A stretch of DNA of 63,478 nucleotides from a virus: IMG/VR virus record IMGVR_UViG_3300049811_000165, positions 1 to 63,478 of that record, one strand, 5' to 3'. The translations under genes and the position numbers were made by a program. Under the pieces are notes generated by a model. That model saw only the letters and a list, made by a program, of their open reading frames with translations. It was not told the origin of the DNA and ran no database searches. Shown here one piece after another: positions 1 to 63,478 of the stretch (positions within the stretch are counted from its first letter, which is position 1; the number at the start of each line of letters is the position of its first letter).

Positions 1-127
1 GCCCAGGAGCTGCGGGTCCGGGTAGCGGACCTTGGAGGCGTCGTTGAGCGGGATCCGCGCGCGGTCGACGACGTTCTGGAAGGTGCGAGCCATCGCTTAG
101 GCGAGCAGCTTCTCGACCAGGGTCTCG
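1..127. repeat. Terminal direct repeat, copy 1 (identical to 63352..63478)
   Basis: First 127 nt (gcccaggagctgcgggtccgggtagcgg...ttctcgaccagggtctcg) match the last 127 nt of the window base for base. It carries the 5' end (1..93, minus strand) of the gene annotated at 63118..63444. Confidence 0.95.
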
Positions 128-453
128 TGCTTCGAGGCGGGGTGCGAGGCGCGGCCGAACTTCTCGACGTAGAGGGCCTGAAGCTCTTCGAGCGTCTTGG
201 TCTCCAGCGTGGCGCGCGCCAGGGCGGCGGCCTCCAGCGCCTCTTCGTCCTCGTCGCTGGGCTTGTCCTCGGCCAGCTCTTCGTCGGGAGCGGCCAGCTC
301 GAACTCCGGGCCGCGCGACAGGATGGCCGCCACGGTCTCTTCGTCCTCGACGTTGCACACGAGCTTGCCACCGGGGCCACGACGGAAGTGGTACTTGCTC
401 TGGCCGATGGTCACGACGTTGTCCAGCTCGGGGATGTTGCAGATGATCTTCAT
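97..453 (-). CDS. Hypothetical capsid-module protein with an acidic middle and a C-terminal Rho_N/HeH-like helix motif
   Basis: 118-aa track ORF with AAGGAGG SD at 461-467. C-terminus TLEELQALYVEKFGRASHPASKHETLVEKLL resembles SAP/HeH/Rho_N motifs. It follows the capsid genes; the next gene starts 3 nt later across the circular junction. Confidence 0.7.
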   Translation of the reverse strand: MKIICNIPELDNVVTIGQSKYHFRRGPGGKLVCNVEDEETVAAILSRGPEFELAAPDEELAEDKPSDEDEEALEAAALARATLETKTLEELQALYVEKFGRASHPASKHETLVEKLLA

Positions 454-469
454 GAAGCTCCTCCTTGGT

Positions 470-510
470 CAAAGAAAAGGGGGGCGAGCAACCACAGTCG
501 CCCGCCCCCC
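470..510 (-). terminator. Rho-independent terminator (minus strand) after the capsid/decoration genes
   Basis: The minus strand reads GGGGGGCGGGCGAC-tgtggtt-GCTCGCCCCCC followed by TTTTCTTTG. The GC stem has at least 8 perfect bp plus a U-tract, sits 20 nt after the stop at 530, and is just upstream of the next SD. Confidence 0.6.
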
Positions 511-529
511 GTGAGTTGCATCGTGCGGG

Positions 530-994
530 TTACGGAACCGCGCGAGCCAGCACGCACAGGCGCGCCTTGCCGGCCGCGAACGTCGCGGCAGCGGTCGTCA
601 CCTTCAGCGCGATGGCGCGGTCGGTCTCGACAGCCTGCACGGCGTTCAGCACGCGGCCAGCGTTGCGGCTGAAGCCGCCAGCGCGCGCGTCATTGATGCC
701 CGAGGCCCACACCGCGCCGCCGTCGGCCGCAGCCGTCGACAGGTCGGTCTTGCCCGAGTTGAGCAAGCCCAGCGACAGGGCCAGCGTGGGGGTGCCGTTG
801 CTGTCGAGGTCGTCGCAGTCGAGCGTGTAGTCGACCGGAACGTGACCGCCGGGCAGCGGACCGAGTTCGATCGTGTCGTTGATCACGGGCGCGGCCGTGA
901 GGTTGATCTCGTAGTACAGGGCCACGACTTCGCCGCCCTGCGCGATCTTCGACGGGAGCTTGCCCGCCGCGTAGTCACTCTTGATGTTCGCCAT
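530..994 (-). CDS. Putative capsid decoration / capsid-associated structural protein
   Basis: 154-aa ORF directly downstream of the major capsid gene, Ala/Gly/Thr-rich and beta-type in composition. The call is by position only. Confidence 0.4.
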   Translation of the reverse strand: MANIKSDYAAGKLPSKIAQGGEVVALYYEINLTAAPVINDTIELGPLPGGHVPVDYTLDCDDLDSNGTPTLALSLGLLNSGKTDLSTAAADGGAVWASGINDARAGGFSRNAGRVLNAVQAVETDRAIALKVTTAAATFAAGKARLCVLARAVP

Positions 995-1022
995 CTTGAT
1001 CTCCTGGTGAGGTTCGAGGGAG

Positions 1023-1042
1023 GGGCCGGATCACTCCGGCCC
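1023..1042 (-). promoter_or_regulatory. Stable hairpin immediately after the major capsid stop codon
   Basis: GGGCCGGA-tcac-TCCGGCCC gives an 8-bp perfect stem. On the mRNA strand the loop is GUGA (GNRA-type). There is no U-tract, so it looks like an RNA stabiliser or processing element rather than a terminator. Confidence 0.45.
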
Positions 1043-1050
1043 GTCATCCC

Positions 1051-2190
1051 TTAGCCCGGGTTGGCCGCAGCGGTGTCGATCGCGATCGAACCGAAGTCCT
1101 TCTCGACGCCATCGATGCTGAAGCGGGTCTTCTTGACGCCCGCGATCGTGCTGGTCGTGATGACCGCCTGATTGCCGTTGTCGCGCGACTCCTCGTGCCA
1201 GTCGAAGCGCAGGCCGGTGCCCGGCGAGCCGAAGGCCACCACAGCAGCCTGACGCCCCAGGAACAGCGAGCGCGCCACCGCCACCGAGCCGGCGCCGCCG
1301 TCAGTGCGACGGAGGACCGAGCGGTGCTTGTGCAGCACGACGTTGTTGTAGAGGCCCAGCGAGCCCTTGAAGATCGGGTTCGCGCGGCCCTCGGCGCCGG
1401 CAGCCGCCTTCTGGATGTCGAGCCACTGGCCGGTCGTCGCGTTCGTGCGAACGTCGTACTCCTGCCACGGGTGCATCACGAGGACGAAGTGCTCCTCGCC
1501 GTCGATCATCACCGGCTCGATCATCGGGGTGCCCGACGTGCCGCCGCCCATCGTCTCGGCGCGCGCCACGGCGCGGTCGATCAGCGACAGGGACATCTTG
1601 TCGCCCGAGGTGATGGCGCCGAAGGTGCCCGAGCCCGCAGCGATGTAGTGCTCGCTGTCGGGGGCGTAGAAGGCGTTGTTGGCGAAGCCCGCGTAGCCGG
1701 AGCTGTAGGTGTAGTCCTGGTTCGCGAACGAGGCCGCGCCCGAGCCCGACGTGCGGAAGCCGCCCGACAGGTACAGGAAGAACAGCTCGTCGAAGATGCG
1801 AGCCCACCACTCCGACTGACGGGCGCGAGCGATCTTGCGCAGGTCATGGATGGTGCGCTTGCGGGTCATGCGACCGCCAGTGTTGACGCCGCCGCGAGCC
1901 TGATCGATGTACACGTTGTCCGTGTAGAACTTCAGGTCTTCTTCCTTGCCCTCCAGCGTGTTGTCGCCTTCGACCGGCTGCATCTTGAGCTGCATGACGA
2001 GGTCGTAGGTGATCTGGTCGCCAGCGTCGTTTTCGAGCTGGGGCAGCATCTGGATGGGGGTCTGGGCTTCGACACCGACGCCCATGAACTTCTTGTTGAA
2101 GTAGGACTTGCGGCCAACGTCGACCGCCAGGAAGGCCGAGTAACGCTTGACCGCCTTGGCGTCATTGAGACCGATGATGGTCTTGGACAT
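1051..2190 (-). CDS. Major capsid protein (HK97 fold, N4 gp56 / DUF4043-like family)
   Basis: 379 aa. N-terminal block YFNKKFMGVG...GDQITYDLVMQL...EGDNTLEGKEEDLKFYTDNVYIDQARGGV matches the pattern I recall for N4-gp56-type capsid proteins. It lies downstream of the portal and scaffold genes. Confidence 0.85.
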   Translation of the reverse strand: MSKTIIGLNDAKAVKRYSAFLAVDVGRKSYFNKKFMGVGVEAQTPIQMLPQLENDAGDQITYDLVMQLKMQPVEGDNTLEGKEEDLKFYTDNVYIDQARGGVNTGGRMTRKRTIHDLRKIARARQSEWWARIFDELFFLYLSGGFRTSGSGAASFANQDYTYSSGYAGFANNAFYAPDSEHYIAAGSGTFGAITSGDKMSLSLIDRAVARAETMGGGTSGTPMIEPVMIDGEEHFVLVMHPWQEYDVRTNATTGQWLDIQKAAAGAEGRANPIFKGSLGLYNNVVLHKHRSVLRRTDGGAGSVAVARSLFLGRQAAVVAFGSPGTGLRFDWHEESRDNGNQAVITTSTIAGVKKTRFSIDGVEKDFGSIAIDTAAANPG

Positions 2191-2200
2191 GAGTGGTTCT

Positions 2201-2228
2201 CCTGATGAGATTGGGTTCGATCATCAGG
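2201..2228 (-). promoter_or_regulatory. Hairpin in the capsid mRNA leader that overlaps the capsid SD
   Basis: CCTGATGA-N12-TCATCAGG gives an 8-bp perfect stem. On the mRNA the 3' arm runs into ucaucAGGAGaaccacucAUG, so part of the SD lies within the stem. Confidence 0.45.
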
Positions 2229-2306
2229 CACTCTTGCGCCCGTTGTCACCCCCCGTTGTCGAGGGACGAAGAGGATCCTACTACAGCGTGAATCGGTTGG
2301 AGCAAG

Positions 2307-2381
2307 TGGCTGGTCCCCCAGGACTCGAACCTGGACTGCACGGTTTTGGAGACCGGCATCCTGCCATTGGAACAGGGACCA
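2307..2381 (-). tRNA. trnW: tRNA-Trp (anticodon CCA), with encoded 3' CCA
   Basis: Reverse complement: TGGTCCC TG TTCC AATGGCA GGAT G CCGGT CTCCAAA ACCGT GCAGT CCAGG TTCGAGT CCTGG GGGACCA G CCA. It has a 7-bp acceptor stem, a GG in the D-loop and a TTCGAGT T-loop. The anticodon arm is nearly identical to E. coli tRNA-Trp. Confidence 0.9.
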
Positions 2382-2385
2382 GCGG

Positions 2386-2619
2386 TTAGAACGTGGTGGG
2401 CTGCGCGATGCCGCGAATCACGGCCATGAAGCCCTTCTGCAAGTCGGTCGCCCCGATGCTGATCCATCGCTGGTCGAGCGACGGGTTCGAGCTGGTGCGC
2501 AGCTTCTCGACATAGGCGCCGACCTGCTCGGCCAGGGCCTTGCCCTCGTTCATGAGGGCCACCTCCGCCCCGGTGAGCTGACGGTAGCCGGTGATCTTCG
2601 GTTGTACGAACGTGTCCAT
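2386..2619 (-). CDS. acb2: Acb2-like protein (N4 gp49 / Sf6 gp66 family, PF13876-type); putative cyclic-oligonucleotide sponge (anti-CBASS)
   Basis: 77 aa. C-terminus DQRWISIGATDLQKGFMAVIRGIAQPTTF matches the family signature as I recall it (RW..I..T.LQ.GFM...R.IA.P..F). Tyr12 and Lys27 are 15 residues apart, like the ligand-binding Tyr/Lys pair reported for Acb2. Confidence 0.6.
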   Translation of the reverse strand: MDTFVQPKITGYRQLTGAEVALMNEGKALAEQVGAYVEKLRTSSNPSLDQRWISIGATDLQKGFMAVIRGIAQPTTF

Positions 2620-2704
2620 CTTTCCTCCTGTGGTGGTGCGCTGTTAAGCCCTCGCGAGCCGGCCGAGTCGTCCCAGCCCAGTGTTGCCACGGGTCGCGCT
2701 GACC

Positions 2705-2893
2705 CTACCGCAGCACCCCTTCTTTCGCCATCTCGCTCCCGGCGGCCCGGGTCGGCGGGTCAACGCGCACGCCCGGGGGAGCTACCACCCTCAGACGTGC
2801 GCGCTGCCCACTCTTCTCTTCGAGGGTGACCACGGCGTCGCCGATGGACGCCGTCTCCCCCACTCTCAGCTCGATGACGATCGATCGGTTCAT
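2705..2893 (-). CDS. CsrA-fold protein (divergent carbon-storage-regulator homologue)
   Basis: 62 aa. IVIELRVGETASIGDAVVTLEEKSGQRARLRVVAPPGVRVDPP aligns by eye with E. coli CsrA [45 protein letters not shown]. The start overlaps the scaffold stop (TGATG). Confidence 0.55.
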   Translation of the reverse strand: MNRSIVIELRVGETASIGDAVVTLEEKSGQRARLRVVAPPGVRVDPPTRAAGSEMAKEGVLR

Positions 2894-3870
2894 CAGCCGC
2901 GCAGGTACTTAGCCTGACGCTCCTCCGGCATGCGGGCCAGGGCCTTCTCCAGCTCCAGGCCCGACAGGTTGTCGAGGTCCGAGAACTCGTCGGTGCCCAC
3001 CGGCTCGGCCGAGGCCGGCGGCAGGTTGCCCACGCCCTTGAGGGGAACGTCGGGGAGGCGCGCCTTGACGGCCTCCTTCACGCTCTCCTTGGGCGTCTCC
3101 TTGGGCTTGGGCTCGATCGCCTTGCCCTTGGCGAAGCCCAGCGACTCGGCCACCTTCGAGACCTCGGCCAGGACCGCCTTGTGGCCCTCGCGCAGGAACC
3201 ATTCGGCAGGCTTGCTGGCGAACTCCTCCTTGGCGGCCAGGGTCCGCACCTCGCGGTCCCACATGGCCATGAGGGTCGGGTTCTTGTCGTAGTCGACGCC
3301 GTCGGTGGCCTTGAAGTCCTTCTTCACCTGCTCGATCGTCCAGGCGTACTGCGCGCGCTGCACGGCGGCGTTCTGCTCGATCGCGTGGTCGTGGTCGGCC
3401 TTGCGGCGGTCCAGCAGGGCGATCTTGTCGTTCAGGGTGTCGAGCTGGTCCTCGTACTCGTCGGTCGAGATGTCGCCGTCGCGGTGCTTCTGGCGCAGAT
3501 CCTTGCGCTCGTCGAGCAGCGTGCCGCGCTCGGCCTCGTAGTCGCCGACCTCGGGGACGGTGATCAGTGCGGCAGGAGGGGGCTGGAGCGTTGCAGGCTC
3601 CGCCTCACCAGCACCCGCAGCTTCACCCGCAGGAGCGCCGTCTTCTCCGGCAGGCGCAGCCGCCTCGCCACCGGGGTCAGCGCCATCGCCCGCATCCGAT
3701 GCAGGAGCGCCATCTCCCTCGGCAGCCACAGCGCCCGGAGAGCCATCTCCTTCGTCGTCGTCGCCCTCGTCGCCCTCGTTCGCATCAACATGCCCGCCCT
3801 CCTCGACATCGTCCAGAGCTTCCAGCTCCTCGTCCGATAGACCAGCCTTCTCGTCGTCACGCAGTCCCAT
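2893..3870 (-). CDS. Scaffolding protein (putative)
   Basis: 325 aa. It has a very acidic low-complexity N-terminal third, then a charged helical region. It lies between the portal/appendage genes and the capsid gene. Confidence 0.55.
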   Translation of the reverse strand: MGLRDDEKAGLSDEELEALDDVEEGGHVDANEGDEGDDDEGDGSPGAVAAEGDGAPASDAGDGADPGGEAAAPAGEDGAPAGEAAGAGEAEPATLQPPPAALITVPEVGDYEAERGTLLDERKDLRQKHRDGDISTDEYEDQLDTLNDKIALLDRRKADHDHAIEQNAAVQRAQYAWTIEQVKKDFKATDGVDYDKNPTLMAMWDREVRTLAAKEEFASKPAEWFLREGHKAVLAEVSKVAESLGFAKGKAIEPKPKETPKESVKEAVKARLPDVPLKGVGNLPPASAEPVGTDEFSDLDNLSGLELEKALARMPEERQAKYLRG

Positions 3871-3890
3871 TGTTTCCTCCTTGGTTGGGG

Positions 3891-4373
3891 TTACAGCTCG
3901 CCCGCCTCTTCGAGAGCGAGCAGCACGGCCATCACCTCTTCGAGGCCATCGTCGACCGCAGCCTGCAAGGTAGCAGGGGCAGACTTAGTTGGAGCAACCC
4001 GCACAGGTTCTTTCGCCTGCGGCACGAACTGGTAGACCGGCTGGATGACGTTCCCAGCCTGGGTACGATCGTTCCCTGATTGGGTACGATCCTCGATTCG
4101 CGAATCGCGAAGACTCTCGATCTCGACGGTGACCCGCTTATCAAGTGAGGCTTTACTTGCGGGCCGCTTGTTAAACTTACGGGCCGCGTTATTTGAGGAT
4201 CGCCGCGCGCGGGCCTCCTCGATGACGCGCCACTTGTCGAGCACGCGCTCGACCAGATCCCCGCCGCCGCCGTGGTACTCCAGGTCGAGGGTGGGCTGGG
4301 GCGTGACCTCTTGCTCGACGCCGAACAGGCGCCCAGCGAACAGCTTGCCCGCGAAGAGCTGGCCACGGAACAC
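3891..4373 (-). CDS. Hypothetical structural-module protein
   Basis: 160-aa ORF. It carries short internal tandem repeats (FAGKLFAGRLF; DRTQSGN/DRTQAGN, encoded by a 21-bp x2 repeat at 4051-4092). Confidence 0.55.
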   Translation of the reverse strand: MFRGQLFAGKLFAGRLFGVEQEVTPQPTLDLEYHGGGGDLVERVLDKWRVIEEARARRSSNNAARKFNKRPASKASLDKRVTVEIESLRDSRIEDRTQSGNDRTQAGNVIQPVYQFVPQAKEPVRVAPTKSAPATLQAAVDDGLEEVMAVLLALEEAGEL

Positions 4374-4374
4374 G

Positions 4375-4983
4375 CTATGCCCCGTCCGCCACGACGGAGA
4401 TCCGGTTGCCCGCCTCGTCGAAGGTGGCCACGATGCGGTCCTTGTCGTCGGCCGCGCTGCGATACCGCTCGGTCGGGGTGCCGATCCCGGTCGTCTTGCC
4501 CAGGATGCCGGCGCGGATCACCGCGATGGCTTGCTCAGCCGGGACGCCTTCGAGCAGGTAGGCCCAGGCCGCCGCCGCGTTCTGCTCGGCCGTGGGCGCG
4601 CTGCCACCGCCACCCGTGGCCACGGTGATCGCCTGCACTGGCTGCTGGTAGTTGATCCGCACGATGAAGCTGCCCACCGTGTTGATGAACGGATCCCCGC
4701 CGCCGTCGACCAGGAGCACGCCGTCGCTCACGTTCAGCGTGTGGCTGGCCTCCTGGGGCCGCACGCGCCAGCCATTGAGCAGGAAGGCGTAGATCGGGAT
4801 CGAGGTGCCCGAGCCCGGGTCGATCGGGTTGCCGCCGACCTGGGCCATCGCGGGCAGGTACTTGGAGTTGTCGCCGGTCAGGGACCAGTCGACCCATCGG
4901 CTCCAGAGATCGCGCACCGACAGCGCCACCGTCCCAGATGACAGGATGATGCGCTTGTTCGGGCCGTCGAAGGTGATCGCCAC
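4375..4983 (-). CDS. Conserved podovirus tail-appendage-associated protein (function unknown)
   Basis: 202 aa. The motif LWSRWVDW...DNSKYLPA...GGNPIDPGSG..IPIYAFLLNGWRVRPQEASHTL.V.DGVL..DGGGDPF recalls proteins encoded beside tail-fibre genes of T7-like marine phages. This is from memory only. Confidence 0.5.
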   Translation of the reverse strand: MAITFDGPNKRIILSSGTVALSVRDLWSRWVDWSLTGDNSKYLPAMAQVGGNPIDPGSGTSIPIYAFLLNGWRVRPQEASHTLNVSDGVLLVDGGGDPFINTVGSFIVRINYQQPVQAITVATGGGGSAPTAEQNAAAAWAYLLEGVPAEQAIAVIRAGILGKTTGIGTPTERYRSAADDKDRIVATFDEAGNRISVVADGA

Positions 4984-5002
4984 GTGGCCTCCTCACCCCG
5001 CC

Positions 5003-6361
5003 TTAGGCGAGGTAGCCCCGGTCTTGCTCGGCGGTCAGCGTGAAGGACAGGCCCTTCGAGCGCGAGATGGTGCCCGTGGCCACCACCGGCTTCGCACTGC
5101 CGGCGTTGCCCGCCACGATGGTCACGGCCGCGTCAGTGCCGGCGGTGCGCCCGCCCTGCACGTTGCCGTCGTAGTCGAACGAGAAGGAGATGGCCGCACC
5201 AGTGATGGCCCCCGTGATCGGGTTGCCGTCCTTGTCGTTGACCGTCACCGCGCCGCTCTCGCCGTAGTCGTTGGATGCTCCCGGAAGAGTCGTGAAGTAC
5301 ATGCGGAAGTAGCCCGTGCCGCCCGCCGTGAGGAAGGAGTTGAAGTTGAGCGTACCGGCCGCCGCGTAGGGGTAGGTGCGCTGCACGCTGTTCTGGTCGA
5401 GGAAGACCACGCGGTTCAAGTCCGCCGGCAGCACGCCCTCGATGAACACGCCCTGCGTGGTGTAGAGCGTGTCGCCCACGAAGTAGCAGAGCTGGCCCTC
5501 GGTCTTGCCCGTCACCGAGCCGGCGCCCGCGTCGATGTCGCTGTTCTGGCGCAGCAGGTACTGGACCTTCGTGTAGACCTGCTCCAGCGTCCCGCCGTTG
5601 GCCTGGATGATCTTGCGGAACGGGTACGAGCCCCCGCCGATCGTCTTGTTCTGGTCGGTCCCGTAGTAGGTGACCGTGATCCCGCTGTAGGGCGCGCCGC
5701 TCATGGCCGCGTCGTTGGCGGTGATCTTCAGGTCCGAGCCCACCGAGACGGGCAGCGAGACCTTGTACGCGCCGGTCCCGCTCTCGCCCACGTCGCCCAG
5801 CACTGCGTCGTCGTAGGTGTAGTTCGGCTCGCGGCAGAAGAGCTTGAAGTAGGTGCGGGTGTCGAAGTTGCCGTTGCTCGCGTCACCGAAGACCTGGATC
5901 GCCTCATTGGGCGCGTCGGTGAAGGTGAAGTTGACGGCCGCGCCGCCCGCCGCGCGCTGGTAGTAGAACTGGGCGCCACCAGGGAAGCCTGAGGCGAGCG
6001 CCACGATGCCGACGTACTGGCGATTGAGCACGCCCACTGCGCTGAACTCGGACCAGCCCGCGTCTCGGATCATCTGGCGCGTGGTGTCATCGGCCGGCTT
6101 CCACCCGTTGAACGTGCCGCCCGGATCCTGGCCGAAGATGTACTGGCCCGAGCGAGCGTCCAGGATGTTCATGGGGAACGGGTAGGGCTGGTAGGTCGAC
6201 AGCGTCCACAGGTCGACGAACTTGGCCCACAGCGCGTTGCCCGTGACGCCATCCTTGGCCACGAGGTTGCCCGCCGCCACCAGGGTGAAGGTGCGGGCCG
6301 GGAGGTTGAACGTGATCTCGGTGCCTACGTTCAGGTCATCTGGGTCGATGATCTTGGGCAT
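5003..6361 (-). CDS. Virion structural protein, putative tail appendage component
   Basis: 452-aa ORF, Gly/Thr/Asn-rich and beta-type, co-oriented and tightly packed with 4375..4983 and 6370..8943. Confidence 0.5.
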   Translation of the reverse strand: MPKIIDPDDLNVGTEITFNLPARTFTLVAAGNLVAKDGVTGNALWAKFVDLWTLSTYQPYPFPMNILDARSGQYIFGQDPGGTFNGWKPADDTTRQMIRDAGWSEFSAVGVLNRQYVGIVALASGFPGGAQFYYQRAAGGAAVNFTFTDAPNEAIQVFGDASNGNFDTRTYFKLFCREPNYTYDDAVLGDVGESGTGAYKVSLPVSVGSDLKITANDAAMSGAPYSGITVTYYGTDQNKTIGGGSYPFRKIIQANGGTLEQVYTKVQYLLRQNSDIDAGAGSVTGKTEGQLCYFVGDTLYTTQGVFIEGVLPADLNRVVFLDQNSVQRTYPYAAAGTLNFNSFLTAGGTGYFRMYFTTLPGASNDYGESGAVTVNDKDGNPITGAITGAAISFSFDYDGNVQGGRTAGTDAAVTIVAGNAGSAKPVVATGTISRSKGLSFTLTAEQDRGYLA

Positions 6362-6369
6362 GTCGTCTC

Positions 6370-8943
6370 CTACACGAGGTACGCCCGGTCAGCCACCTGG
6401 GCCACCGGGAGGGAAGCGTTGCTGGTGCCGAGGGCGAGCCCCCGGATGAAGTACGGGATGTAGCCGGCAGCGTAGACCGCGATGTCCACGGTTGGAGTGC
6501 CCTCGTAGTTGAAGGCGTAGGTCGTGCCCCCGCCATCGCGCGAGTCGAGCACGGTCTCGGTGCCGGCCGTCAGGACCACCACGTCGGACCCAGCCACGAG
6601 CCCGGTGAGGGTCAGCGTCGCGGTGTCGAGCGCGTACTGGTACGCCTGGGTCGTGGTCGTGCTGGTGGTGAGCACGTAGACCGAGGTGATCGCCGTCGTG
6701 TTGGTCGTACCCGTGGTGATGCGCAGCTTGAGCTTGAAGCCCTTGAGCGCGTCGATCCCCGTCAGGGCGTTCAGGTCGGTGCCGAGCTGGGCGGCCGTGC
6801 GCTCCGCGCTCCATGCACTGAAGCCGGCGCCGTCGTTCTTGTCGATCTGGAAGGCGTAGGTGTAGTTGCCCGCCGTGCCGCCCGCCATCACGAGCGCCGA
6901 GTTCTGGAAGCCGGCGTGGCCGATCCGGTACTCGGGCATGGTGAAGGTGGCCGTCATGCCGATCGTGGGCATGTACAGGCGGCCAGCGGCAGTGAAGGCC
7001 GCGCCACCCGTGAGCGCCACCTGGGCGGCGGTATCGGTGGTGGGCTCGTTCATGAGCACGCCGATGCGCCCAGCCGTGGTCGAGGTGTGCGAGTCGAACC
7101 AGTGCGAGCCGTAGCACGCGGTCTGCGCCGTCATGGCGTGGGTCATGCCCAGCCCGGCCTGCGACACGTTGAGCATCGGGGTCACTGGCGCGTCGGCGTA
7201 GTCGCCATGCAGGTCGCGCAGCAGGACGCCCTTCGAGCTGTTGTCGCCCGAGTACAGGGTGGTCCGGGTGTTGGCCACGTAGACCCGCTTGACCTCGACG
7301 GTCTGCGCAGCGGCGCCGGCCGCCAGGACCAGGACGGTGCCGGTCTGGTTGGCCGAGCCCAGGCTGAGCTTCGAGGCGTAGGTGCCGATGTTGCGCAGCT
7401 TGATGTTCGCGCAGCCCGCCGCGCCGATGTTCAGGATCGCGTTGTAAGGCTGCTGGTTCGTGAGCCCACCGAAGGTCAGCCCGCTCATCGTGATGTTCAG
7501 GCAGTTGGACGCCAGATCCCACACCTGCATCCCGTTCGTGGTGCCCGTGGCCGCGCTCGGCGTGTCGTGGTAGATCGTCCCGGTGTAGGTCACGTTCGTG
7601 CAAGTGGTCAGGAGATGGCGCCCGCAGCCGATCGTGCAGTCGACGAAGGAGGTGTTGGCCACCCGAGTCAGGGTTGCCGAGCCGGTGGTGGCGTTGCCGC
7701 GCGCCACGCGCGAGGTGGAGTAGGTCCGGGTGAAGGTGAAGCCCGAGATGTCGGTGAGCGACATCACGTAGCGGCCCGAGGCGGCGAGCGTGGCCGAGGT
7801 CCACTTGCAGTCGGTGATCGTCCCGCCCGCGAAGCACAGCGACATGCTCAGGCCGAACTGGGCGTTGGCCGCTTCCTGGCCCACGCACACCCGAGTCAGG
7901 GTCATGGGCTGGGCCACCTCGGATAGCGAGAGCTGGGTCGAGATGCCCACGTCCGTCATGACCACCGAGTACGCCTGCGAGATGGACGGATACCAGTTGA
8001 GCAGGGCGCGGTCGATGTCGATCACGCCACCGCCCGTGGTGGTGAAGTCGTAGCGCGTGGCCAGCGTGGCGTTGGGCAGGGCGTTCGTGCCGCGCGCGGC
8101 CGTGGTGCAGACCGCAGTGAGGATGTTGGGGATGCGGATCTTGCAGCCCGCAGCCGGGACGTAGCCCACCGTGTTCGTGCCGTCCGAGCCGAACCGCAGC
8201 ACGCCAGCGGTCGAGGCCCAGCACACCTTGCCCTGCACCGCGTTGGTCGCAGTCGAGGCAGCGGCCACGAGGGATCCAGCGCACGGGTAGGGCTCGTAGA
8301 CCCCAGAGCCGGGCGCGGTCTCGACCCATACCGCCGGGTAGTATTGGACCGAGCCGTTCGTGGGGAGCTGGTAGGTCGTGGCGCTCGATCCGCTGGTGGA
8401 TCCCACCTCGAACCAGTCGCCCCGCACGCGGAAGGTGCCCAGCCGGTTGCAGTTGATCGTGGCCAGCTCGTCGCCGACCAGCTCGATGAAGCCGGCCACG
8501 TCCGCCCCGGTGGCGCTGGCCGAGATACCGGTCAGGGCTCCAGCCGCGAAGGCGCCGCCCGTGACCTGCTTGACCGTGATGAAGCCGGTCGCAGGCATGG
8601 CCGCCGCTGGCGCAGTGGGGGTCGCGTTGATGGCGCTCTGCACGCGAATGAGCTTGCCGCTCACCCCGCCCTGCGAGATCACTGTGCCATAGGCCGGGAC
8701 GTTGCCACTACCCCCGGTGTAGGCGATCTGCCTCACCTGGGTCGTGTTGATCTCGATGTCACCGCCCTTCGAGGCGTTGATGGTCATCGAGCCCATCGAC
8801 AGGGCTGCGCCACCGCCGACACCGTAGCGGGTGTCCTGGTCGATGGTGAACTTGAAGCCGTTCGTGTCGACCGTGTCACCCCCCGTGCGGGCGGGGGACA
8901 GCGCGTCGACGTTCGTGTTCGCTGAGAGGACGTAGGCGGTCAT
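6370..8943 (-). CDS. Beta-helix tailspike / depolymerase-like protein
   Basis: 857 aa, rich in Thr/Gly/Ala/Asn with recurring short beta-rung-like segments (e.g. NITMSGLTFGG, NIKLRNIGT, VMTDVGIS). This is typical of right-handed parallel beta-helix receptor-binding proteins. Confidence 0.5.
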   Translation of the reverse strand: MTAYVLSANTNVDALSPARTGGDTVDTNGFKFTIDQDTRYGVGGGAALSMGSMTINASKGGDIEINTTQVRQIAYTGGSGNVPAYGTVISQGGVSGKLIRVQSAINATPTAPAAAMPATGFITVKQVTGGAFAAGALTGISASATGADVAGFIELVGDELATINCNRLGTFRVRGDWFEVGSTSGSSATTYQLPTNGSVQYYPAVWVETAPGSGVYEPYPCAGSLVAAASTATNAVQGKVCWASTAGVLRFGSDGTNTVGYVPAAGCKIRIPNILTAVCTTAARGTNALPNATLATRYDFTTTGGGVIDIDRALLNWYPSISQAYSVVMTDVGISTQLSLSEVAQPMTLTRVCVGQEAANAQFGLSMSLCFAGGTITDCKWTSATLAASGRYVMSLTDISGFTFTRTYSTSRVARGNATTGSATLTRVANTSFVDCTIGCGRHLLTTCTNVTYTGTIYHDTPSAATGTTNGMQVWDLASNCLNITMSGLTFGGLTNQQPYNAILNIGAAGCANIKLRNIGTYASKLSLGSANQTGTVLVLAAGAAAQTVEVKRVYVANTRTTLYSGDNSSKGVLLRDLHGDYADAPVTPMLNVSQAGLGMTHAMTAQTACYGSHWFDSHTSTTAGRIGVLMNEPTTDTAAQVALTGGAAFTAAGRLYMPTIGMTATFTMPEYRIGHAGFQNSALVMAGGTAGNYTYAFQIDKNDGAGFSAWSAERTAAQLGTDLNALTGIDALKGFKLKLRITTGTTNTTAITSVYVLTTSTTTTQAYQYALDTATLTLTGLVAGSDVVVLTAGTETVLDSRDGGGTTYAFNYEGTPTVDIAVYAAGYIPYFIRGLALGTSNASLPVAQVADRAYLV

Positions 8944-8946
8944 GGG

Positions 8947-11601
8947 CTAGTTCGGCTTGATCACAGCGGTCATCCGCTTGCCGTCCTTGCCCGTGACCTC
9001 GATGGTCTTGCCTTGCGGCTTCTTGGAGTCGGCGAGCGCCTTGGCCACGTCGGACGTGCTCTGGTCCACCTTGGCGACCGCCTTGGTGACCTCGGCCGCC
9101 GTGTTGGCCACGCTCTCGGTGGTCTGGTCGACGGAAGCGGCCACCGCGTCAACGGTCTGGGCTACCCCAGCCACCGCCTGCGAGGTCTGCTCCATCGCGC
9201 CGGCCACGCCATCCAGGGCGGCGGCCACGCCTGCGGCCACGTCGGTGAGCTGCTGCTGGGTCTGGGCGATCTGGGCCAGCACAGCAGCCAGATCAGGTCC
9301 GACGGCGCCCGGCAAGGGTGCCGAGGAGGCGGCAACACCCGGGGGAACCGGGGCCGTCGGATCCATCACGCCGGCAGCGGCCGGCATACCGCCAGGGGCG
9401 GACATAGGTGCGGGTGGCGCCTGCACGCCTTGAGCGGCCAAGTCGACCTGCTTGTGCTGGTCGGCCTGCGCCATCTGGGCCTGCTCTCCAGGCTGCATGG
9501 GGGTCGTGCCCTCCACGGCCTGCTGCTGCGAGACGTTTTGCAGGTCCATCGCCACCGCATCGCGGGGGATGGCCATGCGGATCTGGTCGGCCTCGGCATC
9601 GGCCTTGTTGGCGGACGCCTCGTCCTTGGCGATCTTGGCCGCTGCTGCGCTCTTCTCCAGCTCGGCAGCCTCCGCAGCGGCAGCCTCGGCCTCAGGGTTC
9701 TTCGGCCCCTCGCCGCGCGCCTCAGCGATCAGCATGCGAACGCGCTCCAGCATCTCCTCTTTGCCCGGGAAGTCGGCCACGTCGATCAGCAGGTCCAGCA
9801 TCGAGATGGCGAACGTCGGGTTGAGCGGGGCGATCTTGGTGATCATCTCGTTCAGGCTCTCGAACATGGCCTGACGCATGGACGCCTTGAAGTCCTGCTC
9901 GTCGACCACGAAGTCCGCGCTCGATGCTGAGATGTCGTTCAGGAAGCGCACGCTGCCATCGGGCTGCTGCTCGGGCTGGTTGATCCTCACCCACTGGAAC
10001 TGGCGCCCCTTGGGGTCCGCGAGGCGGATCACCTTGGGCATGGTGTAGAACTTCTCGGCGTTGCTGAGCTGCTTCTGCCCCGAGATGGACATCGCCAGCC
10101 GGAAGTTGTCGAAGATCCCGCTCGTGGTGAGCGAGCCCTGGTCCTGGCGCGCCGCGATGGCCACGCCCGAGGTGGCATTGGTGCGCCGGCCCAGCAGCTC
10201 ATCGGTCACGCCCGAGCCGGACTGGATGAACTGCCGGTTCATGGTGACCAGCTCGGTCTGCCCTTGCAGCTCCATGTAGTCGCGACGGATGTCGAACTTC
10301 TTCGAGCCGTCCTTCATGACGATCACGCCGTTGGGCTTCGAGACCTCCTCAGCCATGTCGGCCAGGGTGTACTCGCCCTTGTCGTCGAACGCGCCCTGCT
10401 CGGTGATCACTTGGTTCACCGACAGCAGGAACAGCGCCTTGCTCATGCGCTTGTTCAGGTCTTCCTGCGGGTCGCGGATGTTGCGCACCAGCCCATAGGG
10501 CAGGCCATCACGCGAGCGGCGGAAGGCGTAGATCGGGGTGAAGGGGAACTTGTTGTGCTTGAACGGGCTCGGCAGGTCTTCGAGCAGGCAGTCGTCGACG
10601 AAGTACGAGCAGCGCACCATCATGGTCGTGCTCGGCACCACGTAGGAGCGGCCCTCCTCGACAGCGGCCACGTGAGCCCGGCTCTGCGGGTCGAACGTCT
10701 CACCATCGAAGCCGCCGCCGACCAGGGCCTCGACCTTGGCCGGCACCCTGTACCAGCACTCGTAGAGGCGGACGCGCTGACGCGAGGTGAAGGCGCCATT
10801 GACCGCGTCGGACATCACGGAGCGGTGGAAGCTGCGCACCTCACGCGAGTCGAGGCGAGAGCCCAAGTACCACAGGGCTGCGTCATCCTCGGCGGCCAGC
10901 TCCTCCTCGCCCTTGGCTGATCGCTGAAGCTGGGCCTTCTTGTCCGGGAACATGGCGCACGCCACGTCCAGGTCCAGGTCGCGCCAGCGGAACACGTAGC
11001 GCATGCCCTCACTGTCGACCGATCGATCGAGCGAGTCCTGCAAGACGTTGCGCCAGGACTCGGTGCCCGCGTAGAGCACGTCCTTGGTGGCGTCGGGACT
11101 GATCGAGTCCTCCAGCCAGCCCAGGCCAGCGACCACGGCGTCCTTGAACGCCGCGCTGCGCACGTAGGGGACGCGGTTGGCGTCCGAGATGTACTTCATG
11201 ACCTTGGTCTTGACCTCGGCATCGGTGACATCGTCGTCCGTGCGGGGCAAGACCTTCCAGTCGGTGCGGTTGCGCTTCTCGGATCCGATCACCCAGTCGC
11301 AGGTGATCTTGACCTCGTTGTAGACCAGGGGCGCTTGGCCACGGGACTGCACTACCTGGGCGTCCTCCTCTGTCCACTGGAGCCCGTCGTAGAAGTCCTC
11401 GTCGATCGCCATCTGCTGCCGGTTGTCGGCCTGACGGCTGCGCTCCTCGTTGAACCACTCCTTGAGGCGCGAGAGGTGCTTGCGCTCGACATCGCCCATC
11501 TCATCGGGATCCTGAGCAGCGCGCGCCTCCTCCTCAAGGGACGAGGGAAGGCCGAGCTGCTTGCTGCGCCCGGACACGCGCGGGGACTGCTGGATCGCCA
11601 T
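8947..11601 (-). CDS. Portal protein with a long Ala/Gln-rich C-terminal extension
   Basis: 884 aa. The N-terminal region has QQMAIDEDFYDGLQWTEEDAQVVQSRGQAPLVYNEVK, the portal signature D.DFY.G.QW. Its size and position are as in P22/N4-type portals. Confidence 0.85.
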   Translation of the reverse strand: MAIQQSPRVSGRSKQLGLPSSLEEEARAAQDPDEMGDVERKHLSRLKEWFNEERSRQADNRQQMAIDEDFYDGLQWTEEDAQVVQSRGQAPLVYNEVKITCDWVIGSEKRNRTDWKVLPRTDDDVTDAEVKTKVMKYISDANRVPYVRSAAFKDAVVAGLGWLEDSISPDATKDVLYAGTESWRNVLQDSLDRSVDSEGMRYVFRWRDLDLDVACAMFPDKKAQLQRSAKGEEELAAEDDAALWYLGSRLDSREVRSFHRSVMSDAVNGAFTSRQRVRLYECWYRVPAKVEALVGGGFDGETFDPQSRAHVAAVEEGRSYVVPSTTMMVRCSYFVDDCLLEDLPSPFKHNKFPFTPIYAFRRSRDGLPYGLVRNIRDPQEDLNKRMSKALFLLSVNQVITEQGAFDDKGEYTLADMAEEVSKPNGVIVMKDGSKKFDIRRDYMELQGQTELVTMNRQFIQSGSGVTDELLGRRTNATSGVAIAARQDQGSLTTSGIFDNFRLAMSISGQKQLSNAEKFYTMPKVIRLADPKGRQFQWVRINQPEQQPDGSVRFLNDISASSADFVVDEQDFKASMRQAMFESLNEMITKIAPLNPTFAISMLDLLIDVADFPGKEEMLERVRMLIAEARGEGPKNPEAEAAAAEAAELEKSAAAAKIAKDEASANKADAEADQIRMAIPRDAVAMDLQNVSQQQAVEGTTPMQPGEQAQMAQADQHKQVDLAAQGVQAPPAPMSAPGGMPAAAGVMDPTAPVPPGVAASSAPLPGAVGPDLAAVLAQIAQTQQQLTDVAAGVAAALDGVAGAMEQTSQAVAGVAQTVDAVAASVDQTTESVANTAAEVTKAVAKVDQSTSDVAKALADSKKPQGKTIEVTGKDGKRMTAVIKPN

Positions 11602-11608
11602 GCTGCCG

Positions 11609-11643
11609 CCTCTGGTAGATGAACCCCGTCACCGTACCAGAGG
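11609..11643 (-). promoter_or_regulatory. Hairpin in the portal leader that includes the SD-like AGAGG
   Basis: CCTCTGGTA-N17-TACCAGAGG gives a 9-bp perfect stem. On the mRNA the 3' arm is followed by cggcagcAUG, the portal start. Confidence 0.45.
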
Positions 11644-11658
11644 CAGGGGTGGTTGGAG

Positions 11659-11841
11659 CTACCGATCCCAGAGCGCGCGGAACCTGCGGCGCAGGCGAAC
11701 AAGGAGGGGGTTGTCGCGCCACCGACGGCGCAGTTGAGCTTGTAGCGTCTCCTGGTAGTCGATGACTTCGAGCAGCTCGCCCAGCGTCACCAGCTCACCA
11801 CGGCGCACACGATCGCTTAGGTGTTCGAGGCGCAGGGTCAT
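11659..11841 (-). CDS. Hypothetical protein (60 aa)
   Basis: Track ORF with ATGA overlap to the upstream gene. It is part of the small-ORF block between terminase and portal. Confidence 0.55.
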   Translation of the reverse strand: MTLRLEHLSDRVRRGELVTLGELLEVIDYQETLQAQLRRRWRDNPLLVRLRRRFRALWDR

Positions 11842-12023
11842 GTCGCCTCATCGATGCCCTTGACCAACTCGCGGGCCGAGCCGCTGAAGACCAGAACATC
11901 CCCGTTGGTGAGGTGGATGGCGCAGGCGTTCTCGTCGAGCCGGTCCTGGAAGTAGACGATCTTGTCGAGGGCAATCACAGTCATCAAGCCCGTCTGCTTG
12001 TCGGTGAATCGGATCGCCTTCAT
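11838..12023 (-). CDS. Hypothetical protein (61 aa)
   Basis: Track ORF with ATGA overlaps on both sides. Confidence 0.6.
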   Translation of the reverse strand: MKAIRFTDKQTGLMTVIALDKIVYFQDRLDENACAIHLTNGDVLVFSGSARELVKGIDEAT

Positions 12024-12274
12024 ACCACAAGCTCCCCGCCGTTGCGCTTGTACTCCATGAAGCGCAGGGTCAGGATGCCGTGCAGGCTCTGCATGGCGTG
12101 GAACTGGGTCACCAGCAGGGCGACGCGCTCGGTCTTCCAGGCCGGCGAGTCGCTGGGGATCTCGTCGATGAACTTGCCCAGCTTGTCGACACGCTGGCCC
12201 AGCTCGGCGTGCTCGGCGAGCAGGCGCTCGACCCAGGCGGGCTCGGGCGTGTTGGGGGCGATGGCTTCACTCAT
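12020..12274 (-). CDS. Hypothetical helical protein (84 aa)
   Basis: Start moved to the ATG at 12274, which has a GAGGAG SD. Sequence is MSEAIAPNTPEPAWVERLLAEHAELGQRVDKL... Confidence 0.6.
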   Translation of the reverse strand: MSEAIAPNTPEPAWVERLLAEHAELGQRVDKLGKFIDEIPSDSPAWKTERVALLVTQFHAMQSLHGILTLRFMEYKRNGGELVV

Positions 12275-12287
12275 GGCGTCTCCTCGG

Positions 12288-12713
12288 TTACAGGGTGGTC
12301 TCGAACACGGTCTGCCCATCCGCCTTCAGGATGAGCGAGTCCTGCCCCTTCGGGCGGCCCTGCCCAGCCGGCGGCTCGGGTGGCATGTCGCACAGGTCGT
12401 CCAGCGCCTCCAGCAGGGCGTCGGCGATCCTGTGGGTGATGAAGCGATCGCCAGGAGCGCCCAGCAGCTCCGCAGCCTTGGCCGCTTTCTCGATCAGGGC
12501 CTGGGCATTGACCTCCTCGCCGCCCTCGGCCACCAGCTCGTGAGCGGCCGACAGCGGCATCACGTAGGGCACGGCGCCAGCTAGGCGCAGGCCACGGTTC
12601 AGCGGGTAGATCACGACGCTGGGCTCCTGGTTGACCCAGTGGAACGCCACGCCGATGTCGCCCTTGGACCGCACCTTCCAGGCCGTGTCCCCGCCCACCA
12701 CGAAGCCGCTCAT
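12288..12713 (-). CDS. Hypothetical protein (141 aa)
   Basis: Start moved to the ATG at 12713, which forms an ATGA overlap with the upstream stop. Confidence 0.6.
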   Translation of the reverse strand: MSGFVVGGDTAWKVRSKGDIGVAFHWVNQEPSVVIYPLNRGLRLAGAVPYVMPLSAAHELVAEGGEEVNAQALIEKAAKAAELLGAPGDRFITHRIADALLEALDDLCDMPPEPPAGQGRPKGQDSLILKADGQTVFETTL

Positions 12714-12931
12714 GGCGTCACCTGGGGGCAAGAGGGCGCCGGGTCGGCGTCGATCCCGATCCGGTCCACGGCGTCAGCCAGCCCACGCAGCAGGGCGGAT
12801 ACCTCGCTCGTGGCGGCCAGCCTGGGGAAGGTCACGGAGCGGGACAAAAGGCCCTCCGCCAGCTCCTCCTGCCGGAACTCGACCCGCAGGTCGTTGATAG
12901 GCCCCACCGAGAGGGCATGCAGCATGATCAT
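12710..12931 (-). CDS. Hypothetical protein (73 aa)
   Basis: Track ORF with an AGGAGA SD 5 nt upstream of the ATG. Confidence 0.55.
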   Translation of the reverse strand: MIMLHALSVGPINDLRVEFRQEELAEGLLSRSVTFPRLAATSEVSALLRGLADAVDRIGIDADPAPSCPQVTP

Positions 12932-12967
12932 AGCTTTCTCCTATTGAGGTCGCGCGCACGATAGCGT

Positions 12968-13198
12968 CTAGTCTTCGGCGGGTAGCGCGACATCCCCCCC
13001 CGCCTTCCACTCCCCCTGCTGCACGTGGATGACCTCACTCACGTCAGGGTTTCCCTCCTCCTCGATCCAGGTCGGCCTCGCCTCGGTCCACGGCAGGCGC
13101 TCGACCTCCCTGGGGATCTTGCCTTCTCCCTTCTCCTTCTTTCCCTTGCTGTCCTGGTCCCCCTGCGGGGCGAGGGGCGGTAGCGGCCAATGGCTCAT
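12968..13198 (-). CDS. Hypothetical charged protein (76 aa)
   Basis: Track ORF with ATGA overlap to the upstream gene. It is Lys/Glu-rich. Confidence 0.5.
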   Translation of the reverse strand: MSHWPLPPLAPQGDQDSKGKKEKGEGKIPREVERLPWTEARPTWIEEEGNPDVSEVIHVQQGEWKAGGDVALPAED

Positions 13199-13704
13199 GG
13201 CGCCTCTCCAGCCCTCTGCTCCGCGAGGGCGTCTACAGCCACGGAATAGGCATGCACTACAGAATCGCCCATGTCGTCGTGATACTCGCCGCTCAGCGAG
13301 TCCTTGACCTGACCAAGCGCCCCTCTAAGCCGCTCAATCTCGGCGGCTTGCTGCTCGATCAGGCCGGCACGCCCCCTTCGGTCAGCAAGAACGGCGCTCG
13401 TGGCCCACTGCCGAAGGCACTCCGCCTGCTCTGCCGAGATCGCATCGAACCCGCAGTGCAGGGGCGGCAGGCTCACCTTTGGGCTCATGCCGCCCTCGCT
13501 CTTGGGCAGCCGGCGGTACAGTGGCACGCCCTTCACGAAGGTCTCCCCGCCATCGGTGGTGTAGAGGTAGTCGTAGCGGTAGAGGTGGCAGTAGCGCGCC
13601 CCGCCCACCTCGTACAGCCATACCTCTGGCTGCTGCTCCATCCATAGGCGCTCGATCTCCCTGGCTGCGCGCTCGACCGCTGCTTGCGTCGGCTCGTCCG
13701 TCAT
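13195..13704 (-). CDS. Hypothetical protein with a coiled-coil segment (Ea22-like flavour)
   Basis: Start moved to the ATG at 13704, after GGAGAGGGGGG. It contains a QQAAEIERLRGAL coiled-coil segment. Confidence 0.6.
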   Translation of the reverse strand: MTDEPTQAAVERAAREIERLWMEQQPEVWLYEVGGARYCHLYRYDYLYTTDGGETFVKGVPLYRRLPKSEGGMSPKVSLPPLHCGFDAISAEQAECLRQWATSAVLADRRGRAGLIEQQAAEIERLRGALGQVKDSLSGEYHDDMGDSVVHAYSVAVDALAEQRAGEAP

Positions 13705-13901
13705 GTCTTCCCCCCTCTCCAAACGACGTTGCGCACCTGAGGGCTTTCGGCCCTCGCCTCGGCTGCGTCCTCCTCCAGCCACGGGGGCGGGGCACTATCG
13801 GCCTTCCTGATGCGCTCCAGCTCTTCGAGCCGCCGCCTCCCCCACCCTTCGAGTTCGCTGGCGATCCCTGGGCTCCTGGCCCTGCTGAACGGGATGATCA
13901 C
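13701..13901 (-). CDS. Hypothetical protein (66 aa)
   Basis: GTG start at 13901 overlaps the upstream stop (GTGA). An AAGGAGG SD lies 5 nt upstream. Confidence 0.5.
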   Translation of the reverse strand: MIIPFSRARSPGIASELEGWGRRRLEELERIRKADSAPPPWLEEDAAEARAESPQVRNVVWRGGKT

Positions 13902-14593
13902 GGCGCCTCCTTGGATTTTGGGGTGTCCACCTTGGGTTGGCGCACAGCGCCGGACACCTCGGGCACGTTCTTGAGCCGTTCGGTCAACTCCACGAGGGAC
14001 GGGGCCTGTGCGTCCTTCACCCGCTCGAACAGCATCTTCATGCGCAGGCTGGCGTCGTCCATCTTGACCCTCATCTCCACGACGGTCAGGCACCCACCCT
14101 GCCCCGCGAGCGCGGCGTCGATGGCGGCGTCCAACTTCTCAGCGGTGTCCACGTAGACCCGGCGAAGGTCCAGCCCAAGCCCCGAGGCGCACTTCATGCT
14201 GGCTAGGACACGGTGACGATCCCTCAGCCACCGATACCGCTCCACATCCGACCGCAGCCGCGCAATCTCGGCATCCTTGGGGTTGGCCACGGGCTCGATG
14301 CGGTAGTTGCACATCTCGGTGAACTCACCCCAGTAGGTGCCCTCACCGTCGCACTCTTCCGCGTCCAGATCATCGGGGCGCTTGTGCACGTCGAACTTCT
14401 GCGACGTGCCCGTGACGGTGCCCACGAAGATGCCCTCGACCTCCTCGCCCCAGCCATCTCCGTCGAGGTACTCGGCGATGCAGTCCGCTGCGGCCTTGTC
14501 GCGCTCCTCGATGTTGTCGAAGAACTCCATGCCGTTCGCCGGCTCGTAGAGAAAGTGGGGGTGGGTCGGTGCGGGGTGGTAGAGCTTGCTCAT
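13898..14593 (-). CDS. Hypothetical protein (231 aa) with an Ea22-like ERYRWLRD segment
   Basis: Start moved to the ATG at 14593, which has a GGAGG SD. The upstream part of the track ORF is Arg/Gly/Pro-rich and looks off-frame. Confidence 0.6.
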   Translation of the reverse strand: MSKLYHPAPTHPHFLYEPANGMEFFDNIEERDKAAADCIAEYLDGDGWGEEVEGIFVGTVTGTSQKFDVHKRPDDLDAEECDGEGTYWGEFTEMCNYRIEPVANPKDAEIARLRSDVERYRWLRDRHRVLASMKCASGLGLDLRRVYVDTAEKLDAAIDAALAGQGGCLTVVEMRVKMDDASLRMKMLFERVKDAQAPSLVELTERLKNVPEVSGAVRQPKVDTPKSKEAP

Positions 14594-14865
14594 GGCGCCT
14601 CCAGGCGGTACAGGGTGGTGGTCTTGGGGACGTAGTCGATCTCCTTGCGCCGCTTCAGGAACCAGCGGTGGCACAGGAAGGCCGCCATCCAGCGCCAGGG
14701 CACCTCGGCCCTGCGCACGGTCTCCGTGATCTCCGTCCCGGTGAAGCAGAGGCTCTTGCCCACGCGCGTCGGGACGGAGAACCTGCGGCGCTCCTCGGCC
14801 ATCCACCGAACGCCCAAGGGTCGGTAGGGCGCGTGGATGACGGTGTACTCGTAGCGGTGATTCAT
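14590..14865 (-). CDS. Hypothetical protein (91 aa)
   Basis: Start moved to the ATG at 14865, which has a GGAGG SD. Sequence is MNHRYEYTVIHAPYRPLGVRWM... Confidence 0.55.
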   Translation of the reverse strand: MNHRYEYTVIHAPYRPLGVRWMAEERRRFSVPTRVGKSLCFTGTEITETVRRAEVPWRWMAAFLCHRWFLKRRKEIDYVPKTTTLYRLEAP

Positions 14866-15173
14866 GTCTCCTCCGCGAACCGCAGGCAGTAGCTCAGGCG
14901 CTTGCCCGAGACCCAGTTGCCCGGCTCTTCGAGCCACACCGGATTGCCGATCCCGCCCGGGGATCGGTCCGCCAGCTCTTCGAGGGCGCGCTCGATCTGG
15001 CCCATCATCCCGGAAAACAGCGTCATGCCGATTACGCCGTCGTCGAGCATCCACCCGAGCGCCATGCACAGCCCATCGGCCTCGCCCCATCGCGTGATCA
15101 TCGCCTCGCCCTTGGTGCCATCGATCAGAGCGGCCAGCATGAGCCAAGCCTCGCGGCGATCCATCGCGCTCAT
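14862..15173 (-). CDS. Hypothetical protein (103 aa)
   Basis: Start moved to the ATG at 15173, which forms an ATGA overlap. Sequence is MSAMDRREAWLMLAALIDGTKGEAM... Confidence 0.55.
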   Translation of the reverse strand: MSAMDRREAWLMLAALIDGTKGEAMITRWGEADGLCMALGWMLDDGVIGMTLFSGMMGQIERALEELADRSPGGIGNPVWLEEPGNWVSGKRLSYCLRFAEET

Positions 15174-15490
15174 CGCCCGAACCTCTTCAGGGTCAAGTCG
15201 ATCGCGAAGACGCTGTAGCCCAGGTCGCTCAACCGCTGCCGCGCCACGCCCAGCTCGTCGAGCAGGAGGTTGATCTTGTTGTTGCGGTCGATGATCTCCC
15301 GGCCGGAGTCGCGCACGACGGAGTTGCGCGACGCACGCAGGTTCTCGATCTCCTTGTCCTGCTCCTCGATCACGTTCGCCGCCTCGCCAGCGCGGCCGAC
15401 GATCTGGGCGACCGCCGAGAACGGGCTGCTCAGGCACTCGCACTCGGGCAGGGGCATGCGCAGCACGCCCAGCAGCATCGCGCGGCTCAT
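15170..15490 (-). CDS. Hypothetical coiled-coil protein (106 aa)
   Basis: Start moved to the ATG at 15490, which forms an ATGA overlap with the upstream stop. Confidence 0.55.
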   Translation of the reverse strand: MSRAMLLGVLRMPLPECECLSSPFSAVAQIVGRAGEAANVIEEQDKEIENLRASRNSVVRDSGREIIDRNNKINLLLDELGVARQRLSDLGYSVFAIDLTLKRFGR

Positions 15491-15798
15491 GACCCCACCG
15501 TCTTTGCGGTGATCTCGTCGCGCCACAGGCGGCGAGAGTGAGCCCCGACTCGGCCGTCCCTGAGGATCTTGGCGCCGTGGTAGGCCACCTCGTTGAGGTA
15601 GCCCAGCCCGACCTTGGTGATCTCGTACTCGACCGGCCCGTGAAGCCTCAGGGCGATCACCCGCTGCCCGACACGGAACTCGGCCAGGGCCTCCGCCAGG
15701 GCCTGCTCCTTGGCCCTGATCTCGCGGACGATGGCCGCCTCCTGCCGCCCCAGCCTACTAAGCTCCTCGATCGCCTGGGCCTTCTCTTGCTCGTTCAT
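15487..15798 (-). CDS. Hypothetical protein (103 aa)
   Basis: Track ORF with ATGA overlap to the upstream gene. Confidence 0.6.
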   Translation of the reverse strand: MNEQEKAQAIEELSRLGRQEAAIVREIRAKEQALAEALAEFRVGQRVIALRLHGPVEYEITKVGLGYLNEVAYHGAKILRDGRVGAHSRRLWRDEITAKTVGS

Positions 15799-15986
15799 GC
15801 CGCCTCCTTGGCGTCTACCTTGCCCCCGTTGATCACTGCGAACGTGCGCAGGGGTCCGCGCATTCCGCCGGCCGCCGCAAGCTGCTCCGCTTCGCGCCGC
15901 GCCGCTTCGATGTCCTCAGACCCCATGCCCTCGTCGGCCATCTGGAAGACGGCCCGGTCATCGGGACCGTCCACGACGAACCTCAC
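15795..15986 (-). CDS. Hypothetical acidic protein (63 aa)
   Basis: GTG start at 15986 overlaps the stop of the 2-TM ORF (GTGA). The N-terminal 43 aa of the track ORF are Trp/His/Arg-rich and overlap a better ORF in another frame. Confidence 0.45.
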   Translation of the reverse strand: MRFVVDGPDDRAVFQMADEGMGSEDIEAARREAEQLAAAGGMRGPLRTFAVINGGKVDAKEAA

Positions 15987-16144
15987 CTCGGACCCCACAG
16001 CATGACGGCCGAGGTGATGCCACCAGCGAAGATGCTGAGGCCCACCAGGAACGCGCCAGTGCGGCGCAAGTGCGGCACGCCAGTGCCAACCAGCGACACG
16101 CCCACGAGGGCGCACAGCGCGATGTCAACCCAGATTCCCAGCAT
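15983..16144 (-). CDS. Small membrane protein with two predicted TM helices (53 aa; absent from the ORF track)
   Basis: Hand translation gives MLGIWVDIALCALVGVSLVGTGVPHLRRTGAFLVGLSIFAGGITSAVMLWGPR*. There are two hydrophobic spans separated by HLRR. It explains the implausible N-terminus of track ORF 15795..16115. Confidence 0.55.
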   Translation of the reverse strand: MLGIWVDIALCALVGVSLVGTGVPHLRRTGAFLVGLSIFAGGITSAVMLWGPR

Positions 16145-16421
16145 CTCTCAGCCCCCCCTTGTAGCCCTCTGCATACGCCTCCTCGACCAGGGCGATGATC
16201 TGCTCCGGCGGGGCGGCGACCACCTCCAAGACGTAGTCGCTGCCGGTCTCGTTCCGCACGGCGAGCCGCTTGAGGATCGTGTCGGCCAGGGTCTGCCGCA
16301 TCTTGCTCACGGCCCAGCCGCGCGCGTCATCGTAGCCCAGCCGGCCAACGAGCCCGGTCACCGACACCACGACGTGCGAGATCGGGATCTTGGCGGCGAG
16401 TCTCGACAGCGCGGGGATCAT
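16125..16421 (-). CDS. Hypothetical protein (98 aa)
   Basis: Track ORF with ATGA overlap to the upstream gene. Confidence 0.6.
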   Translation of the reverse strand: MIPALSRLAAKIPISHVVVSVTGLVGRLGYDDARGWAVSKMRQTLADTILKRLAVRNETGSDYVLEVVAAPPEQIIALVEEAYAEGYKGGLRDAGNLG

Positions 16422-16657
16422 TCCAGCTCCCCGCGCAGACCCTTGCGGCCCGACTCGATCGCCTCGAACAGGACTTGGATCTCGTCGGAGTCGAACGTGA
16501 CCTCGCCCTTGCCCAGGTGCTCGCCGTCTTGCTTGATCGCCAGGAACTCGCCCGCTCCGTCGTCGCGGATCTCGACGTGCGTGGTCGAGTCGTCGTAGAG
16601 CGACTTGTCTTCGCGCTGTATCGTGAAGCGCGTTGGCCGGACGATGAAGGGCCTCAT
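16418..16657 (-). CDS. Hypothetical protein (79 aa)
   Basis: Track ORF with ATGA overlap to the upstream gene. Confidence 0.6.
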   Translation of the reverse strand: MRPFIVRPTRFTIQREDKSLYDDSTTHVEIRDDGAGEFLAIKQDGEHLGKGEVTFDSDEIQVLFEAIESGRKGLRGELE

Positions 16658-16860
16658 CGCGCCTCCCCGTCGTAGAGCAGGATGATCATCGGGTCGTTGT
16701 GGGGCGTGAAGATCACCCCGCCGTGGGTGCGGTACGCGACCGGCTGACCGAAGAACGGCTCAGCGATGGCGCGGTCATTGTTCTCCCAGCGCACGTTGGA
16801 GCGCGGCACACGGGCGCCGTGCATGGGTCCGCCGATGAAGCAGCATGTGACGATGGACAT
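16654..16860 (-). CDS. Hypothetical protein (68 aa)
   Basis: Start moved to the ATG at 16860. It is the first gene after the 120-nt gap that follows the TerL nuclease half. Confidence 0.5.
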   Translation of the reverse strand: MSIVTCCFIGGPMHGARVPRSNVRWENNDRAIAEPFFGQPVAYRTHGGVIFTPHNDPMIILLYDGEAR

Positions 16861-16981
16861 TTGGTCCCCTATGGTTGAGCCCCACGTCCGGTAGGGTGAG
16901 ATGAATGGTGAGTGCATAGGTGCAATTGTCGAGTGCGGCTATCACAGCTCGCAACTCCCTTTTTCACCATCCGACGAACGG

Positions 16982-17689
16982 TCAGGCGGTGCGCCAGTTG
17001 GCGGCCTTGTGGCGCGCCGTGCGCTCGCGTGGCCGGGTGCGGCCGTAGCGCCGGGCCATCATGGCGTAGCGTGACGCGCTGAGCACGTCGTCGCGCTTCT
17101 TGACGATCTGGCCATCCTTGCGGTGGTAGAGGCGGAACTCCTCCAGCCACAGCGGGCAGGTCGAGAACACCTTCCAGCGGCCAGTGAGCATGCGGTCCAG
17201 CATCTCGCTGACGCCCGCCTCGACGCCGTTGCCGCCATCCGGGAAGGTGGCGCGCTCGTCCATCATCCTGAAGCCGTGGGTGCGGTACTGGTTGGCCAGC
17301 TCCTCGCCCGAGCCCTTGTCGTGCTGCAAGCCGTCGTGCGGCCACGCCCAGGGCAGCCAGTCGAGATCCCAACCCGAGAGCGCCACGCGCGCGCCGACCG
17401 GCGCCAGCTCGCTCTGCCTGAAGTCCTTGGTCACGTAGATCACGTCGGTGTCGCGGTCCCACGCGAGGCGCGCCGCCGCGAACGGGTGGTCCCAGCCGAA
17501 GTCCATCGCCCCGAGCTGCACCCAGTGGTCCGGGATCGGGATCGGCTCGATCGTGATGTCGTCCTCGGGCACTTGGCCAAACACCATACCCGAGCCGAGC
17601 ACCGGGAGGCCGCGCGAGCGCGCCAACCGCAGGTGCTTGGGGGTCGACGCCAGAAGCTCGCGCTTGGTCTTCTCGGACAGGTGGGGCAC
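16982..17689 (-). CDS. terL: Terminase large subunit, C-terminal nuclease half (separate ORF)
   Basis: 235 aa with a GTG start. LSEKTKRELLASTPKHLRLARSRGLPVLGSGMVF is the typical ATPase-nuclease linker. It is followed by RNase-H-like acidic motifs GAMDFGWDHP, PWAWPHDG and DDVLSASRYAMM. Confidence 0.85.
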   Translation of the reverse strand: MPHLSEKTKRELLASTPKHLRLARSRGLPVLGSGMVFGQVPEDDITIEPIPIPDHWVQLGAMDFGWDHPFAAARLAWDRDTDVIYVTKDFRQSELAPVGARVALSGWDLDWLPWAWPHDGLQHDKGSGEELANQYRTHGFRMMDERATFPDGGNGVEAGVSEMLDRMLTGRWKVFSTCPLWLEEFRLYHRKDGQIVKKRDDVLSASRYAMMARRYGRTRPRERTARHKAANWRTA

Positions 17690-17734
17690 GTCGTCACTAG
17701 TCCCACCCGGCCATGACGAGGTAGCGACCTTCGC

Positions 17735-18256
17735 CTACTTCAGGCATGTCGCACTCCTCGTCATGGCACAGGTGGGTTCCTTGCTTCCTTTGCGCATGTT
17801 TTCCCTCGCGGGTAGTAGCGAGAGGTTCCACCACACGTGCAACCCACCCCTCGACAGGGGCTGCACGTGGTCGACATGAACGTCGACGCCTGACTGCTTG
17901 TATGCCACCGCGAGGGCGTAGATCGTGTTGATGATCTCGCACCTCTTGTATGGCGTGGCGGCCCGCTGCGCGGCCTTTCTCACCCGCTGCAACTTCGCCT
18001 TGTTTGCCTTGGCCTCCGGCTTCGCCCGGGAGCGACGAGCCTGTTCCTTGACGCGCCCTGGATTATCTTGCCTCCACTGGCGGTTGGCTTCGGCGCTCGC
18101 CTTGCGGTTTCTCGTCTCCCTGTCGCACACCTTGCAGTACGAGTGCAGCCGCGCCGAACGCTTCCCCTGGCCGGTGGTGTAGGCGTACTGGTGGAACTCG
18201 CCCGCCAGCTTGACCTCCCCGCAGCGCGGGCAACGCTTGGTGGCCGCGACGCCCAT
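17735..18256 (-). CDS. HNH endonuclease (paralogue of 19465..19935)
   Basis: Start at the ATG at 18256 (TGATG overlap). It has N-terminal CPRCG...CKVC Cys pairs and a C-terminal VDVHVDHVQPLSRGGLHVWWNLSLLPARENMRKG HNH motif. Confidence 0.8.
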   Translation of the reverse strand: MGVAATKRCPRCGEVKLAGEFHQYAYTTGQGKRSARLHSYCKVCDRETRNRKASAEANRQWRQDNPGRVKEQARRSRAKPEAKANKAKLQRVRKAAQRAATPYKRCEIINTIYALAVAYKQSGVDVHVDHVQPLSRGGLHVWWNLSLLPARENMRKGSKEPTCAMTRSATCLK

Positions 18257-18696
18257 CAATTTAGCTCTCCATGCGGGACGAAGTACGCAGCCTCTCGGCC
18301 GCCGTGGGCGCGGCGCCACTCGGCGCGCTTGGCGTCAGCCCCACGAATGGAGCCGACCACCCTGTACTCCGGGGCAGTCCCGACCACCAGCACGAACAGG
18401 TCGTCGTCCGAGTCGTCGTCGCGGACGATCAGCTCGTACTCCGGCTTGGAGCGAGTCCTGATCTGGACGCCGCCGGCAGAGTCCTCGCCCTTGAAGGAGT
18501 TGACCGACCCCGGCCAGAAGACGCCGACAGCCTTCGAGTACGCCAGCTCGCCCAGCGCGCCCTCGATATGCAGTTGCCAGCCGCCAGCCGCAGCGCCGTG
18601 TCGGTCGGACCGGCCAGCCTTGAGCGACGAGACGTGCCGCAGCACGCCGACGTTGGCCGCCATCACCATCTCGGCGGGCGTGAGGGTCACCTTCAT
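18256..18696 (-). CDS. Conserved phage protein, possible PD-(D/E)xK-type nuclease fold
   Basis: 146 aa. Its ATG overlaps the TerL-N stop (ggaATGAag), and a strong AAGAAGGAG SD sits inside the TerL-N 3' end. Pattern: GW.LHIEGALGELAYSK...D..GGVQIRTR...LIVRDDDSDDDLFVLV. Confidence 0.5.
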   Translation of the reverse strand: MKVTLTPAEMVMAANVGVLRHVSSLKAGRSDRHGAAAGGWQLHIEGALGELAYSKAVGVFWPGSVNSFKGEDSAGGVQIRTRSKPEYELIVRDDDSDDDLFVLVVGTAPEYRVVGSIRGADAKRAEWRRAHGGREAAYFVPHGELN

Positions 18697-19475
18697 TCCA
18701 TCTCCTTCTTGGCCTCTTCGGAGAACTGCTGAAGCAGCTCGCCCGGCAGGAAGAGCATCACGGTGTCGCTGGCCCCTTCGAGCGGCGTGTAGGTCATGTA
18801 GACGATCCCGTCGACCGTTGCCGTGCGGATCTTGCACTCGTCGTAGACCTCGACCGGGGGCTCCTCGTCGAGCCAGATCACGTGCTTCTCGGTGCCCTCG
18901 AACGCGCCGCGCCCCTGCTGGTAGCTCTTCAGGCCGAGCTTGGACCAGAAGCCCGAGATGTGGCGGATCATCACCGTGTCGGCCAGATCCTGCACGCCCT
19001 GCTTCCAGGTGATGTCGCCGATCGCCTCGCGCGGCACCAGCCCGCTGCCCGAGAAGGTCTTCTTGCCCTCGCGGTACGTCACCTTCCCGAAGAGCTTCGA
19101 CTGCACGATGTCGCGGGTCGTCTCGTTGGTCTTGCCGGCCGCCCAAGCCTCGATCTCGTGCGGGAAGCGCCGCCCGGGCCACCACTTCGGATAGTCGCCG
19201 GTCAGGTGCTGCACGGTCTCGTAGCCACCCGCGCCCTCGGTCTTGCCGATCCGGTTGGCCGCCATGAAGCACCGCTCACGGTAGCTCGCGCCGGCCTTGA
19301 AGAACTCCATGTGCTTCGGGTACAGCTCGCGGCGCAGCGGCCCGGTGTCGGGGTAGTAGCTCTTGATCCGGTTCGAGTTCTGGGCGTCGTACTGCTGCTC
19401 CAGGAGGCGCACGAGCTGTATCTTCTCCTCCACACTCAGCCTGCTGAGGTCGAGGTTGCCGAGATCATGGGTCAT
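18693..19475 (-). CDS. terL: Terminase large subunit, N-terminal ATPase half (separate ORF)
   Basis: 260 aa. It has a Walker A-like FMAANRIGKTEGAG, a Walker B HVIWLDEEP and the coupling motif VYMTYTPLEG. It ends ...FSEEAKKEME* where intact TerL proteins continue into the linker. Confidence 0.85.
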   Translation of the reverse strand: MTHDLGNLDLSRLSVEEKIQLVRLLEQQYDAQNSNRIKSYYPDTGPLRRELYPKHMEFFKAGASYRERCFMAANRIGKTEGAGGYETVQHLTGDYPKWWPGRRFPHEIEAWAAGKTNETTRDIVQSKLFGKVTYREGKKTFSGSGLVPREAIGDITWKQGVQDLADTVMIRHISGFWSKLGLKSYQQGRGAFEGTEKHVIWLDEEPPVEVYDECKIRTATVDGIVYMTYTPLEGASDTVMLFLPGELLQQFSEEAKKEME

Positions 19476-19935
19476 GGCGCGCGCCCTTGGCTAGGTTCAC
19501 CTTGGCCGGAACGATCGTCAGGTTCTCGTGCACGTGGAGGCCAGTGACAAGCCGCCCACGCAGCGGAACCACATGGTCAACGTGCACGTCACACCCGGCT
19601 TTCCTCCACGCCCCAGCGACGGCGTACACGGCCGAGATGACGCCCTTGTCCGCCCACGGCGGAGTGCACGAGTGGCGATCGGCGCGGTAGCGCGCGGCCC
19701 ACGCGCAGACCTTGTCCCTGTTCTCGCTCCGGTACCGGCTCATCTGGGCGAGCCGTGCGTCCTTGTTTCGCTCGTAGTGGGAGTGTGACCGGGAGGCCAT
19801 CTGCGGCAGGATCTCGCCCCTCTTTGCGGCGTACCGAGCCCGCGCCTGCGCGAGCTTCTTCTCGCGATTGGCGAGGTAGTAGGCCCGCTTCTTCGCAAGA
19901 ATCTCGTCCCGGTGCCGCTCGTAGTAGCTATTCAC
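19465..19935 (-). CDS. HNH endonuclease
   Basis: The probable GTG start at 19935 overlaps the TerS 3' end. It has repeated basic R..YY..N..K segments, then CDVHVDHVVPLRGRLVTGLHVHENLTIVPAKVNLAKG. Confidence 0.75.
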   Translation of the reverse strand: MNSYYERHRDEILAKKRAYYLANREKKLAQARARYAAKRGEILPQMASRSHSHYERNKDARLAQMSRYRSENRDKVCAWAARYRADRHSCTPPWADKGVISAVYAVAGAWRKAGCDVHVDHVVPLRGRLVTGLHVHENLTIVPAKVNLAKGARHDP

Positions 19936-20584
19936 CCTTGCCCCCCTGCGGGGCTGGCAGTTCTCCCTCTTCCTTCTTCTCGGGGGTGATGCCCTTGAGC
20001 TTGGCCAGCAGAGCGACCAGCCGGGCATCAGCCTGCGCCTCGGACATCTGGGGCAGGGGCTTGTTGCCCGAGGTGAGGTCCAGCTTCTCGCCGTAGGCGC
20101 GGGGCTTGAACTTGGCGATGATCCACTGGAGCGCGTTGATCCGGGTGCGCTTGTCCTGCACGGCGCCCGAGTCGTACTGCCCGAAGATCGTGAGCGGCAC
20201 CGGCTCGGCCGAGAGCTGGCGCAGCTCGGACATCATGGCCTCGGCCGCCATCTCCCGGGCCAGCTCGTAGGCTCGCACGCGGGTCTCGTCCTCTTCCATC
20301 CAGCGCAGCACGCCGCTGGCATGGGTGCGGGTGAGCTTGCCGGCGCGCGAGCGGGGCTTGCCGGTGGCGGCGATGTGGTTCTCGTCCAGCTTGGCGGCGA
20401 TGTCGCGCAGCGAGTACCCGTCGATGATCGCGTTCATCACCTCCTCGGCATCGAGGTTCTTCACCTCGTGAGCGGTGATGTCGAGGGGCGGCATGGTGCG
20501 GTAGGGCACCGCCTGGGGCGGCGAGCCACCGCCGTCCAGGTGCTCCTTCATGATTTTCTCGCGAGTCTTCTTCTGCCCAGCCAT
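19928..20584 (-). CDS. terS: Terminase small subunit
   Basis: 218 aa from the ATG at 20584 (TGATG overlap with the upstream gene). It has an HTH-like N-terminal part and DKRTRINALQWIIAKFKPRAYGEKLDL, a typical TerS motif. It sits directly upstream of TerL. Confidence 0.75.
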   Translation of the reverse strand: MAGQKKTREKIMKEHLDGGGSPPQAVPYRTMPPLDITAHEVKNLDAEEVMNAIIDGYSLRDIAAKLDENHIAATGKPRSRAGKLTRTHASGVLRWMEEDETRVRAYELAREMAAEAMMSELRQLSAEPVPLTIFGQYDSGAVQDKRTRINALQWIIAKFKPRAYGEKLDLTSGNKPLPQMSEAQADARLVALLAKLKGITPEKKEEGELPAPQGGKGE

Positions 20585-21042
20585 CACTTCACCTTCACGA
20601 AGTCGACGCCGCCGGTCGAGGCGTCGGTGTGTACGTTGGCCAGCTTCACGGCGCGCCACGCCGTCGTCCCAGCGGCGATCGCTCCCAGGGCGAACTCGGA
20701 GCCCGCGCCGGCCGTGATCGGCGCCTTGACGGGCAACCAGTCGCCCATCGGATTGACGGCCCAGCACTTGCCGGTGCCGACCTCCGCCACGATCGCCAGG
20801 ATCCCCGAGCCGCTGGAGTAGCCGTAGCCGGAGCAGTCCGGGAACGCCTCGCCCTCGAACAGCGCCTCGGCCGCACGCTGGCAGAAGAACGAGTCGCCCG
20901 TGAAGGCGGCCACGAAGTCCCGGAAGCCGCGCCCCGGGATCTTGCCCCGGTGCAGCTTCTTCACCCCCTTGATCCAGAGGGTGCCCGAGCACGCGGCCCG
21001 GTCCACCGCCAGATACCGCCCGTCGAATGCGATCGTCGTCAC
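20584..21042 (-). CDS. Ntn-hydrolase of the proteasome beta / HslV type
   Basis: GTG start at 21042, 4 nt after GGAGG, gives fMet-Thr-Thr-Ile-Ala-Phe-Asp-Gly (compare HslV MTTIVSVRRNG). IKGVKKL aligns with the HslV Lys33 region, AAFTGD with AGFAGG, and AGAGSEFALGAIAAG with AIGSGGPYAQAAA. Confidence 0.6.
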   Translation of the reverse strand: MTTIAFDGRYLAVDRAACSGTLWIKGVKKLHRGKIPGRGFRDFVAAFTGDSFFCQRAAEALFEGEAFPDCSGYGYSSGSGILAIVAEVGTGKCWAVNPMGDWLPVKAPITAGAGSEFALGAIAAGTTAWRAVKLANVHTDASTGGVDFVKVK

Positions 21043-21107
21043 GTTGCCTCCTGGTGTACCAATGAACTCCCCAACGGCAGTGTCGCACCCCCTTGGGTGG
21101 TTGGAGG

Positions 21108-21166
21108 ATTTCACATCGTGAAACGCCATCCCACGACACGGAACGCTGCGTTTCACATCGTGGAAT
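21108..21166. promoter_or_regulatory. Two copies of the 18-bp motif ATTCCAC-N3-GTGAAACG (inverted pair) in the late/early divergent region
   Basis: Site A at 21108-21125 is ATTTCACATCGTGAAACG, with a palindromic core TTTCAC-atc-GTGAAA. Site B at 21149-21166 is CGTTTCACATCGTGGAAT, whose reverse complement is ATTCCACGATGTGAAACG. Confidence 0.6.
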
Positions 21167-21388
21167 GGACCGACCGTTCGTCGGCTGTGGCGTTGTTTTT
21201 TTGGTACAGATGGTTGCCAGGGGCTTGACGACCCTCCATTCGGCGCCCAGGCTTCGTCTCAAGCACCGCAGCCCGGTGTGAGTCGGCCCACGGATAGGTA
21301 GCAGCGGCCCCAGATCAGCGGGGAACCAGCGCAGGCTACTGAAGCACGGCAGAGATGCTGGTTCACGGGATACCCGATACCCTTCAAG

Positions 21389-21447
21389 CACGGCCCGGGC
21401 GAAGCTATGGGGCCGTGACCAGAGCGCGTTCGATGAGCACGCTCTGG
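21389..21447 (+). promoter_or_regulatory. Two adjacent perfect 8-bp hairpins in the leader of the early operon
   Basis: The hairpins are CACGGCCC-N13-GGGCCGTG (21389-21417) and CCAGAGCG-N13-CGCTCTGG (21419-21447). They sit 60 nt upstream of the ATG at 21507, and neither has a U-tract. Confidence 0.4.
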
Positions 21448-21506
21448 CGGCGAACGAGGCGGCCGAGACAGCCTCACACGTGGATATCACCATCTGAGGA
21501 GGCATC

Positions 21507-21734
21507 ATGAGATTCGCCCGCCGTCACTACGAAGTCATCGCCCGCGAGATCCGCGCGGCCATCTCCTCCGGTCGCGCCGACATCGAGAAGGCCAACGCCG
21601 ACGAGAGCTTCCGCATCGCCCAGCAGCAGCTCGGCATCGAGAAGATCGCCCGAGCCCTCTCGATCGAGTTCGAGCGTGACAACCCCAACTTCAACCGCAC
21701 CCGCTTCCTCGAAGCGTGCAACATCCAGAGCTAG
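21507..21734 (+). CDS. Hypothetical early protein (75 aa)
   Basis: Track ORF with a GAGGAGG SD 5 nt upstream. It is the first gene of the plus-strand early block. Confidence 0.65.
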   Translation: MRFARRHYEVIAREIRAAISSGRADIEKANADESFRIAQQQLGIEKIARALSIEFERDNPNFNRTRFLEACNIQS

Positions 21735-21744
21735 GAGGCTCGCC

Positions 21745-22104
21745 ATGCAAGTCATCGCCGTCAACGTCGGTCTGGCCATCCCGGGGTCCAACCTCACGAT
21801 GGAGCCCGGCCCGGTCCTGGCAGTCCTGAAGGCCCACTTCGCGATCCTCGACTCTGCCGTCGTGCAGAGCGACAGCGAGCCGACCGTCTCGGCCGTGCTC
21901 GGCTGCTACTGCGGGGTCGCCGATGCGCTGCGCCGGCTCAACCTCATCGCCATCACCCTCGGCCAGGAGGCGATCGCCGTCTACGTCGAGGGCTGGGGCG
22001 ATCTGGTCGGCCCGAACGCAGCAGCGTGGGGCGACTTCAATCCCGAGTTCTTCCTCACCACCGGAGGGGCGCGCCTCTCCGACATCCTGCGGGAGCTGCC
22101 ATGA
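21745..22104 (+). CDS. Hypothetical early protein (119 aa)
   Basis: Start moved to the ATG at 21745, which has an AGGAGG SD at 21733-21738. Confidence 0.6.
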   Translation: MQVIAVNVGLAIPGSNLTMEPGPVLAVLKAHFAILDSAVVQSDSEPTVSAVLGCYCGVADALRRLNLIAITLGQEAIAVYVEGWGDLVGPNAAAWGDFNPEFFLTTGGARLSDILRELP

Positions 22105-22358
22105 TCGTCTACCTCGTGGACGGCGACGAGCAGACCCACGTCGCCACGCAAGCCCAGGCGTTCTCCCTGGCCCAGAAACAGTCGGTCGACGAGACCTTCC
22201 CCGTCGACGTGGTCCGCCTCACGATCGGCACGGACCGCGAGAACATCCTGCGGATCCTCAACAAGGAGGGCAGCTATGTCTCGGCCGAGAACGTGCTGCG
22301 CAGCTATCACCGGGGGCGCAAGACGCGCACCCCGCCCCAGCCGAAGTGCAACATCTAG
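22101..22358 (+). CDS. Hypothetical early protein (85 aa)
   Basis: Start moved to the ATG at 22101, which forms an ATGA overlap. Confidence 0.6.
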   Translation: MIVYLVDGDEQTHVATQAQAFSLAQKQSVDETFPVDVVRLTIGTDRENILRILNKEGSYVSAENVLRSYHRGRKTRTPPQPKCNI

Positions 22359-22366
22359 GAGCCGCC

Positions 22367-22591
22367 ATGAAGCCTCGCTCGTACTTCACCGAGCGCCCCA
22401 TCTGCGAAGCCATCGTGCCAATGCAGCACCTGCACCGCACGTACCAGTCAAGAGAGGCGATGCGCCCCTACTGGCAGTGGCCGGAATACGGCGCGGCATC
22501 GGCCAGCCACCCGGACACGGGCTACTGCCTCGACCGGCCCGAGCCAGCAACCGGCAGCCACGTCAAGGACGACTACATCTTTGGGAGGTAG
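22367..22591 (+). CDS. Hypothetical early protein (74 aa)
   Basis: ATG at 22367 with an AGGAG SD. It contains PDTGYCLD, a short motif shared with 24160..24351 (DADSGYCLD). Confidence 0.55.
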   Translation: MKPRSYFTERPICEAIVPMQHLHRTYQSREAMRPYWQWPEYGAASASHPDTGYCLDRPEPATGSHVKDDYIFGR

Positions 22592-22597
22592 GACGAA

Positions 22598-22629
22598 ACC
22601 CCTTCGGGGGTCGCACCGTGATGCGGTGC
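22598..22629 (+). promoter_or_regulatory. Two small hairpins in a 64-nt intergenic gap of the early operon
   Basis: The first is ACCCC-ttcg-GGGGT (UUCG tetraloop). The second is GCACCG-tgatg-CGGTGC. Neither has a U-tract, so they may be a processing or attenuation element. Confidence 0.35.
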
Positions 22630-22655
22630 CTGATGAGTCCACTTAGGAGATCGCC

Positions 22656-22847
22656 ATGAGCGACAACACTTTCCCCGGCTACCCGCACCTCAAGCGCGTG
22701 GCGCATGACGACCGCTACGGCACGATGGAGCTTCTGTCCGTCGACAAGACCAGCGACGGTTTCCTTACCGGCTATGCGAAGTTCAGCGACGGCTCGTGCC
22801 ACAGCGTCTTCCTTGGCCGCGCCCCCAACACGAAGGAGATGGGATGA
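22656..22847 (+). CDS. Hypothetical early protein (63 aa)
   Basis: Track ORF with an AGGAG SD. Confidence 0.6.
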   Translation: MSDNTFPGYPHLKRVAHDDRYGTMELLSVDKTSDGFLTGYAKFSDGSCHSVFLGRAPNTKEMG

Positions 22848-23197
22848 ACACCTCTGCCACGCACTTCTCTCAGGCCGTAGGCGGCCCTGAGCCGGTCATT
22901 GGCTACGGCGACAGCCAGAACGAAGCCTTCCGTCACGGGTGGAACAACGCCCTGAATTTCGTCTACATCCTTGAGAGCGCCGCCGTGGGCGACTCGATCA
23001 TCGAGGAGCTGGGCATGCGCTTCGGCGAGCCCGAGGAAGGCCACGTGCTCAGCCCGTCCGACTTCGAGGCGCTGCGCGACATCAACAAGCGCCTGTTCGG
23101 AGACGGGTCGCACCTCACCCCCGACCAGCGTCGGGATCTTGCCAACCGCATGCACGTGCTGCTGCTGCGTGCCAGGAACATCTCGGAGGGGTCATGA
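22844..23197 (+). CDS. Hypothetical early protein (117 aa)
   Basis: Start moved to the ATG at 22844, which forms an ATGA overlap. Confidence 0.6.
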   Translation: MNTSATHFSQAVGGPEPVIGYGDSQNEAFRHGWNNALNFVYILESAAVGDSIIEELGMRFGEPEEGHVLSPSDFEALRDINKRLFGDGSHLTPDQRRDLANRMHVLLLRARNISEGS

Positions 23198-23454
23198 GCG
23201 TCCAGACCATCTACCGCGTCGAGTACGAACTCCGCGCGAGCCCGGCGATGGAAGACATCACGGAGAAGACCGAAGACTTGCTCACCGAGCTGCACGGGCT
23301 CGCGATCGGATCCATCACCTGCGATTCGTTCGACGGCAACGCGGCCTTCCACCCGCAGATCCGCGCCGACTTCGACTCGCTTGACAAGGCCAGCCTCTGC
23401 GACGCATCGTGGATGGACGCCATCAACCGCAGCGGCTTTGTGTGGGAGGAGTGA
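23194..23454 (+). CDS. Hypothetical acidic early protein (86 aa)
   Basis: Track ORF with an ATGA overlap and a GGAGGGG SD. Confidence 0.6.
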   Translation: MSVQTIYRVEYELRASPAMEDITEKTEDLLTELHGLAIGSITCDSFDGNAAFHPQIRADFDSLDKASLCDASWMDAINRSGFVWEE

Positions 23455-23783
23455 TGAACATCACCCAAGAACACCTGACCTACTGGCGCGAGCGCAAGAG
23501 CACGCCACGCTGGGCGTCTGCCCTGCCGGCCTCGCGCCTCAATCCCGAGCCCGCCGGCCCGAGGGTGTCGATCGATCGGATCGTCAACCTCAACGCCAAG
23601 CTGGGGGCCAAGCGGTGCGCGTCGAATAACACGATCTACCTGCTTCGACTGGCGCGCCAGAATGGCGACCTGCTCGGCTGTATCGAGCGGTGCTCGTACA
23701 ACGCGAACGGCAACCACCCGCGCCGCGCGGCGTGGTGCAAGAAGTGGCTCAAGAGGCTCGGACAACAACGGAGGACAGCATGA
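23454..23783 (+). CDS. Hypothetical early protein (109 aa)
   Basis: Start moved to the ATG at 23454, which forms a TGATG overlap. Confidence 0.55.
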   Translation: MNITQEHLTYWRERKSTPRWASALPASRLNPEPAGPRVSIDRIVNLNAKLGAKRCASNNTIYLLRLARQNGDLLGCIERCSYNANGNHPRRAAWCKKWLKRLGQQRRTA

Positions 23784-24163
23784 AGATCAAGACGAGTGAA
23801 CTGAGCGGCCCCGCGCTGCGCTACGCCGTGGCCCTGGTGCTTGGCCGCTGGATGAACAGCCCCCCAGGGGCCGCCAGCTACATCTACTCGGTGGGCAAGT
23901 CCCTGTACACGACCGATGAGCACGGCGACCACCAAGAGTGGGAGCCCGACAAGAGCTGGGCGCAAGGCGGGCCGATCATCGAGCGGGAGTTCATCTGCGC
24001 AGACCGATTGATGAATGGGTGCTGGCTCGCAGCGAAGCGCAACGATGAAGGCGACAGCCTTCTCTGCGCGCAACATGGCCCCACCCCCCTCATCGCAGCC
24101 ATGCGCTGCTACGTCTCCTCAAGGCTGGGCGACGAAGTGGACGTACCGGAGGAGCTGCTGTGA
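23780..24163 (+). CDS. NinX-like protein (DUF2591-type)
   Basis: The N-terminus MKIKTSELSGPALRYAVALVLG resembles the DUF2591/NinX signature (MK...eL.G..LD.AVA.A.G). The start at 23780 forms an ATGA overlap. Confidence 0.5.
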   Translation: MKIKTSELSGPALRYAVALVLGRWMNSPPGAASYIYSVGKSLYTTDEHGDHQEWEPDKSWAQGGPIIEREFICADRLMNGCWLAAKRNDEGDSLLCAQHGPTPLIAAMRCYVSSRLGDEVDVPEELL

Positions 24164-24351
24164 CCGCCGCCCCGTTCTTCCTGCGCGAGCTGATGGCCCG
24201 CTGCAACATCCGCCAGCCCTACGTCTTGACGCCCGACGCAGACTCGGGCTACTGTCTGGATGCGGTCGAAGTCATCCCCCTGGGTAGCATGACCCGCTTC
24301 GATCCGTTCCGCGAAGTCATCATGAACACCGGATTGAGGAGTTCGCTGTGA
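24160..24351 (+). CDS. Hypothetical early protein (63 aa)
   Basis: Track ORF with a GTG start overlapping the upstream stop. Confidence 0.5.
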   Translation: MTAAPFFLRELMARCNIRQPYVLTPDADSGYCLDAVEVIPLGSMTRFDPFREVIMNTGLRSSL

Positions 24352-24617
24352 CCACCTACATCACCACCCACATCAGCACCGAGCACAAGCCCGAGCACAC
24401 CGTGCAACGGTTCACCATCGCGGCGGTGCCCTCGGCCCGCCACAAGGTCGGCGCGACCGGCTACTACACCGCGACGGTCGTGCGCCGCGCGGACGGCAGC
24501 AAGCGCACCACGATCACCAGCGTCGCCACCGGCAACGAGATCACCGAGCGCCACACGCGCCTCTATCCCGCGCTCAAGCGCGCCATACAGCGCCACGACG
24601 CATGGGTCGCCATCTGA
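24348..24617 (+). CDS. Hypothetical early protein (89 aa)
   Basis: Track ORF with a GTG start overlapping the upstream stop. Confidence 0.5.
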   Translation: MTTYITTHISTEHKPEHTVQRFTIAAVPSARHKVGATGYYTATVVRRADGSKRTTITSVATGNEITERHTRLYPALKRAIQRHDAWVAI

Positions 24618-24628
24618 GGAGGAACACC

Positions 24629-24787
24629 ATGAACGGAACCACCGCCCGCGATCTTGGCCCAGCCGAGGATCGCGACCGCATCGAACGCGCCGACGAAGAG
24701 TCGGAGCGCGTGGCGCGCCAGCGCCGATACGACAAGCTCGATCGTGACGAAGACCGCTACGATCGCGAACGCTACGAAGACATCTAG
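24629..24787 (+). CDS. Hypothetical highly charged Arg/Asp/Glu-rich protein (52 aa)
   Basis: Start moved to the ATG at 24629, after GAGGAGG. Confidence 0.5.
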   Translation: MNGTTARDLGPAEDRDRIERADEESERVARQRRYDKLDRDEDRYDRERYEDI

Positions 24788-24796
24788 GAGGACAGC

Positions 24797-25204
24797 ATGA
24801 AACTCGGAAGCGAAACCGGCAGCCTGATCAACCACCTCACGTCCCGCGCGACACTCGGCCAGCCCGAGCCCGAGCTGGGCATGGGGATCACCTTCCTGTC
24901 CTGGACCGACCGCCACGCCGGCACGATCCACGACATCCGCACGAAGAACGGCAGGGTGTTCGAGTTCGACGCCTCCTACGACAAGGCGGTCCGCACGGAC
25001 GGCAACGGGATGAGCGAGAGCCAGTCCTACGACTTCACGCCCCGCCCCGAGGCGCCCCGCACGACCTACCGCCGAGACCGCAGCGGCCAGTGGCGGAAGA
25101 TGGGCACCAAGTACGTCGGCGAGCGCGAGGTCTACGGCTTCGTCGACAAGAGCCAGAGCGTCCGCCTCGGCGAGCGCGACCAGTACCACGACTTCAGCTT
25201 CTAG
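24797..25204 (+). CDS. Hypothetical early protein (135 aa)
   Basis: Track ORF with an AGGAGG SD. Confidence 0.65.
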   Translation: MKLGSETGSLINHLTSRATLGQPEPELGMGITFLSWTDRHAGTIHDIRTKNGRVFEFDASYDKAVRTDGNGMSESQSYDFTPRPEAPRTTYRRDRSGQWRKMGTKYVGEREVYGFVDKSQSVRLGERDQYHDFSF

Positions 25205-25213
25205 GAGGAAGCG

Positions 25214-25276
25214 ATGACACCCGAGCAACGTGACCGCATCGACGCGCAACATGCCAAGCGCGAGGTGGCGCGATGA
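25214..25276 (+). CDS. Possible mini-ORF (20 aa)
   Basis: An AGGAGG SD at 25204-25209 is followed by the ATG at 25214. Sequence is MTPEQRDRIDAQHAKREVAR*. Its stop overlaps the next ATG (ATGA). It is below the track threshold. Confidence 0.35.
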   Translation: MTPEQRDRIDAQHAKREVAR

Positions 25277-25425
25277 GCCGCCCCATCCAGCACATCGACA
25301 CCGCCCTGTACCTGCGCGACCAATTCGGGCGCAAGGGCACCCGCACCGCCGCCGGCTACCTGCGCAATCGCGGGTGGTCGATCGAGTCGGCCCTCTGGAT
25401 CCTCTGCCACGCGGAGGCGCGATGA
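25273..25425 (+). CDS. Hypothetical protein (50 aa; absent from the ORF track)
   Basis: Hand translation gives MSRPIQHIDTALYLRDQFGRKGTRTAAGYLRNRGWSIESALWILCHAEAR*. There are ATGA overlaps at both ends. It replaces the Arg/Pro/His-rich N-terminus of track ORF 25230..25661. Confidence 0.5.
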   Translation: MSRPIQHIDTALYLRDQFGRKGTRTAAGYLRNRGWSIESALWILCHAEAR

Positions 25426-25661
25426 AACGCTACGAGCGCGTGGTCCACGTCGGCATGGAGGTCGAGAAGCAGATCGTGATCGTCGACGGCACCAGCTCCG
25501 TCCGCGACACGTACCGGCTGGCAAGCGACAAGGTCCGATGGGAGCACAGCGGCTCCCGCAAGATCAGCGAAGGCGAGGCGCTGAGCCTCCTCGCCAACCG
25601 ACGGTCGAAGGGCTACCGTCTAGTCCTCGACATCCCGATCGAGGAAGGAGAAGCGAGATGA
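25422..25661 (+). CDS. Hypothetical early protein (79 aa)
   Basis: Start moved to the ATG at 25422 (ATGA overlap). Sequence is MKRYERVVHVGMEVEKQIVIVDG... Confidence 0.55.
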   Translation: MKRYERVVHVGMEVEKQIVIVDGTSSVRDTYRLASDKVRWEHSGSRKISEGEALSLLANRRSKGYRLVLDIPIEEGEAR

Positions 25662-25834
25662 CGTACAGCATGAAGGCTGTCGAGTGGAACGAAGGCTTCA
25701 AGGCGGGCCGTGCCGGCTTCAGCCACGAAGAGAACCCGTACTTCAACGGCGGCGAGCAAACCGCGCAGTCCCGACTCTGGTCGGACGGCTACTGGTACGC
25801 GCGCCGCGACATCAACGGTGAGACCGAGGAGTAG
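25658..25834 (+). CDS. Rmf/CrpP-like small protein
   Basis: 58 aa from the ATG at 25658. WNEGFKAGRAGFSHEENPYFNGGEQTAQSRLWSDGYWYAR matches the Rmf pattern GY.AG..G....CPY......W..GW as I recall it. Confidence 0.5.
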   Translation: MTYSMKAVEWNEGFKAGRAGFSHEENPYFNGGEQTAQSRLWSDGYWYARRDINGETEE

Positions 25835-25837
25835 ACC

Positions 25838-26038
25838 ATGAGAGACCTGAACGAGATCAAGCGCGCCGACGACGCGGCCATCGCAGTGTGGGCCGCCAAC
25901 AAGACCCGCCAGGAGCGCGTGACCGCCGCCGCGCACCGCGTCGTCAACGCGGTGATGCGCGAAGAGCAGGAGAAGGCCATCCGTGAGCTGCGCGATGCGC
26001 TCTACGGCGTCAACGAACCCGTCGGCGTGCCGGCGTAG
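25838..26038 (+). CDS. Hypothetical early protein (66 aa)
   Basis: Track ORF with a GAGGAG SD. Confidence 0.6.
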   Translation: MRDLNEIKRADDAAIAVWAANKTRQERVTAAAHRVVNAVMREEQEKAIRELRDALYGVNEPVGVPA

Positions 26039-26056
26039 CGGTCCAAGGAGGACACC

Positions 26057-26278
26057 ATGAACAAGAGCCAAGACCCCCACTGGAACACCCCCGGACGGGC
26101 CAGTGTGAAGGCGTGCTTCACCCAGCAGGAGCGGGCCGATGCGTCCGACAAGCTGCGCGCGCAGGGCTTCAAGCGGCTGTACTACTTCGAGACCCCGAGC
26201 GGCATGTTCTGCGTCGAGGGCCTGAATGACGGCGAGCAGCGCGTCGAGGTCAAGGACGAGGAGGAGTTCCTGCTGTGA
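26057..26278 (+). CDS. Hypothetical early protein (73 aa)
   Basis: Track ORF with an AAGGAGG SD. Confidence 0.65.
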   Translation: MNKSQDPHWNTPGRASVKACFTQQERADASDKLRAQGFKRLYYFETPSGMFCVEGLNDGEQRVEVKDEEEFLL

Positions 26279-26517
26279 GAGCGATCCGCCGCGCCATGCA
26301 GGCCGTCGACTCCTGCGCCGACAAGCTCAAGCGGGCGCACCAGCGCACCGACTACATGGAGCGCCAGTGCGTCACGGTGGGCCACGCTGAAGCCCGCCTG
26401 CGCCAGGAAGAGTCGGCGCGGGTGTTCAAGGCCCTGGGCCTGATCCATCAAGCCCAGGCCATTCTCAACGCGCCGATCCCCGAGATGATCGCGCGCGAAC
26501 TACGAGGTGAGTCATGA
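26275..26517 (+). CDS. Hypothetical early protein (80 aa)
   Basis: Track ORF with a GTG start overlapping the upstream stop (GTGA). Confidence 0.55.
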   Translation: MRAIRRAMQAVDSCADKLKRAHQRTDYMERQCVTVGHAEARLRQEESARVFKALGLIHQAQAILNAPIPEMIARELRGES

Positions 26518-26696
26518 GTCTCGAACGTGCAATCCAGTACGGCAAGGAGCACCGCAAGCAGTACAACGACAGCCGCCGCTTCGACTACTCCTGCCGCCAC
26601 GGCGGGGCGTGCGACCGCTGCCGGCGCGACCGCACCTTCACCCGCCTGCGCGATGAGGCGCGGGCGCGCGACGAGCTGAAGGAGGCCGGGCTATGA
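26514..26696 (+). CDS. Hypothetical Cys-containing basic protein (60 aa)
   Basis: Track ORF with an ATGA overlap. It contains the cluster CRHGGACDRC. Confidence 0.55.
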   Translation: MSLERAIQYGKEHRKQYNDSRRFDYSCRHGGACDRCRRDRTFTRLRDEARARDELKEAGL

Positions 26697-26995
26697 GCAA
26701 GATCGTGCTGAAGTACGACCTGCCGAAGCGGTCGAACAAAGCGATGATTCACGTCGCCAAGGGCGCCGAGGCCCTGCACGTCGGCGTGCAGCGCGGCGGG
26801 GCCGGCTACGACGAGCCGAAGCTCTGGGTGTCCGTCGACGCGGACGCCTTCGAGCAGCGCGAGCACTGCTGGTTCGAGGTGGTCGCCATCTACACCGGGG
26901 CGCTCACCCCGCCGGACCTGCCGTACCTGGGCACGGCGATCCTGGCGGGTGGCGCCACCGTCCTGCACTACTTCGGGCGCGTCGTCCCGGGGTGA
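26693..26995 (+). CDS. Hypothetical early protein (100 aa)
   Basis: Track ORF with an ATGA overlap. Its 3' end overlaps the convergent gene 26968..27597 by 28 bp. Confidence 0.6.
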   Translation: MSKIVLKYDLPKRSNKAMIHVAKGAEALHVGVQRGGAGYDEPKLWVSVDADAFEQREHCWFEVVAIYTGALTPPDLPYLGTAILAGGATVLHYFGRVVPG

Positions 26996-27597
26996 ATCGC
27001 ATCACCGACGGCCTTGCTCAGGTCGACGGCCATCTGACGGCTGCCAGGACTGGACCCGAAGAAGAAGCCGTTGGCCTGGGCGGCGTTGGCCATCACCCAC
27101 TGCACCGACCCGCCCACGACTGACCCGATAGCAGCGGCCAGCGCCGGGTCGATCGTCAGCTTGGTCCCTCCCAGCAGCGCGAAGCATCCCCACAGCACTG
27201 CTCCCACGACCGCGTAGGACAACAGGTTGATCCCGATGCCCAGCCGGAGCACGCCATCGTTATGCGCGTGTGTCTGGCGGGCGTGCGCGGTGTCGCCTAT
27301 GTACGCCTTCTCCCCTTCCAGCGCGATCTCCCTCTCCCGCAGTCCCGCCTTGATCATCTCCTTCTTCAGCTCTGTCTCGGCTTGAAGGATGGCCACCCGG
27401 TCCTCGGGCGTCATGCCGGCCGACAGCTTCTCCGCGATGGCGCGCTCGTCGCCCTCCTGCGAGCCAGTCGAGCCCCCGAGCAGGGCCTCGGCCAGGACTT
27501 TCGCCACGCCCCCCGCCAGCGGCCCGCCCAGCAGCGTCGCCAGCCCAGGCGCCACGGAGCGCACCGCCCCCTTCCAGTCGAACTCCTTCAGGTCCAT
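26968..27597 (-). CDS. Membrane protein with C-terminal hydrophobic helices; holin-like candidate
   Basis: 209 aa. It has a Gly/Ala-rich amphipathic N-terminus, a charged coiled segment, then LGIGINLLSYAVVGAVLWGCFALLGG and AAAIGSVVGGSVQWVMANAAQANGFFFG. It loosely resembles GTA-type 3-TM holins but lacks their GWRP motif. Confidence 0.35.
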   Translation of the reverse strand: MDLKEFDWKGAVRSVAPGLATLLGGPLAGGVAKVLAEALLGGSTGSQEGDERAIAEKLSAGMTPEDRVAILQAETELKKEMIKAGLREREIALEGEKAYIGDTAHARQTHAHNDGVLRLGIGINLLSYAVVGAVLWGCFALLGGTKLTIDPALAAAIGSVVGGSVQWVMANAAQANGFFFGSSPGSRQMAVDLSKAVGDAIHPGTTRPK

Positions 27598-27606
27598 AGC
27601 CTTCTC

Positions 27607-28869
27607 CTATTGACGAACAGAGACCCATTCACGGGTCGGGACAGCGGCCTTCTTCCGTTCGAGGTGGACCTCCATGCGGAAGGTGATCCCCTCGGTCGGG
27701 TGGGTGATCCACAGTGCCTGCTGCGGGATCTCGAACCCGAAGTTGTTCGAGGCCGCGAACTCGTCGTAGCCTTTCAGGCTGCCGTTCACGATGGTGCGGT
27801 TGCCCATGTGGAGCTGGTGCCAGTGCCCGATCATCATGGTGTCGAACTCCATGTCGATCTGGGCGTTGCGGGCGCGCTTCTTCATGTCGCCGCGCGTGAC
27901 CGGCCCGAGCATCCCGATCATGCCGTCGCCGCCCCGGAACTGGTCGCCGTGGGTGAGCAGGTAGCGGTGCGAGTAGACGGCGAAGAGCGCATCCGACCCG
28001 TCGGGGATCTGGAAGCTGACGCGCTTGTCGTCGGCGAAGGTCTTGGCGAGGATCTGGTAGATCAGCCAGTCGAAGTTGTCGTAGACCCGGTCCTTGGCGC
28101 GCGGCTTCTTGTGGTTGCGGCCGTGGTTGCCGGTGACGCACGGCACGTGGACGCGGCCGAAGCGATCAGCCAGGGTGGCGATGCACCAGCGCAGCACGCC
28201 GATCAGGTCGACCACGATCGGCATGATGGGCCGCTCGTTGGTGATCTCCAGCTCGTCGTGGATCGAGCCCGACACCATGTCGCCGCCCAGGGCGAACACG
28301 ATCCCGTCGTACTTCGGCTTCGCGATGTGCCCGAAGCACAGCTCGATGGTGCGCTCGACCAGCCGGCGCGCGCGCTCGTGGCCGATCTCCAGGTTGAACT
28401 CGTTGACCCCGTTGATCTGGGCCGGGTCGACCGTCTCACCCCAGTGCCAGTCGGATGCGAACAGGATCGGCACCCCGGTGACGCCGGCCGACGCGCCGGG
28501 CGCGCGCACCAGCCACTGCGGCGGGTCGATCGTGGCCTTGGTCAGCCCGATGATCTTGGACTTCACGTACTCCTCGTCCAGGCTCGGAACCTGCTGAGCC
28601 CGTAGGAGCTTCGCGCGCAGCTCGACGACCTGTTCCTCCAGGGAGGTGCCGATCGCGGCTCCTGGGGCTTCCTGGCGGGCCTGGGGGGCATTCCCGTCCA
28701 CGGTGATCTCCCCGGATTGCAGCATGCGGGCCGCCGCTTGCAGCCGACCTTGCAAAGTCGGACGCGGGATGTTCAGCAGGCGCGCCGCCGCAGACTCGTT
28801 GCCGGCCGACCGCAGCGCCGCCAGCGCCTCGATCGCGCGCTCCTTGCTCAGACTCGTGTTCGCCATCAC
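27607..28869 (-). CDS. Calcineurin-like metallophosphoesterase with an N-terminal HTH
   Basis: 420 aa. Phosphoesterase motifs run in order: ASDWHWGE, GGDMVSG, TGNHG, LTHGDQ, IGHWH. The N-terminus has a Fis-like HTH (AARLLNIPRPTLQGRL). Confidence 0.7.
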   Translation of the reverse strand: MMANTSLSKERAIEALAALRSAGNESAAARLLNIPRPTLQGRLQAAARMLQSGEITVDGNAPQARQEAPGAAIGTSLEEQVVELRAKLLRAQQVPSLDEEYVKSKIIGLTKATIDPPQWLVRAPGASAGVTGVPILFASDWHWGETVDPAQINGVNEFNLEIGHERARRLVERTIELCFGHIAKPKYDGIVFALGGDMVSGSIHDELEITNERPIMPIVVDLIGVLRWCIATLADRFGRVHVPCVTGNHGRNHKKPRAKDRVYDNFDWLIYQILAKTFADDKRVSFQIPDGSDALFAVYSHRYLLTHGDQFRGGDGMIGMLGPVTRGDMKKRARNAQIDMEFDTMMIGHWHQLHMGNRTIVNGSLKGYDEFAASNNFGFEIPQQALWITHPTEGITFRMEVHLERKKAAVPTREWVSVRQ

Positions 28870-29300
28870 TCCCCCTTCTGGTTGGCCCGTAGGGCTGCGT
28901 TCTCGCCCTCAAGGGCGCGGATCTTGCTGGACATCTCGGACAGCAGTTGCTCGAACACGGTGATCACCGCGTGCTCCTCGCCCGTGACCTTGTCGTCGTA
29001 CTTCTTGGCCTGGAGCGCGGCGTCGATCAAGGGACTGAGCACCACGTGCATCAGCTCGTGGATCACCGCCTCTTCCACCTCGGCCGGGCCGGGCTCGTCG
29101 CCCCAGCTCTTGCCGATCTCGTAGCGCACGAGCCGGTGCTCGGGGTAGATCGAGACGTTGGCGATATCCCCCGACGGCCGGCGCCGGCCCTTGACGAAGC
29201 GCCAGCTCTTCAGGTGCAGGCGGCTGCGCCACTCGGCCAGCAGCTCGCGGAAGCGGGCCACGTCGGCGTCGGTGATCGGGTGGATGATCTCTTTCTTCAC
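28866..29300 (-). CDS. Putative zinc metallopeptidase (HExxH)
   Basis: 144 aa, containing EEAVIHELMHVVLSPL (HELMH). The GTG start overlaps the upstream stop. Confidence 0.45.
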   Translation of the reverse strand: MKKEIIHPITDADVARFRELLAEWRSRLHLKSWRFVKGRRRPSGDIANVSIYPEHRLVRYEIGKSWGDEPGPAEVEEAVIHELMHVVLSPLIDAALQAKKYDDKVTGEEHAVITVFEQLLSEMSSKIRALEGENAALRANQKGE

Positions 29301-29995
29301 GTGTCACCTAGCTGGGTGTAGGGCGGAAGCGACTTGCCCTCGAACTGGTCTGCCAGGGCCGCCGTCCGCGCGTTCAGGTCGTCCATGAAGGGCACCGAAG
29401 CCGGCGGGCGATCGTCATGGAACTTGCCCTGGATCATCGCGTCACGCAGCACCGTGAGCGAGGTGAGCGCCTTGGTGATGTGCGACAGGCCGCTTCCCGG
29501 GTCGATGTCTTCGCCCTCCCACCACGAGAACAGGTGGCGCATCGCCGCGTCGTAGTAGACCGAGGCGCGCACGCCGATGGCGCGGTAGTTGTGGCGTCGG
29601 TACTTGTGGGCGCCTTCCTGCATGGCCACACCCATCTCCAGGAGCACGGTCGCCGGCACACACGACATTGGCGCCTTGCGGACACCGATCGAGTCCTTGG
29701 GGTTGGATTCCTTGATCGAGGCGGCAGTGGCTGGCGGCTCCTTGACCAGCTTCTCCACGTCGCCAAGGGTAACCTTGGTGCCAGGAGCGCCCACTGTGTC
29801 GTAGCGGAATCTGGGGGCGCTGGCCCAGACCCCATGCCGCCACGTCAGGTCCGTGACGTGGCGCACGCGGACATATGTCGTTTTCTTGTCCAATTCGTAG
29901 ATGATGTAACGGTCGCCGGCCACCAGCCCGGAATGGCCCTGGCTGTCGACGCAGATCACCGTGTCGCCCACCTTGAAGTCGTCGAAGGTTTTCAC
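29297..29995 (-). CDS. SH3-like N-terminal domain fused to a dATP/dGTP pyrophosphohydrolase-N (DUF5664-like) domain
   Basis: The C-terminal half is NPKDSIGVRKAPMSCVPATVLLEMGVAMQEGAHKYRRHNYRAIGVRASVYYDAAMRHLFSWWEGEDIDPGSGLSHITKAL. This matches the pattern NPKD..G..K....P......GA.KY...NwR......Y.dA..RH...W..GED.D..SGl.H. Confidence 0.55.
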   Translation of the reverse strand: MKTFDDFKVGDTVICVDSQGHSGLVAGDRYIIYELDKKTTYVRVRHVTDLTWRHGVWASAPRFRYDTVGAPGTKVTLGDVEKLVKEPPATAASIKESNPKDSIGVRKAPMSCVPATVLLEMGVAMQEGAHKYRRHNYRAIGVRASVYYDAAMRHLFSWWEGEDIDPGSGLSHITKALTSLTVLRDAMIQGKFHDDRPPASVPFMDDLNARTAALADQFEGKSLPPYTQLGDT

Positions 29996-30339
29996 GGCGC
30001 CACCCCCAGGTCTTGCGGGAACAGATACTCGACGGGGATCGCGCGCGCCTTGCAGAACTCGATCTCCGCCTGGACACCCTTCGACTCCTTCCAGCCGTTG
30101 ATCAGGAGCACGAGCATCTGGTCGCAGTGCCGAAGGATCGCGAAGTCCTGCTCCAGCCAGAAGTCATGGTCGACGGAGCTGCCAATGAGCTGCCCGATGC
30201 GGTGCGAGTGGGCGATGGGAGCGAAGACCTTGTGGCCACACTTCATCAGGACGCCAGCGGCGGCGCACGCCAGCTCGTAGCGGTGGTGCATCACGTCAGG
30301 ATCGGGGTGCGAATACGGACTTGCCAGATAGGTAAGCAT
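29992..30339 (-). CDS. DUF1937-type protein (nucleoside 2-deoxyribosyltransferase-like fold)
   Basis: Start moved to the ATG at 30339, which has an AGGAGG SD. MLTYLASPYSHPDPDVMHHRYELACAAAGVLMKCGHKVFAPIAHSH matches the DUF1937 signature YLASPYSH...R......L...G....SPI.HSH. Confidence 0.55.
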   Translation of the reverse strand: MLTYLASPYSHPDPDVMHHRYELACAAAGVLMKCGHKVFAPIAHSHRIGQLIGSSVDHDFWLEQDFAILRHCDQMLVLLINGWKESKGVQAEIEFCKARAIPVEYLFPQDLGVAP

Positions 30340-30379
30340 TGGGCGCCTCCTTGCGCTCGGGGTGAAGCGATGCTTGCTG

Positions 30380-30769
30380 TTACGGGTACTGCTTGCGGTC
30401 CAGCTCGAAGTGGGGTCCATCCTTGAACGTGCGCCAGTCACCTCCCCAGGTGATCTTGACGCCAAGGTCCGACGCCGCCGCCTTCACGATGTCGGCCAGC
30501 TTCTTGTAGAGCGGCCAGTCCCACCGCACATCACCCCAGACCGTGACCGCGAGGTCGACGGCGTGGCCGGTGAGGTGCCGGCTGTTCATGGTCCGCGTAG
30601 CGCCGGCCTCGAACAACTCCTTCTGCCGCACCGGAGACCGCAGCCCCTCGGTCACGATGAACCCGATGCCCTCGGTCATGTCGATCCTGTCGGCCGCCGC
30701 GTAGATGACGCGCCCGAGGTCGGGATGCACCCCGTACATGGCCTTCTGCGAGCGTTCAGAGAGGATCAT
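30380..30769 (-). CDS. Endolysin, peptidase M15 (L-alanyl-D-glutamate / VanY-type)
   Basis: 129 aa. The zinc ligand pattern is SRHLTGHAVDL ... DGPHFE (H..D...H). Its size is typical, and a holin-like gene lies upstream with an ATGA overlap. Confidence 0.75.
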   Translation of the reverse strand: MILSERSQKAMYGVHPDLGRVIYAAADRIDMTEGIGFIVTEGLRSPVRQKELFEAGATRTMNSRHLTGHAVDLAVTVWGDVRWDWPLYKKLADIVKAAASDLGVKITWGGDWRTFKDGPHFELDRKQYP

Positions 30770-31038
30770 GGCTTGAACACGATCCAGCCCTTCGCCATGC
30801 CGAAGCCGACAACGAAGAGCCCGACCCAGACGAAGAAGCGGGTGACGACTGAGCGACCGACCTGCCGGTAGAACTCGTTGCTCACCTCTTTCACCGCGAG
30901 CTTGGCGGCGATCTTCGCGATCGTCATCTCGCGCTCGGTCAACTTGATCTCGTGACCGACGACGTGATCGTGGTGGCCCTCGGTCACCTCCTGGATGTCG
31001 GACATTCTTGGCTCCCTTTCGCTGCTGTAACCGCTCAT
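30766..31038 (-). CDS. Holin-like small membrane protein
   Basis: 90 aa with a single C-terminal TM (VVTRFFVWVGLFVVGFGMAKGWIVF) and a charged N-terminus. It sits immediately upstream of the endolysin and has a GGAGGTGA SD. Confidence 0.5.
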   Translation of the reverse strand: MSGYSSEREPRMSDIQEVTEGHHDHVVGHEIKLTEREMTIAKIAAKLAVKEVSNEFYRQVGRSVVTRFFVWVGLFVVGFGMAKGWIVFKP

Positions 31039-31070
31039 CTCACCTCCGCGCGGAGCATACTATGCCCACT

Positions 31071-31361
31071 TTAGGTTGGAAACCAGTAGGTCTTGACCGG
31101 CATGGCCTCGTCCACTGTGTCACCCGTAGCATACACGAACGCCCCCCCGTTGGGTTGACCGCTCGGCCGGCGAAGCACGTGGCCGTAGCGTTCGAGGTTC
31201 GAGAGGCGCCGGCTGTAGTCCTTGGCGATCTCGGTCAGGGCATCACCCCCAACGGTAGGGTTTGCTCTGGTGGCGAGTTCTCGACAGGTCACCCACTCGC
31301 CCTTCTGGACATGGCGGCGCATCAGGCCGATGAAGCTGGGCTTCCTCCGCTTGGGCTTCAC
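31071..31361 (-). CDS. Putative winged-helix DNA-binding protein
   Basis: 96 aa with a basic N-terminus (KPKRRKPS). GEWVTCRELATRAN...SRRLSNLERYGHVLRR is a wHTH-like arrangement. Confidence 0.4.
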   Translation of the reverse strand: MKPKRRKPSFIGLMRRHVQKGEWVTCRELATRANPTVGGDALTEIAKDYSRRLSNLERYGHVLRRPSGQPNGGAFVYATGDTVDEAMPVKTYWFPT

Positions 31362-31678
31362 AGCAGCCCCTTAGCAGCCAGGATGGCACGAGTCTCCTCG
31401 ACCGCGCGCGTGAACTCCATCTCGATCATCTCCTTGGTGAGCCCAGGCCATCTTGCGCGGCCATCGAGCAGATCGTGGCAGTGGAAGCAGCCGAAGGCGC
31501 CCTTGTCGTCGTCGGCCTTCTGGGCGCCGCCCTTGCCGTCGACCGATCGGTTGGAGTGGCAGAGCACCGTGGTGGCGGTGTCGTTGCGGCAGCCGGGCAG
31601 CCGCAGCGTGCAGTCCTGGTCGCGCGCCGCCGCCCGGATCTTGGGCGAGCGCACGGGCACGCGCTTGGGGAACCTCAC
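31358..31678 (-). CDS. YbcO-like (DUF1364) putative nuclease
   Basis: The GTG start at 31678 overlaps the upstream stop (GTGA). AARDQDCTLRLPGCRNDTATTVLCHSN...KADDDKGAFGCFHCHDLLDGR parallels E. coli YbcO AARGRECQVRIPGVCNGNPETSVLAHIR...ACSACHDEIDRR. Confidence 0.65.
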   Translation of the reverse strand: MRFPKRVPVRSPKIRAAARDQDCTLRLPGCRNDTATTVLCHSNRSVDGKGGAQKADDDKGAFGCFHCHDLLDGRARWPGLTKEMIEMEFTRAVEETRAILAAKGLL

Positions 31679-32163
31679 CCGCCCTCCAGGTGCTTTGAGT
31701 ACGGGATGCGGACGTGCTGATGGAACAGTCTGGCCGCTGACGGGTTCGTGTCCAGCTCGCTGCGCGACTTCACGTTGCAGACTAGGCGGATCCACTCGGC
31801 GACCACCGTGGCCGGCTCGTCCGTCATCGCCAGCGCCTCGGCCCGGGTCCAGGTGGCCGCGTCGGTGGCGCGCACCCAGTCCCAGAACTTCTCCTGGCCG
31901 CAGAACAGGGCGGCCAGCTTGGTCAGTGATCCGCCGCGCTTGTCGCTCTGGCTGACGGGCTGCTCGCCGTCGCCGATCTCGACCAGGACCGCCATCATGC
32001 GGTGGCCCGCCCGCTTGCCCTTGGCCACCGTCAGGTTGCGGAAGGCTTCGAGCGCGTCGGCGTCCGGCAGGAAGAAGGTGACCTTCGCCCCTCCGTTGTG
32101 GCTCTCGCTCCAGCCGGCCAGCATCAGCTCGCCCTTGTAGACCACCACGTCGTCCAGGTTCAT
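31675..32163 (-). CDS. Hypothetical replication-module protein (162 aa)
   Basis: Start moved to the ATG at 32163 (ATGA overlap). The upstream part of the track ORF is Arg/Gly-rich and looks off-frame. Confidence 0.6.
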   Translation of the reverse strand: MNLDDVVVYKGELMLAGWSESHNGGAKVTFFLPDADALEAFRNLTVAKGKRAGHRMMAVLVEIGDGEQPVSQSDKRGGSLTKLAALFCGQEKFWDWVRATDAATWTRAEALAMTDEPATVVAEWIRLVCNVKSRSELDTNPSAARLFHQHVRIPYSKHLEGG

Positions 32164-32594
32164 TCCTGCTCCTCGCAGCGCAACTCGTACATCGGGACGA
32201 TCTTCTCGCCCACAACCACCCGCTTGCAGTTGGCCCCCTCCTTGATCACCGCATTGACGCGCAGCGGGAAGCCCTCCATGCGAAACGTCCGCATACCTAA
32301 CTCGCCGTCGGCCAAGTCCTCGCTCTTGTTGAAGCGCGCGCCCGTCACTTCCTCCAGGGATTCGAGGATGGGCTCGATGTCGCGCATGTTCTCGACATCG
32401 TTGATCGAGATGCAGCCCTCTTCGAGGTACATCGAGAACGCCGCGCTCTTGGGCAGCAGCCGCAGCACGGGCGACAGCCGCGCCAGCGCGGACTTCCACT
32501 CCGCCCTGGCCGTGGCAGCCTGCTCCAGCCACCCCGTGCGCTCGGCGATCAGCCGGTCCAGTGCCTTCTCTACGTCCGCCTTGACGATGCTCAT
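32160..32594 (-). CDS. Hypothetical replication-module protein (144 aa)
   Basis: Start at the second ATG of AAGGAGGaATGATG. It overlaps the upstream stop. Confidence 0.6.
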   Translation of the reverse strand: MSIVKADVEKALDRLIAERTGWLEQAATARAEWKSALARLSPVLRLLPKSAAFSMYLEEGCISINDVENMRDIEPILESLEEVTGARFNKSEDLADGELGMRTFRMEGFPLRVNAVIKEGANCKRVVVGEKIVPMYELRCEEQE

Positions 32595-32824
32595 CATTCC
32601 TCCTTGATCAGGCCGCCATCGCTCAGCACGATGGAGCATCCGGTTACTTCGACCGCCTCGCGCCTGAACTCCAAGAACGTCTTGCGCAGGCAGCGGTACA
32701 GGCGATCACCACCCAAAGAGTATACCACGAACTCCCTCCCTCCCGACTCAATGAGCCCTACCACTCGTCGGCTGAAGCGCGAGTCGGTGAAGGTCTGGCC
32801 GGGGCTGATCTCGATGCGGCGCAT
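32594..32824 (-). CDS. Hypothetical protein (76 aa)
   Basis: Track ORF with a GAGGAG SD. Confidence 0.6.
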   Translation of the reverse strand: MRRIEISPGQTFTDSRFSRRVVGLIESGGREFVVYSLGGDRLYRCLRKTFLEFRREAVEVTGCSIVLSDGGLIKEE

Positions 32825-32833
32825 GGCGTCTCC

Positions 32834-33751
32834 TCAGTCTGCCCAGTCGGTGCCGGGCGTTTCGGGCATGACGACGGACGACAGGATGTCGGTCCGGGTC
32901 ATCAGGCGATTCATCAGGCTGTACGCCGCGAGCTGGCCGGCGCCGTTCCTGTCGTTGTCGGCGAAGACGGTGACGCTCCTGGCGTCAACCGGCGGCTCGA
33001 AGCTGACCATGCCCGACGTGGAGATCGCCGCCCACACCGGCATCTTGAACTTGTTCGCAGCGGCCAGGGCGCTCTCGATGCCCTCAGCCACGCCCATCAC
33101 CGCGTCGGCCCGCGACAGGCGGATGGCCGCCCCCGCGATCGACTCGACGCAGGTCATCAGCTTCTTAGCCATCGGCACGGGCGCCTTGTGCCCGTCGCTC
33201 GTCAGGTAGGTGCGGTGCAGGCCGACCACCCGGTTCCCCAGCCACACCGCCGCGATCATGGTCGGGTAGTTGCCGAGCAGCGCCTCGCCGTCGTAGTACG
33301 GTAGCCCGGGGTGACAGCGCAGCATGGTCCCTTGCGGCAGGTAGCCCAGGCGGCGGCGCAGGTACAGGCCGACGGCGTCGTTTGCTTCGAGCGGCGCGGC
33401 GCCCTGCCAAACGCGGCGGATGCGCTGCATCTCGCGAGCGTAGTCCTTCGGCTTGGCCACCTTGCCCTCGACCGCCTGCGGCAGCAGCGACTCGACCCGC
33501 TTCACGGCCTCGCCCAGCGGCAGCCCGGTGTAGCGCATGACCAAGCCCAGGCCGTCGCCAGCGCCGCAGTGCGTGCAGATCCACGAGCCCGAGCCACCCT
33601 TGTCGTCGAACCGGAAGGACTTCTTGCCCTTGCAGCCCAGCGGGCAGGGGCCGTGCCGGTTGCGCAGCGCCTCTGGCGGGACACCCAGAGCGGCCAGGAG
33701 GGAGGGCCACTTGCCGATGGCCCGGGTGCCGGCGCGTTCGGTGTACTTCAT
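32834..33751 (-). CDS. DNA primase (zinc-ribbon plus Toprim)
   Basis: 305 aa. HGPCPLGCKGKKSFRFDDKGGSGSWICTHCG is a primase zinc-binding motif of the P4/TraC type. The C-terminal Toprim signature is VAEGIESAL ... VFADNDRNGAGQ. Confidence 0.75.
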   Translation of the reverse strand: MKYTERAGTRAIGKWPSLLAALGVPPEALRNRHGPCPLGCKGKKSFRFDDKGGSGSWICTHCGAGDGLGLVMRYTGLPLGEAVKRVESLLPQAVEGKVAKPKDYAREMQRIRRVWQGAAPLEANDAVGLYLRRRLGYLPQGTMLRCHPGLPYYDGEALLGNYPTMIAAVWLGNRVVGLHRTYLTSDGHKAPVPMAKKLMTCVESIAGAAIRLSRADAVMGVAEGIESALAAANKFKMPVWAAISTSGMVSFEPPVDARSVTVFADNDRNGAGQLAAYSLMNRLMTRTDILSSVVMPETPGTDWAD

Positions 33752-35247
33752 GCTGCCTTCTGCCGCTTCGAGTAGCGGATCATCTGCGACGTGACCCAGC
33801 GGTCAGTCTCGGGCGACGGCTGGATCGGGTAGTCCTGCATGCCCTTGGGCCACACCTCGAACCGCTCGCGATACTGGCGCGCCACCCAGCCCGGCTTGAA
33901 GCCGCGCTTGCGCTGGATGAACAGCAGCTCGGAGTAGAACTTCTGCTTGTCCATCATGGTCGGCTTGGGCGCCTTCTCCAGCTTCTTCAGCTCGCCATCG
34001 CCGACCGCCTCCTTGTGCTTGCGCACGCGCTTGTGGCCACACCGCTCGCACGGGTTCTTGCCGTGAGGGTCGACGAAGCCACACTCGGGGCAGCGCACGG
34101 CCTTGGGCTCGTCGGCCTCCTGAGACTCACCGCCCTCCGTGGTGCGCGGCTTGCCGTCGTCCAGCTCGTAGTCGCGATCCTCCGTCGGGAAGCCGAGCTT
34201 CAGCACGGTGCCCGAGTGGTCGAGAATCAGGGCCTTGTCCTTGCCAGGGAAGGGGCGCAGCACGCGGCCGGCCATCTGGACGTAGCGGATCATGGACTTT
34301 GTCGGCCGCGCCAGGATCATCGTGCGGATCGACGGCTGGTCCCAGCCCTCAGCGAGCAGCGCGGCGCACGAGATCACCGTGGTCTTGCCGGAGTCGACGC
34401 TGGCCAGGATCGCCTTGCGCTCGTCGTGGTCGCAGTAGGCGTCGATGTGGCGCGCCGTGACGCCGGCCCGCGTGAACTCCTCGACGATGGCCTGCGAGTG
34501 CGCGATGCTCGACGCGAACACCACCGTGGGCGTGCCGTTGGCGAGGCGCTTCCAGTGGTCGACGATGTCGCCGATCAGCTTGGGCTTGTTGACCGCCTTG
34601 CCCAGCTCGCTCTCGACGTAGTCGATCTCGCCGAACTGGTTGCGCTGCGTCCGCACGCCGGACAGGTCGACCTCGGCCGGGGCGTAGACATCGCAGTCCA
34701 CGAGGTGCCCCTCGGCGATGAGCTGCGAGTAGTGGGCCGCAACCACGGCGCCCTGGAACAGCTCGCCCTCCAGGTCTGGATCGTAGCGCCCCATGCCGCG
34801 CGACCAGGGTGTCGCCGTCAGCCCGAGCACGACGGCCTTCGGGTTGGACTTGATCACGGACAGGTAGTCCTTCGATCCGGGCACCGCGTGCGCCTCGTCG
34901 ATCACGATCACGTCGAACGCATCGGGCAGGCCGCGCCGCGCGATAGTCTGGATCGAGCCAACGATCACGGGCAGGTACTCGCGGCGGGAGTCCTGGCCGC
35001 GCATGATGCCGTGCTCGATGCCCGCCTTGGTCAGGCGCTCGGAGAACTGCTGCACGAGTTGCACGCGGTTGACGGCGAACAGCACGCGCCGCTTGCGCTG
35101 GCATGCCGACGCGATGATGTCGTGACCCATGACGCTCTTGCCGGCCCCGGTGGGGGCGACGAGCACCTGCCGCAGCAGGCCGCCGGCAAACCCCTGGCGC
35201 AGGCCGTTGATCGCATTGTGCTGGTAGTCTCTCAGGACTGGACGCAT
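33748..35247 (-). CDS. SF2 DEAD/DEAH-box DNA helicase with a C-terminal zinc ribbon
   Basis: Start moved to the ATG at 35247, which has a GAGGTGA SD. Motifs: LRDYQ (Q-motif region), APTGAGKS (I), VIVIDEAHAV (II), LTATP (III), QMAGRVLRP (VI), and CPECG..N..CERCGH. Confidence 0.85.
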   Translation of the reverse strand: MRPVLRDYQHNAINGLRQGFAGGLLRQVLVAPTGAGKSVMGHDIIASACQRKRRVLFAVNRVQLVQQFSERLTKAGIEHGIMRGQDSRREYLPVIVGSIQTIARRGLPDAFDVIVIDEAHAVPGSKDYLSVIKSNPKAVVLGLTATPWSRGMGRYDPDLEGELFQGAVVAAHYSQLIAEGHLVDCDVYAPAEVDLSGVRTQRNQFGEIDYVESELGKAVNKPKLIGDIVDHWKRLANGTPTVVFASSIAHSQAIVEEFTRAGVTARHIDAYCDHDERKAILASVDSGKTTVISCAALLAEGWDQPSIRTMILARPTKSMIRYVQMAGRVLRPFPGKDKALILDHSGTVLKLGFPTEDRDYELDDGKPRTTEGGESQEADEPKAVRCPECGFVDPHGKNPCERCGHKRVRKHKEAVGDGELKKLEKAPKPTMMDKQKFYSELLFIQRKRGFKPGWVARQYRERFEVWPKGMQDYPIQPSPETDRWVTSQMIRYSKRQKAA

Positions 35248-35323
35248 GGCTGTACTCACCTCGTAAGGGGCTCCAGTATAGCGCAACCCAGGCGGTGCAT
35301 CCCGCCGTCCGTCGGGAGGGGTG

Positions 35324-35341
35324 CGTTTCACGATGTGGAAT
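35324..35341 (-). promoter_or_regulatory. Copy of the 18-bp motif upstream of the helicase operon
   Basis: The plus strand reads CGTTTCACGATGTGGAAT and the minus strand ATTCCACATCGTGAAACG. It lies 77-94 nt upstream of the ATG at 35247. A TATACT -10-like hexamer (minus strand, 35280-35275) lies 43 nt downstream of the motif. Confidence 0.55.
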
Positions 35342-35706
35342 TTCGATCGTCGCGGGCGCAAGGCAAGCCAAGGGGGTGAAGGGGCCACCGCCCGCCTCTG
35401 CCGGGGTGCCCGGCTCGGGCCTCGCTCTCGCGCGACATTCCTCTTCCAGCGGCCCCACTTAACTCCGGGAGGGGTGTCCCCAGACTTCACTCATTTCCGC
35501 TGTTCGTGTGGTCCCTGTCGAAGGCCACTGCGCCGGCTTGCCAGTAAGCGCACCCGGTTTTCTTCCACGCCGGCCCAGGCTTGGCCGCTTCCTTACGGTG
35601 TGGAGTACCGTCGATCGATTGCGACCCGTCGGGTTTACCGCGAGTCATTCATGGGGGTGGCACCATACACCCAAAACCGGCGAGTGCGCAACTGAGTCGT
35701 GCCGGC

Positions 35707-35743
35707 ATTCCACATTGTGAAACGCATTCCACATTGTGAAACG
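35707..35743 (+). promoter_or_regulatory. Two tandem identical copies of the 18-bp motif upstream of the Cro-like/recombination operon
   Basis: ATTCCACATTGTGAAACG occurs at 35707-35724 and again at 35726-35743, a 19-bp period. The pair ends 88 nt upstream of the ATG at 35831 and is followed by TTGCGA-gg-TATTGC. Confidence 0.6.
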
Positions 35744-35830
35744 ACAGCTTCCCTTGCGAGGTATTGCTCCAACCGGGTTAGCCTCAGGTAGTGTTCTCCT
35801 GTGCGGTTATCGCACCACATAGGAGGCACC

Positions 35831-36091
35831 ATGAAGAAGACCAAGGCTCCGGCCCGGATCACCCTGCGCGAGCTGCTGCTCAAGCTCGACCGCTACCAGA
35901 AGCTGCAACTCGCCGCCGCTCTCGACACCTCGCTCGGCTACCTGCGCAAGCTCGCCTACGGGCAGTGCGAGCCCTCGATGTCGATGTTCCGCAAGCTGCG
36001 CGAGATCGAGCCGCGCATCGACGAGAACTCGTTCGGCGAGCCGGCACGTCTCGAAGCCCTGCGCCAGAAGGAAGAAGCGGCCCTGTCGTGA
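35831..36091 (+). CDS. Cro/XRE-like helix-turn-helix regulator
   Basis: Start moved to the ATG at 35831, which has an AGGAGG SD. The HTH segment is QLAAALDTSLGYLRKLAYGQ. It is the first gene of its operon, next to the repeated motif. Confidence 0.55.
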   Translation: MKKTKAPARITLRELLLKLDRYQKLQLAAALDTSLGYLRKLAYGQCEPSMSMFRKLREIEPRIDENSFGEPARLEALRQKEEAALS

Positions 36092-36474
36092 ACCACGAAG
36101 AAGACCTGGAGCAGGCGGCGCTGATGCGCTGGGCCGCCCTTCAGCAGAAGGTCTGGCCCGAGCTGAAGTGGCTGCACCACATCCCCAACGGCGGGCACCG
36201 CACGAAGACGACGGCCGCGCGGCTCAAGGCGCTCGGCGTCAAGCCCGGGGTGTTCGACCTCTTCCTGCCGGTGCCCAGGCACGGGCGACACGGGCTGTAC
36301 ATCGAGATGAAGTCGAAGAAGGGGCGGATGTCGCCGGAGCAGATGGAGTTCGGGCAGGACATGGCGAACACCGGCTACGCCGTGTACATCTGCCGCAACT
36401 TCGATCAGGCGCGCCACACCATCATGGGCTACCTCTTCGAGGACACCATCCCGGAGTCGCCGTGGGTTCATTGA
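36088..36474 (+). CDS. VRR-NUC domain nuclease
   Basis: GTG start with a GTGA overlap. EEDLEQAALMRWAAL...LHHIPNGGHR...GVKPGVFDLFLPV...GLYIEMKSKKGRMSPEQMEF matches the VRR-NUC pattern (hiPNgg, G.pDl, lEvK...g.ls..Q). Confidence 0.7.
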   Translation: MNHEEDLEQAALMRWAALQQKVWPELKWLHHIPNGGHRTKTTAARLKALGVKPGVFDLFLPVPRHGRHGLYIEMKSKKGRMSPEQMEFGQDMANTGYAVYICRNFDQARHTIMGYLFEDTIPESPWVH

Positions 36475-36704
36475 TGCGCTGGGCGCTCGTCATCCTCTGG
36501 CTCGGGCTGGGCGCGCGCGAGATCGCCGCCGGCCCGAGCACGCTGGAGGGATGCGCGCCGATCCTGGAGGCTATCCAGGCCGAGGAGCGCGACGCGGTGG
36601 TCCCGGGCGACCTGGGCGAGTACGCGCGCCAGCTTCGCGCCCTGGCGCTGCGCCAGCAGGCCGACCTGCGATCTGCGTGCGAGCCGACGAACGGTCGGTT
36701 TTAG
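36474..36704 (+). CDS. Small protein with an N-terminal signal/anchor helix (76 aa)
   Basis: The ATG at 36474 forms a TGATG overlap. MRWALVILWLGLGA is followed by a charged helical region with two Cys. Confidence 0.5.
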   Translation: MRWALVILWLGLGAREIAAGPSTLEGCAPILEAIQAEERDAVVPGDLGEYARQLRALALRQQADLRSACEPTNGRF

Positions 36705-36761
36705 ATACCGGATTGGTGTATAGTTCGATCTCGTCAAGCGAAGTTGATACGAGGAGATGAG

Positions 36762-37454
36762 ATGGACACACCCGATCTGATTCCCGCCGCGCCCGACCTG
36801 CGTCAGGCCAAGCTCTACGCCGCCCTGGCCAAGGCCCAGTCCGCCTACCCGGCGATCCCGAAGAACCGCACGGTCACGATCAAGCCGCGCGACAAGTCGC
36901 CGTACAGCTTCCGCTACGCCGACCTCGAAGGCATCCTGTCCGCCACGCGCAAGCCGCTGTCGGACAACGGCCTCGCCCTGATCCAGTTCCTGAACAGCGA
37001 CGGTAGGGAGGCGAGCCTGATCACGCAGTTGGTCCACGCCGACGGCGGGTCCGTCACCTCGGTCGTGCGCCTGCCCTCGGGCTCGGACCCGGACCCGAAG
37101 ACGTTCGGCGGGCTGGTCACCTACTACCGGCGCTACGCCGCCTGCCCGATGCTCGGCGTCGCGGCGGACGACGACCTCGACGAGGATGGTCAGGGCGCGC
37201 AGTCGGAGGAAGACACGCTGCTCGTGCTCACCAAGAACGCTCGCGCCGAGGCGCAGCGCGGGGTCGAGAGCTACGTGAAGTTCTGGACCACGATGCTCAC
37301 CAACGAGCAGCGCAAGGCACTGCTGGAGCATCACGAGGGCTTCAAGAAGATTGCCGAGGGCATCGACAAGGCCAAGGCCAAGGCAGCGGCCAAGGTGGAG
37401 TCCAAGCCTGCGGATCCGGTTGCGAGCGGCGGGGCGGACCCAGCCCAAGGGTAG
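36762..37454 (+). CDS. erf: ERF-family single-strand annealing protein
   Basis: ATG at 36762, 5 nt after GAGGAG. LYAALAKAQSAYPAIPKNRTV...YSFRYADLEGILSATRKPLSDNGLALIQ...TQLVHADGGS...FGGLVTYYRRYAACPMLGVAADDDLDEDG follows the ERF pattern. Confidence 0.7.
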   Translation: MDTPDLIPAAPDLRQAKLYAALAKAQSAYPAIPKNRTVTIKPRDKSPYSFRYADLEGILSATRKPLSDNGLALIQFLNSDGREASLITQLVHADGGSVTSVVRLPSGSDPDPKTFGGLVTYYRRYAACPMLGVAADDDLDEDGQGAQSEEDTLLVLTKNARAEAQRGVESYVKFWTTMLTNEQRKALLEHHEGFKKIAEGIDKAKAKAAAKVESKPADPVASGGADPAQG

Positions 37455-37549
37455 CCGCGAAAGCCGTCGGTCCCCCGCCCACAAGGCGCCCGGCGGTCAT
37501 GCAAGGCGGGAGGCAGCCGGGAGAGACCGGCCCACTCATGGAGGTGTCG

Positions 37550-37756
37550 ATGAAGCTCAAGCTGTTTCTCACTGTGGTCCTGACGCTGCTCTCCGTCGTG
37601 GCTCACTCCCAGGCGATCCAGTGGCGGCTCGTCGGCACCTCCACCAACTTCGAGCGCAACGTCACCTCGTGCTTCTACGAGGGGCGCACCGCCGATGGAA
37701 CCACCGTGACAGCCACCCGCTTCGTGCGCGGGTTCGTCTGTCCCCTCATGCCCTAA
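37550..37756 (+). CDS. Small secreted protein (68 aa) with a cleavable-looking signal peptide
   Basis: Start moved to the ATG at 37550, which has a GGAGGTG SD. MKLKLFLTVVLTLLSVVAHSQA is followed by a mature part with two Cys. Confidence 0.55.
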   Translation: MKLKLFLTVVLTLLSVVAHSQAIQWRLVGTSTNFERNVTSCFYEGRTADGTTVTATRFVRGFVCPLMP

Positions 37757-37765
37757 GGAGCAATC

Positions 37766-38395
37766 ATGGAACAAGGCACCGCCGAATGGAAGGCGCTGCG
37801 CGCCGGCAAGGCCACCGCGTCGATGTTCGCTGACGCGATCGCATTCAAGAAGGACGGCACCGAGATGGCCGTGCGCCGCGACTACCGCACGCAGCTCGTG
37901 GTCGAGCGCCTGACCGGGAAGGAGTTCGGCGGCTTCACCACCTTCGCCATGCGCGAGGGCATCGAGCGCGAGCCGCTGGCGCGCACGCACTTCGAGGCGG
38001 TCACCGGCCACTACGTGCAGGAGGTCGCTTTCATCGAGCACCCCGAGCTGCTGGCAGGGTGCAGCCCTGACGGACTGATCGGCGACCACGCCGGCATCGA
38101 GATCAAGTGCCCTCAGCCGCCGAAGCACTTCGAGTACCTGAGCCTTGCCCCCGGCGCCGCGCCGGCCGAGTACACGCCGCAGGTCCAGGGTGCGCTCTGG
38201 CTGACCGGCCGCCCGCACTGGTACTTCGTGTCCTTCAACCCCGACTTCCCCGAGCCGCTGCGACTCGTGGTGCGCCGCGTGCAGCGCGACGAGAAGTACA
38301 TCCAGGCGCTTGACGTTGGTCTGCGCCAGTTCCTCGACGAGGTCGACCGCGACTACGTCACCGCCCTCAACTTCACCGGAGCCATCCATGTCTAG
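37766..38395 (+). CDS. YqaJ/lambda-Exo-type recombination exonuclease (PD-(D/E)xK)
   Basis: 209 aa. It opens with MEQGTAEWKALRAGKATASMF (the YqaJ N-terminal signature). It also has GIEREP, SPDGLIGD.AGIEIKCP and a D...E.K core. It pairs with the ERF gene. Confidence 0.75.
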   Translation: MEQGTAEWKALRAGKATASMFADAIAFKKDGTEMAVRRDYRTQLVVERLTGKEFGGFTTFAMREGIEREPLARTHFEAVTGHYVQEVAFIEHPELLAGCSPDGLIGDHAGIEIKCPQPPKHFEYLSLAPGAAPAEYTPQVQGALWLTGRPHWYFVSFNPDFPEPLRLVVRRVQRDEKYIQALDVGLRQFLDEVDRDYVTALNFTGAIHV

Positions 38396-38807
38396 CACCG
38401 AGACCCCGCAAGTCGACCCCTCCTTCCGCGCGCGCTTCGACGCCGCCGCCGTGACCCACGAGCAGGAGATCGACCTCGTCTTCCTGGGGCGCGGCATCCA
38501 GCGCCTCGCCGCCATCGTCCACGACCACGCCGTCAAGAAGGGCTGGTGGCTGGGCGAGCGCAACGACGGCGAGCTGATCGCCCTCACGCACAGCGAGCTG
38601 AGCGAAGCCCTGGAGGGCCTGCGCCACGGCAACCCGCCGAGCGACAAGATCCCCGCCTTCAGCTCGGCCGAGGAAGAGCTGGCCGACACGATCATCCGCG
38701 TGCTCGACCACGGCGCCGCGCGCGGCTGGGACATCGGCGGCGCCATCGTGGCGAAGCTGATCTACAACCAGGGCCGCGCGTATCGCCACGGCGGGAAGGA
38801 GTTCTGA
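38388..38807 (+). CDS. MazG-like nucleotide pyrophosphohydrolase
   Basis: ATG at 38388. Sequence features: LIALTHSELSEALEGLRHG...AEEELADTIIRVLDHGAARGWDIGGAIVAKLIYNQGRAYRHGGKEF. The EE..D motif and the C-terminal N..R..RHGGK.F are typical of phage MazG. Confidence 0.7.
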   Translation: MSSTETPQVDPSFRARFDAAAVTHEQEIDLVFLGRGIQRLAAIVHDHAVKKGWWLGERNDGELIALTHSELSEALEGLRHGNPPSDKIPAFSSAEEELADTIIRVLDHGAARGWDIGGAIVAKLIYNQGRAYRHGGKEF

Positions 38808-38808
38808 G

Positions 38809-39075
38809 ATGATCCTCGCTCGCCCAGGCCAGCCCTGGTACGCCCAGATCCGCGCGGACGGGACCATCGTCCTGAACCCGAAGGTGGCCAACGCTCGCGA
38901 GCTGTTGGCCTCCGACCAGCCGAACCTCGCCGCCGCGCTCGCCGCGCAGGAAGACGCCGACGACACCCTCGATCGCGTTTCCAAGCTGCTCAAGAAGAAG
39001 GGGGCGCTCGCGGGCGAGGACGCCGACGTGTTCGAGAAGGTCGACAAGATCCTGAAGAAGAGGGGGAAGAAGTGA
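38809..39075 (+). CDS. Hypothetical protein (88 aa)
   Basis: Track ORF, tightly packed, with a Lys-rich C-terminus. Confidence 0.55.
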   Translation: MILARPGQPWYAQIRADGTIVLNPKVANARELLASDQPNLAAALAAQEDADDTLDRVSKLLKKKGALAGEDADVFEKVDKILKKRGKK

Positions 39076-39410
39076 CGCGCTACGTGGAAGTGGATGGCCT
39101 GCCGATGTCTCGCACGATGGTGGGCAAGGGGCCGACGCGCCGCCCGTGGGGCACGCGCATCATCGGGACCGAGCGGGTGATGGGCGACAGCGACGAGGCG
39201 ATCGTGGTGGCCAACGAGCCGATGCTCAAGGCGCGCCGCGACCCGCGCGACCCGCGCAAGGGCGGCCGTCAGATCAGGCTCGTGCCGCCTAGCCCGATCG
39301 TGCGCGAGCTGATGGGCATCGTGACTGCCGTTCGTCTGAAAGTGCCCCTGTCGGTGCGCGGCCGTGGTATCCTGTACGGGTACATGAACAACCACATCGA
39401 AGGGAACTAG
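39072..39410 (+). CDS. Hypothetical basic protein (112 aa)
   Basis: Track ORF with a GTG start overlapping the upstream stop. Its Arg-rich composition lowers confidence. Confidence 0.4.
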
Positions 39411-39412
39411 AC

Positions 39413-39853
39413 ATGGCATCAGTGAACAAGGTCATCCTGCTGGGCAACCTTGGCAAGGATCCCGAACTCCGCTACACGGAGAGCGGCACGGCGGTGGCGA
39501 CCTTGTCGCTGGCCACCACCCGCTCGTACAAGGACAGGAACGACGAGCGCGTCGAGGAGACGGAGTGGCACCGCGTCGTGTTGTGGGGGCGCACCGCCGA
39601 GATCGCCAACGAGTACGTCAAGAAGGGCGAGCCGCTGTTCGTCGAGGGCTACCTGAAGACGCGCAAGTGGACCGACAAGGAAGGCGTCGACAAGTACACC
39701 ACCGAGATCGTGGGCGAGAACATCCAGCTCCTCGGCGGCAAGAAGGGTGGCGGCGACGAGAAGCCCGCGCCGAGCGGCAAGCCCGCGCCGCGCGGCAAGC
39801 CCGCCCAGACTCAGCGCCAGATTGCGGAGGAGGACGACGACATCCCGTTCTAG
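39413..39853 (+). CDS. ssb: Single-stranded DNA-binding protein
   Basis: 146 aa. The OB-fold N-terminus is [32 protein letters not shown]...[16 protein letters not shown]. It has a Gly/Pro-rich linker and the acidic tail EEDDDIPF. Confidence 0.9.
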
Positions 39854-40113
39854 GCGCACAGAATCCGACAGCCCGGCTACCCGTGCACTGCGTTCATGAC
39901 AGTGGTGTGAGTACGGTGAGAGGATCGAGCCGCGCCGGGCCTCCAGCAGTAGATCAACTGCCGACCGGGTGGAAGGCCCGGGTCTATTGATGACTTGACC
40001 TGCGCCATAAGAGCGCGCAGGGCCGCCCCGGCGAGGGAGCCGCCATGAGCCGCAGGTGCGAGAAGCCTGCCCAGTAGACGGTAAGCTGGACCCACAACCT
40101 CAAGGAGAGCGCC

Positions 40114-40560
40114 ATGACGAGCTACCTGCACTACCGAATCAGTCGAGCCCTGGGCAAGATCAAAGAGGCTTTCTTCAAGACCGTCGAAGTCCCCGAGAAT
40201 ACGATCCTCGCGGCGGGCGTCGTGCTCATCGTGGTCCTCCTCCTGGCCTTCGGTGGGAAGGCGCGCGCGGCCGAGATCGACAATGTGATCGCCGTCAGCG
40301 AGGTCTCGCAGGGACGCGACGGCTCGCAGATCCAGTTCATCCTGACCACGCTCCAGTTCCCCGACAAGTGCAAGAACGGGCTCACCGCGATCGGCACCAC
40401 GCGCCGCGACCAGAACTCGCCCGACACCCTGGCCATTGGCTGCTGGGCGCCGGCTGACAAGGGCATCGCGATCTGGGACTCGGGCGGCAGCCCGGCGGAC
40501 GCGATCATCTTGCCGCGCGAGAAGTTCTTCCGGCCGACGCGCAAGGGCACGAGCATCTGA
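40114..40560 (+). CDS. Membrane-anchored protein (148 aa) with one TM and an extracytoplasmic domain
   Basis: AAGGAGA SD. The TM is ILAAGVVLIVVLLLAFGG, followed by KARAAE. It follows a 260-nt non-coding gap after ssb. Confidence 0.6.
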   Translation: MTSYLHYRISRALGKIKEAFFKTVEVPENTILAAGVVLIVVLLLAFGGKARAAEIDNVIAVSEVSQGRDGSQIQFILTTLQFPDKCKNGLTAIGTTRRDQNSPDTLAIGCWAPADKGIAIWDSGGSPADAIILPREKFFRPTRKGTSI

Positions 40561-40790
40561 TGTCCTGGCGGGAGCTGAGCCCCTACGCCTTCACCGACGG
40601 CAAGGTGAACATCGTGAAGTCGCTGGAGGCTGGGGTGCCTCGCTACATGATCGCGGTGCTCCCGGAGTTCCCGAAGCAGCCAACCCGCTCGTGGCACGGG
40701 CCGTTCGACTCCCCCAAGGAAGCGACGGCCTTCTACCGCGCCAACACCAAGGCCATCCTGGCGGCCGACAAGAACCTGAAGGCAACCTGA
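40560..40790 (+). CDS. Hypothetical protein (76 aa)
   Basis: Track ORF with a TGATG overlap. Confidence 0.6.
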   Translation: MSWRELSPYAFTDGKVNIVKSLEAGVPRYMIAVLPEFPKQPTRSWHGPFDSPKEATAFYRANTKAILAADKNLKAT

Positions 40791-41038
40791 TGGAAGACCC
40801 GCTCACCCCGTCGCTGCTGCGCCTTGCGATCGACACCGCGATCAGGGGCGACACCATGACCTTCTACGCCGAGCGCGACTGGGAGCCCGGGGCGGGCTTC
40901 CCGGGCTACAGCGTGCGGTCGACGGGCGGGCTGCTGCCCGACTACAAGATCATCGAGTGCGACCCGTTCGACCTCGTGGCCTACCTTGTCGACGCCGGGG
41001 TGGGCAAGAGCATGCCCATCCCCGTTCGTCGCCTATAG
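40790..41038 (+). CDS. Hypothetical protein (82 aa)
   Basis: Start moved to the ATG at 40790 (TGATG overlap). Its stop overlaps the stop of the convergent giant gene within CTATAG (41033-41038). Confidence 0.55.
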   Translation: MEDPLTPSLLRLAIDTAIRGDTMTFYAERDWEPGAGFPGYSVRSTGGLLPDYKIIECDPFDLVAYLVDAGVGKSMPIPVRRL

Positions 41039-44000
41039 CTTCTTCCTCAAGGTCTCGCTGGCCTTCTCCAGCTTCTGCTTCTCGCGCTCGACGCGGCGGT
41101 CGAACTCCTGCTGGGTGATCCCGTTGCGCGACAGCTCTCGGGCGAGGCCCTTGATGTTGTTCTGGATCTCGCGCTGGGCCTGCTGGAAGTCCTGCACCGC
41201 GCGCAGCCGCAGCGCATCCTCGGGGTAGGCCCGAGCCTTCACGCCGACTGACGACAGCGCCGCCGTGGCGAGCGATTGGTCGCGCCCGAAGGCGTCGGTG
41301 CGGCCGGTGCCGGCGTCAAGCAGGCCGGTCCAGGCGTAGGTCTGGAGCTGGCCACGGTCCGTGCCAGGGATGATCGTGCCCGGCCCAGGCAGCGGCAGGT
41401 TCGGGGCGAACGCCTTGAACAGGTGGTCTACCACCTTCGCCATCGCCTCGGCCTTCGTGTCGGTGTCCTTCACGATCTCGCGCCCGGTGAAGCTGGACTT
41501 GTTCGAGAAGAACTCCATCATGATCGAGAGCGGGCCGGAGACAGACAGCCAGCTCGGCACAGGGAGGGCCGCCTGCGACTGGTTCAGGTCGACCATGTCC
41601 CCGCCCGGCACCCAGCGGCGAGCGTCCAGGAACACGGGCGAGCCGTGCGCGTCGTTCCACGGCATGCGGATCAGGCGCGGGAACACGCCAAGCAGGCGCC
41701 CATCCAGCTCGTCGGGCAGTAGCTTGCGCTCGCGGTCCTCGTCGTCCCCACCCAGGCCGAGCATGGCGTAGGCCGCCGCGTTGAGGGCGTAGCCCACGGC
41801 GAGGTACTTGGCGAACTTCCACGGCTTGTGGGCCGCCGCGTTGAGCATCATCGGGATCGCCCGGTACGAGAAGGCGATGAACGGGAGCACCGAGCGCCGC
41901 GCGGCCTGGATCCAGGGGGCGTTGATGTTGTAGTCGAGGAAACTGTCGCGCGCCGCCTTGCCGGCCTCGCGGTCAGGCTTGCCCGCCTCGGTCTCGCGCA
42001 TGAACTTCGCGAGACGGAAGACGGAGTCCTCGCTCTGGTACGCGCGCATCATCAGCTCGAACGGCTTCTTCACCCAGGCCGCCTTCTCCATCGCGGCCTT
42101 GCCAGCGGTGAGCACATGGCCCTGCATGGCGAGGTTGACGATCTGGCTCGCCTTGAGCAGGCCCAGCTCGTTGTTCTCGACCTTCTCCAGCTCGGCAAGC
42201 AGGGGCTCGATGTAGAGCTGGCTCAGCTCGATGTTGGCGAAGGAGCCGTAGTCCGCGCCGCTGTCCTCGAAGCGATCGATCAGGGTCTTGGCCGCTGCGT
42301 CGCCGCGCTTGGCCGCCACGATCACGCGCATCGCCTTGACGATGTCGCGCGCCCGCACCTCGGCGAGGTCGGCCAGCACGAAGTTGGACATCACGTTGTT
42401 GGTGTGGACCGCAGGCGAGAGCGCCGTCTTCGACAGCTTCCAGTTGCGCACGAGCGCATCCCACGCCGCGCTCGTGGCGTCCGCCGGCCGCGCGAGCTGG
42501 TTGCGGATGTCGTTCCACACCGGGGCCGGGATGATCTTGCCCGCCAGCGCGCCGTACTTCTTCAGCTTGGTGCCGGCGATCTCGGTGTCCGGCACACGCA
42601 CGAACTCGTCGGGCTTGAACGCCTGGGTCGCCCAGTACCCGGTCGACGGGTCACCGATGATCTTGTCGGCCGGCGCATCCTCGGTGGCGTACTTCTCGGC
42701 CACCCACTTCAGGAACTTGGCGTTCTCGATGTCGCGGATCCCGTTGATAACGGTCTTGGCGAAGGCGAAGCGCACCTCCTCGATCTCGCCCAGCTTGTGC
42801 CGCTCCTCGGCGGTCATGTCGCGCCAGAGCCCGACCTTGTTGCCCGGGCGGTCCAGCCAGCGCGCCTCCCAGGTGTCGGCCTTGGTGTAGCCCTTCGGGC
42901 CGGCGGCGCCGTGCTTGACGTAGCGCACCGCCGTGACCTTGCCGCTGGGGCTGCGCGCCTCCCATCGGTCGAGCAGGTCGCCTTCCTTGATCTCGTCGAT
43001 CGCCTGCACGAGGGCGTCCGCCTTCACGTCGTGGCGGATGCCGCGCCCCTTGAAGTTCTCGGCCCGGATGGCTGCCGCGCGCTTGGCTGCTGCGCCGGCC
43101 GCGCCGGGCTTCATGTGCGCCTCGTAGATCCGGTGCAGGTAGGCCATCTTGTTGCGCTCGTAGCTGTCGGGCGTGAGCAGCCCGACAGACACCGCCTCGC
43201 GGCCGAGCGTGTCGATCAGCGACTTCATGTTGCGCAGCGTGGCGCGGTCGTCGGCCGGGATCTGGGCCAGGAGTTGCTGCTCCAGCTCGGTGTCCGGCTT
43301 CTCGGCCATCCACAAGTAGGCCACCCGGGACTGCTCGCGGGTGAGCCCAGCCAGCGAGTCCAGCAGGTTCTTGGTCTCGCGCAGCACCTTGTTGACCGCC
43401 GCCGTTCGGTCGATCTTGGCGTCCAGGTACATGCCCTCCAGGCCGAAGTCGGACACGAGCCCGTGCTTGACCCGGTCCGGGACGATCCTGGCGCCCTGCC
43501 GGATGAGGTAGTCGTAGGCTGGGCCGGAAAGCAGCCGCCCTACCCAACCCATGCCGAGCTTGAATGCGCCGTCCAGAAGGCCCGTCCTGGCCGCCGGAGA
43601 GGCATTCGCTGGGGTCTGGGTAGCCCGGGATTGCAGGCCGGCGGCGCGGACAAACTGGACGGGCACGTCCGAGTTGAGGACCACGGCCACGCCGGACAGG
43701 CCGTCGACGTAGCCGTCGTAGCCCGCCTTCAGCAGGGCCATCTCCCAGGCGTTGCGGGTGCCCGCCTCGTCGCGGATGAAGATCCCGGACTGGGTCCAGC
43801 CCACCGGCTCGACCTTGATCGAGGGCGAGATCCCGGATTTCCAGAGGTTCGCCAGCCGCACCTCGTGCCGGTTCGGGCCGAGCCCGCCCTCGCGCAGGGG
43901 GATGGTGCCGTTGTCGCGCTGGGTGTAGAAGTAGACCCGGCGGCGGATCTCCTCCGGCGCGCCGCTCAGGCGCTCAGCCTCGGCGCCACGGATGCCCTGG

Positions 44001-47000
44001 CCGTACATGAAGCCCGACAGCTCGGAGAGCTGCCCGTGACTCCAGTGCCACGCATCGACCGACACCGAGCCCGGCGCCGGCTTGCGGCGGCTGAACTCTA
44101 CGACGCCGGATCCTCCGCCAGTTGCTGCAACGGAGTGGAGCCCGAGTCGTCGACGAGGCCCTTGGGCAACGGGCTCTCCGCTCCCTGCTCCACCGTCCCG
44201 GCCAGCGCCTGATAGACCGAGGTCTTCATGGGCGCCTTGTTCGTCTTCATCCAGTTGATGATGTGCTGCTGTCCAACTTGGAGCATTGATTCCGTCGGCA
44301 TCTGCCACCTCCTTCAGCTCTTCGCGAACCCGGTCCAGGGTCATGCGGCCCCGCTTGTACTGATTCCACAGCGCCTCCACCGGGGCCGAGGTGGTGCGCT
44401 TGTCTGCCGCCCGGAACATGCCACGGACGGCTTCCCACGTGATCGACTGCATCTCGCGCGGGAGGATACCACGTTCCGCCGCCGCGCGCCGGTACGCCTC
44501 GGCGAAGATCCCGTAGGTGCCGTTCGACCCGATGATGGTCGAGGTGACCGGCCCGCGCTCGCCCTTCGTGTTGCCGCCGAAGGCGTTCTTGACCTCCTCG
44601 GAGTCGGACGACATCGGACGCAGCGTGGCCACGCCGACCGCGTGAGTGTCGACGGTGATCGCGTGCGGGTCGCTCGGATCGATCAGGTTGGTGTAGAAGT
44701 TGCGCACCTTGTGGCCGCTGCCGAGCTGGGTCGAGATGTTCTCCATCGAGCCATCGCGCAGGACGGACACCGCAGCGGCGATCGTGCCGTTGCTGCCCCA
44801 CTGCACAGAGGCCGGGGTCTCGCCGTCGTCATTCATCGCGAGGCCAAGGGTCTCGCCCTCGGGCGAGATCGCGCGGTAGGTGCGCGCGTTGTACGTCTCG
44901 TCGAAGGAGCGGATCCAGACCGCAGCTTCCAAGGGGTTGCTCAGCTCGGAGAGCTTCTTCCCCGCGATCTTGTTGGCCAGCTTGATCTGCGTCGCGCGCG
45001 CATCCGCCGACTGACCGGTGCGATCGGCCACCGCCGCCATGAACATCTCGTGCGTGGCGGTGAAGTCCTGGCGATGCTTCCAGATGTCGAGCACGCGCCG
45101 GGCGAGCGACACGTTCACGAACCAGTCGCGCTGCGGGCTGAGCACCGCGATGAGCGCGGCGCCCTGCTCGTGCGAGATGCCATAGAACTTGCTCATCTGG
45201 CGGGCGATCTTGTTGCCGCCGACGTACCAGAGCTTCGCGCGCTCTCGCACGGCCGGCAGGGTCTGGTCGTAGAGCCAGAGGATGTTCGACTTGAAGTGCT
45301 CGACCGCCGCCTCGATGGTCTCGGCCGGCGTGCGGCCCGGCTTCGGGCGGATGTTCGCCATCTTCGCCATCAGCTCTGCGTGGATCTGCACGCCCTTCGG
45401 GCCGAGCCCGAGGATGTGGTCGATCCCCACCGTGATGCGCTGCTTCATCGGGTCGAGCCACGTGCGCTCGGCGGTGGCCGTCACGGGCGCGGTGCTGATC
45501 TGCGTGCCGGTGCGCTCGGGCGAAAGCGAGATCCGCATCAGCGCGCGCGCTTGATCGCGCAGCCCGTCGAGCGCATCCTGGTCCGCTTCGGGCAGCGAGT
45601 CGCGCGCAGCCTTGTAGTCCTTCTTGTCGAGGAAGGAGAAGCCGCGCTGCGCCACCGACACCTTGGCCGGACCGAAGTGCGCTTGCAGCTTGGGCAGGGA
45701 CTTCGCCGCGTCGTCGACCAGGAACTCCATCATGCCGTCGCCGGAGCTGGTGAACCCGATGAACTCCTTCTTGTTGCCCGGCAGGGACTTGTACAGCGCC
45801 TCGCCGTCCTGGCCGTCAGCCAGCTCGACCACGATCGCGTCCTGCGTGCCCTTGGCGGACACGTGCAGGCCGGCGTCCTGATCGAACACGTAGGCCACCG
45901 CCGCCGCGATGCGCTGAGCCTCGACCGTGGATGCGCTTGGCAGCTTCAGTGCGACCGAGGGATTCACGTCGCCCATCCAACCGCCGACCGTGGACTGCAC
46001 GGTGGCCTTGGCGCTGGTGAACAGCTCGGCCACCGCCGGCACGATCGCCTTGGACAGTGCGAGCGTGATCTCCGCGCGGCGCGCGAGCGGCAGCTTGTCC
46101 CACTCGCCCTTGATCGCAGCGTTGCCGCCCGGAGCCACCTCGAAGGCGGCGTTCTCGGCCGACCACCGCTTCTTCGAGAAGAGGATGTTCTTTGACTGAG
46201 CGTCGAAGCCGCCGCCGTTCCCTATAGCAGACTTGATCTGCTCGGGGCGGAAGGCGACATATAGCGTCTCGCTGGTCGAGTCGCTGTCGACGATCACCCC
46301 GTCATGCCCGTCATTGATCGCACCCTCGATGATCTCCTGCTTGCGGATTCCGTACCCGTACTTCCAGTCCTCCAGGTATGCGATCGGTCCCATCCCCTTG
46401 TCGTCCGTCAGGCGGAGGGGGTTGCGGATCGACAGGTAAACAGGAATCACGTTCGGGCTACCGCCATCCCTTCCGGCGCGCTTGGCGTAGGAGCTTGCTC
46501 CGCCGTACTCTCCCGGGCTGCTGGTGAAGAAGAAGCCGCTCTTGTCGTCCCCAAACGTGGCCCCAATGCGATCGGGGTCGAACTCAGAAAAGTCTGACGC
46601 AGTGCCGTGATACACCACCTTAGGATTGCCATCGGCGCCCACAACCTTGCTGTCACCGAACCACGCCTTGAAGGCGGGGGTGGTCGCCTTCTCTGCGCGA
46701 CTCATCAGCATGTCGGCCGCCTCATCGCTCATCGACATCAGCTTCGCGTGCCATGCCTTCGTCTCGGCGTTCGAGATGTTCTCGCCGCGCGCCACGGCGC
46801 CACGAGCGCGCGTGACCAGCTCGATCAGGTCCGAGTCGGACATGCGCAGGTTGATGCCCAGCTTGCGCAGAACGTCGCGGATCAGCGAGACAGCCTTCGT
46901 GAGGAGGCTGTGCTTCTCGCCGGTCTCTGCCATGCGGGCGAGGACTTCCATCGCGCCGATGAGCTGGTTGTCGCCGTACTCCTGGCGCACGTTCTCCATC

Positions 47001-50000
47001 GAGGCGTAGCCGCCCTTGGCGCGCACACGGGCCACGTCCTTCAGGATCTCGATCCAGCGCCGCTCGAAGCCGGGGCCGGCGGCGGCGATGATTGACTCGA
47101 CGCCGTGGTGCCCAACGATCTCGTGAGCGATCACCTCGGCAGCGCGCTTCGGGTTGAGCGAGTCAGCGACCAGGATGACCGATCCGTCCTCGCCAACGTA
47201 CACGCCCTCGACGCCGGAGGGCAGGCCCTCGACTTCCTCGGCCGACTGCACCACGTAGATGTTGAGCTTGTTCGCTCCCTTGTTCACGGCGGAGAAGTCG
47301 TCGACGATCTTCGTGACCTCGGCGACATCCATGCCACGGCCGGTCTCGGACGAGACGGACTTGGTCGCTGGGGTCGCCTTGACCTGCTCGCCACCCTGCG
47401 GCGCGCCGTCGTGCATCACCCAGGCCGGCAGCAGCCCGGTCTTCTGGTCGGCGTACACCGTCTCCGACCCGCTCGCGCTGCGGTTCGTCTCGCCGTGCGG
47501 CCCGAAGTTGACCCACGAGTTCTGGCCACGGGTCTCGGTCGTCATGGCGCGGCGCGCCTGGGGCGAGTACATCTGCGAGTGCGCGCGCCAAGCGTTCTCC
47601 TCGCCATCGGCGCGGAAGCCGGCGCCATACATGGCGTGCCCGAAGTAGTCGTGGACCACGCGGAAGATGTCGTTCGCCAGGGCCTTCTCGCCGCTGATCT
47701 CGAACTTGGTCTCGGCCAGGAGCGGGTTGTCCTTCGGGTCGAAGGTCGCGTTCGAGCCGAAGCCGTCGCGCGTCGAGAAGACCCACAGGTGGTTGTTCTC
47801 GATCATGTCGAGCACGGCGAGGCGCGGGCTGGCCGCGTAGGGGTCCGCGCCACGGATGAACTCGACCTTGAGGCCGGACTTCAGGATCTCCTCGTACTGC
47901 GCGGAGGTCTCCTTGATCATCGCGGCGTAGGCGGCGGCCACCTGCGGGTCGCCCGGCGCGTGCGCCATCGCGGCGTACTCGGCGGCGACACGCGCGGCGC
48001 GCTCCTTGTCGACCTTCTTCCAGTCGGTGAGCGGCTTGAACTGGATTCCGGCGCGCTTGGCGTAGGACTTGGCCACGTCGAGCGCCTTGTCCCACAGGCC
48101 GAAGGTTACTCGGCCACGTCCCGGGATGTCGATGGCGCCCGGCGCTCCTTCGAGGACTCGGACATCGCCTTGATCCGGCCGACTGTCGCCAGCCACCTGT
48201 TCTTGGCCTCCTCGTACTGCTCGCGCGTCATCTCCCCGCGCTCCGGTGGGTTCGGCAGCATTGGTCTTCTCCTTGGTCTTGCGAGAGGCGACGATGTTGT
48301 CGCCCTCGCCGAACTTGATGTTCCCGACCGCGCTCTTGATCTGGTTCGGGTTGTAGACGGCGAGGTTCTTCTGGCCGCCCTCGGTCACGTAGAAGCTGTC
48401 GTGGCCCAGCGCCTTGATCGCCGCCTGCACCTCGGGCGATTCGAGCACGGTCCAGTCGCCACGGTCGAGCGATTCGATCAGATCGTCTTCGGTCCACTGG
48501 TTGCTCTGCAACGTGAAGACACCTTTCCCTGCGGAAAGATGACTTGCCACTCGCGCAGCGTGCTCGGGGTTCGAGCCGTCGAACGGGCGCTCGGCGCGCA
48601 CGAACACGGGCAGGATGTTGGGGCCGCTGTCGAGAGCGTCCATCGAGGCGTACAGCCACTCGTCGGTCATGCGGACGTTGTCGAGGTAGTAGTTCAGCGT
48701 CTCATCGTCGACATCCTGGGCCTCGTAGTTCTGGCGCACCATCTCCCGCGCGCGCTCGTCGACCTTGGCCATCACCTCTGGCTTGAGGTTCGGCAGGTGC
48801 TTCTTCAGCCATTCGAGCGAGGCGTGAGCGAAGCTCTCGGCGAACTGCGGATCAGGCGACAGGAAGATCGCGCCGGCCTGCTTGGGCTGGAACGACTCGA
48901 TGTCGGCGGCCGTGCCGTGGAAGTAGACCTGGGGCGCCGCGCCCTGCTTGGTCTTGCTGGCACCGAACCACCGCTTGAAGTTGGGGTCGGTGCTCTGCTC
49001 GGGCGCCACGTAGGTGCCGCCCTTGGTCTTGGTGATGCCGCGCTTGGAGAACAGGCCGAACAGCTTCTTGCGCTGGGGCGTGGGCTTGGGCTCCTCCTTG
49101 GGGCGGGGCCGCGCGCGCAGCACCTCCTCGATGGTCTTGCCGGTCGGGCTCTTCCAGCCCGGCGCGGCGCGGTCGGAGAGCGCCTGATTGGCGCTATATT
49201 CGCTGCGCAGTGACTTGGTCTTCGAGCGCGCCTTCTTGGGGATCGCCGGCTTGGACGGCACGCTGACCGGGGAGATGCCCAGGTCTTCGCGGCGCAGCCG
49301 CTCCTGCTCAGCTTCCATCGCCTGCGGGCCGGTCTCCATCGAGACGTTGCCCGCGCTGTCGACGCGCATCCCGCCGGTCAGGCCGGGCTCGTTGCCGATC
49401 TGGCGCACGGTGCGGTCGACCTGGACCTTCGTTGCGTTGCCGGCGCCGTCGACGCGAATCTCGCTCTGGGTCGGCGTGCCGCCGGTCCCGCCTGGGGGTG
49501 GCAGCGCGGGGCGGTTGCCCTGGCCGGCGTCGCCCTTGTCGAGCACCATGTCGGGGGTGACGTTGACCTTCTCGCGCACCTCGCGCGTCACGATGCCCGT
49601 GTCGTCAGGGATCGGCGCGCCAGCCACGCCGCGCGGGGCCAGGGCGGGAACCTGGGCGCCCTCGGTCGGATTGTCGACCACGGCACCAGCGTCCACGGGC
49701 TCGCCGCGCAGGCGTTTGGCGAGGTTGCGCAGGCCAGCGCTCTTCGAGCCGGGCTCCTTCGAGGAGATCGAGTCCTTTGCCAGGACAGCCACGTCCGCCG
49801 GGGCGGTGGCAAGCTCGCCGACGGCCTCGGCAAGCACCTGCCCGGGGGCGTCGATCTCGCCCTTGGTCGCGAGCTGAGCGCCAGCCTCGCCCGCCGCGCC
49901 GCCGCCCGCCTGAACGGCCATCTGGGTCGGGACGTTGACGAACTGCTTTGCGACCGCGCTCTTGAGCGCCTTGGGGGCGATGGTCTTCGATGCGATGCCG

Positions 50001-51349
50001 CCCGTGGCGGCGTCGGCCATCCCGATGATTGTGGCGCGCGTGCCGGCGTAGGACAGGCCAGCCCGCAGGTTTTCCGGGTCCGAGTAGAACTTGACCAGCG
50101 CGCCCTCGCTCTTGGCGTCGACGCCGTTCTCGGCAGCGAAGTCCAGCAGTGAGGATCCGTTCTCCATCATCGCGGAGTTGGCGCCCATCATCACGGCGCC
50201 CGGAATGCCGCCTCCGGCCAGCGCCGCAAACACGAGGCCCGGCGCCATCGCGGCGGCGCTCTGGGCGGTAATGCCGGCGATCACGTTGAGGGGGTCGGAC
50301 TTGAATGCGCCCCACGCATCCTCGGCCGTCTTGGCTTCCAGCATCCTCTGGACAGACGAGCGCGCCACGAAGGTCGACGACTTGTTGCTGGCCGCGATCT
50401 CCTTGTCGGCCACCTTCGCCTCACTCAGCGCGGCGGCGGCGGCGGCATCGTACTGCTCGGCCGTGGTCTCGTCGCCAGCAGCTCGCGCGGCAGCGGCGGC
50501 GGCCTTGTGTTCCTCGACCCGCTTCATGTCCTGGGCGAGCGAGCGGCCACGGAGTCCCTGGGTGGCGCTGCGCCCGCCCTCGGCGATCTCGGATCCGGTC
50601 TGCTTGAGGGTCAGCCGGGCGTGGTCGAAGAACGAGAGCTGAGTGCTCTCGTCGAACGCGGCCTGAAGCTCGGCGAGCTGATCAGGTCCAACCGCCTTGG
50701 GAAGCGCCTCGTTGCGGTACTCGGCGCGGAGTTGTTCGCGCTCCTCCGCGTTGAGGGCGGCGAACTGCGGAGACTGGACGATGTCGCTCCACTTCGGGAT
50801 CTTGGTCGCTCCGGCCTGGGCGGAGGTCTTCTCCGCGCGCGGCGCGCCGCCCTTCATGCGGGAGTGGGTCTTGTCGATGTACTCGCGCACGGTCGTCTTG
50901 CCGTCGCTGCGGTCCATCTCGATCGTGCCGTCTTTGCGCACCGCGTCGGGGCCGCCGAAGTAGAAGGCCGCCGCCTTGCGCGTGTCGCCGTTGTACGTCT
51001 TGATGCCATGCTTGAGGTAGGCGACGCCGGCCTCGGCCGAGTGCTCGGGGTTGTCCCAGCGGTAGTCCTTGGGGATGTAGCCGCGCTGCTGCATGTCGCG
51101 GAACGCGATCTCCCTGACCTGCATCGGGCCGCGCGCGCCCTTGTCGTTGGGCTTCGAGGTGTCGGCCTTGCCGGAGCTGGACTCCTGGGCGAAGACGGAG
51201 CGGACGAAGTCGCGGTGCTCGCCGAGCCCCTGCCGATCGATCGCGTCATCCAGCCAGTCGCGCCCCTCCGTCTTCGGCTTGGGCACACCGGGGGCGGCCT
51301 CCGCTTCGGTCTTGGCGTTGGGGTTCGCGAGCTTGTCCCAGAAGTCCAT
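41033..51349 (-). CDS. Giant virion-associated polyvalent protein (3,438 aa): SLT lytic transglycosylase, two ART-PolyVal-like domains, an HE..GH metallopeptidase-like motif and C-terminal membrane-active segments
   Basis: Start moved to the ATG at 51349, 4 nt after GGAGGTGG. The first 63 aa of the track ORF are Arg/Pro-rich and overlap the upstream gene. SLT: VFAQESSSGK...GARGPMQV...AEAGVAYLK (about 50939-51247). Two modules run YFHGTAADIESF...GHDSFYV..NPNQIKSAVGN (about 48290-48935) and VVYHGTASDFSEFD...GHDGVIV..RPEQIKSAIGN (about 46170-46625). VIAHEIVGHHG lies at about 47105-47131. Hydrophobic helices lie at about 41750-41890. Confidence 0.8.
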   Translation of the reverse strand: MDFWDKLANPNAKTEAEAAPGVPKPKTEGRDWLDDAIDRQGLGEHRDFVRSVFAQESSSGKADTSKPNDKGARGPMQVREIAFRDMQQRGYIPKDYRWDNPEHSAEAGVAYLKHGIKTYNGDTRKAAAFYFGGPDAVRKDGTIEMDRSDGKTTVREYIDKTHSRMKGGAPRAEKTSAQAGATKIPKWSDIVQSPQFAALNAEEREQLRAEYRNEALPKAVGPDQLAELQAAFDESTQLSFFDHARLTLKQTGSEIAEGGRSATQGLRGRSLAQDMKRVEEHKAAAAAARAAGDETTAEQYDAAAAAALSEAKVADKEIAASNKSSTFVARSSVQRMLEAKTAEDAWGAFKSDPLNVIAGITAQSAAAMAPGLVFAALAGGGIPGAVMMGANSAMMENGSSLLDFAAENGVDAKSEGALVKFYSDPENLRAGLSYAGTRATIIGMADAATGGIASKTIAPKALKSAVAKQFVNVPTQMAVQAGGGAAGEAGAQLATKGEIDAPGQVLAEAVGELATAPADVAVLAKDSISSKEPGSKSAGLRNLAKRLRGEPVDAGAVVDNPTEGAQVPALAPRGVAGAPIPDDTGIVTREVREKVNVTPDMVLDKGDAGQGNRPALPPPGGTGGTPTQSEIRVDGAGNATKVQVDRTVRQIGNEPGLTGGMRVDSAGNVSMETGPQAMEAEQERLRREDLGISPVSVPSKPAIPKKARSKTKSLRSEYSANQALSDRAAPGWKSPTGKTIEEVLRARPRPKEEPKPTPQRKKLFGLFSKRGITKTKGGTYVAPEQSTDPNFKRWFGASKTKQGAAPQVYFHGTAADIESFQPKQAGAIFLSPDPQFAESFAHASLEWLKKHLPNLKPEVMAKVDERAREMVRQNYEAQDVDDETLNYYLDNVRMTDEWLYASMDALDSGPNILPVFVRAERPFDGSNPEHAARVASHLSAGKGVFTLQSNQWTEDDLIESLDRGDWTVLESPEVQAAIKALGHDSFYVTEGGQKNLAVYNPNQIKSAVGNIKFGEGDNIVASRKTKEKTNAAEPTGARGDDARAVRGGQEQVAGDSRPDQGDVRVLEGAPGAIDIPGRGRVTFGLWDKALDVAKSYAKRAGIQFKPLTDWKKVDKERAARVAAEYAAMAHAPGDPQVAAAYAAMIKETSAQYEEILKSGLKVEFIRGADPYAASPRLAVLDMIENNHLWVFSTRDGFGSNATFDPKDNPLLAETKFEISGEKALANDIFRVVHDYFGHAMYGAGFRADGEENAWRAHSQMYSPQARRAMTTETRGQNSWVNFGPHGETNRSASGSETVYADQKTGLLPAWVMHDGAPQGGEQVKATPATKSVSSETGRGMDVAEVTKIVDDFSAVNKGANKLNIYVVQSAEEVEGLPSGVEGVYVGEDGSVILVADSLNPKRAAEVIAHEIVGHHGVESIIAAAGPGFERRWIEILKDVARVRAKGGYASMENVRQEYGDNQLIGAMEVLARMAETGEKHSLLTKAVSLIRDVLRKLGINLRMSDSDLIELVTRARGAVARGENISNAETKAWHAKLMSMSDEAADMLMSRAEKATTPAFKAWFGDSKVVGADGNPKVVYHGTASDFSEFDPDRIGATFGDDKSGFFFTSSPGEYGGASSYAKRAGRDGGSPNVIPVYLSIRNPLRLTDDKGMGPIAYLEDWKYGYGIRKQEIIEGAINDGHDGVIVDSDSTSETLYVAFRPEQIKSAIGNGGGFDAQSKNILFSKKRWSAENAAFEVAPGGNAAIKGEWDKLPLARRAEITLALSKAIVPAVAELFTSAKATVQSTVGGWMGDVNPSVALKLPSASTVEAQRIAAAVAYVFDQDAGLHVSAKGTQDAIVVELADGQDGEALYKSLPGNKKEFIGFTSSGDGMMEFLVDDAAKSLPKLQAHFGPAKVSVAQRGFSFLDKKDYKAARDSLPEADQDALDGLRDQARALMRISLSPERTGTQISTAPVTATAERTWLDPMKQRITVGIDHILGLGPKGVQIHAELMAKMANIRPKPGRTPAETIEAAVEHFKSNILWLYDQTLPAVRERAKLWYVGGNKIARQMSKFYGISHEQGAALIAVLSPQRDWFVNVSLARRVLDIWKHRQDFTATHEMFMAAVADRTGQSADARATQIKLANKIAGKKLSELSNPLEAAVWIRSFDETYNARTYRAISPEGETLGLAMNDDGETPASVQWGSNGTIAAAVSVLRDGSMENISTQLGSGHKVRNFYTNLIDPSDPHAITVDTHAVGVATLRPMSSDSEEVKNAFGGNTKGERGPVTSTIIGSNGTYGIFAEAYRRAAAERGILPREMQSITWEAVRGMFRAADKRTTSAPVEALWNQYKRGRMTLDRVREELKEVADADGINAPSWTAAHHQLDEDEQGAHEDLGLSGAGRDGGAGSGEPVAQGPRRRLGLHSVAATGGGSGVVEFSRRKPAPGSVSVDAWHWSHGQLSELSGFMYGQGIRGAEAERLSGAPEEIRRRVYFYTQRDNGTIPLREGGLGPNRHEVRLANLWKSGISPSIKVEPVGWTQSGIFIRDEAGTRNAWEMALLKAGYDGYVDGLSGVAVVLNSDVPVQFVRAAGLQSRATQTPANASPAARTGLLDGAFKLGMGWVGRLLSGPAYDYLIRQGARIVPDRVKHGLVSDFGLEGMYLDAKIDRTAAVNKVLRETKNLLDSLAGLTREQSRVAYLWMAEKPDTELEQQLLAQIPADDRATLRNMKSLIDTLGREAVSVGLLTPDSYERNKMAYLHRIYEAHMKPGAAGAAAKRAAAIRAENFKGRGIRHDVKADALVQAIDEIKEGDLLDRWEARSPSGKVTAVRYVKHGAAGPKGYTKADTWEARWLDRPGNKVGLWRDMTAEERHKLGEIEEVRFAFAKTVINGIRDIENAKFLKWVAEKYATEDAPADKIIGDPSTGYWATQAFKPDEFVRVPDTEIAGTKLKKYGALAGKIIPAPVWNDIRNQLARPADATSAAWDALVRNWKLSKTALSPAVHTNNVMSNFVLADLAEVRARDIVKAMRVIVAAKRGDAAAKTLIDRFEDSGADYGSFANIELSQLYIEPLLAELEKVENNELGLLKASQIVNLAMQGHVLTAGKAAMEKAAWVKKPFELMMRAYQSEDSVFRLAKFMRETEAGKPDREAGKAARDSFLDYNINAPWIQAARRSVLPFIAFSYRAIPMMLNAAAHKPWKFAKYLAVGYALNAAAYAMLGLGGDDEDRERKLLPDELDGRLLGVFPRLIRMPWNDAHGSPVFLDARRWVPGGDMVDLNQSQAALPVPSWLSVSGPLSIMMEFFSNKSSFTGREIVKDTDTKAEAMAKVVDHLFKAFAPNLPLPGPGTIIPGTDRGQLQTYAWTGLLDAGTGRTDAFGRDQSLATAALSSVGVKARAYPEDALRLRAVQDFQQAQREIQNNIKGLARELSRNGITQQEFDRRVEREKQKLEKASETLRKKL

Positions 51350-51407
51350 CAGGCCACCTCCAATGAGAGCGACCCATACTACTGCCAGGACTACTGGTTG
51401 GAGGAGC

Positions 51408-52685
51408 CTAGAAGCCCAGCTTCTTTCGGGCGTCGGCAACGGCGGGGGCCGGCGCGGCGCCAGCAGCAGGGGCCGGCTTCCCGCCGCCGGCCTTGGCCTT
51501 GTACTCGGACTTCGCCTTCTCCAGGGCCGCGACCGCATCCATCCCGTCGCGAACGTACTGGTGGGCCGCCGAGCGGATGGACTCGTACTCCGATCGCTTC
51601 TCCGGGGAGATCATGAGGCGACCCATCGGGTCCGTGGTGCCGTAGTCGGCCCCGAGGTTGCGGTCGAGTTGGTTCTGGCGCTGAAGGGTCTGATCCGGGG
51701 TCGGGCGCGCGTCCTTCCGGTTCTCCGCCACGAGCTTGCCGTCGGGGGTCCGCATCTCGGCGCCCTCGGCCAGGATCACGTTCTGGGACTTGGGCGTCGA
51801 GATCCCGGACTGCGCGCGCACGGTGCGGGCCTGCTCCGGCGTGAAGGTCATGGCGACCTTGCCGTCGGCGCCAACCACCTCGATCACGCCATCCTTCCCG
51901 GGGCGGAACTCCTTCAACTCCCAGCCCTCGCCGCCGATGCCGGCGTGGCGACTCGCCGCGATCGCCTTGTCGGTGAAGCCGTTCTCGTAGAGCCACAGGA
52001 CCGTGCCCATCGCGGTGATCTGGTTGCGCTGGGCGTCCATCGCGAGCTGCTTGACCTCGGCCTGCGTCTTGCCCGTGCGCAGCGCCTCGTCGGCCGCGCG
52101 GGTGCGCTCCTTGTACTCGGTGTCGAGCACCTGGGACTGCTTCACGAGGTGGTTCGCGTAGTCCTCGGTGGCGCGCTTGATGAGGCGGTGGTCGCCCTTC
52201 TCCATCGCCACGTCCACGCGGGCCTTGAAGAAGTCCGAGGTGCGCTTGGCCGGGTCCGGCTTGGGGCGCACCACCATCTCGGGCAGCTTGGCGGTCAGGC
52301 CGCCGGCCGCCTGCTCGGCGCCGGGCTGCTGGGTGGCGCCGCCCGCCTCCATCGCGGACGGGCGCATCGCCCCCTGGCCGGGGACTCCAGCCGGGAGCCC
52401 GACGGCCGGCTGGACGCCAGCAGAGGCCGCAGGAGCCTCCGTCGCCTGCACGGTGACGCTACCATCAGGGGCCATGCCCGGGATCGCGTCCTGGGGCGCG
52501 CCAGAGGCCCCCAGGCGCTTTGCCGCCTCGGCGTTCAGGCCGGACTCGTCCTCGGTCAGCTTGGCTTCGTCCTGGAGCTGCTTGAGCTTGATCGCCTCGA
52601 TCTCGCGCCGCTGCTTCTGGTCCTGAAGGTTCTGCCCGACCTGATAGCCCTGGGTCAGTCCGCCGATGAATGCTCCGAAGCTCAT
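51408..52685 (-). CDS. Internal virion / ejection protein (putative)
   Basis: 425 aa with a Gly-rich N-terminus, coiled-coil Gln/Glu/Lys segments and Ala/Pro-rich linkers. It lies immediately upstream of the giant protein, analogous to podovirus internal core proteins. Confidence 0.45.
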   Translation of the reverse strand: MSFGAFIGGLTQGYQVGQNLQDQKQRREIEAIKLKQLQDEAKLTEDESGLNAEAAKRLGASGAPQDAIPGMAPDGSVTVQATEAPAASAGVQPAVGLPAGVPGQGAMRPSAMEAGGATQQPGAEQAAGGLTAKLPEMVVRPKPDPAKRTSDFFKARVDVAMEKGDHRLIKRATEDYANHLVKQSQVLDTEYKERTRAADEALRTGKTQAEVKQLAMDAQRNQITAMGTVLWLYENGFTDKAIAASRHAGIGGEGWELKEFRPGKDGVIEVVGADGKVAMTFTPEQARTVRAQSGISTPKSQNVILAEGAEMRTPDGKLVAENRKDARPTPDQTLQRQNQLDRNLGADYGTTDPMGRLMISPEKRSEYESIRSAAHQYVRDGMDAVAALEKAKSEYKAKAGGGKPAPAAGAAPAPAVADARKKLGF

Positions 52686-53773
52686 TACGCCACCATCGAG
52701 TAGTCGACCTTCTTGAACCCGAACGCGCCGGCCACGGCAGCCTCGGGCACCTCATCTGCCATCACGCCACGGCCGGGCTCGCCCCACACGTACTCGTAGG
52801 AGTAGACGAACTTCCCGCCCGGGGTCATGCCGACCACCTTGATGTTGCGCTTCAGGCGGCGGTCGGACGAGAACAGCTTGGCCCCGAGCTTGGTGCCGAA
52901 GCCGCCGCCCAGCGCCATGCCGGCCGCGCCGCCGAGCGCACCCATGAGCTGATTCTTGCCCTGCTGGTTGGCCTGCCACGTCGCCATGTTCGCGCCGTTG
53001 ACGTTCAGGAACGTGCTGGCCGACTGGCCGAGCTGGTTCGACGCCTGACCGTAGCCGGACATCAGGGCGCCGCCGGCCCGCTCGTTCATGTTGAAGTTGG
53101 TCTGGCCGATGTTGGCCGCCGCGCCTGCGGTCGAGGTGCCGACCCCGGTGGCGGCGAGCGAGTGCCCGGCGATGCCACGGCCGATCGACACGGCGTTCTG
53201 GCGCATCTGGTCGCCCCGAGCGCGCTCGATCGCGGCGGCGCCGGTCTGGGCGCCCACCTTCGCGGCGGCGGCGCGGATGCTTGACGCGCGGTCCATGCCG
53301 GCGCCGGAGTCCGGGCGCACGCCCATCGAGGCCATCTCTCGTCCGCGCGCGGCGAACTGGTTGTCGATCTCGCGCTGGACATCGACCCCGGCGCGCGCGG
53401 CGGCGGCGTCCTGCTCGGACTGGTTGCCGGCGACGGCCGCGTCCGCAGCGAAGCGAGTCTCTAGCGGCTTGAAGGTGGTGTCGTAGTGCTGCTCGGCCTC
53501 GGTCGCCTGCTTGATGGCGAGGTCGTTCAGGTCGATCTGGCCCTGGGTCAGGCGCTCGATCATCGGGCGCATGCTCTCGGCCTCGGCCTTCTGATCGGCG
53601 TACTGCTGCTGGGCGAAGCGCAGCGACTCCTGGCCGATCTCGGCCTGCTTGTGCGCAGCCCAGGTGGCCATCGGATCGACAGCGGGCGCCTTCGAGGACT
53701 TGGCCGCGCGCGTGCGCTTGGCGCCGACGAGGTCGAGCCAGAAGGTGTAGATCAGTAGCGGCCAGTCTCGCAT
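52685..53773 (-). CDS. Gly/Ala/Gln-rich virion protein with a C-terminal peptidase S74 (intramolecular chaperone) domain
   Basis: 362 aa. C-terminus LFSSDRRLKRNIKVVGMTPGGKFVYSYEYVWGEPGRGVMADEV matches the S74 autoproteolysis signature SD.RLK.NI...Y.Y......G..A.EV. Confidence 0.6.
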   Translation of the reverse strand: MRDWPLLIYTFWLDLVGAKRTRAAKSSKAPAVDPMATWAAHKQAEIGQESLRFAQQQYADQKAEAESMRPMIERLTQGQIDLNDLAIKQATEAEQHYDTTFKPLETRFAADAAVAGNQSEQDAAAARAGVDVQREIDNQFAARGREMASMGVRPDSGAGMDRASSIRAAAAKVGAQTGAAAIERARGDQMRQNAVSIGRGIAGHSLAATGVGTSTAGAAANIGQTNFNMNERAGGALMSGYGQASNQLGQSASTFLNVNGANMATWQANQQGKNQLMGALGGAAGMALGGGFGTKLGAKLFSSDRRLKRNIKVVGMTPGGKFVYSYEYVWGEPGRGVMADEVPEAAVAGAFGFKKVDYSMVA

Positions 53774-54171
53774 ATTCGGGTCCAGAACTTGTTCGTGCGC
53801 CAGAGGACAAACAGCTCAACGTCCCCGCCCTTCCTTGCTCGCTCCAGGGTGGCCTCGTGCTCCGCCCCGAGCGACCGAACGAAGCGCAGGCACGCCTCGT
53901 TGTCGTCGTCCACCATGAGCGTCACCCGGTCCAGCTTGAGCTGGTCGTAGGCGTAGCCCATCGCGGCGGCCAGGAGCTGCCACGGCATCAGACCCTCGGA
54001 CGCGATGTGCGCGAACACGTTGTTCGAGCCCATCGTGTCGAAGTAGATGCCCGCAGTCAGCCGGCCATCGCGCTCCCACCCTATCGTGGCGACCGTCGGC
54101 GGCGCGGTTGTCCCGCTCCGCTCGGCCACCCATGCACTTACTCGCGCGTCCTGTCCAAGGACAAGACTCAC
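53752..54171 (-). CDS. GNAT-family N-acetyltransferase (putative)
   Basis: 139 aa. LDRVTLMVDDDNEACLRFVRSLGAEHEATLERARKGGDVELFVLWR resembles the GNAT beta4-alpha3 (R..R.LG) and C-terminal strand pattern. Its size is typical. Confidence 0.45.
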   Translation of the reverse strand: MSLVLGQDARVSAWVAERSGTTAPPTVATIGWERDGRLTAGIYFDTMGSNNVFAHIASEGLMPWQLLAAAMGYAYDQLKLDRVTLMVDDDNEACLRFVRSLGAEHEATLERARKGGDVELFVLWRTNKFWTRICETGRY

Positions 54172-54365
54172 CCTTCCACCGCCTCGGGCTCCCCTCTCTC
54201 GGGAGGAGGCGGAGCGTTCAACTTCTGGATCTCGACGCCCAGCAGGTGTTCGAGAAGCTGGTAGGCGTCGAGCCCATGCTCGATCGGCAGCTTGCGCATG
54301 CCGGCCAACGCGGTCGTGAAGACCCCTGTTGGTGCCGTGATCGTGACGACTTGATTTAGGTCCAT
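54168..54365 (-). CDS. Hypothetical protein (65 aa)
   Basis: Track ORF with an ATGA overlap to the downstream GNAT gene. Confidence 0.55.
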   Translation of the reverse strand: MDLNQVVTITAPTGVFTTALAGMRKLPIEHGLDAYQLLEHLLGVEIQKLNAPPPPERGEPEAVEG

Positions 54366-54390
54366 GATCCTCCCTCCTGAGGTTCGGGTG

Positions 54391-54525
54391 CTACTTGATC
54401 ACGTTCGAGCTGCCGCTCGACGGCTTCGAGCCGGAACCCTTGCTGGCCTTGCGGCTGCGGGCGGTCACGAAGTACACGACGGCAGCAAACGCGACGACGG
54501 CGACGACTACGACGGCAACTTCCAT
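54391..54525 (-). CDS. Tiny single-pass membrane protein (44 aa; absent from the ORF track)
   Basis: Hand translation gives MEVAVVVVAVVAFAAVVYFVTARSRKASKGSGSKPSSGSSNVIK*, with a GGAGAC SD-like sequence upstream. The plus-strand track ORF 54364..54549 over this region looks spurious. Confidence 0.5.
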   Translation of the reverse strand: MEVAVVVVAVVAFAAVVYFVTARSRKASKGSGSKPSSGSSNVIK

Positions 54526-54566
54526 GTTGGTCTCCAGTGGTATAGGTGAAGCGCCATGAGACTACC

Positions 54567-54680
54567 TCAATCGCCCCCGGTTGGAGGATCGTCCTTGGAG
54601 ATCCATTTGGACCTGGACCTCCAGACCACGATCAGGCCGAAGATGACTGCGATCAAGGCTGCATCGATCGAGATGTTCAT
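54567..54680 (-). CDS. Tiny single-pass membrane protein (37 aa; absent from the ORF track)
   Basis: Hand translation gives MNISIDAALIAVIFGLIVVWRSRSKWISKDDPPTGGD*, with a GGAGAAGG SD 2 nt upstream. Confidence 0.5.
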   Translation of the reverse strand: MNISIDAALIAVIFGLIVVWRSRSKWISKDDPPTGGD

Positions 54681-54719
54681 GGCCTTCTCCCAGCGTCGGA
54701 CGAGGTTCGAGATCATGGG

Positions 54720-55199
54720 CTAGAACTCCCACTCCCAGTTGTGGGTGAAGTCGGCGGTTTGCTGCCTCCCGCCATCACCGTTGTCCGTCACGGTCACGCG
54801 AAGGACGGTTGTCCTGTAGTCGTATGGGCTGATCGATCCGGTGGTGAACGTGCAGGTCTGGCTTGAGGCGTTGGACAGCGACCCACCGGCATTGTTGCTG
54901 ATCACCGACCACGAGTAGGAGAACGAGCCAGAGCCGTTTGCCAAGACAACTTGGATGCTTCGAGACTGCACCCCGGCCCCAAACCGCAGGAGATACCCTG
55001 GGCTGCTCGGAGAGAATCCAGAGATCGTGAACGGGGTGATCGCGCTCTTGCCATGCAAGTCAGAAAACGAGATCACCCCGGACGGCTTGCCGGCCAGCGC
55101 GCGAACGCGCGAATCGTTTAGCGACAGCCCGGTGGCGGAGATGCCAAGCTCCGCCGCCACCTGAGCCATCGTGATCGTGCCGCTGGCCGGCAGAGTCAT
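54720..55199 (-). CDS. Tail-fibre-associated structural protein (159 aa)
   Basis: Track ORF, Ser/Gly/Thr-rich and beta-type, located downstream of the fibre genes. The call is positional. Confidence 0.45.
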   Translation of the reverse strand: MTLPASGTITMAQVAAELGISATGLSLNDSRVRALAGKPSGVISFSDLHGKSAITPFTISGFSPSSPGYLLRFGAGVQSRSIQVVLANGSGSFSYSWSVISNNAGGSLSNASSQTCTFTTGSISPYDYRTTVLRVTVTDNGDGGRQQTADFTHNWEWEF

Positions 55200-55202
55200 G
55201 CG

Positions 55203-55421
55203 CTACTCCGCAAGCGGGAGCGGCAGCACGACATCCACCTCCACCTCGAACTGTGGGGCGAGCGGCATGCCAGCGGCAATCGCCGGAACCGCCCCCGGCG
55301 CCTGCCGAGTCTGCACGGTTGCGCGAATGCCGGCGGCGCGCGCGGCGGCCAATGCGTCGTTGAGCGCCGCCTTGCTGGCGAGGATGGCCGACGAAAGGGT
55401 GTTGAGTTCTGCGATGTTCAT
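55203..55421 (-). CDS. Hypothetical protein (72 aa)
   Basis: Start moved to the ATG at 55421, which forms an ATGA overlap with the fibre stop. It is Ala-rich and helical. Confidence 0.5.
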   Translation of the reverse strand: MNIAELNTLSSAILASKAALNDALAAARAAGIRATVQTRQAPGAVPAIAAGMPLAPQFEVEVDVVLPLPLAE

Positions 55422-57139
55422 GATGCCTCCATCTGTGCTTTGAGGGTCGCCACTTCTCGGGCGAGGTTGAGGACAGTGACCAGGGCAGCCTTGCCGTAGT
55501 CGACTGACAGCATGCCGCCCTCGTCCTCCTGGACGGCGAGCGGGATGATCTGGCGCAGCGCCTGCGCGCGCACGCCGACCTGACGCAGCCCGGTGTCGGT
55601 GCGGGTGAACTCCTCCGCTTGCAGCCAAGCCATCTGGTCGAGCGACAGGTAGGCCGGCGCGAAGTTGGCCTTCAGCCGCTCGTCCGAGTAGGCGGTGACG
55701 TTGCCGGTGGCGGTGAAGTTTCCGTTCCCGTCCCACTGGAGCAGCCAGTTGCTATCGGCCTTGCTGTAGATGCCGCCATAGCCGTCGCTGGAGCGCGCCA
55801 TCAGGGTGTTGCAGAAGGCGTTGGACGAGTCGTAGAAAGACAGGCCAGACCAGCCGTTTTTGCTGCCCTTGAAGGACGCCGCGCCGTAGGTCGACACAGA
55901 CCCGGAGGTCGCGATGTCCCCCGTCATGTCCACCCCGATCCACGCCGACCAGGGGTTGCCGAGGATCTGGAGCCGCCCGGTCGATCGCCTAAAAACCAGG
56001 GAGCAGGCGTTTGCGCCCGCGTTGTGGAACCCAAGAGCCGTGTCTCCGGCCGTGGAGTACAGCTCGATGTTCGCGTTCGAGTAGTCGCTCGGGTTGTCCA
56101 GCCGAGCGCGGAGGCTCTTGTAGGTCGCGATCTTCGTCTTCCCGACCTCGAACAAGTCTCCAGCCGAGCTGTGATATAGGCGCGCGACATCCCCGTCGCT
56201 GGTAAGCCAGGAGAAGTCCTGGCCGTCGGCATCTCGCGACGCGAACGTGAATCCAGCCCCGGGGCCAACCGAGCGCACTAGGCCGTCGCTCTGGATGGTG
56301 ACGCGCTCCCGCATCGTCGGAACCGTGCCTGCGGTGCCGGAAGCGGCGTTGTAGAATAGCCATGACCCATCTCCGCCGAGCTGGAGGTAGGCCGCGCCAC
56401 TCGTCTTGCCGTAGACCCAGTTCGCGCCGTTCCACCACAGGTTCGCGGTGAGAATGATTTGCTGGGTGGTGTTCGATGACAGCAGGCCGTTGCCCGCGCT
56501 GCCCACCTCAAACGATCCGTAGCTCGACGAGGTTTCGGATGGACTGAAGGAGCCAAGTGCGGCCTTGCGCTGGATGACGGTGAGTCCGGGGGTTGACGAA
56601 GCATCCCACCAGTCCGACCCAAACCCAACGCGCCACAGCGTGACAGATTCGTTGCCGCCAAGCCACCCCGCTCCGCCGAGGCGGGCGGCGTCGGACTCCT
56701 TCATCGCTAGGAAGCCGCGAGCCCAGCCGCCCGTCGCCGCGTTCGGGAAGACGGAGACGCCCAGGCCAGGGTAGATCCTCATCTTGGTTTGTCCGGCTCC
56801 ACCGCTGCCTACTGTGACGTATTCGCCACCAGCGTTGTACTGGAACCCGACGTGGCCGCCAAAGTTCCCTCCGCCAGCGTTGAACTGGACGTAGTCGAGC
56901 GAGCCCCCTGGGGGCGTGGGCGTGACGTTGCCCGTGATGTTGAGCGGATCCCAGACGGCGCCGGTCCACTTCTCGAAGCGGTTGTTCGCCGCGATGTAGC
57001 GGATCGCGTTGACCGGCGGGGACACGAGCGTGTCGCCCTCGAACATGCGGGCCTGCGAGTTGATCGCGTCGCGCAGGTACGCGAGCACGTCGGCGCGCAG
57101 GTCCGAGGTGACGGGCTTGGTGAAGTAGACGGTGGCCAT
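55418..57139 (-). CDS. Tail fibre 2 with a C-terminal S74 intramolecular chaperone domain
   Basis: 573 aa. The N-terminal about 70 aa are homologous to those of 57664..58536 (P.VTS..R..VL...RD.I......M..G.TL...PVNAIRY...N.RFEKW.G..W). The C-terminus is YSDERLKANFAPA...VGVRAQALRQIIP. Confidence 0.75.
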   Translation of the reverse strand: MATVYFTKPVTSDLRADVLAYLRDAINSQARMFEGDTLVSPPVNAIRYIAANNRFEKWTGAVWDPLNITGNVTPTPPGGSLDYVQFNAGGGNFGGHVGFQYNAGGEYVTVGSGGAGQTKMRIYPGLGVSVFPNAATGGWARGFLAMKESDAARLGGAGWLGGNESVTLWRVGFGSDWWDASSTPGLTVIQRKAALGSFSPSETSSSYGSFEVGSAGNGLLSSNTTQQIILTANLWWNGANWVYGKTSGAAYLQLGGDGSWLFYNAASGTAGTVPTMRERVTIQSDGLVRSVGPGAGFTFASRDADGQDFSWLTSDGDVARLYHSSAGDLFEVGKTKIATYKSLRARLDNPSDYSNANIELYSTAGDTALGFHNAGANACSLVFRRSTGRLQILGNPWSAWIGVDMTGDIATSGSVSTYGAASFKGSKNGWSGLSFYDSSNAFCNTLMARSSDGYGGIYSKADSNWLLQWDGNGNFTATGNVTAYSDERLKANFAPAYLSLDQMAWLQAEEFTRTDTGLRQVGVRAQALRQIIPLAVQEDEGGMLSVDYGKAALVTVLNLAREVATLKAQMEAS

Positions 57140-57660
57140 TACTGGACCTCCGCCTCAAGCGTCACGGTGCAGGTCGACAGGATGTTCGAGCCGCCCGAGT
57201 CCGACGCAATCTGGATCGTGAGCTGGCACGAGGAGACACCCGACGAGGTCTGGGTGAGCACCCAGGCGCGCGCCGAGCTGAGCTGATGCCAGGATCCGAG
57301 CGCCGGCCCGCTGGGGCTCGTGCCGGAGTTGAGCGTGGCGCGGACCCAGTAGTTCGCGCCCTCGCCGGACGTAGTCGGGGATCCCCACGCGGAGGTCGTG
57401 GTCCCGCCATTGACGCGGATCATCGTGATCACGCCATCGGTCTCGAAGCGGATCGTGGCCACCGCATTCGGACTCAGGGTTGCGGCGAGCACGGTCAGGG
57501 TCGATGGCATGCTCACGGTGAAGCCCGAGAACACCTTCCTCCAGGCCCCGCCGTCGTGGACGTGGACCTCCTTGGCCTTGCGATCGGCGACCCCGTCGTT
57601 GGCCCAGAACTCCTTGGCCTTGCGGTCGGCGACCCCGTCGTTGGCGTTCAGCTCGGGCAT
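57139..57660 (-). CDS. Fibre-associated protein (173 aa) with an N-terminal 14-aa tandem repeat
   Basis: Track ORF with NDGVADRKAKE duplicated. The C-terminal beta domain contains ANYWVRATLNSGTSPSG. Confidence 0.5.
   Translation of the reverse strand: MPELNANDGVADRKAKEFWANDGVADRKAKEVHVHDGGAWRKVFSGFTVSMPSTLTVLAATLSPNAVATIRFETDGVITMIRVNGGTTTSAWGSPTTSGEGANYWVRATLNSGTSPSGPALGSWHQLSSARAWVLTQTSSGVSSCQLTIQIASDSGGSNILSTCTVTLEAEVQ
57568..57645. repeat. 42-bp tandem direct repeat (two copies, one mismatch in the 36-bp core)
   Basis: CTCCTTGGCCTTGCG(A/G)TCGGCGACCCCGTCGTTGGC occurs at 57568-57603 and 57610-57645. It is in-frame and encodes the duplicated ANDGVADRKAKE. Confidence 0.85.
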
Positions 57661-57663
57661 GGG

Positions 57664-58536
57664 TCACCAGATCACGCAGATGTCGCCCTGCGACCCGGCC
57701 GGCGGCGTGCCGCCGTTCTGGATGCGCAGGCGGCCGAAGCCATAGCCGCCGCCGTCGTAGGCGTACAGGCGCGCGCCATCGGCGAGCAGGTGCTTCGACC
57801 CGTAGGTGCGGACGAAGGTCGAGTCGGTCATGTAGATGCCGCCGCCGTGCGTGTTGTTGTACCAGCCCTGAGACCCGTTCGTGCGGAACCACTCGCTCGA
57901 CGTGACCGCGCCCGAGGACGTGAATGACGGCGCCGTGAGGCCGCCAGACATCGTGTCGCCAGCCTTGTTGACGGGCGAGAAGCCGAGCGCGTCCTGCTTG
58001 GTCGCTGGGTTGAAGTTGCCGGAGTTCCACGCGGTCGAGGAGTCCTGCTTCGTCGAGGGATTGAAGTTGCCGTTGTGCCACACCGTGCGGTTGACCGTGG
58101 CCTCGCGGAAGATCAGGTCGGTGGTCGACACGAAGATGCCGCCCTGCCCGACAGCGGGGTCCGTGGTGCCGACGGCGAGCGCGCGCGCGGCCGTGGCGGA
58201 GGTGCCCAGCTTGGTCGACGGGTCGAAGTTGCCCGCGTGCCAGACCGCGCCACCGCCGACGGTCAGGCTGGAGAACGAGCCCGAGGTGCCGATGAGGTTG
58301 CCGGTGAGCGTGCCGCCCGAGAGCTTGAGGAAGCTCAGCGACAGCTCCGTCCAGGCCGAGCCGTTCCACTTCTCGAACCGGGTGTTGCCCGACGAGTAGC
58401 GGATCGCGTTGACCGGGGTGTTCGACAGCGTCTCGCCATCGAGCATGCGCGACAGCGCGATGACGTGGTCGCGGATAGTCGTCAGAACCGCGTCGCGCGT
58501 CTGAGAGGTGACCGGGTTGTTGAAGTTGAGCGCCAT
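57664..58536 (-). CDS. Tail fibre 1
   Basis: 290 aa. It shares its N-terminal adaptor region with 55418..57139. It has repeated GNFNPSTK/GNFNPATK/GNFDPSTK units. The C-terminus WFRTNGSQGWYNNTHGGGIYMTDSTFVRTYGSK is as in many fibre/shufflon-type tips. Confidence 0.7.
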   Translation of the reverse strand: MALNFNNPVTSQTRDAVLTTIRDHVIALSRMLDGETLSNTPVNAIRYSSGNTRFEKWNGSAWTELSLSFLKLSGGTLTGNLIGTSGSFSSLTVGGGAVWHAGNFDPSTKLGTSATAARALAVGTTDPAVGQGGIFVSTTDLIFREATVNRTVWHNGNFNPSTKQDSSTAWNSGNFNPATKQDALGFSPVNKAGDTMSGGLTAPSFTSSGAVTSSEWFRTNGSQGWYNNTHGGGIYMTDSTFVRTYGSKHLLADGARLYAYDGGGYGFGRLRIQNGGTPPAGSQGDICVIW

Positions 58537-60825
58537 CTAGACTCCTCGCGCCATCCAGCTCAGGTCCACGTTCGATCCCGGCTCGCCGCCGGAATCGGTG
58601 AAGAGCTTGACCTTGAACCGCATGGGGTTCGCCGCATCGACGAAGTCGACCACCGGGATGATAGGCGTGGTCGCCTTGGGTTGGACGATCGGAGGGCCAA
58701 GCAGGTCGACGAAGAAGGTCTCGCCGAACTTGTAGGTCGCGCCCGAGCCGCCCGCCGTGGTTACACGCGACAGCGTCACGCCGCCGGACGGGGTGTTGAC
58801 GGCGGTCACCACCGTGCCGGCCGGGATCCCCGTGCCCTCGACGGTCTGCCCGACCACGATCCCCGCCAGCGAGCTGAGCGAGGTGATGGTGTTCTGCCCC
58901 AGGGTGTTGTCCCCGGTGGCCGTCACCTGCGCATTGTCGACGGTCAGCAGGAACTCGGTGCCACCCGAGGCGTTGGACCCAGTGGTCCAGGTGCCCTGGC
59001 GGCCGAGCATCTTCTGCTTGACGTTGAGCTTGACGTTGAGCGCGGAGACCCGGTAGATGCCCTTCTGGTCGCCGCCGTTGGTGGCCGTGAGGCGCACCTT
59101 GACGTAGCGGAAGGAGGCCGCGATGAAGCCGCTGGGGCCGAGCGGCAGGTCGGTCCACGAGTCGCCGGCCAGCAGCTTGTAGCTCACCTGCACCGTGTAG
59201 GCCGGGGAGCCCGCAGCGACCAGGATGGTCGGATTGACGATCACCCCGGTGGCCGGGATGGTCGCGTTGTAGTCGATCTGCACCTCCAGGTAGCCACTGG
59301 CCGGGGTCGGCTGGGCGTAGACCGGGAAGCCCGCCGCGATCGCGTCGTCGTCGTTGGTCCAGCTCCGCGAGGTGTAGTGCGAGTCCCACGACTCGGCCGT
59401 GTTGAAGGGCAGGTCGATGCCCGTGCCATCGAACACCGCGCTCGACAGCGTCGCGGACGAGAGGTCGACGTTCAGGTCGGAGTAGAGGATGTAGTCGGGC
59501 GGCTGCGAGACCTTCGTGGTGATCGGGGTCTCGACCCCGAAGTTGCTCGCCGTGTCCTTGGCGCGCACCCAGTACGTGTAGGTGCCGCTGATCTGCTCGA
59601 AGAACGAGGTGAACAGGCCCGCCTTCTCGCCGACCTTGGTGGCCGTGCCGAAGTCGGCGCCGCGCCAGATTTCGTAGGTGATCACCGGCAGCGTGCCGGC
59701 GGTGGGCTCGTCCCAGTAGAGCAGCACGTTGTTGTCGACCACCTCGGCGCGCAATCCCTGCACGACGCCGGGCTCGACCACCACCACGTCGGTCGAGATC
59801 GGGTCGGCGGTGTTGCCCGCCACGTCGACGGCCGCCACCCAGTACCGCTGCGTGCCTTCCCAGTCGACCTTCTTGAAGAAGGTGGTGGTGAAGGCGCGAT
59901 CGATCACCGTGGCCGTGTCCCAGGCGGAGCCCAGGCGCAGCTCGAAGTAGTCGATCGAGAAGGTGCCCGGCGTGGTGCTCCACGACAGGTTGAACGAGTC
60001 GCCCAGGATCGAGGCGCTGAGCGCGGTCTGCGCGGGGCGCGCCACGACGATGTCGACCGACGTGGCCGAGCCCGAGTAGAACCCGCTGATGTCCTTGCCG
60101 CGCAGCCACAGGCGATAGGTGCCGGCGGTCTGGACCTTCCACAGGTACGACAGGCCCTTGGTCTCCTCGATGCGAACGCCCCCGTCCCAGGTCGCGCCAA
60201 GGCGGATCTCGTAGACCGACAGGTCGGAGTCGAGCACCGGATTCCAGCGCAGGCGCACGCCGAAACCCTCGAACTCGTAGGTCAGGCCGCCCACGTCACC
60301 CGGCTGGGAGTTGTCGCCCGTGCCCGAGATCGCATTGAAGCCGCCCGGGATCCCGGCCAGGGACACGTGGCGGATCCAGTAGAACCAGCTCGCGCCGTCC
60401 TGGAACACGTCCTCGTAGATGTTGACCGGCCACTCGGCGATCTTGGTTGCGGTCGAGAGGTTGTTGGTGTTCGAGCGCCACACCTCGGTGTGCTTGTGGT
60501 AGCCGTAGCCCGGCTCGGGCCAGCCGAGCAGCATCTTGTAGGGCTGGCGCGTCACCACGAGCGTGCCCGGCGCGGGCGGCGCGGCGTTGATGGCCGCTCC
60601 CGGATTGTCGCCCGCCACGTAGCGCGAGCCGTCCGGCGCCTTGGTGATCACGCCGGCATCGACCAGATCGCGGAACGTCACCGCCACGTCGAGCGCGGAC
60701 TCGGCGGTGGTTGGCGTGTCGTTGGCCAGGACGCCGAGCGCGAGCTTGACCTGCTTGGCCCAGTTGCGGACGCCGGCCGGGCTCGTGTCGACGAGGTCCG
60801 GGAGGTTGGGCTGGCGCGTGGTCAT
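58537..60825 (-). CDS. Tail protein with tandem fibronectin-III-like repeats (gpJ-like central region)
   Basis: 762 aa. It has at least four repeats of the type L.W..P......Y.EIR.G..W..A......T....W......Y.YWV.A.D..GN. Confidence 0.6.
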   Translation of the reverse strand: MTTRQPNLPDLVDTSPAGVRNWAKQVKLALGVLANDTPTTAESALDVAVTFRDLVDAGVITKAPDGSRYVAGDNPGAAINAAPPAPGTLVVTRQPYKMLLGWPEPGYGYHKHTEVWRSNTNNLSTATKIAEWPVNIYEDVFQDGASWFYWIRHVSLAGIPGGFNAISGTGDNSQPGDVGGLTYEFEGFGVRLRWNPVLDSDLSVYEIRLGATWDGGVRIEETKGLSYLWKVQTAGTYRLWLRGKDISGFYSGSATSVDIVVARPAQTALSASILGDSFNLSWSTTPGTFSIDYFELRLGSAWDTATVIDRAFTTTFFKKVDWEGTQRYWVAAVDVAGNTADPISTDVVVVEPGVVQGLRAEVVDNNVLLYWDEPTAGTLPVITYEIWRGADFGTATKVGEKAGLFTSFFEQISGTYTYWVRAKDTASNFGVETPITTKVSQPPDYILYSDLNVDLSSATLSSAVFDGTGIDLPFNTAESWDSHYTSRSWTNDDDAIAAGFPVYAQPTPASGYLEVQIDYNATIPATGVIVNPTILVAAGSPAYTVQVSYKLLAGDSWTDLPLGPSGFIAASFRYVKVRLTATNGGDQKGIYRVSALNVKLNVKQKMLGRQGTWTTGSNASGGTEFLLTVDNAQVTATGDNTLGQNTITSLSSLAGIVVGQTVEGTGIPAGTVVTAVNTPSGGVTLSRVTTAGGSGATYKFGETFFVDLLGPPIVQPKATTPIIPVVDFVDAANPMRFKVKLFTDSGGEPGSNVDLSWMARGV

Positions 60826-62483
60826 GACTGCCGCAGCTCTTCAGGAGACTGCGCCAGGAACACGCCTGTGACCTCCTTGGCCCCCTCCATCCGCACCTCC
60901 CACTCGTCGGACACGAAGCCCGAGGGGAGGCGGAAGGGGCGCTGGCTGGTCACCGCCTCGGTGTGGCGCAGCACCATCTGGTTGTGGGTGCCCGATGCCG
61001 GGTCGATGTCGCGCGCGTAGACCTTGAGCGTCACGGGGAAGCCATTCGCCTCGACCTTCGCCCAGCCGAAGTTGCGCGCGCTGCCGATCTCCATGCGGTG
61101 TGAGGTCCAGGTGTAGCTCAGGGTGGCGGCGTTGTCGTCGAACTGGCGGATCTCGGAGCCCACCGCGAGGAAGAGGCCGTCGCGCACCACGTCGGTGTAG
61201 CCGGCCGTGGCCGTGAGCGTGGTGAGCGCGAAGGGCGCCAGCTCGTCGGTCGGGTCGAAGATGAAGCTGCCCGGCGTGCCGTTGTCGTAGAAGCCGACGT
61301 AGCGGCCCTCGTACTGGTAGGCGTGGATCGAGGACGGGTTGAGCGAGGTCCAGAAGTCCTTGTCGATGAAGTTGCGCGTGACCACGTCGGTCATGCCCGG
61401 CCCCACGCGCACGAGCCCGTCGGGGCTGGCGTACATGACGGCGTCGCCCATCTCGACGATCGACCGCTTCGAGACGCACGCCTGCATCAGCTCGATCTTC
61501 TTGACCGAGATCGCGTTCGGGTCGACGCCGAACATCAGGTAGGGCTGGCCGCGCGTGAGCACCACCAGCGACTCGCCGAACACGCCGAGCCCGACGATCG
61601 GGTAGTCGACCACCTGCTTGTACTTCGAGGGCCATGCGTACTGCTTGTAGGGCTCGCAGAAGAACACGTTGATCCCGTCGAACCCGGCCGTCATGCCGTT
61701 GGGCAGGTTGACCAGCCCCTTGAGCGCGGCCGGCGGAACCTCGTAGTCGATGCTGTTCAGGGTCTCGCCCAGGTTCTTGTTCAGGATCGAGTCGACGTAG
61801 GTCGTGGTCCCGTCCACCACCTCGGCGACGAACTGGTAGTCGGTCCCGCTGGCCGCTCCGGTGAGCGTGCGATAGATCCGCTTGCGGGTGATGTTGTAGC
61901 CCCCAGGAGCCGCCAGGAGGCCCGTGAGCGTGATGGATTGGCCGTCCTGGATGGTCACCTCCAGCGGCAGGCTTGGCTGCCCCACGTCGCCGCCAGCGGT
62001 CACGTAGACGTAGACGTAGGCCCGGGTCTCGTTCGTGCCCGAGCCGACGCCCGAGATACCCCCGTTGGTGGGGGCGGCGGCCGGCGCCGGCACGCCCAGG
62101 CGGTACGAGGCGATCGGGTAGTTGGTCCCGCCGCCGGTCAGCGCCAGGGTGGCGTCGGTCCAGCGCGGGTGGCCGAAGGCCGAGTCGCCCGTGAAGAAGG
62201 TCCGCTCGCTCGTGTCGCTGGCGATCTGGCCGCGCACCACGTCCACGTCGTCGGTCCAGGTGAACCAGTACAGGCTCTCGTCGTTGACCGTCTCGCCGAA
62301 GCGGTAGATGGTCTGCTTCGTGCCGGCCTTGGTGGGCGTCCACACGAAGGAGGTCTGCCTGAGCGGGGCGAGCGTGGCGGACTTGAGGTCGCAGTTGACC
62401 GCCGCCTGGGCGCCGTGGTCCGGCAGCCGGCGGGGATCCAGTCGCGGCATGATTCCGCCGAACACCTTGATGGCGAGCAGCAT
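60822..62483 (-). CDS. Tail tube/nozzle-type structural protein (putative)
   Basis: Start moved to the ATG at 62483 (TGATG overlap). It is 553 aa and lies between the adaptor-like genes and the FN3 tail protein. The first 137 aa of the track ORF are Arg/Gly-rich and look off-frame. Confidence 0.45.
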   Translation of the reverse strand: MLLAIKVFGGIMPRLDPRRLPDHGAQAAVNCDLKSATLAPLRQTSFVWTPTKAGTKQTIYRFGETVNDESLYWFTWTDDVDVVRGQIASDTSERTFFTGDSAFGHPRWTDATLALTGGGTNYPIASYRLGVPAPAAAPTNGGISGVGSGTNETRAYVYVYVTAGGDVGQPSLPLEVTIQDGQSITLTGLLAAPGGYNITRKRIYRTLTGAASGTDYQFVAEVVDGTTTYVDSILNKNLGETLNSIDYEVPPAALKGLVNLPNGMTAGFDGINVFFCEPYKQYAWPSKYKQVVDYPIVGLGVFGESLVVLTRGQPYLMFGVDPNAISVKKIELMQACVSKRSIVEMGDAVMYASPDGLVRVGPGMTDVVTRNFIDKDFWTSLNPSSIHAYQYEGRYVGFYDNGTPGSFIFDPTDELAPFALTTLTATAGYTDVVRDGLFLAVGSEIRQFDDNAATLSYTWTSHRMEIGSARNFGWAKVEANGFPVTLKVYARDIDPASGTHNQMVLRHTEAVTSQRPFRLPSGFVSDEWEVRMEGAKEVTGVFLAQSPEELRQS

Positions 62484-63118
62484 CAGAACCCCCTGGGGGT
62501 GACGCGCAGTCGGGCGCCTCCAGGCATCCCCGCGCGCGTGGCGCCCGCATCGACCGCGCCGGAGTAGATCGCAGCGTAGGCGCCGGCCAGGGCCTGATCG
62601 GTCCACGGCTTCTTCGGCATGGCCAGCAGCCGGCTCTTGGCGCCGTAGGCGATCTCCTTCGAGTAGAGCCCGAAGACCGTGTCGGGGATCGAGGCCACCG
62701 CGTCGCTGTAGGCGTAGATCACGCGGATCGAGACCTTGTCGGTCTGGGCCGTGGCGGGACTGGGCGAGAGCCAGAGCGAGTCCAGCGACTCGACCACCGC
62801 GAACTCGGGCGTGCCCAGGCGGGTGTTCCAGTCGGGCCAGTCCTGCGACAGCTCCTCGGCCGACTTGATGGGCAGGGCCTTGCCCTCGAACCACACCCCC
62901 AGCACGCGGGTGGCGATCTCGTTCGTTCCTAGCGAGCCGTTGATCGAGATCGGCGTGGCGCCGCCCGGGTGGTCGATGTTGGCCACCGTCTTGCGCAGCA
63001 GGCCGGTGCGCAGCATGAAGTCGAGCGCGGCCGACTTGATGGCGCGCTCCACCAGCGCCACGCTCGCGCCCGGCACCTCGGGCATCACGTCGTCAAGGAA
63101 CTGGGACCACGTGGCCAT
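62483..63118 (-). CDS. Virion structural protein, putative adaptor/gatekeeper
   Basis: 211 aa. The call rests on position (after the capsid module, before the tail genes) and the start-stop overlaps. Confidence 0.4.
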   Translation of the reverse strand: MATWSQFLDDVMPEVPGASVALVERAIKSAALDFMLRTGLLRKTVANIDHPGGATPISINGSLGTNEIATRVLGVWFEGKALPIKSAEELSQDWPDWNTRLGTPEFAVVESLDSLWLSPSPATAQTDKVSIRVIYAYSDAVASIPDTVFGLYSKEIAYGAKSRLLAMPKKPWTDQALAGAYAAIYSGAVDAGATRAGMPGGARLRVTPRGF

Positions 63119-63444
63119 CAGAGGGCTCCGGTGAAGAGTTGGGCGAAGGCGACCGCGCGCTGCTGCATGGCGTCCTCGTCGTCACGGAACTCCGCCCGCC
63201 CCGTGACGTAGTCGCACAGGGCGGGGAAGTAGGTGTCGTCGATCGGGATCGGGTCCGCCAGCACGTACTCGCCGGCCGGCGCCGTCCACGAGCCCCCGAT
63301 GAACAGGTCCGGCCGCAGCTTGCGCACGGTCAGGACCGCGTCGTTCGCGTAGCCCAGGAGCTGCGGGTCCGGGTAGCGGACCTTGGAGGCGTCGTTGAGC
63401 GGGATCCGCGCGCGGTCGACGACGTTCTGGAAGGTGCGAGCCAT
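63118..63444 (-). CDS. Putative head-tail connector/adaptor protein
   Basis: 108 aa. Sequence: RIPLNDASKVRYPDPQLLGYANDAVLTVRKLRPDLF..., a connector-like pattern. Its 5' end lies in the terminal repeat and is duplicated at 1..93. Confidence 0.45.
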   Translation of the reverse strand: MARTFQNVVDRARIPLNDASKVRYPDPQLLGYANDAVLTVRKLRPDLFIGGSWTAPAGEYVLADPIPIDDTYFPALCDYVTGRAEFRDDEDAMQQRAVAFAQLFTGAL

Positions 63445-63478
63445 CGCTTAGGCGAGCAGCTTCTCGACCAGGGTCTCG
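63352..63478. repeat. Terminal direct repeat, copy 2 (identical to 1..127)
   Basis: It is identical to positions 1-127. It also contains a duplicate of the 3' end of gene 97..453 (63448-63478). Confidence 0.95.

Follow-up and report, generated by a model that had tools for sequence, protein, structure and literature searches.

CsrA, RsmA and RsmE (PF02599) are RNA-binding regulators of about 60 aa that recognize sites with the consensus CANGGANG. Their classic targets combine a hairpin-loop site 20-40 nt upstream with a GGA-containing Shine-Dalgarno sequence. Conserved RNA contacts are made by L4, R6, R7, V40, V42, R44 and I47, and in E. coli CsrA, RNA binding depends above all on R44. These regulators are counteracted by sRNAs that carry many binding sites or by partner proteins such as FliW and CesT. 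The FliW-CsrA-flagellin circuit of Bacillus subtilis likewise targets a hairpin loop ahead of a Shine-Dalgarno sequence, and the leader concerned is that of a structural-protein gene with high expression. Post-transcriptional control within a head-morphogenesis operon is represented by phage P22, where the scaffold protein itself regulates (scaffold autoregulation), thereby balancing scaffold and coat synthesis. Phage homologues of CsrA are widespread, and their role in the phage life cycle was called untested in the one functional study found (PMC11879866). In Lessievirus phages (Bcep22, BcepIL02, DC1, JC1 gp47 and CSP3 orf23), genes of the family considered here lie at the same place upstream of the major capsid protein (MCP) gene; these genes were labeled morons in the JC1 (PMC9144972) and CSP3 papers, in keeping with the published view that they modify the host. 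In the literature, we found no mention of a conserved hairpin in the MCP leader or of a role in capsid translation for the CsrA-like moron.

Here we consider the interval between the scaffold and MCP genes of a Bcep22-like podophage contig, the window being the whole stretch of 63,478 nucleotides that was analyzed. The small protein encoded in this interval shares profile-level homology, fold and length with the CsrA systems, and its candidate target resembles that of the flagellin circuit. The locus nonetheless differs from these systems in several respects: the protein is phage-encoded, with its gene lying in cis immediately before the one target presumed for it; the hairpin loop is A-N-G-A, whereas theirs is A-N-GGA-N; the equivalent of R44 is absent from the window protein and only partly kept in its family; neither an sRNA antagonist nor a multi-site regulon was seen, with one site of this type in the window; and the predicted effect may be activation. 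Unlike in P22, the proposed regulator is a dedicated CsrA-homologous protein acting with a defined leader hairpin. In contrast to the Lessievirus morons, the window also contains an extra insertion downstream of the CsrA-like gene.

Organization of the scaffold-MCP interval

All genes of the interval lie on the minus strand, and their coordinates are collected in Table 1. A first-pass annotation of the window, made from the letters, had described three non-structural elements in a row within a gap of about 700 bp, the first of them a CsrA-like gene translationally coupled to the scaffold gene. All three elements are real and co-oriented, the gap measures 702 nt and the stop and start codons of the scaffold-like and CsrA-like genes share 1 nt (TGATG). 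In 77 related loci, the corresponding gap has a median of 299 nt (interquartile range 283-342). It should be noted that scaffold function is suggested for the upstream product by its position and composition.

The same annotation held that scaffold and MCP genes are normally adjacent, which is incorrect for this phage group, where a CsrA-like gene usually lies between them. It also took the three elements for one host-takeover and counter-defence cassette. As a unit, this cassette does not recur, and the tRNA adjoins Acb2 only in the window and in one close relative (L003). We instead read the interval as two unrelated layers, and consider the best explanation, with a probability of roughly 0.6, to be an ancestral regulatory layer made up of an old CsrA-like gene and its leader RNA, to which a recent Acb2/tRNA insertion was added. 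The capsid-level abundance expected for the three products assumes that acb2 and the tRNA are co-transcribed late with the MCP gene. Terminator scans of the coding strand came back empty, and the promoter scan gave a single weak sigma-70-like match (2249 to 2220), which overlaps the leader hairpin described below. An Rfam scan of positions 900-4500 returned the tRNA only, with no known family for the leader and no match of the CsrB/RsmZ type.

Table 1. Features of the scaffold-MCP interval, in window coordinates.
Feature	Position	Strand	Evidence or remark
Scaffold-like gene, 325 aa, phrog_8246	2893-3870	-	Acidic N-terminus; position between portal and CsrA-like gene/MCP in relatives
CsrA-like gene, 62 aa	2705-2893	-	phrog_8397, E 1.6e-14
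Insertion, 398 nt	2307-2704	-	Between CsrA-like stop codon and ancestral MCP leader
Acb2-family gene, 77 aa	2386-2619	-	PF24729
tRNA-Trp, anticodon CCA, G73, encoded CCA end	2307-2381	-	ARAGORN and Rfam RF00005
Ancestral MCP leader	2191-2306	-	Homologous to the entire CsrA-to-MCP intergenic region of L004
P1 hairpin, CGGGCGC-AAGA-GUGCCUG	2225-2242	-	Conserved core GCGCA-N-GA-GUGC at 2228-2239
Translation-initiation region of MCP	2188-2228	-	Shine-Dalgarno AGGAG at 2199-2203; AUG at 2188-2190
Major capsid protein (MCP), 379 aa	1051-2190	-	PF13252, E 8e-64; phrog_334, E 2.4e-104

The CsrA-like gene and its product

The scaffold and MCP genes flank a CsrA-like gene in BcepIL02, Gervaise and PEp14. 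This arrangement recurs in virtually all IMG/VR loci for which upstream sequence is available and, as judged by HMM, in 51 of 79 genome loci, these being nearly all of those with an MCP identity of about 44% or more (an identity above 70% was reached in no genome locus). The order scaffold, CsrA-like, MCP is thus shared by nearly all of some 130 relatives with an MCP identity of about 44% or more. This synteny indicates that the order is ancestral, and that the CsrA-like gene is a core gene of the head module and not an accessory one. Of the island that was earlier described as accessory, Acb2 and the tRNA-Trp make up an insertion, to which the CsrA-like gene does not belong. The deltaproteobacterial loci L097, L100, L115 and L117, which form a nested clade with MCPs 59-63% identical, carry neither the CsrA-like gene nor the P1 hairpin.

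The hosts of the genome loci are Beta-, Gamma-, Alpha- and Deltaproteobacteria, and the family also occurs in Ralstonia GP4-like, Erwinia PEp14, Klebsiella SopranoGao and Pseudomonas phages. Chromosomal csrA/rsmA is present in Erwinia, Klebsiella and Pseudomonas. Burkholderia hosts are said to be without a chromosomal csrA (PMC7366521), and their phages have the CsrA-like family. Cultured phages with both the gene and P1 are BcepIL02, JC1, Gervaise, PEp14, Itty13 and SopranoGao. A link to the csrA knock-down phenotype of PTXU04 was considered and dropped, as this phage is absent among the relatives of the family.

Against the Pfam CsrA model (PF02599), the window protein scored 14.5 bits, with 27 needed to reach the gathering score; its orthologues in BcepIL02 and Gervaise clear this threshold, with 32.4 and 29.8 bits. 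As a profile of the family matched RsmE (2jpp) with an E-value of 1.5e-9 despite the sub-threshold Pfam score, the window protein appears to be a divergent branch. The AF2 monomer (pLDDT 84.8) led in Foldseek to 14 best matches that were all CsrA, RsmA or RsmE, with a core rmsd of 0.8 Å over 37 columns. Profile homology and the predicted structure thus support the first protein being a CsrA homologue with the CsrA fold, which comprises five strands and a C-terminal helix and, in CsrA, builds an intertwined dimer. Its earlier assignment accordingly stands by fold and profile, although not by the PF02599 gathering score, while that of the Acb2-like protein stands by both PF24729 and Foldseek (see below). 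In the window protein, the equivalent of R44 is Pro, T5 is replaced by Glu and R6 by Leu, and the equivalents of R7, V40 and V42 are retained. Across the family, T5 is replaced by Glu or Asp and R6 by Leu, some members retain Arg at position 44, and a KSGxRARL motif is the family's own. A search of PADLOC-DB yielded no match for the CsrA-like or the Acb2-like protein, nor for BcepIL02 gp48 or Gervaise gp10.

A conserved hairpin in the MCP leader

What is new here is a conserved, covarying leader hairpin, termed P1, which accompanies the CsrA-like gene and lies 20-40 nt upstream of the Shine-Dalgarno sequence and start of the MCP gene. By a strict pattern, P1 was found in 64 of 72 distinct leaders, the remainder having variants. 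In the P1 alignment, 76.9% of the cells were paired and covariation reached 0.359, as compared with 0.127 in shuffles (0 of 500 as high). A G.U pair conserved in 44 of 57 sequences would turn into A.C, a mismatch, if the other strand were the RNA; the helix is therefore read on the sense-strand RNA. The loops are mostly ANGA and not the canonical GGA, with some AGCA or AGUA; the first G of GGA is not conserved. About a dozen loci present two P1 hairpins in tandem.

P1 is enriched about 80-fold in the 70 nt upstream of MCP. The window contains one exact copy, and the covariance model R1 gave there a sole strong match, at 2182-2245 (34.7 bits, E 1.2e-7), a score that should be read with the window sequence being within the R1 training set. 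We also considered P1 as a repeated promoter-like motif, an option that was rejected given the single exact copy and the absence of the motif from the other R1 match (63110-63164, 14 bits). When applied to 503 kb of independent genome loci, R1 yielded 43 matches, 42 of which end at the MCP start, and none of the 43 fell in a locus without a CsrA-like gene.

Conversely, every CsrA-like gene examined, second copies included, is followed by a downstream P1. In L050, for example, a second CsrA-like gene is followed by a second P1 leader (38.3 bits, outside the training set) that precedes a phrog_644 gene. Among 66 distinct regions upstream of phrog_644, 21 have both gene and hairpin, 35 have neither, 10 have the hairpin only and 0 have the gene only (Fisher p = 5e-10, uncorrected for relatedness). 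Together with L075, these 10 leaders are the cases of a hairpin without an adjacent CsrA-like gene. All co-occurrence statistics for the gene and P1 are inflated by the kinship of the loci, and this should be considered when referring to them.

Predicted switching of the leader

The 3' half of P1 has an alternative pairing with the ribosome-binding region of MCP. In the window, CACUC (2191-2195) pairs with GAGUG (2229-2233) of P1, while a further hairpin, P2, is formed by 2221-2228 and 2201-2208 and masks a portion of the Shine-Dalgarno sequence. When examined in one fixed register, the alternative pairing was weak (66.1% vs 62.5%). This test was replaced by a register-free permutation test of the duplex between P1 and the ribosome-binding region, in which the native duplex reached -12.5 kcal/mol, as compared with -9.1 +/- 0.3 kcal/mol for permuted partners (0 of 5000 as low).

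In both the minimum-free-energy and centroid folds of the window leader, the Shine-Dalgarno sequence and AUG are sequestered. Imposing P1 on this leader carries a penalty of 5.7 kcal/mol, and the initiation region then becomes more accessible, with its unpaired probability going up from 0.38 to 0.66. Equilibrium folding of truncated leaders gave a similar picture, with P1 disfavoured in 52 of 57 at a median cost of 4.4 kcal/mol. Once P1 was forced across the 57 leaders, accessibility of the initiation region rose from 0.27 to 0.54 (up in 52, down in 0). As the sequestering structure out-competes P1 in 52 of 57 leaders, the default state of the MCP leader looks closed.

Interpretation of the CsrA-like gene and P1

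We propose that the CsrA-like protein controls MCP translation via P1, which is probably its binding site. In such a scheme, a CsrA-like dimer would bind the P1 loop and stabilize the hairpin, the ribosome-binding region of MCP would be freed, and MCP translation would be turned on only after scaffold and CsrA-like protein had been made. If the protein does bind, we lean slightly towards activation rather than repression. What speaks against the proposal is the Pro at the R44 equivalent, the changes at T5 and R6, the sub-threshold Pfam score, the mostly non-GGA loops, the weak fixed-register pairing, the hairpins that lack an adjacent CsrA-like gene and the virion peptide of JC1 mentioned below. 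Canonical CsrA logic offers a rather unlikely alternative, namely, repression of MCP translation by a dimer that spans the P1 loop and the Shine-Dalgarno GGA, with negative feedback keeping MCP down relative to scaffold. The architecture of the leader is indeed that of classic CsrA targets, with a Shine-Dalgarno sequence of AAGGAG or AGGAG, tandem P1 hairpins are as expected with two binding faces, and hcnA- and RsmZ-bound repressors are among the PDB relatives. Against such repression stand the leaders in which P1 is out-competed and in which forcing P1 opens the initiation region; it is also less obvious why MCP, the most abundant late protein, would have a dedicated repressor encoded directly before it.

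It is also conceivable, but improbable, that the CsrA-like protein retained nothing but the fold and serves in capsid assembly or as part of the virion. P1 would then be a cis element in its own right, e.g., a processing site for RNase III/E, a stabilizer of the mRNA or a kinetic folding trap, with co-occurrence due to shared ancestry only. A single CsrA peptide was detected in JC1 virions (PMC9144972), which allows a structural role, and the lost R44 equivalent, the altered positions 5 and 6 and the hairpins without an adjacent gene all fit this reading. Nonetheless, the gene and hairpin were duplicated or moved jointly before a different gene, no CsrA-like gene is without a downstream P1, both were lost jointly in the nested clade, and the loop CANGA(N)G resembles the CsrA/RsmE site consensus. 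A single counter-defence cassette, in which the CsrA-like protein would act globally on host mRNAs or sRNAs, e.g., by repressing defences, is very unlikely. Such a cassette could explain why the three elements are adjacent and co-oriented, and would agree with the moron label and with the proposal that phage CsrA/RsmA homologues repress host CRISPR-Cas (PMC8450108). Yet the CsrA-like gene keeps its position throughout the group irrespective of the cargo, never lacks its own conserved leader element downstream and is also present in phages whose hosts reportedly have no csrA. The canonical RNA-contact residues of its product have diverged, and the trio is restricted to the window and L003.

To return to control of MCP translation via P1, one quite improbable extension, drawn by analogy with FliW-CsrA-flagellin, is an assembly-sensing partner switch, where the CsrA-like protein would alternate between binding the MCP leader and binding another protein, be it scaffold, unassembled MCP or the procapsid. 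Such a switch would fit the single peptide in JC1 virions and, if true, would tie MCP translation to the state of capsid assembly. In some phages, a second structural gene, phrog_644, would come under the same regulator, giving a small phage-encoded, post-transcriptional regulon of virion proteins. The large CsrA-like family gains a concrete candidate target, namely, a covarying hairpin before MCP with an in silico switch on the ribosome-binding site, and this makes the role of phage CsrA homologues testable. If confirmed, the pair would represent a dedicated, cis-encoded regulator of virion stoichiometry of the CsrA type.

The Acb2 and tRNA-Trp insertion

The insertion contains, in order, an 85-nt spacer with a ribosome-binding site, acb2, 4 nt and the tRNA-Trp, confirming that the tRNA begins 4 nt past the acb2 stop, as first annotated. 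Its right junction coincides with the 3' end of the tRNA and leaves the MCP leader intact, with the post-tRNA sequence scoring 97 when aligned to the whole leader of L004, as compared with 48.6 +/- 7.1 for shuffles. Among 80 MCP-related IMG/VR loci, the insertion is found in the window and L003 only, and is absent from L004, the MCP of which is 89% identical. Judged from these comparisons, Acb2 and the tRNA-Trp are a recent, lineage-specific insertion. Morons and homing-endonuclease insertions at structural-gene junctions are comparable, as the same slot holds a GIY-YIG/NUMOD3 endonuclease in L021 and L027 and small unknown ORFs in other relatives (BcepIL02 gp48, Gervaise gp10 and L017). The present insertion differs from these in that no promoter or terminator of its own was identified and in that it ends exactly at the tRNA 3' end. 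At the scaffold-to-CsrA junction, L040 and L044 carry PF13876 genes (E about 1e-33).

The second gene had been annotated as Acb2/N4-gp49. The Acb2 half of this label was upheld, with the protein matching PF24729 (Acb2_Tad1_hairpin) at 56.8 bits (E 2.5e-15; gathering score 27) and, in phmmer, the Acb2 entry "p26" (PDB 8h2j) with an E-value of 1.7e-10. The N4-gp49 half was not, since PF13876 (N4 gp49 / Sf6 gp66) gave no match at E<=1. The AF2 model (pLDDT 85.2) consists of helices 17-42 and 50-72, a helical hairpin common to the best PDB match in Foldseek, Acb2 (8h2x_D, probability 1.00), and to the match that follows, T4 Vs.4. Acb2 acts as a hexamer that takes up cGAMP or cA3 and in this way blocks CBASS. 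In PaMx33 Acb2, Y11 and K26 belong to the cyclic-dinucleotide pocket, and R67 and T74 to the cyclic-trinucleotide pocket (PMC10312549). All of these contact residues are matched in the window protein, by Y12, K27, R51 and T58, respectively, of which Y12 and K27 are invariant in 41 subfamily members, with R51 and T58 also being invariant in the subfamily. From family membership and these four residues, the gene is a candidate sponge for cyclic di- and trinucleotides. The inter-helix loop is shorter than in PaMx33 Acb2 (77 aa here vs 93 aa in 8h2j_A). The possibility that the window gene is a deletion-damaged copy, being 16 aa shorter than that of L003, was rejected, as loop length varies naturally in the subfamily.

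In contrast to PaMx33 Acb2 and T4 Vs.4, the gene considered here lies in the late head operon and not among the early genes. Close homologues elsewhere belong to early or replication regions or else sit between the portal and scaffold genes, with the order portal, Acb2, scaffold, CsrA-like, MCP appearing in nine other contigs. Given this placement in nine other contigs, late co-expression of acb2 with capsid assembly looks selected. As the insertion directly follows the CsrA-like stop and spares the leader, the head-operon mRNA would yield Acb2 while capsids are being assembled. Late virion or capsid assembly was reported to be a determinant of CBASS activation (bioRxiv 10.1101/2023.05.21.541620). 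That Acb2 repeatedly landed in the head operon, at two junctions, fits such reports and suggests selection on the timing of the sponge.

The tRNA-Trp scored 48.2 bits with Rfam RF00005 (gathering score 29), in agreement with ARAGORN. Codon demand does not explain its presence, as Trp accounts for 1.68% of coding-strand residues and 1.32% in MCP. The tRNA might serve in Trp decoding, act as a decoy for a defence that cleaves tRNAs, or provide an RNase P/Z site that would release a separate MCP mRNA. The copy in L003 differs at 3 positions, with both acceptor-stem changes preserving pairing as G.U.

Organization of the scaffold-to-capsid interval

The window is a complete JGI metagenome contig of 63,478 nt, and its phage is a distant relative of the Bcep22-like podophages, with a major capsid protein (MCP) about 48% identical to those of DC1, Itty13, Ralstonia phages and PEp14. 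Every gene in this part of the window lies on the minus strand, and the features are listed below in transcription order. The first-pass annotation had placed a CsrA-like gene, an Acb2-like gene and a tRNA-Trp between the scaffold-like and MCP genes; this order was confirmed, as was the identity of the tRNA.

Features of the head module in the window and in relatives (L-numbers are relatives' loci or contigs; P1 is a small hairpin in the MCP leader)
Locus	Feature	Position	Strand	Remarks
Window	Portal	8947-11601	minus	
Window	Four extra ORFs	3891-8943	minus	857, 452, 202 and 160 aa
Window	Scaffold-like gene	2893-3870	minus	
Window	CsrA-like ORF	2705-2893	minus	62 aa; TGATG overlap with scaffold stop
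Window	Spacer	2620-2704	minus	85 nt
Window	Acb2-like ORF	2386-2619	minus	77 aa
Window	Gap, Acb2-like ORF to tRNA	2382-2385	minus	4 nt
Window	tRNA-Trp(CCA)	2307-2381	minus	ARAGORN; Rfam 48.2 bits
Window	Leader	2191-2306	minus	116 nt
Window	P1	2225-2242		CGGGCGC-AAGA-GUGCCUG
Window	MCP	1051-2190	minus	
L003	Acb2	1418-1699		93 aa
L021	GIY-YIG/NUMOD3 homing-endonuclease gene	3264-4001		Between CsrA-like gene and MCP
L027	GIY-YIG/NUMOD3 homing-endonuclease gene	2206-2766		Between CsrA-like gene and MCP
L040	PF13876 (N4 gp49 / Sf6 gp66) gene	3330-3701		E about 1e-33; between scaffold-like and CsrA-like genes
L044	PF13876 (N4 gp49 / Sf6 gp66) gene	3338-3697		E about 1e-33; between scaffold-like and CsrA-like genes
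BcepIL02 (gp48), Gervaise (gp10), L017	Small ORFs of unknown function			Scaffold/MCP slot
L233, L235, L236, L239, L241, L175, L218, L227, L195	Acb2	about 2500 in most		Between portal and scaffold
L007, L010, L015, L017, L032, L080, L094, L099, L129, L131, L135, L140	Tandem P1-type hairpins			
L050	Second CsrA-like gene	8305-8466		
L050	Second P1 leader	8472-8522		
L050	Region with second CsrA-like gene, second P1 leader and phrog_644 gene	8305-8921		
L097, L100, L115, L117	Bare scaffold/MCP junction	about 2860-3001		

The CsrA-like gene as a conserved part of the head module

Scaffold and capsid genes had been taken to be normally adjacent, which the relatives contradict. BcepIL02, Gervaise and PEp14 each have a gene annotated as 'CsrA-like regulator' in the interval from the scaffold-like gene to MCP, and when the ORF was sought with a family HMM in 80 IMG/VR loci retrieved via the MCP, it was present between scaffold and MCP in all but two of the loci with enough upstream sequence (on inspection, L024 carries a divergent copy and L075 has different upstream genes). 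The median scaffold-to-MCP distance is 299 nt in relatives, which is room for just the CsrA-like gene and the leader, against 702 nt in the window. In 44 of 65 loci the CsrA-like start falls between -4 and +10 nt relative to the scaffold stop, so the translational coupling to the scaffold gene that had been noted for the window is a trait of the family. The CsrA-like gene is thus a conserved and previously noted part of the head module rather than an accessory one; in Lessieviruses it has been called a 'moron' of unknown role (PMC9144972, PMC10269572).

The assignment to the CsrA fold stood at the level of the family and the structure, as the family profile matches RsmE (E 1.5e-9) and the top 14 matches of an AF2 model (pLDDT 84.8) are all CsrA/RsmA/RsmE chains, but the window protein alone scores below the Pfam CsrA threshold. 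The canonical RNA-contact positions have diverged (T5 to Glu/Asp, R6 to Leu); the R44 equivalent is partly kept across the family and is Pro in the window protein, and the family has a motif of its own, KSGxRARL. One CsrA-like peptide was detected in JC1 virions (PMC9144972), and Burkholderia hosts are reported to have no chromosomal csrA (PMC7366521).

A conserved hairpin in the MCP leader

The MCP leaders, which lie between the stop of the CsrA-like gene and the start of MCP, contain P1, with the core GCGC-A-N-G-A-GUGC at 20-40 nt upstream of the AUG. Of 72 distinct leaders, 64 match a strict pattern and nearly all others have loop variants, and hairpins of this class are enriched about 80-fold in the 70 nt upstream of MCP. 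In an alignment of 57 sequences, P1 is paired in 76.9% of cells and its covariation is 0.359, compared with 0.127 after shuffling (reached in 0 of 500) and 0.07-0.18 in slid registers. Both partners vary in the outer pairs. The inner G.U pair is kept in 44 of the 57 sequences; on the opposite strand it would be an A.C mismatch, so it is the sense-strand RNA that carries the helix. About a dozen leaders have two tandem P1-type hairpins some 20-35 nt apart within about 70 nt upstream of MCP, which would fit a dimeric binder with two RNA-binding faces, under activation or repression.

The window P1 is the sole exact match to the core in 63 kb. A covariance model was built from the alignment, with the window, two isolate phages and viral contigs as training sequences; its only strong match in the window, itself part of the training set, is the P1 leader (34.7 bits). 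On 503 kb of independent bacterial-genome loci, the model gave 43 matches at E<=0.01, 42 of which end exactly at the MCP start and none of which is in a locus without the CsrA-like gene. Rfam holds no family for the element. The single sigma-70-like match in 900-4500 of the window (2220-2249, minus strand; GTGACA, 18 nt, GATGAT; 9 of 12 positions) overlaps P1.

Gene and hairpin also go together where they are missing. In four deltaproteobacterial prophages (L097, L100, L115 and L117; MCP 59-63% identical), the scaffold adjoins MCP with neither CsrA-like gene nor P1, and a distant group whose MCPs are at most 39% identical likewise lacks both. L097 does have, about 105 nt upstream, a GCGC-AAAGA-GCGC hairpin that may be a remnant. 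Five genome loci that by the strict pattern had the gene only all carry loop-variant hairpins, and the two inspected loci with the hairpin only, L089 and L155, both contain divergent CsrA-like ORFs. In L050, a second CsrA-like gene lies 4.3 kb downstream of the first, and nine nt past its stop lies a second leader with P1, Shine-Dalgarno and anti-initiation elements (38.3 bits, outside the training set) that precedes a phrog_644 gene. Among 66 distinct upstream regions from 80 loci retrieved with the L050 phrog_644 protein, 21 had both gene and hairpin, 35 neither and 10 just the hairpin, and in no region did the gene occur by itself (Fisher p = 5e-10, uncorrected for kinship). Where the hairpin stands alone, a gene copy located elsewhere in the same genome could act on it in trans. 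A third, weak match of the model in L050 (18 bits) ends at the start of a decoration-like gene, at 5133.

A possible switch at the ribosome-binding site

The sequence GCACUC-N, between the Shine-Dalgarno sequence and the AUG, is the complement of the 3' half of P1 (N-GAGUGC), and where N is U the pairing reaches over the AUG itself. With a single fixed register the support for this alternative pairing is weak, because the register shifts between lineages; the register-free duplex energy is -12.5 kcal/mol, compared with -9.1 ± 0.3 for permuted pairs of the two segments (0 of 5000 permutations reach the native value). In equilibrium folding, P1 is not favored in 52 of 57 leaders, with a median forcing cost of 4.4 kcal/mol, and the window leader sequesters the Shine-Dalgarno sequence and AUG in the minimum-free-energy and centroid structures alike. 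When P1 is forced, the mean unpaired probability of this region rises from 0.27 to 0.54, with accessibility increased in 52 leaders and decreased in none. In these models P1, although conserved, is outcompeted at equilibrium by a structure that covers the ribosome-binding site, as would be expected of an 'on' state that a ligand or protein stabilizes.

We therefore lean, on the folding results, towards the CsrA-like protein acting on the MCP leader through P1 as an activator. Translational coupling would tie synthesis of the protein to that of the scaffold, and the protein would bind the P1 loop, whose CANGA(N)G resembles the CsrA/RsmE site CANGGANG; the stabilized P1 would release the Shine-Dalgarno sequence and AUG, and MCP synthesis would thus be held back until scaffold had been made. 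Nearly as likely is the canonical logic, in which a dimer bridges the P1 loop and the Shine-Dalgarno GGA and represses MCP translation. The divergent contact residues and the peptide in the virion leave room for a role outside RNA binding. The conserved pair of CsrA-like gene and leader hairpin before the capsid gene is the more interesting result of the analysis and would be a new variant of CsrA-type control; no description of it was found in the literature searched, and the model of control is directly testable in cultured phages.

The acb2 and tRNA insertion

Among the 80 MCP-related IMG/VR loci, an acb2 gene with a tRNA in the scaffold/MCP slot occurs in the window and in L003 (MCP 97% identical) only. 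L004 (MCP 89%) has scaffold, CsrA-like gene and MCP with a 123-nt leader, and the window's 119 nt past the tRNA align with this whole leader (score 97, compared with 48.6 ± 7.1 shuffled). As the alignment begins 1 nt after the CCA end of the tRNA, the insertion comprises 2307-2704; it sits directly behind the stop of the CsrA-like gene and does not disturb the putative P1 switch. The proposed accessory island thus holds for acb2 and the tRNA, with a plausible counter-defence role, but not for the CsrA-like gene. Nor do the three form a functional unit as had been suggested, given that conserved gene and the finding that, among the 80 closest IMG/VR Acb2 loci, tRNA-Trp lies beside Acb2 in the L003 contig only.

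The second gene had been named as Acb2/N4-gp49; the Acb2 family was borne out (PF24729, 56.8 bits against a Pfam threshold of 27), and PF13876, the accession first put forward, gave no match. The best PDB match by sequence is PaMx33 Acb2 (E 1.7e-10), and Y12, K27, R51 and T58 align with its Y11, K26, R67 and T74, the residues that, according to PMC10312549, hold cyclic dinucleotides and trinucleotides. These four positions are invariant in 41 of 41 close homologues. Across the subfamily, both helices are nearly invariant and the loop between them differs in length by 0 to about 24 residues, so the window protein's short loop reflects natural variation and not damage; the protein of L003, the closest relative, has an extra 16-aa Pro/Gly-rich loop segment. 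AF2 models the window protein as a two-helix hairpin (pLDDT 85), for which Acb2 is the best PDB match, followed by T4 Vs.4. On every feature checked, by sequence and model, the protein belongs to the Acb2 family and is a candidate ligand binder and CBASS inhibitor.

The slot is a cargo hotspot in relatives, and in L021 a P1-variant hairpin still lies just upstream of MCP despite the endonuclease insertion. Close Acb2 homologues (78-84% identical) are found among early/replication genes or beside an integrase, with no tRNA nearby. Nine other IMG/VR contigs, from several MCP lineages, have homologues (62-78% identical) between portal and scaffold, with scaffold, CsrA-like gene and MCP downstream in five of the nine, and in L170 Acb2 is upstream of the portal gene; Acb2 has thus reached head operons repeatedly, at junctions that differ from the one in the window. 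Escape from type I CBASS has been mapped to the genes for prohead protease, capsid and tail fibre, and late assembly has been described as one of the factors that determine CBASS activation (bioRxiv 10.1101/2023.05.21.541620), so making the sponge together with capsid proteins would have a reasonable selective rationale.

The tRNA-Trp has its full length, G73 and an encoded CCA end, and the two acceptor-stem changes in the L003 tRNA retain pairing as G.U. Phages commonly carry tRNA-Trp genes, Lessieviruses have a tRNA-Ser elsewhere in the genome, and Trp usage is unremarkable (1.68% of residues). Its location at the exact 3' insertion junction, inside an operon, suggests that it was co-mobilized with acb2 or serves as an RNase P/Z processing site releasing the MCP mRNA; a decoy against tRNA-cleaving defences is possible.

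Other features of the window

In BcepIL02, Gervaise and PEp14, the scaffold-like gene directly follows the portal gene. The four ORFs between these genes in the window, a second lineage-specific expansion of the head module, had no PHROG match at the cut-offs used; those of 202 and 160 aa are shared with L003 and L004. A giant ORF of 3501 aa (41033-51538, minus strand) weakly matches, in its N-terminal part, PHROG families with the annotations lytic tail protein and endolysin as well as several of unknown function, and may be the counterpart of the very large DarB-like protein of Bcep22-like phages in the JC1 paper.

Follow-up and report, generated by a model that had tools for sequence, protein, structure and literature searches.

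A CsrA-like protein without the canonical arginine in a phage head-gene module, and a candidate operator hairpin in the capsid leader

The window, by which is meant the whole 63,478-nucleotide stretch of viral DNA that was analysed (IMG/VR record IMGVR_UViG_3300049811_000165), harbors a set of head genes on its minus strand. The gene under study, which belongs to PHROG 8397 (2705-2893, minus strand), encodes a CsrA-like protein of 62 residues, MNRSIVIELRVGETASIGDAVVTLEEKSGQRARLRVVAPPGVRVDPPTRAAGSEMAKEGVLR, with a proline, Pro46, at the position of Arg44 in CsrA. It is preceded by the gene for a 325-residue acidic protein (2893-3870, minus strand; PHROG 8246), a homolog of Bcep22 gp52 that is probably a scaffold, as judged from its position and composition only. 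It is followed by the gene for the major capsid protein (1051-2190, minus strand), which is of the N4-gp56 or Phage_capsid_3 type and is the presumed regulated target. In the sequence UGAUG the scaffold-like stop codon overlaps the CsrA-like start codon, base 2893 belonging to both, an arrangement that implies translational coupling of the CsrA-like gene to the scaffold-like gene. The capsid leader contains a small hairpin, here called H1 (2242-2225, minus strand), which is a candidate operator. The window is related only distantly to podophages of the Bcep22 type, with 73-76% nucleotide identity to DC1, BcepIL02 and CSP3 over only a short stretch of the capsid gene (2-3% of a 12-kb query). 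A search for the host through genome contigs returned only two distant MAG matches.

Two further elements are inserted between the CsrA-like and capsid genes in the window. The first is a 77-residue Acb2/Tad1-like open reading frame (2386-2619, minus strand) that matches the hairpin domain PF24729 (E=2.5e-15), the Acb2/Tad1 domain of anti-CBASS and anti-Thoeris cyclic-nucleotide sponges. A 93-residue homolog occupies the same place in the relative L007; in L015 the gene lies upstream of the scaffold-like gene, and it is absent from L008 and L010. This patchy presence suggests an anti-defence cassette that moves in and out of the head module. The second is a tRNA-Trp gene (CCA; 2307-2381, minus strand), located about 65 nt upstream of H1, part of which is 93% identical to its counterparts in the Serratia phages Slocum and Kamaji. 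If this tRNA is processed, the cut would set where the capsid leader begins. The gene order of the window also differs from that of Bcep22, whose portal gene directly precedes the scaffold-like gene: two open reading frames that resemble tail spikes or fibres (6370-8943, 857 residues, and 5003-6361, 452 residues; both minus strand) lie between the putative portal gene and the scaffold-like gene.

The order portal, scaffold-like protein, CsrA-like protein, N4-gp56-type capsid protein and cement protein is conserved in Bcep22, GP4, Skulduggery, Erwinia phage PEp14, Klebsiella phage ZX1, Microcystis phage Mwe-JY25 and Pseudomonas phage Itty13. Its scaffold-like/CsrA-like/capsid segment is kept in Lessievirus, Gervaisevirus, Skulduggeryvirus, Pavtokvirus, Lastavirus, Ittyvirus and a Microcystis phage. 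The same order, with the scaffold stop codon abutting or overlapping the CsrA-like start codon, was found in every metagenomic relative examined, a set of dozens of contigs, and the window gene is placed between scaffold-like and N4-gp56-type capsid genes just as in the PHROG 8397 phages. Phage csrA genes have been treated as morons that interfere with the physiology of the host, and as late as 2025 what they do for the phage itself was said never to have been put to the test; the JC1 and CSP3 papers apply the moron label to this gene (PMC9144972, PMC10269572). Because it holds a fixed, coupled position in the head module of the relatives, the CsrA-like gene is not a moron; it is a fixed part of that module. 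A literature search found no functional study of the PHROG 8397 family. In coliphage PTXU04, small plaques result when a csrA homologue is knocked down (PMC11879866); this homologue may not belong to PHROG 8397, as PTXU04 was not among the matches listed by a tblastn search with the Klebsiella ZX1 homolog.

An earlier note on this DNA, made by a model from the letters alone, had proposed that the N-terminal part of the protein aligns with CsrA strand by strand. This is borne out, as residues 4-44 are colinear with E. coli CsrA, RsmE and Yersinia CsrA, without rearrangement and with matches at VGET, IGD, G..R and AP..V.V. Taken by itself, the protein stays below the thresholds of the curated models, with 14.5 bits against a cutoff of 27 for PF02599 (E=0.035) and 13.1 bits against 73 for the NCBIfam CsrA model NF002469 (E=0.07). 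The PDB chains of CsrA and RsmE match it over residues 4-44 at E=0.02-0.07, and its identity to CsrA is only about 30-35%. The phrog_8397 profile, designated CsrA-like regulator, covers residues 5-56 with E=1.6e-14 and 54.6 bits. Homologs were recovered by tblastn in 64 phage records, many of them already annotated as CsrA-like regulator and including the Burkholderia phages Bcep22, BcepIL02, BcepMigl, DC1 and CSP3, GP4-like Ralstonia phages and Pseudomonas phages. A profile search for relatives gathered at least 1,160 proteins, from which 73 sequences were sampled for the family alignment (A4). The Pfam CsrA model is matched at E<=0.01 by 43 of these 73, and the profile built from them matches RsmE (2jpp) at E=1.1e-8, as well as five more CsrA/RsmA sequences, one of them a truncated CsrA, at E<=4e-5. 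Since 43 relatives match PF02599 and the family profile matches RsmE, the window protein can be taken from these comparisons as a CsrA homolog, yet one outside the curated Pfam and NCBIfam boundary; the homology is sub-threshold for the single sequence and solid at the level of the family. The residues that are invariant in the family (G12, K27, S28, G29, A32 and A38 in window numbering) are all present. The family itself is not new, having already been named CsrA-like regulator in RefSeq phages and in PHROGs.

An AlphaFold2 model of the monomer, obtained from the family alignment, has a pLDDT of 83.6, with residues 1-40 above 89. Strands 2-4 and a C-terminal helix are modelled, and beta1 and beta5 are extended and unpaired, which is what one chain of a strand-swapped dimer should show. 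CsrA is such an interdigitated dimer. When the model was compared with the PDB by Foldseek, the best 14 matches were all CsrA, RsmA or RsmE chains (probability 1.00, query TM 0.55-0.69), with no non-CsrA fold near them. As the family profile, the predicted structure and the Foldseek matches agree, the CsrA-like fold that had been claimed for this protein is supported by the monomer model.

The note had also observed that VDPPT stands where CsrA has VHREE. This reading is correct, for Pro46 lies in an ungapped column of the 73-sequence alignment that is aligned to CsrA Arg44, and truly replaces its equivalent. The column contains R in 32, K in 4, P in 32, T in 3 and H in 2 of the sampled members, and across the family it is either R/K or P/V/T/H/L. 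The 19 closest sequences have an invariant P46 and always an R or K at position 49, the motif of the window clade at this site being xPPx[RK]. Within this close clade at least 18 relatives, at 59-97% identity, have an intact reading frame, and 16 columns including P46 are invariant. A small early alignment had suggested that R49 is the displaced Arg44, shifted by a three-residue PPT insertion; the 73-sequence alignment rejects this, because the intermediates P0120 (ERPNR) and P0058 (ERTAR) carry both R46 and R49.

H1 is composed of a 5' arm CGGGCGC (2242-2236), a loop AAGA (2235-2232) and a 3' arm GUGCCUG (2231-2225). When the capsid leaders are aligned, all relatives show an element of the form GCGC-A-N-N-A-(N)-GUGC that precedes the capsid AUG by 37-55 nt, and the H1 of the window conforms to it in stem, loop and position, with its loop 42 nt before the AUG. 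Among 132 loci with a CsrA-like open reading frame, 120 have H1 within -100 to +720 nt of its stop codon, and several of the 12 loci without it are truncated contigs. The inner stem pairs C-G, G.U and C-G are invariant, and 2-4 outer pairs covary, as in GAAGCGC/GUGCUUC, GACGCGC/GUGCGUC and CAAGCGC/GUGCUUG. Over 68 distinct sequences, 82.4% of cells are paired, against 69.9% in shuffles (0/500), and the covariation score is 0.314, against 0.123 when shuffled (0/500) and at most 0.149 in slid controls. Because the G.U pair is invariant, H1 is strand-specific, which points to an RNA element. In the window it folds with -12.0 kcal/mol (z=-4.0) and occurs once in the 63 kb; a covariance model, the seed of which contained an identical sequence, gives it 22.5 bits (E=0.0016) and the next match 14.9 bits.

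H1 is absent from VT2-Sakai, Vibrio D56 and Microcystis Mae-JY35, which have distant capsid homologs and no CsrA-like gene between scaffold and capsid. No Rfam family matches H1, and an Rfam scan of the window returned tRNA as the only family, with no csrB/rsmZ-like sponge. The AAGA loop is found in all loci of the window xPPx[RK] clade, and the close Arg-bearing relative L047 (ERPNR) has an AGGA loop.

The hairpins over the ribosome-binding sites of the capsid and portal genes, to which the earlier note had drawn attention for their GGA motifs, are indeed present (2228-2201 and 11599-11650, minus strand), the GGA being simply that of the Shine-Dalgarno AGGAG. The portal leader, which belongs to an 884-residue open reading frame (8947-11601, putative portal), folds with -26.9 kcal/mol (z=-3.6), and its 3' arm buries the Shine-Dalgarno sequence AGAGG; as it is without an H1-like element, it is a separate RBS-occluding structure. 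The capsid hairpin that had been placed at 2191-2228 is not a likely binding site, and appears instead to be an RBS-occluding competitor of the conserved H1, which the note had overlooked. In this conformer GAGUG (2233-2229) pairs with CACUC (2195-2191, just before the AUG), together with an inner hairpin (2228-2201, minus strand) between CCUGAUGA (2228-2221) and UCAUCAGG (2208-2201). Some bases of the capsid Shine-Dalgarno sequence AGGAG (2199-2203, minus strand) are hidden in this inner hairpin. That AGGAG lies about 32 nt downstream of the H1 loop and is a possible second CsrA-type site. H1 and the inner hairpin are mutually exclusive because CCUG is common to the 3' arm of the one and the 5' arm of the other. 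The 59-nt leader alone adopts the RBS-occluding fold (-15.8 kcal/mol); when the folded sequence is extended upstream, the form that contains H1 becomes the more stable one (-24.0 versus -18.2 kcal/mol).

In many relatives the loop and 3' arm of H1 are complementary to the segment that separates the Shine-Dalgarno sequence from the AUG, and this segment changes along with the loop (UCC for AGGA, UCUU for AAGA, UUCC for AGGAA). Cognate duplexes between loop and pre-AUG region are more stable than non-cognate ones (-8.1 versus -5.6 kcal/mol; permutation p=2e-4), with a weak signal for the AAGA class. As the window belongs to that class, the model proposed below is not rested on this long-range pairing. 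The pairing nevertheless constrains the loop as well, so that some of the loop variation may be driven by RNA-RNA contacts.

The identity of residue 46 and that of the second loop nucleotide of H1 vary together. In 77 non-redundant protein/loop combinations, a basic residue (R/K) at 46 goes with G at loop nucleotide 2 in 39 cases and with A, U or C in 3, and a non-basic residue goes with G in 5 and with A, U or C in 30. The rule that a basic residue accompanies G and a non-basic one A, U or C is thus kept in 69 of 77 combinations (Fisher p=7e-13, without phylogenetic correction). On a protein tree, which is a noisy neighbor-joining tree of 39 columns, the residue class is implied to have changed about 12 times and the loop class about 13 times. 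Of 28 disjoint nearest pairs with unlike residue classes, 22 show the loop difference that the rule predicts, and when the two traits were simulated independently on the tree, 20,000 runs gave a concordance of at most 64 and never the observed 69 of 77 (p<5e-5). Of the 58 columns of the protein alignment, column 46 shares the most mutual information with loop nucleotide 2, at 0.67 bits (z=12.9, against z=8.9 for the runner-up). The eight exceptions include PEp14 (R, AUGAC) and L063 (P, AGGA). A strict rule, R with GGA and P with AGA, was discarded as too simple, since there is an R/K clade with AGUA and some P46 members have AGGA at a second site. In structures of RsmE complexes, Arg44 does not read G but either touches the backbone of the loop or stacks on the A that opens A(N)GGA (PMC4005645), and the structural logic of the covariation is for this reason not obvious. 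As far as the literature searched and Rfam show, the Arg-less clade, the capsid-leader hairpin and the residue-base covariation have not been described.

The rule is also kept in a second genomic context, that of the F116/USP_18-like phages, in which H1 is found before other genes. A scan that started from the RNA, for CGCGCAAGAGTGCG, found three AAGA hairpins that adjoin CsrA-like open reading frames, and in 3/3 position 46 is non-basic (T, T or L). The F116/USP_18-like Pseudomonas phages (L004 USP_18, L135 Epa33 and a subset of L058-L127) have their CsrA-like gene downstream of the structural genes and away from the capsid gene, and carry two H1 elements. The first is contained in the 3'-terminal coding sequence of the regulator, some 38 nt ahead of the following start codon, and in USP_18 this embedded H1 encodes a conserved EARKSAL motif; the second lies about 400 nt further on, its loop forming the Shine-Dalgarno sequence or start codon of a small gene. 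Separately, a divergent clade (L006, L014-L039; ...EEKSGQRARIRLDFTKPTTVQRV...) has R or K at the Arg44 position, a loop that is always AGUA, a longer stem (GGCC-GCGC/GUGC-A-GCC) and a third loop base unlike that of all other clades.

These associations might have arisen even if H1, although real, were not the target of the protein. H1 could serve as a self-acting RBS switch or thermosensor, an RNase processing site, a ribosome standby site or a DNA promoter or operator, and the link with residue 46 could reflect shared ancestry. The pairing of the loop bases with the pre-AUG region is compatible with this, as is the reliance of the covariation tests on a noisy tree. In the window, moreover, a weak sigma70-like match spans H1 (2220-2249, minus strand), with a -35 hexamer GTGACA (2249-2244), an 18-nt spacer that holds H1, and a -10 hexamer GATGAT (2225-2220), 9 of 12 positions agreeing; it is the only such match within 900-4100. 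Were this promoter active, H1 would not be transcribed. The hexamers are not conserved in relatives, however, which is why the match is kept only as a rival, and an element that works as RNA is favored by the unvarying G.U pair and by the compensatory changes in the outer stem. That column 46 is the best predictor of loop nucleotide 2 among the 58 columns, and that the association recurs in two genomic contexts and exceeds what the simulation yields, also speak for a link between protein and hairpin. We regard a role of H1 apart from the protein as unlikely.

The interpretation toward which we lean, at somewhat better than even chances, is that the protein is a CsrA-type regulator of the head module that acts on capsid translation through H1, its candidate operator, with a re-tuned specificity. 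The CsrA-like protein would be made through translational coupling with the scaffold-like protein, would probably form a homodimer as CsrA does, and would have H1 in the capsid mRNA leader as its one cognate hairpin, so that capsid translation would be set relative to scaffold. Two regulatory outcomes can be envisaged. Binding to the H1 loop, or its stabilisation, may free the Shine-Dalgarno sequence from the RBS-occluding fold and so activate translation, and CsrA is known to activate ymdA by freeing the Shine-Dalgarno sequence. Alternatively, the dimer may bridge H1 and the Shine-Dalgarno sequence 32 nt away and repress translation, much as CsrA represses glgC by bridging sites. In the window clade, the change from Arg to Pro and that from AGGA to AAGA suggest that protein and operator have co-evolved to another specificity.

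For the missing arginine the earlier note had offered two explanations, a dominant-negative heterodimer with host CsrA or an altered RNA specificity. The latter is the better supported, as the candidate hairpin carries AAGA in the window clade and AGGA in relatives that keep the Arg, and the residue covaries with the base. The former belongs to a broader proposal, namely that the protein is a host-directed mimic of CsrA, acting as a dominant-negative partner or competitor of CsrA/RsmA or reprogramming host GGA-containing mRNAs globally. It would draw on the CsrA-like fold and on the interdigitated dimer of CsrA, and it is in keeping with the moron label of the JC1 and CSP3 papers (PMC9144972, PMC10269572) and with the correlation between phage-borne and host csrA that has been described for bona fide homologs (PMC8450108). 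The gene is nevertheless fixed and coupled inside the head module across relatives, and the family occurs in Burkholderia phages, the hosts of which have no csrA on the chromosome (PMC7366521). The protein is no more than 30-35% identical to CsrA, certain residues (K27, S28, G29, A32) are invariants peculiar to the family, and the adjacent hairpin covaries with the protein. A host-directed mimic is consequently judged improbable, and the dominant-negative heterodimer in particular is unlikely and is not supported.

It has similarly to be considered that a protein of head assembly or of the virion, for instance an internal protein that is packaged or a chaperone for scaffold or capsid, has kept a CsrA-like fold without RNA binding. 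The position between the scaffold-like and capsid genes with coupling to the former, the loss of an Arg that is essential for RNA binding by CsrA, and the detection of one peptide from the homolog of JC1 in virions purified on CsCl (PMC9144972) would all be in accord with such a role. Against it, the capsid shell of GP4 consists only of gp2 and gp1 (PMC9698820), many members of the family keep both the Arg and a textbook AGGA hairpin, and a covariation between residue and base is hard to explain without RNA contact; we give this role little likelihood. That the window clade harbors a decaying, functionless CsrA-like remnant, as the replacement of an essential Arg by Pro and the sub-threshold Pfam score could be taken to mean, is very improbable given the intact reading frame in the window and at least 18 close relatives at 59-97% identity, the 16 invariant columns including P46, the retained coupling to the scaffold-like gene, and the AAGA hairpin kept in all loci of the clade.

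The evidence suggests that the protein is a regulator at the core of the head module, served by an operator linked to it in cis on the capsid mRNA, in a widespread podophage family of at least 1,160 proteins. A more far-reaching version of this interpretation, which is possible but falls somewhat short of even chances, is that the family and H1 constitute a natural series of orthogonal protein-RNA pairs in which residue 46 sets loop nucleotide 2, R/K being matched with G, and P, V, T, H or L with A or U, each pair serving its own phage as a capsid/scaffold homeostat. The suggested role as a head-module regulator would, if real, provide a naturally varied residue-nucleotide pair with which to probe the recognition of the first G in GGA by proteins of the CsrA fold, as well as ready-made orthogonal translational regulator/hairpin pairs for synthetic biology.

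The closest relatives of this system are found in Bcep22 (gp54), BcepIL02, DC1, JC1 (gp47) and GP4 (gp04), which have a protein of the same family (42-49% identity) in the same position and the same H1 before the capsid gene. These phages retain the Arg (VPIDR, VPIRR) together with AGGA, whereas the window clade has xPPx[RK] with AAGA, and in the window the Acb2/Tad1-like gene and the tRNA-Trp lie between regulator and H1. With CsrA, RsmA and RsmE (PF02599) the protein has in common its fold (Foldseek TM 0.6-0.7 to 1vpz, 2bti, 2jpp and 5z38) and the motif order VGE, IGD, G..R, AP..V.V. Its candidate target, a hairpin with an A-N-G-A loop upstream of the Shine-Dalgarno sequence, likewise recalls the classic two-site layout of A(N)GGA loop and Shine-Dalgarno sequence. 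It differs in the replacement of Arg44 by Pro, of T5 by Glu and of R6 by Leu, in an invariant KSG..AR motif of its own, in the use of AAGA and not GGA, and apparently in having one dedicated cis-linked target and no regulon. The RsmN protein of P. aeruginosa, plasmid-borne RsmQ and the ICE-borne CsrT are also variants of the CsrA family, some of them on mobile elements, but they keep the Arg and the GGA specificity and act on host regulons. RsmN with R62A, the equivalent of Arg44, still complements some phenotypes, and the Arg is hence not essential in every assay (PMC3791407).

The MS2 coat protein hairpin, T4 RegA and T4 gp32 provide precedents for a phage protein that tunes a phage gene via a hairpin at or near the ribosome-binding site, the proteins involved having unrelated folds, none of them CsrA-like. 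Finally, in the CsrA-FliW-flagellin system of Bacillus subtilis and with FlbT in Caulobacter, a CsrA-fold protein serves the translation of one abundant, self-assembling structural protein, and five members of the phage family give weak matches to the FlbT Pfam model. No FliW-like antagonist was identified here, and a coupling to assembly is speculative. If the proposed action on capsid mRNA is correct, the head-module regulator would represent a viral, re-tunable counterpart of the role that CsrA plays in flagellin homeostasis.
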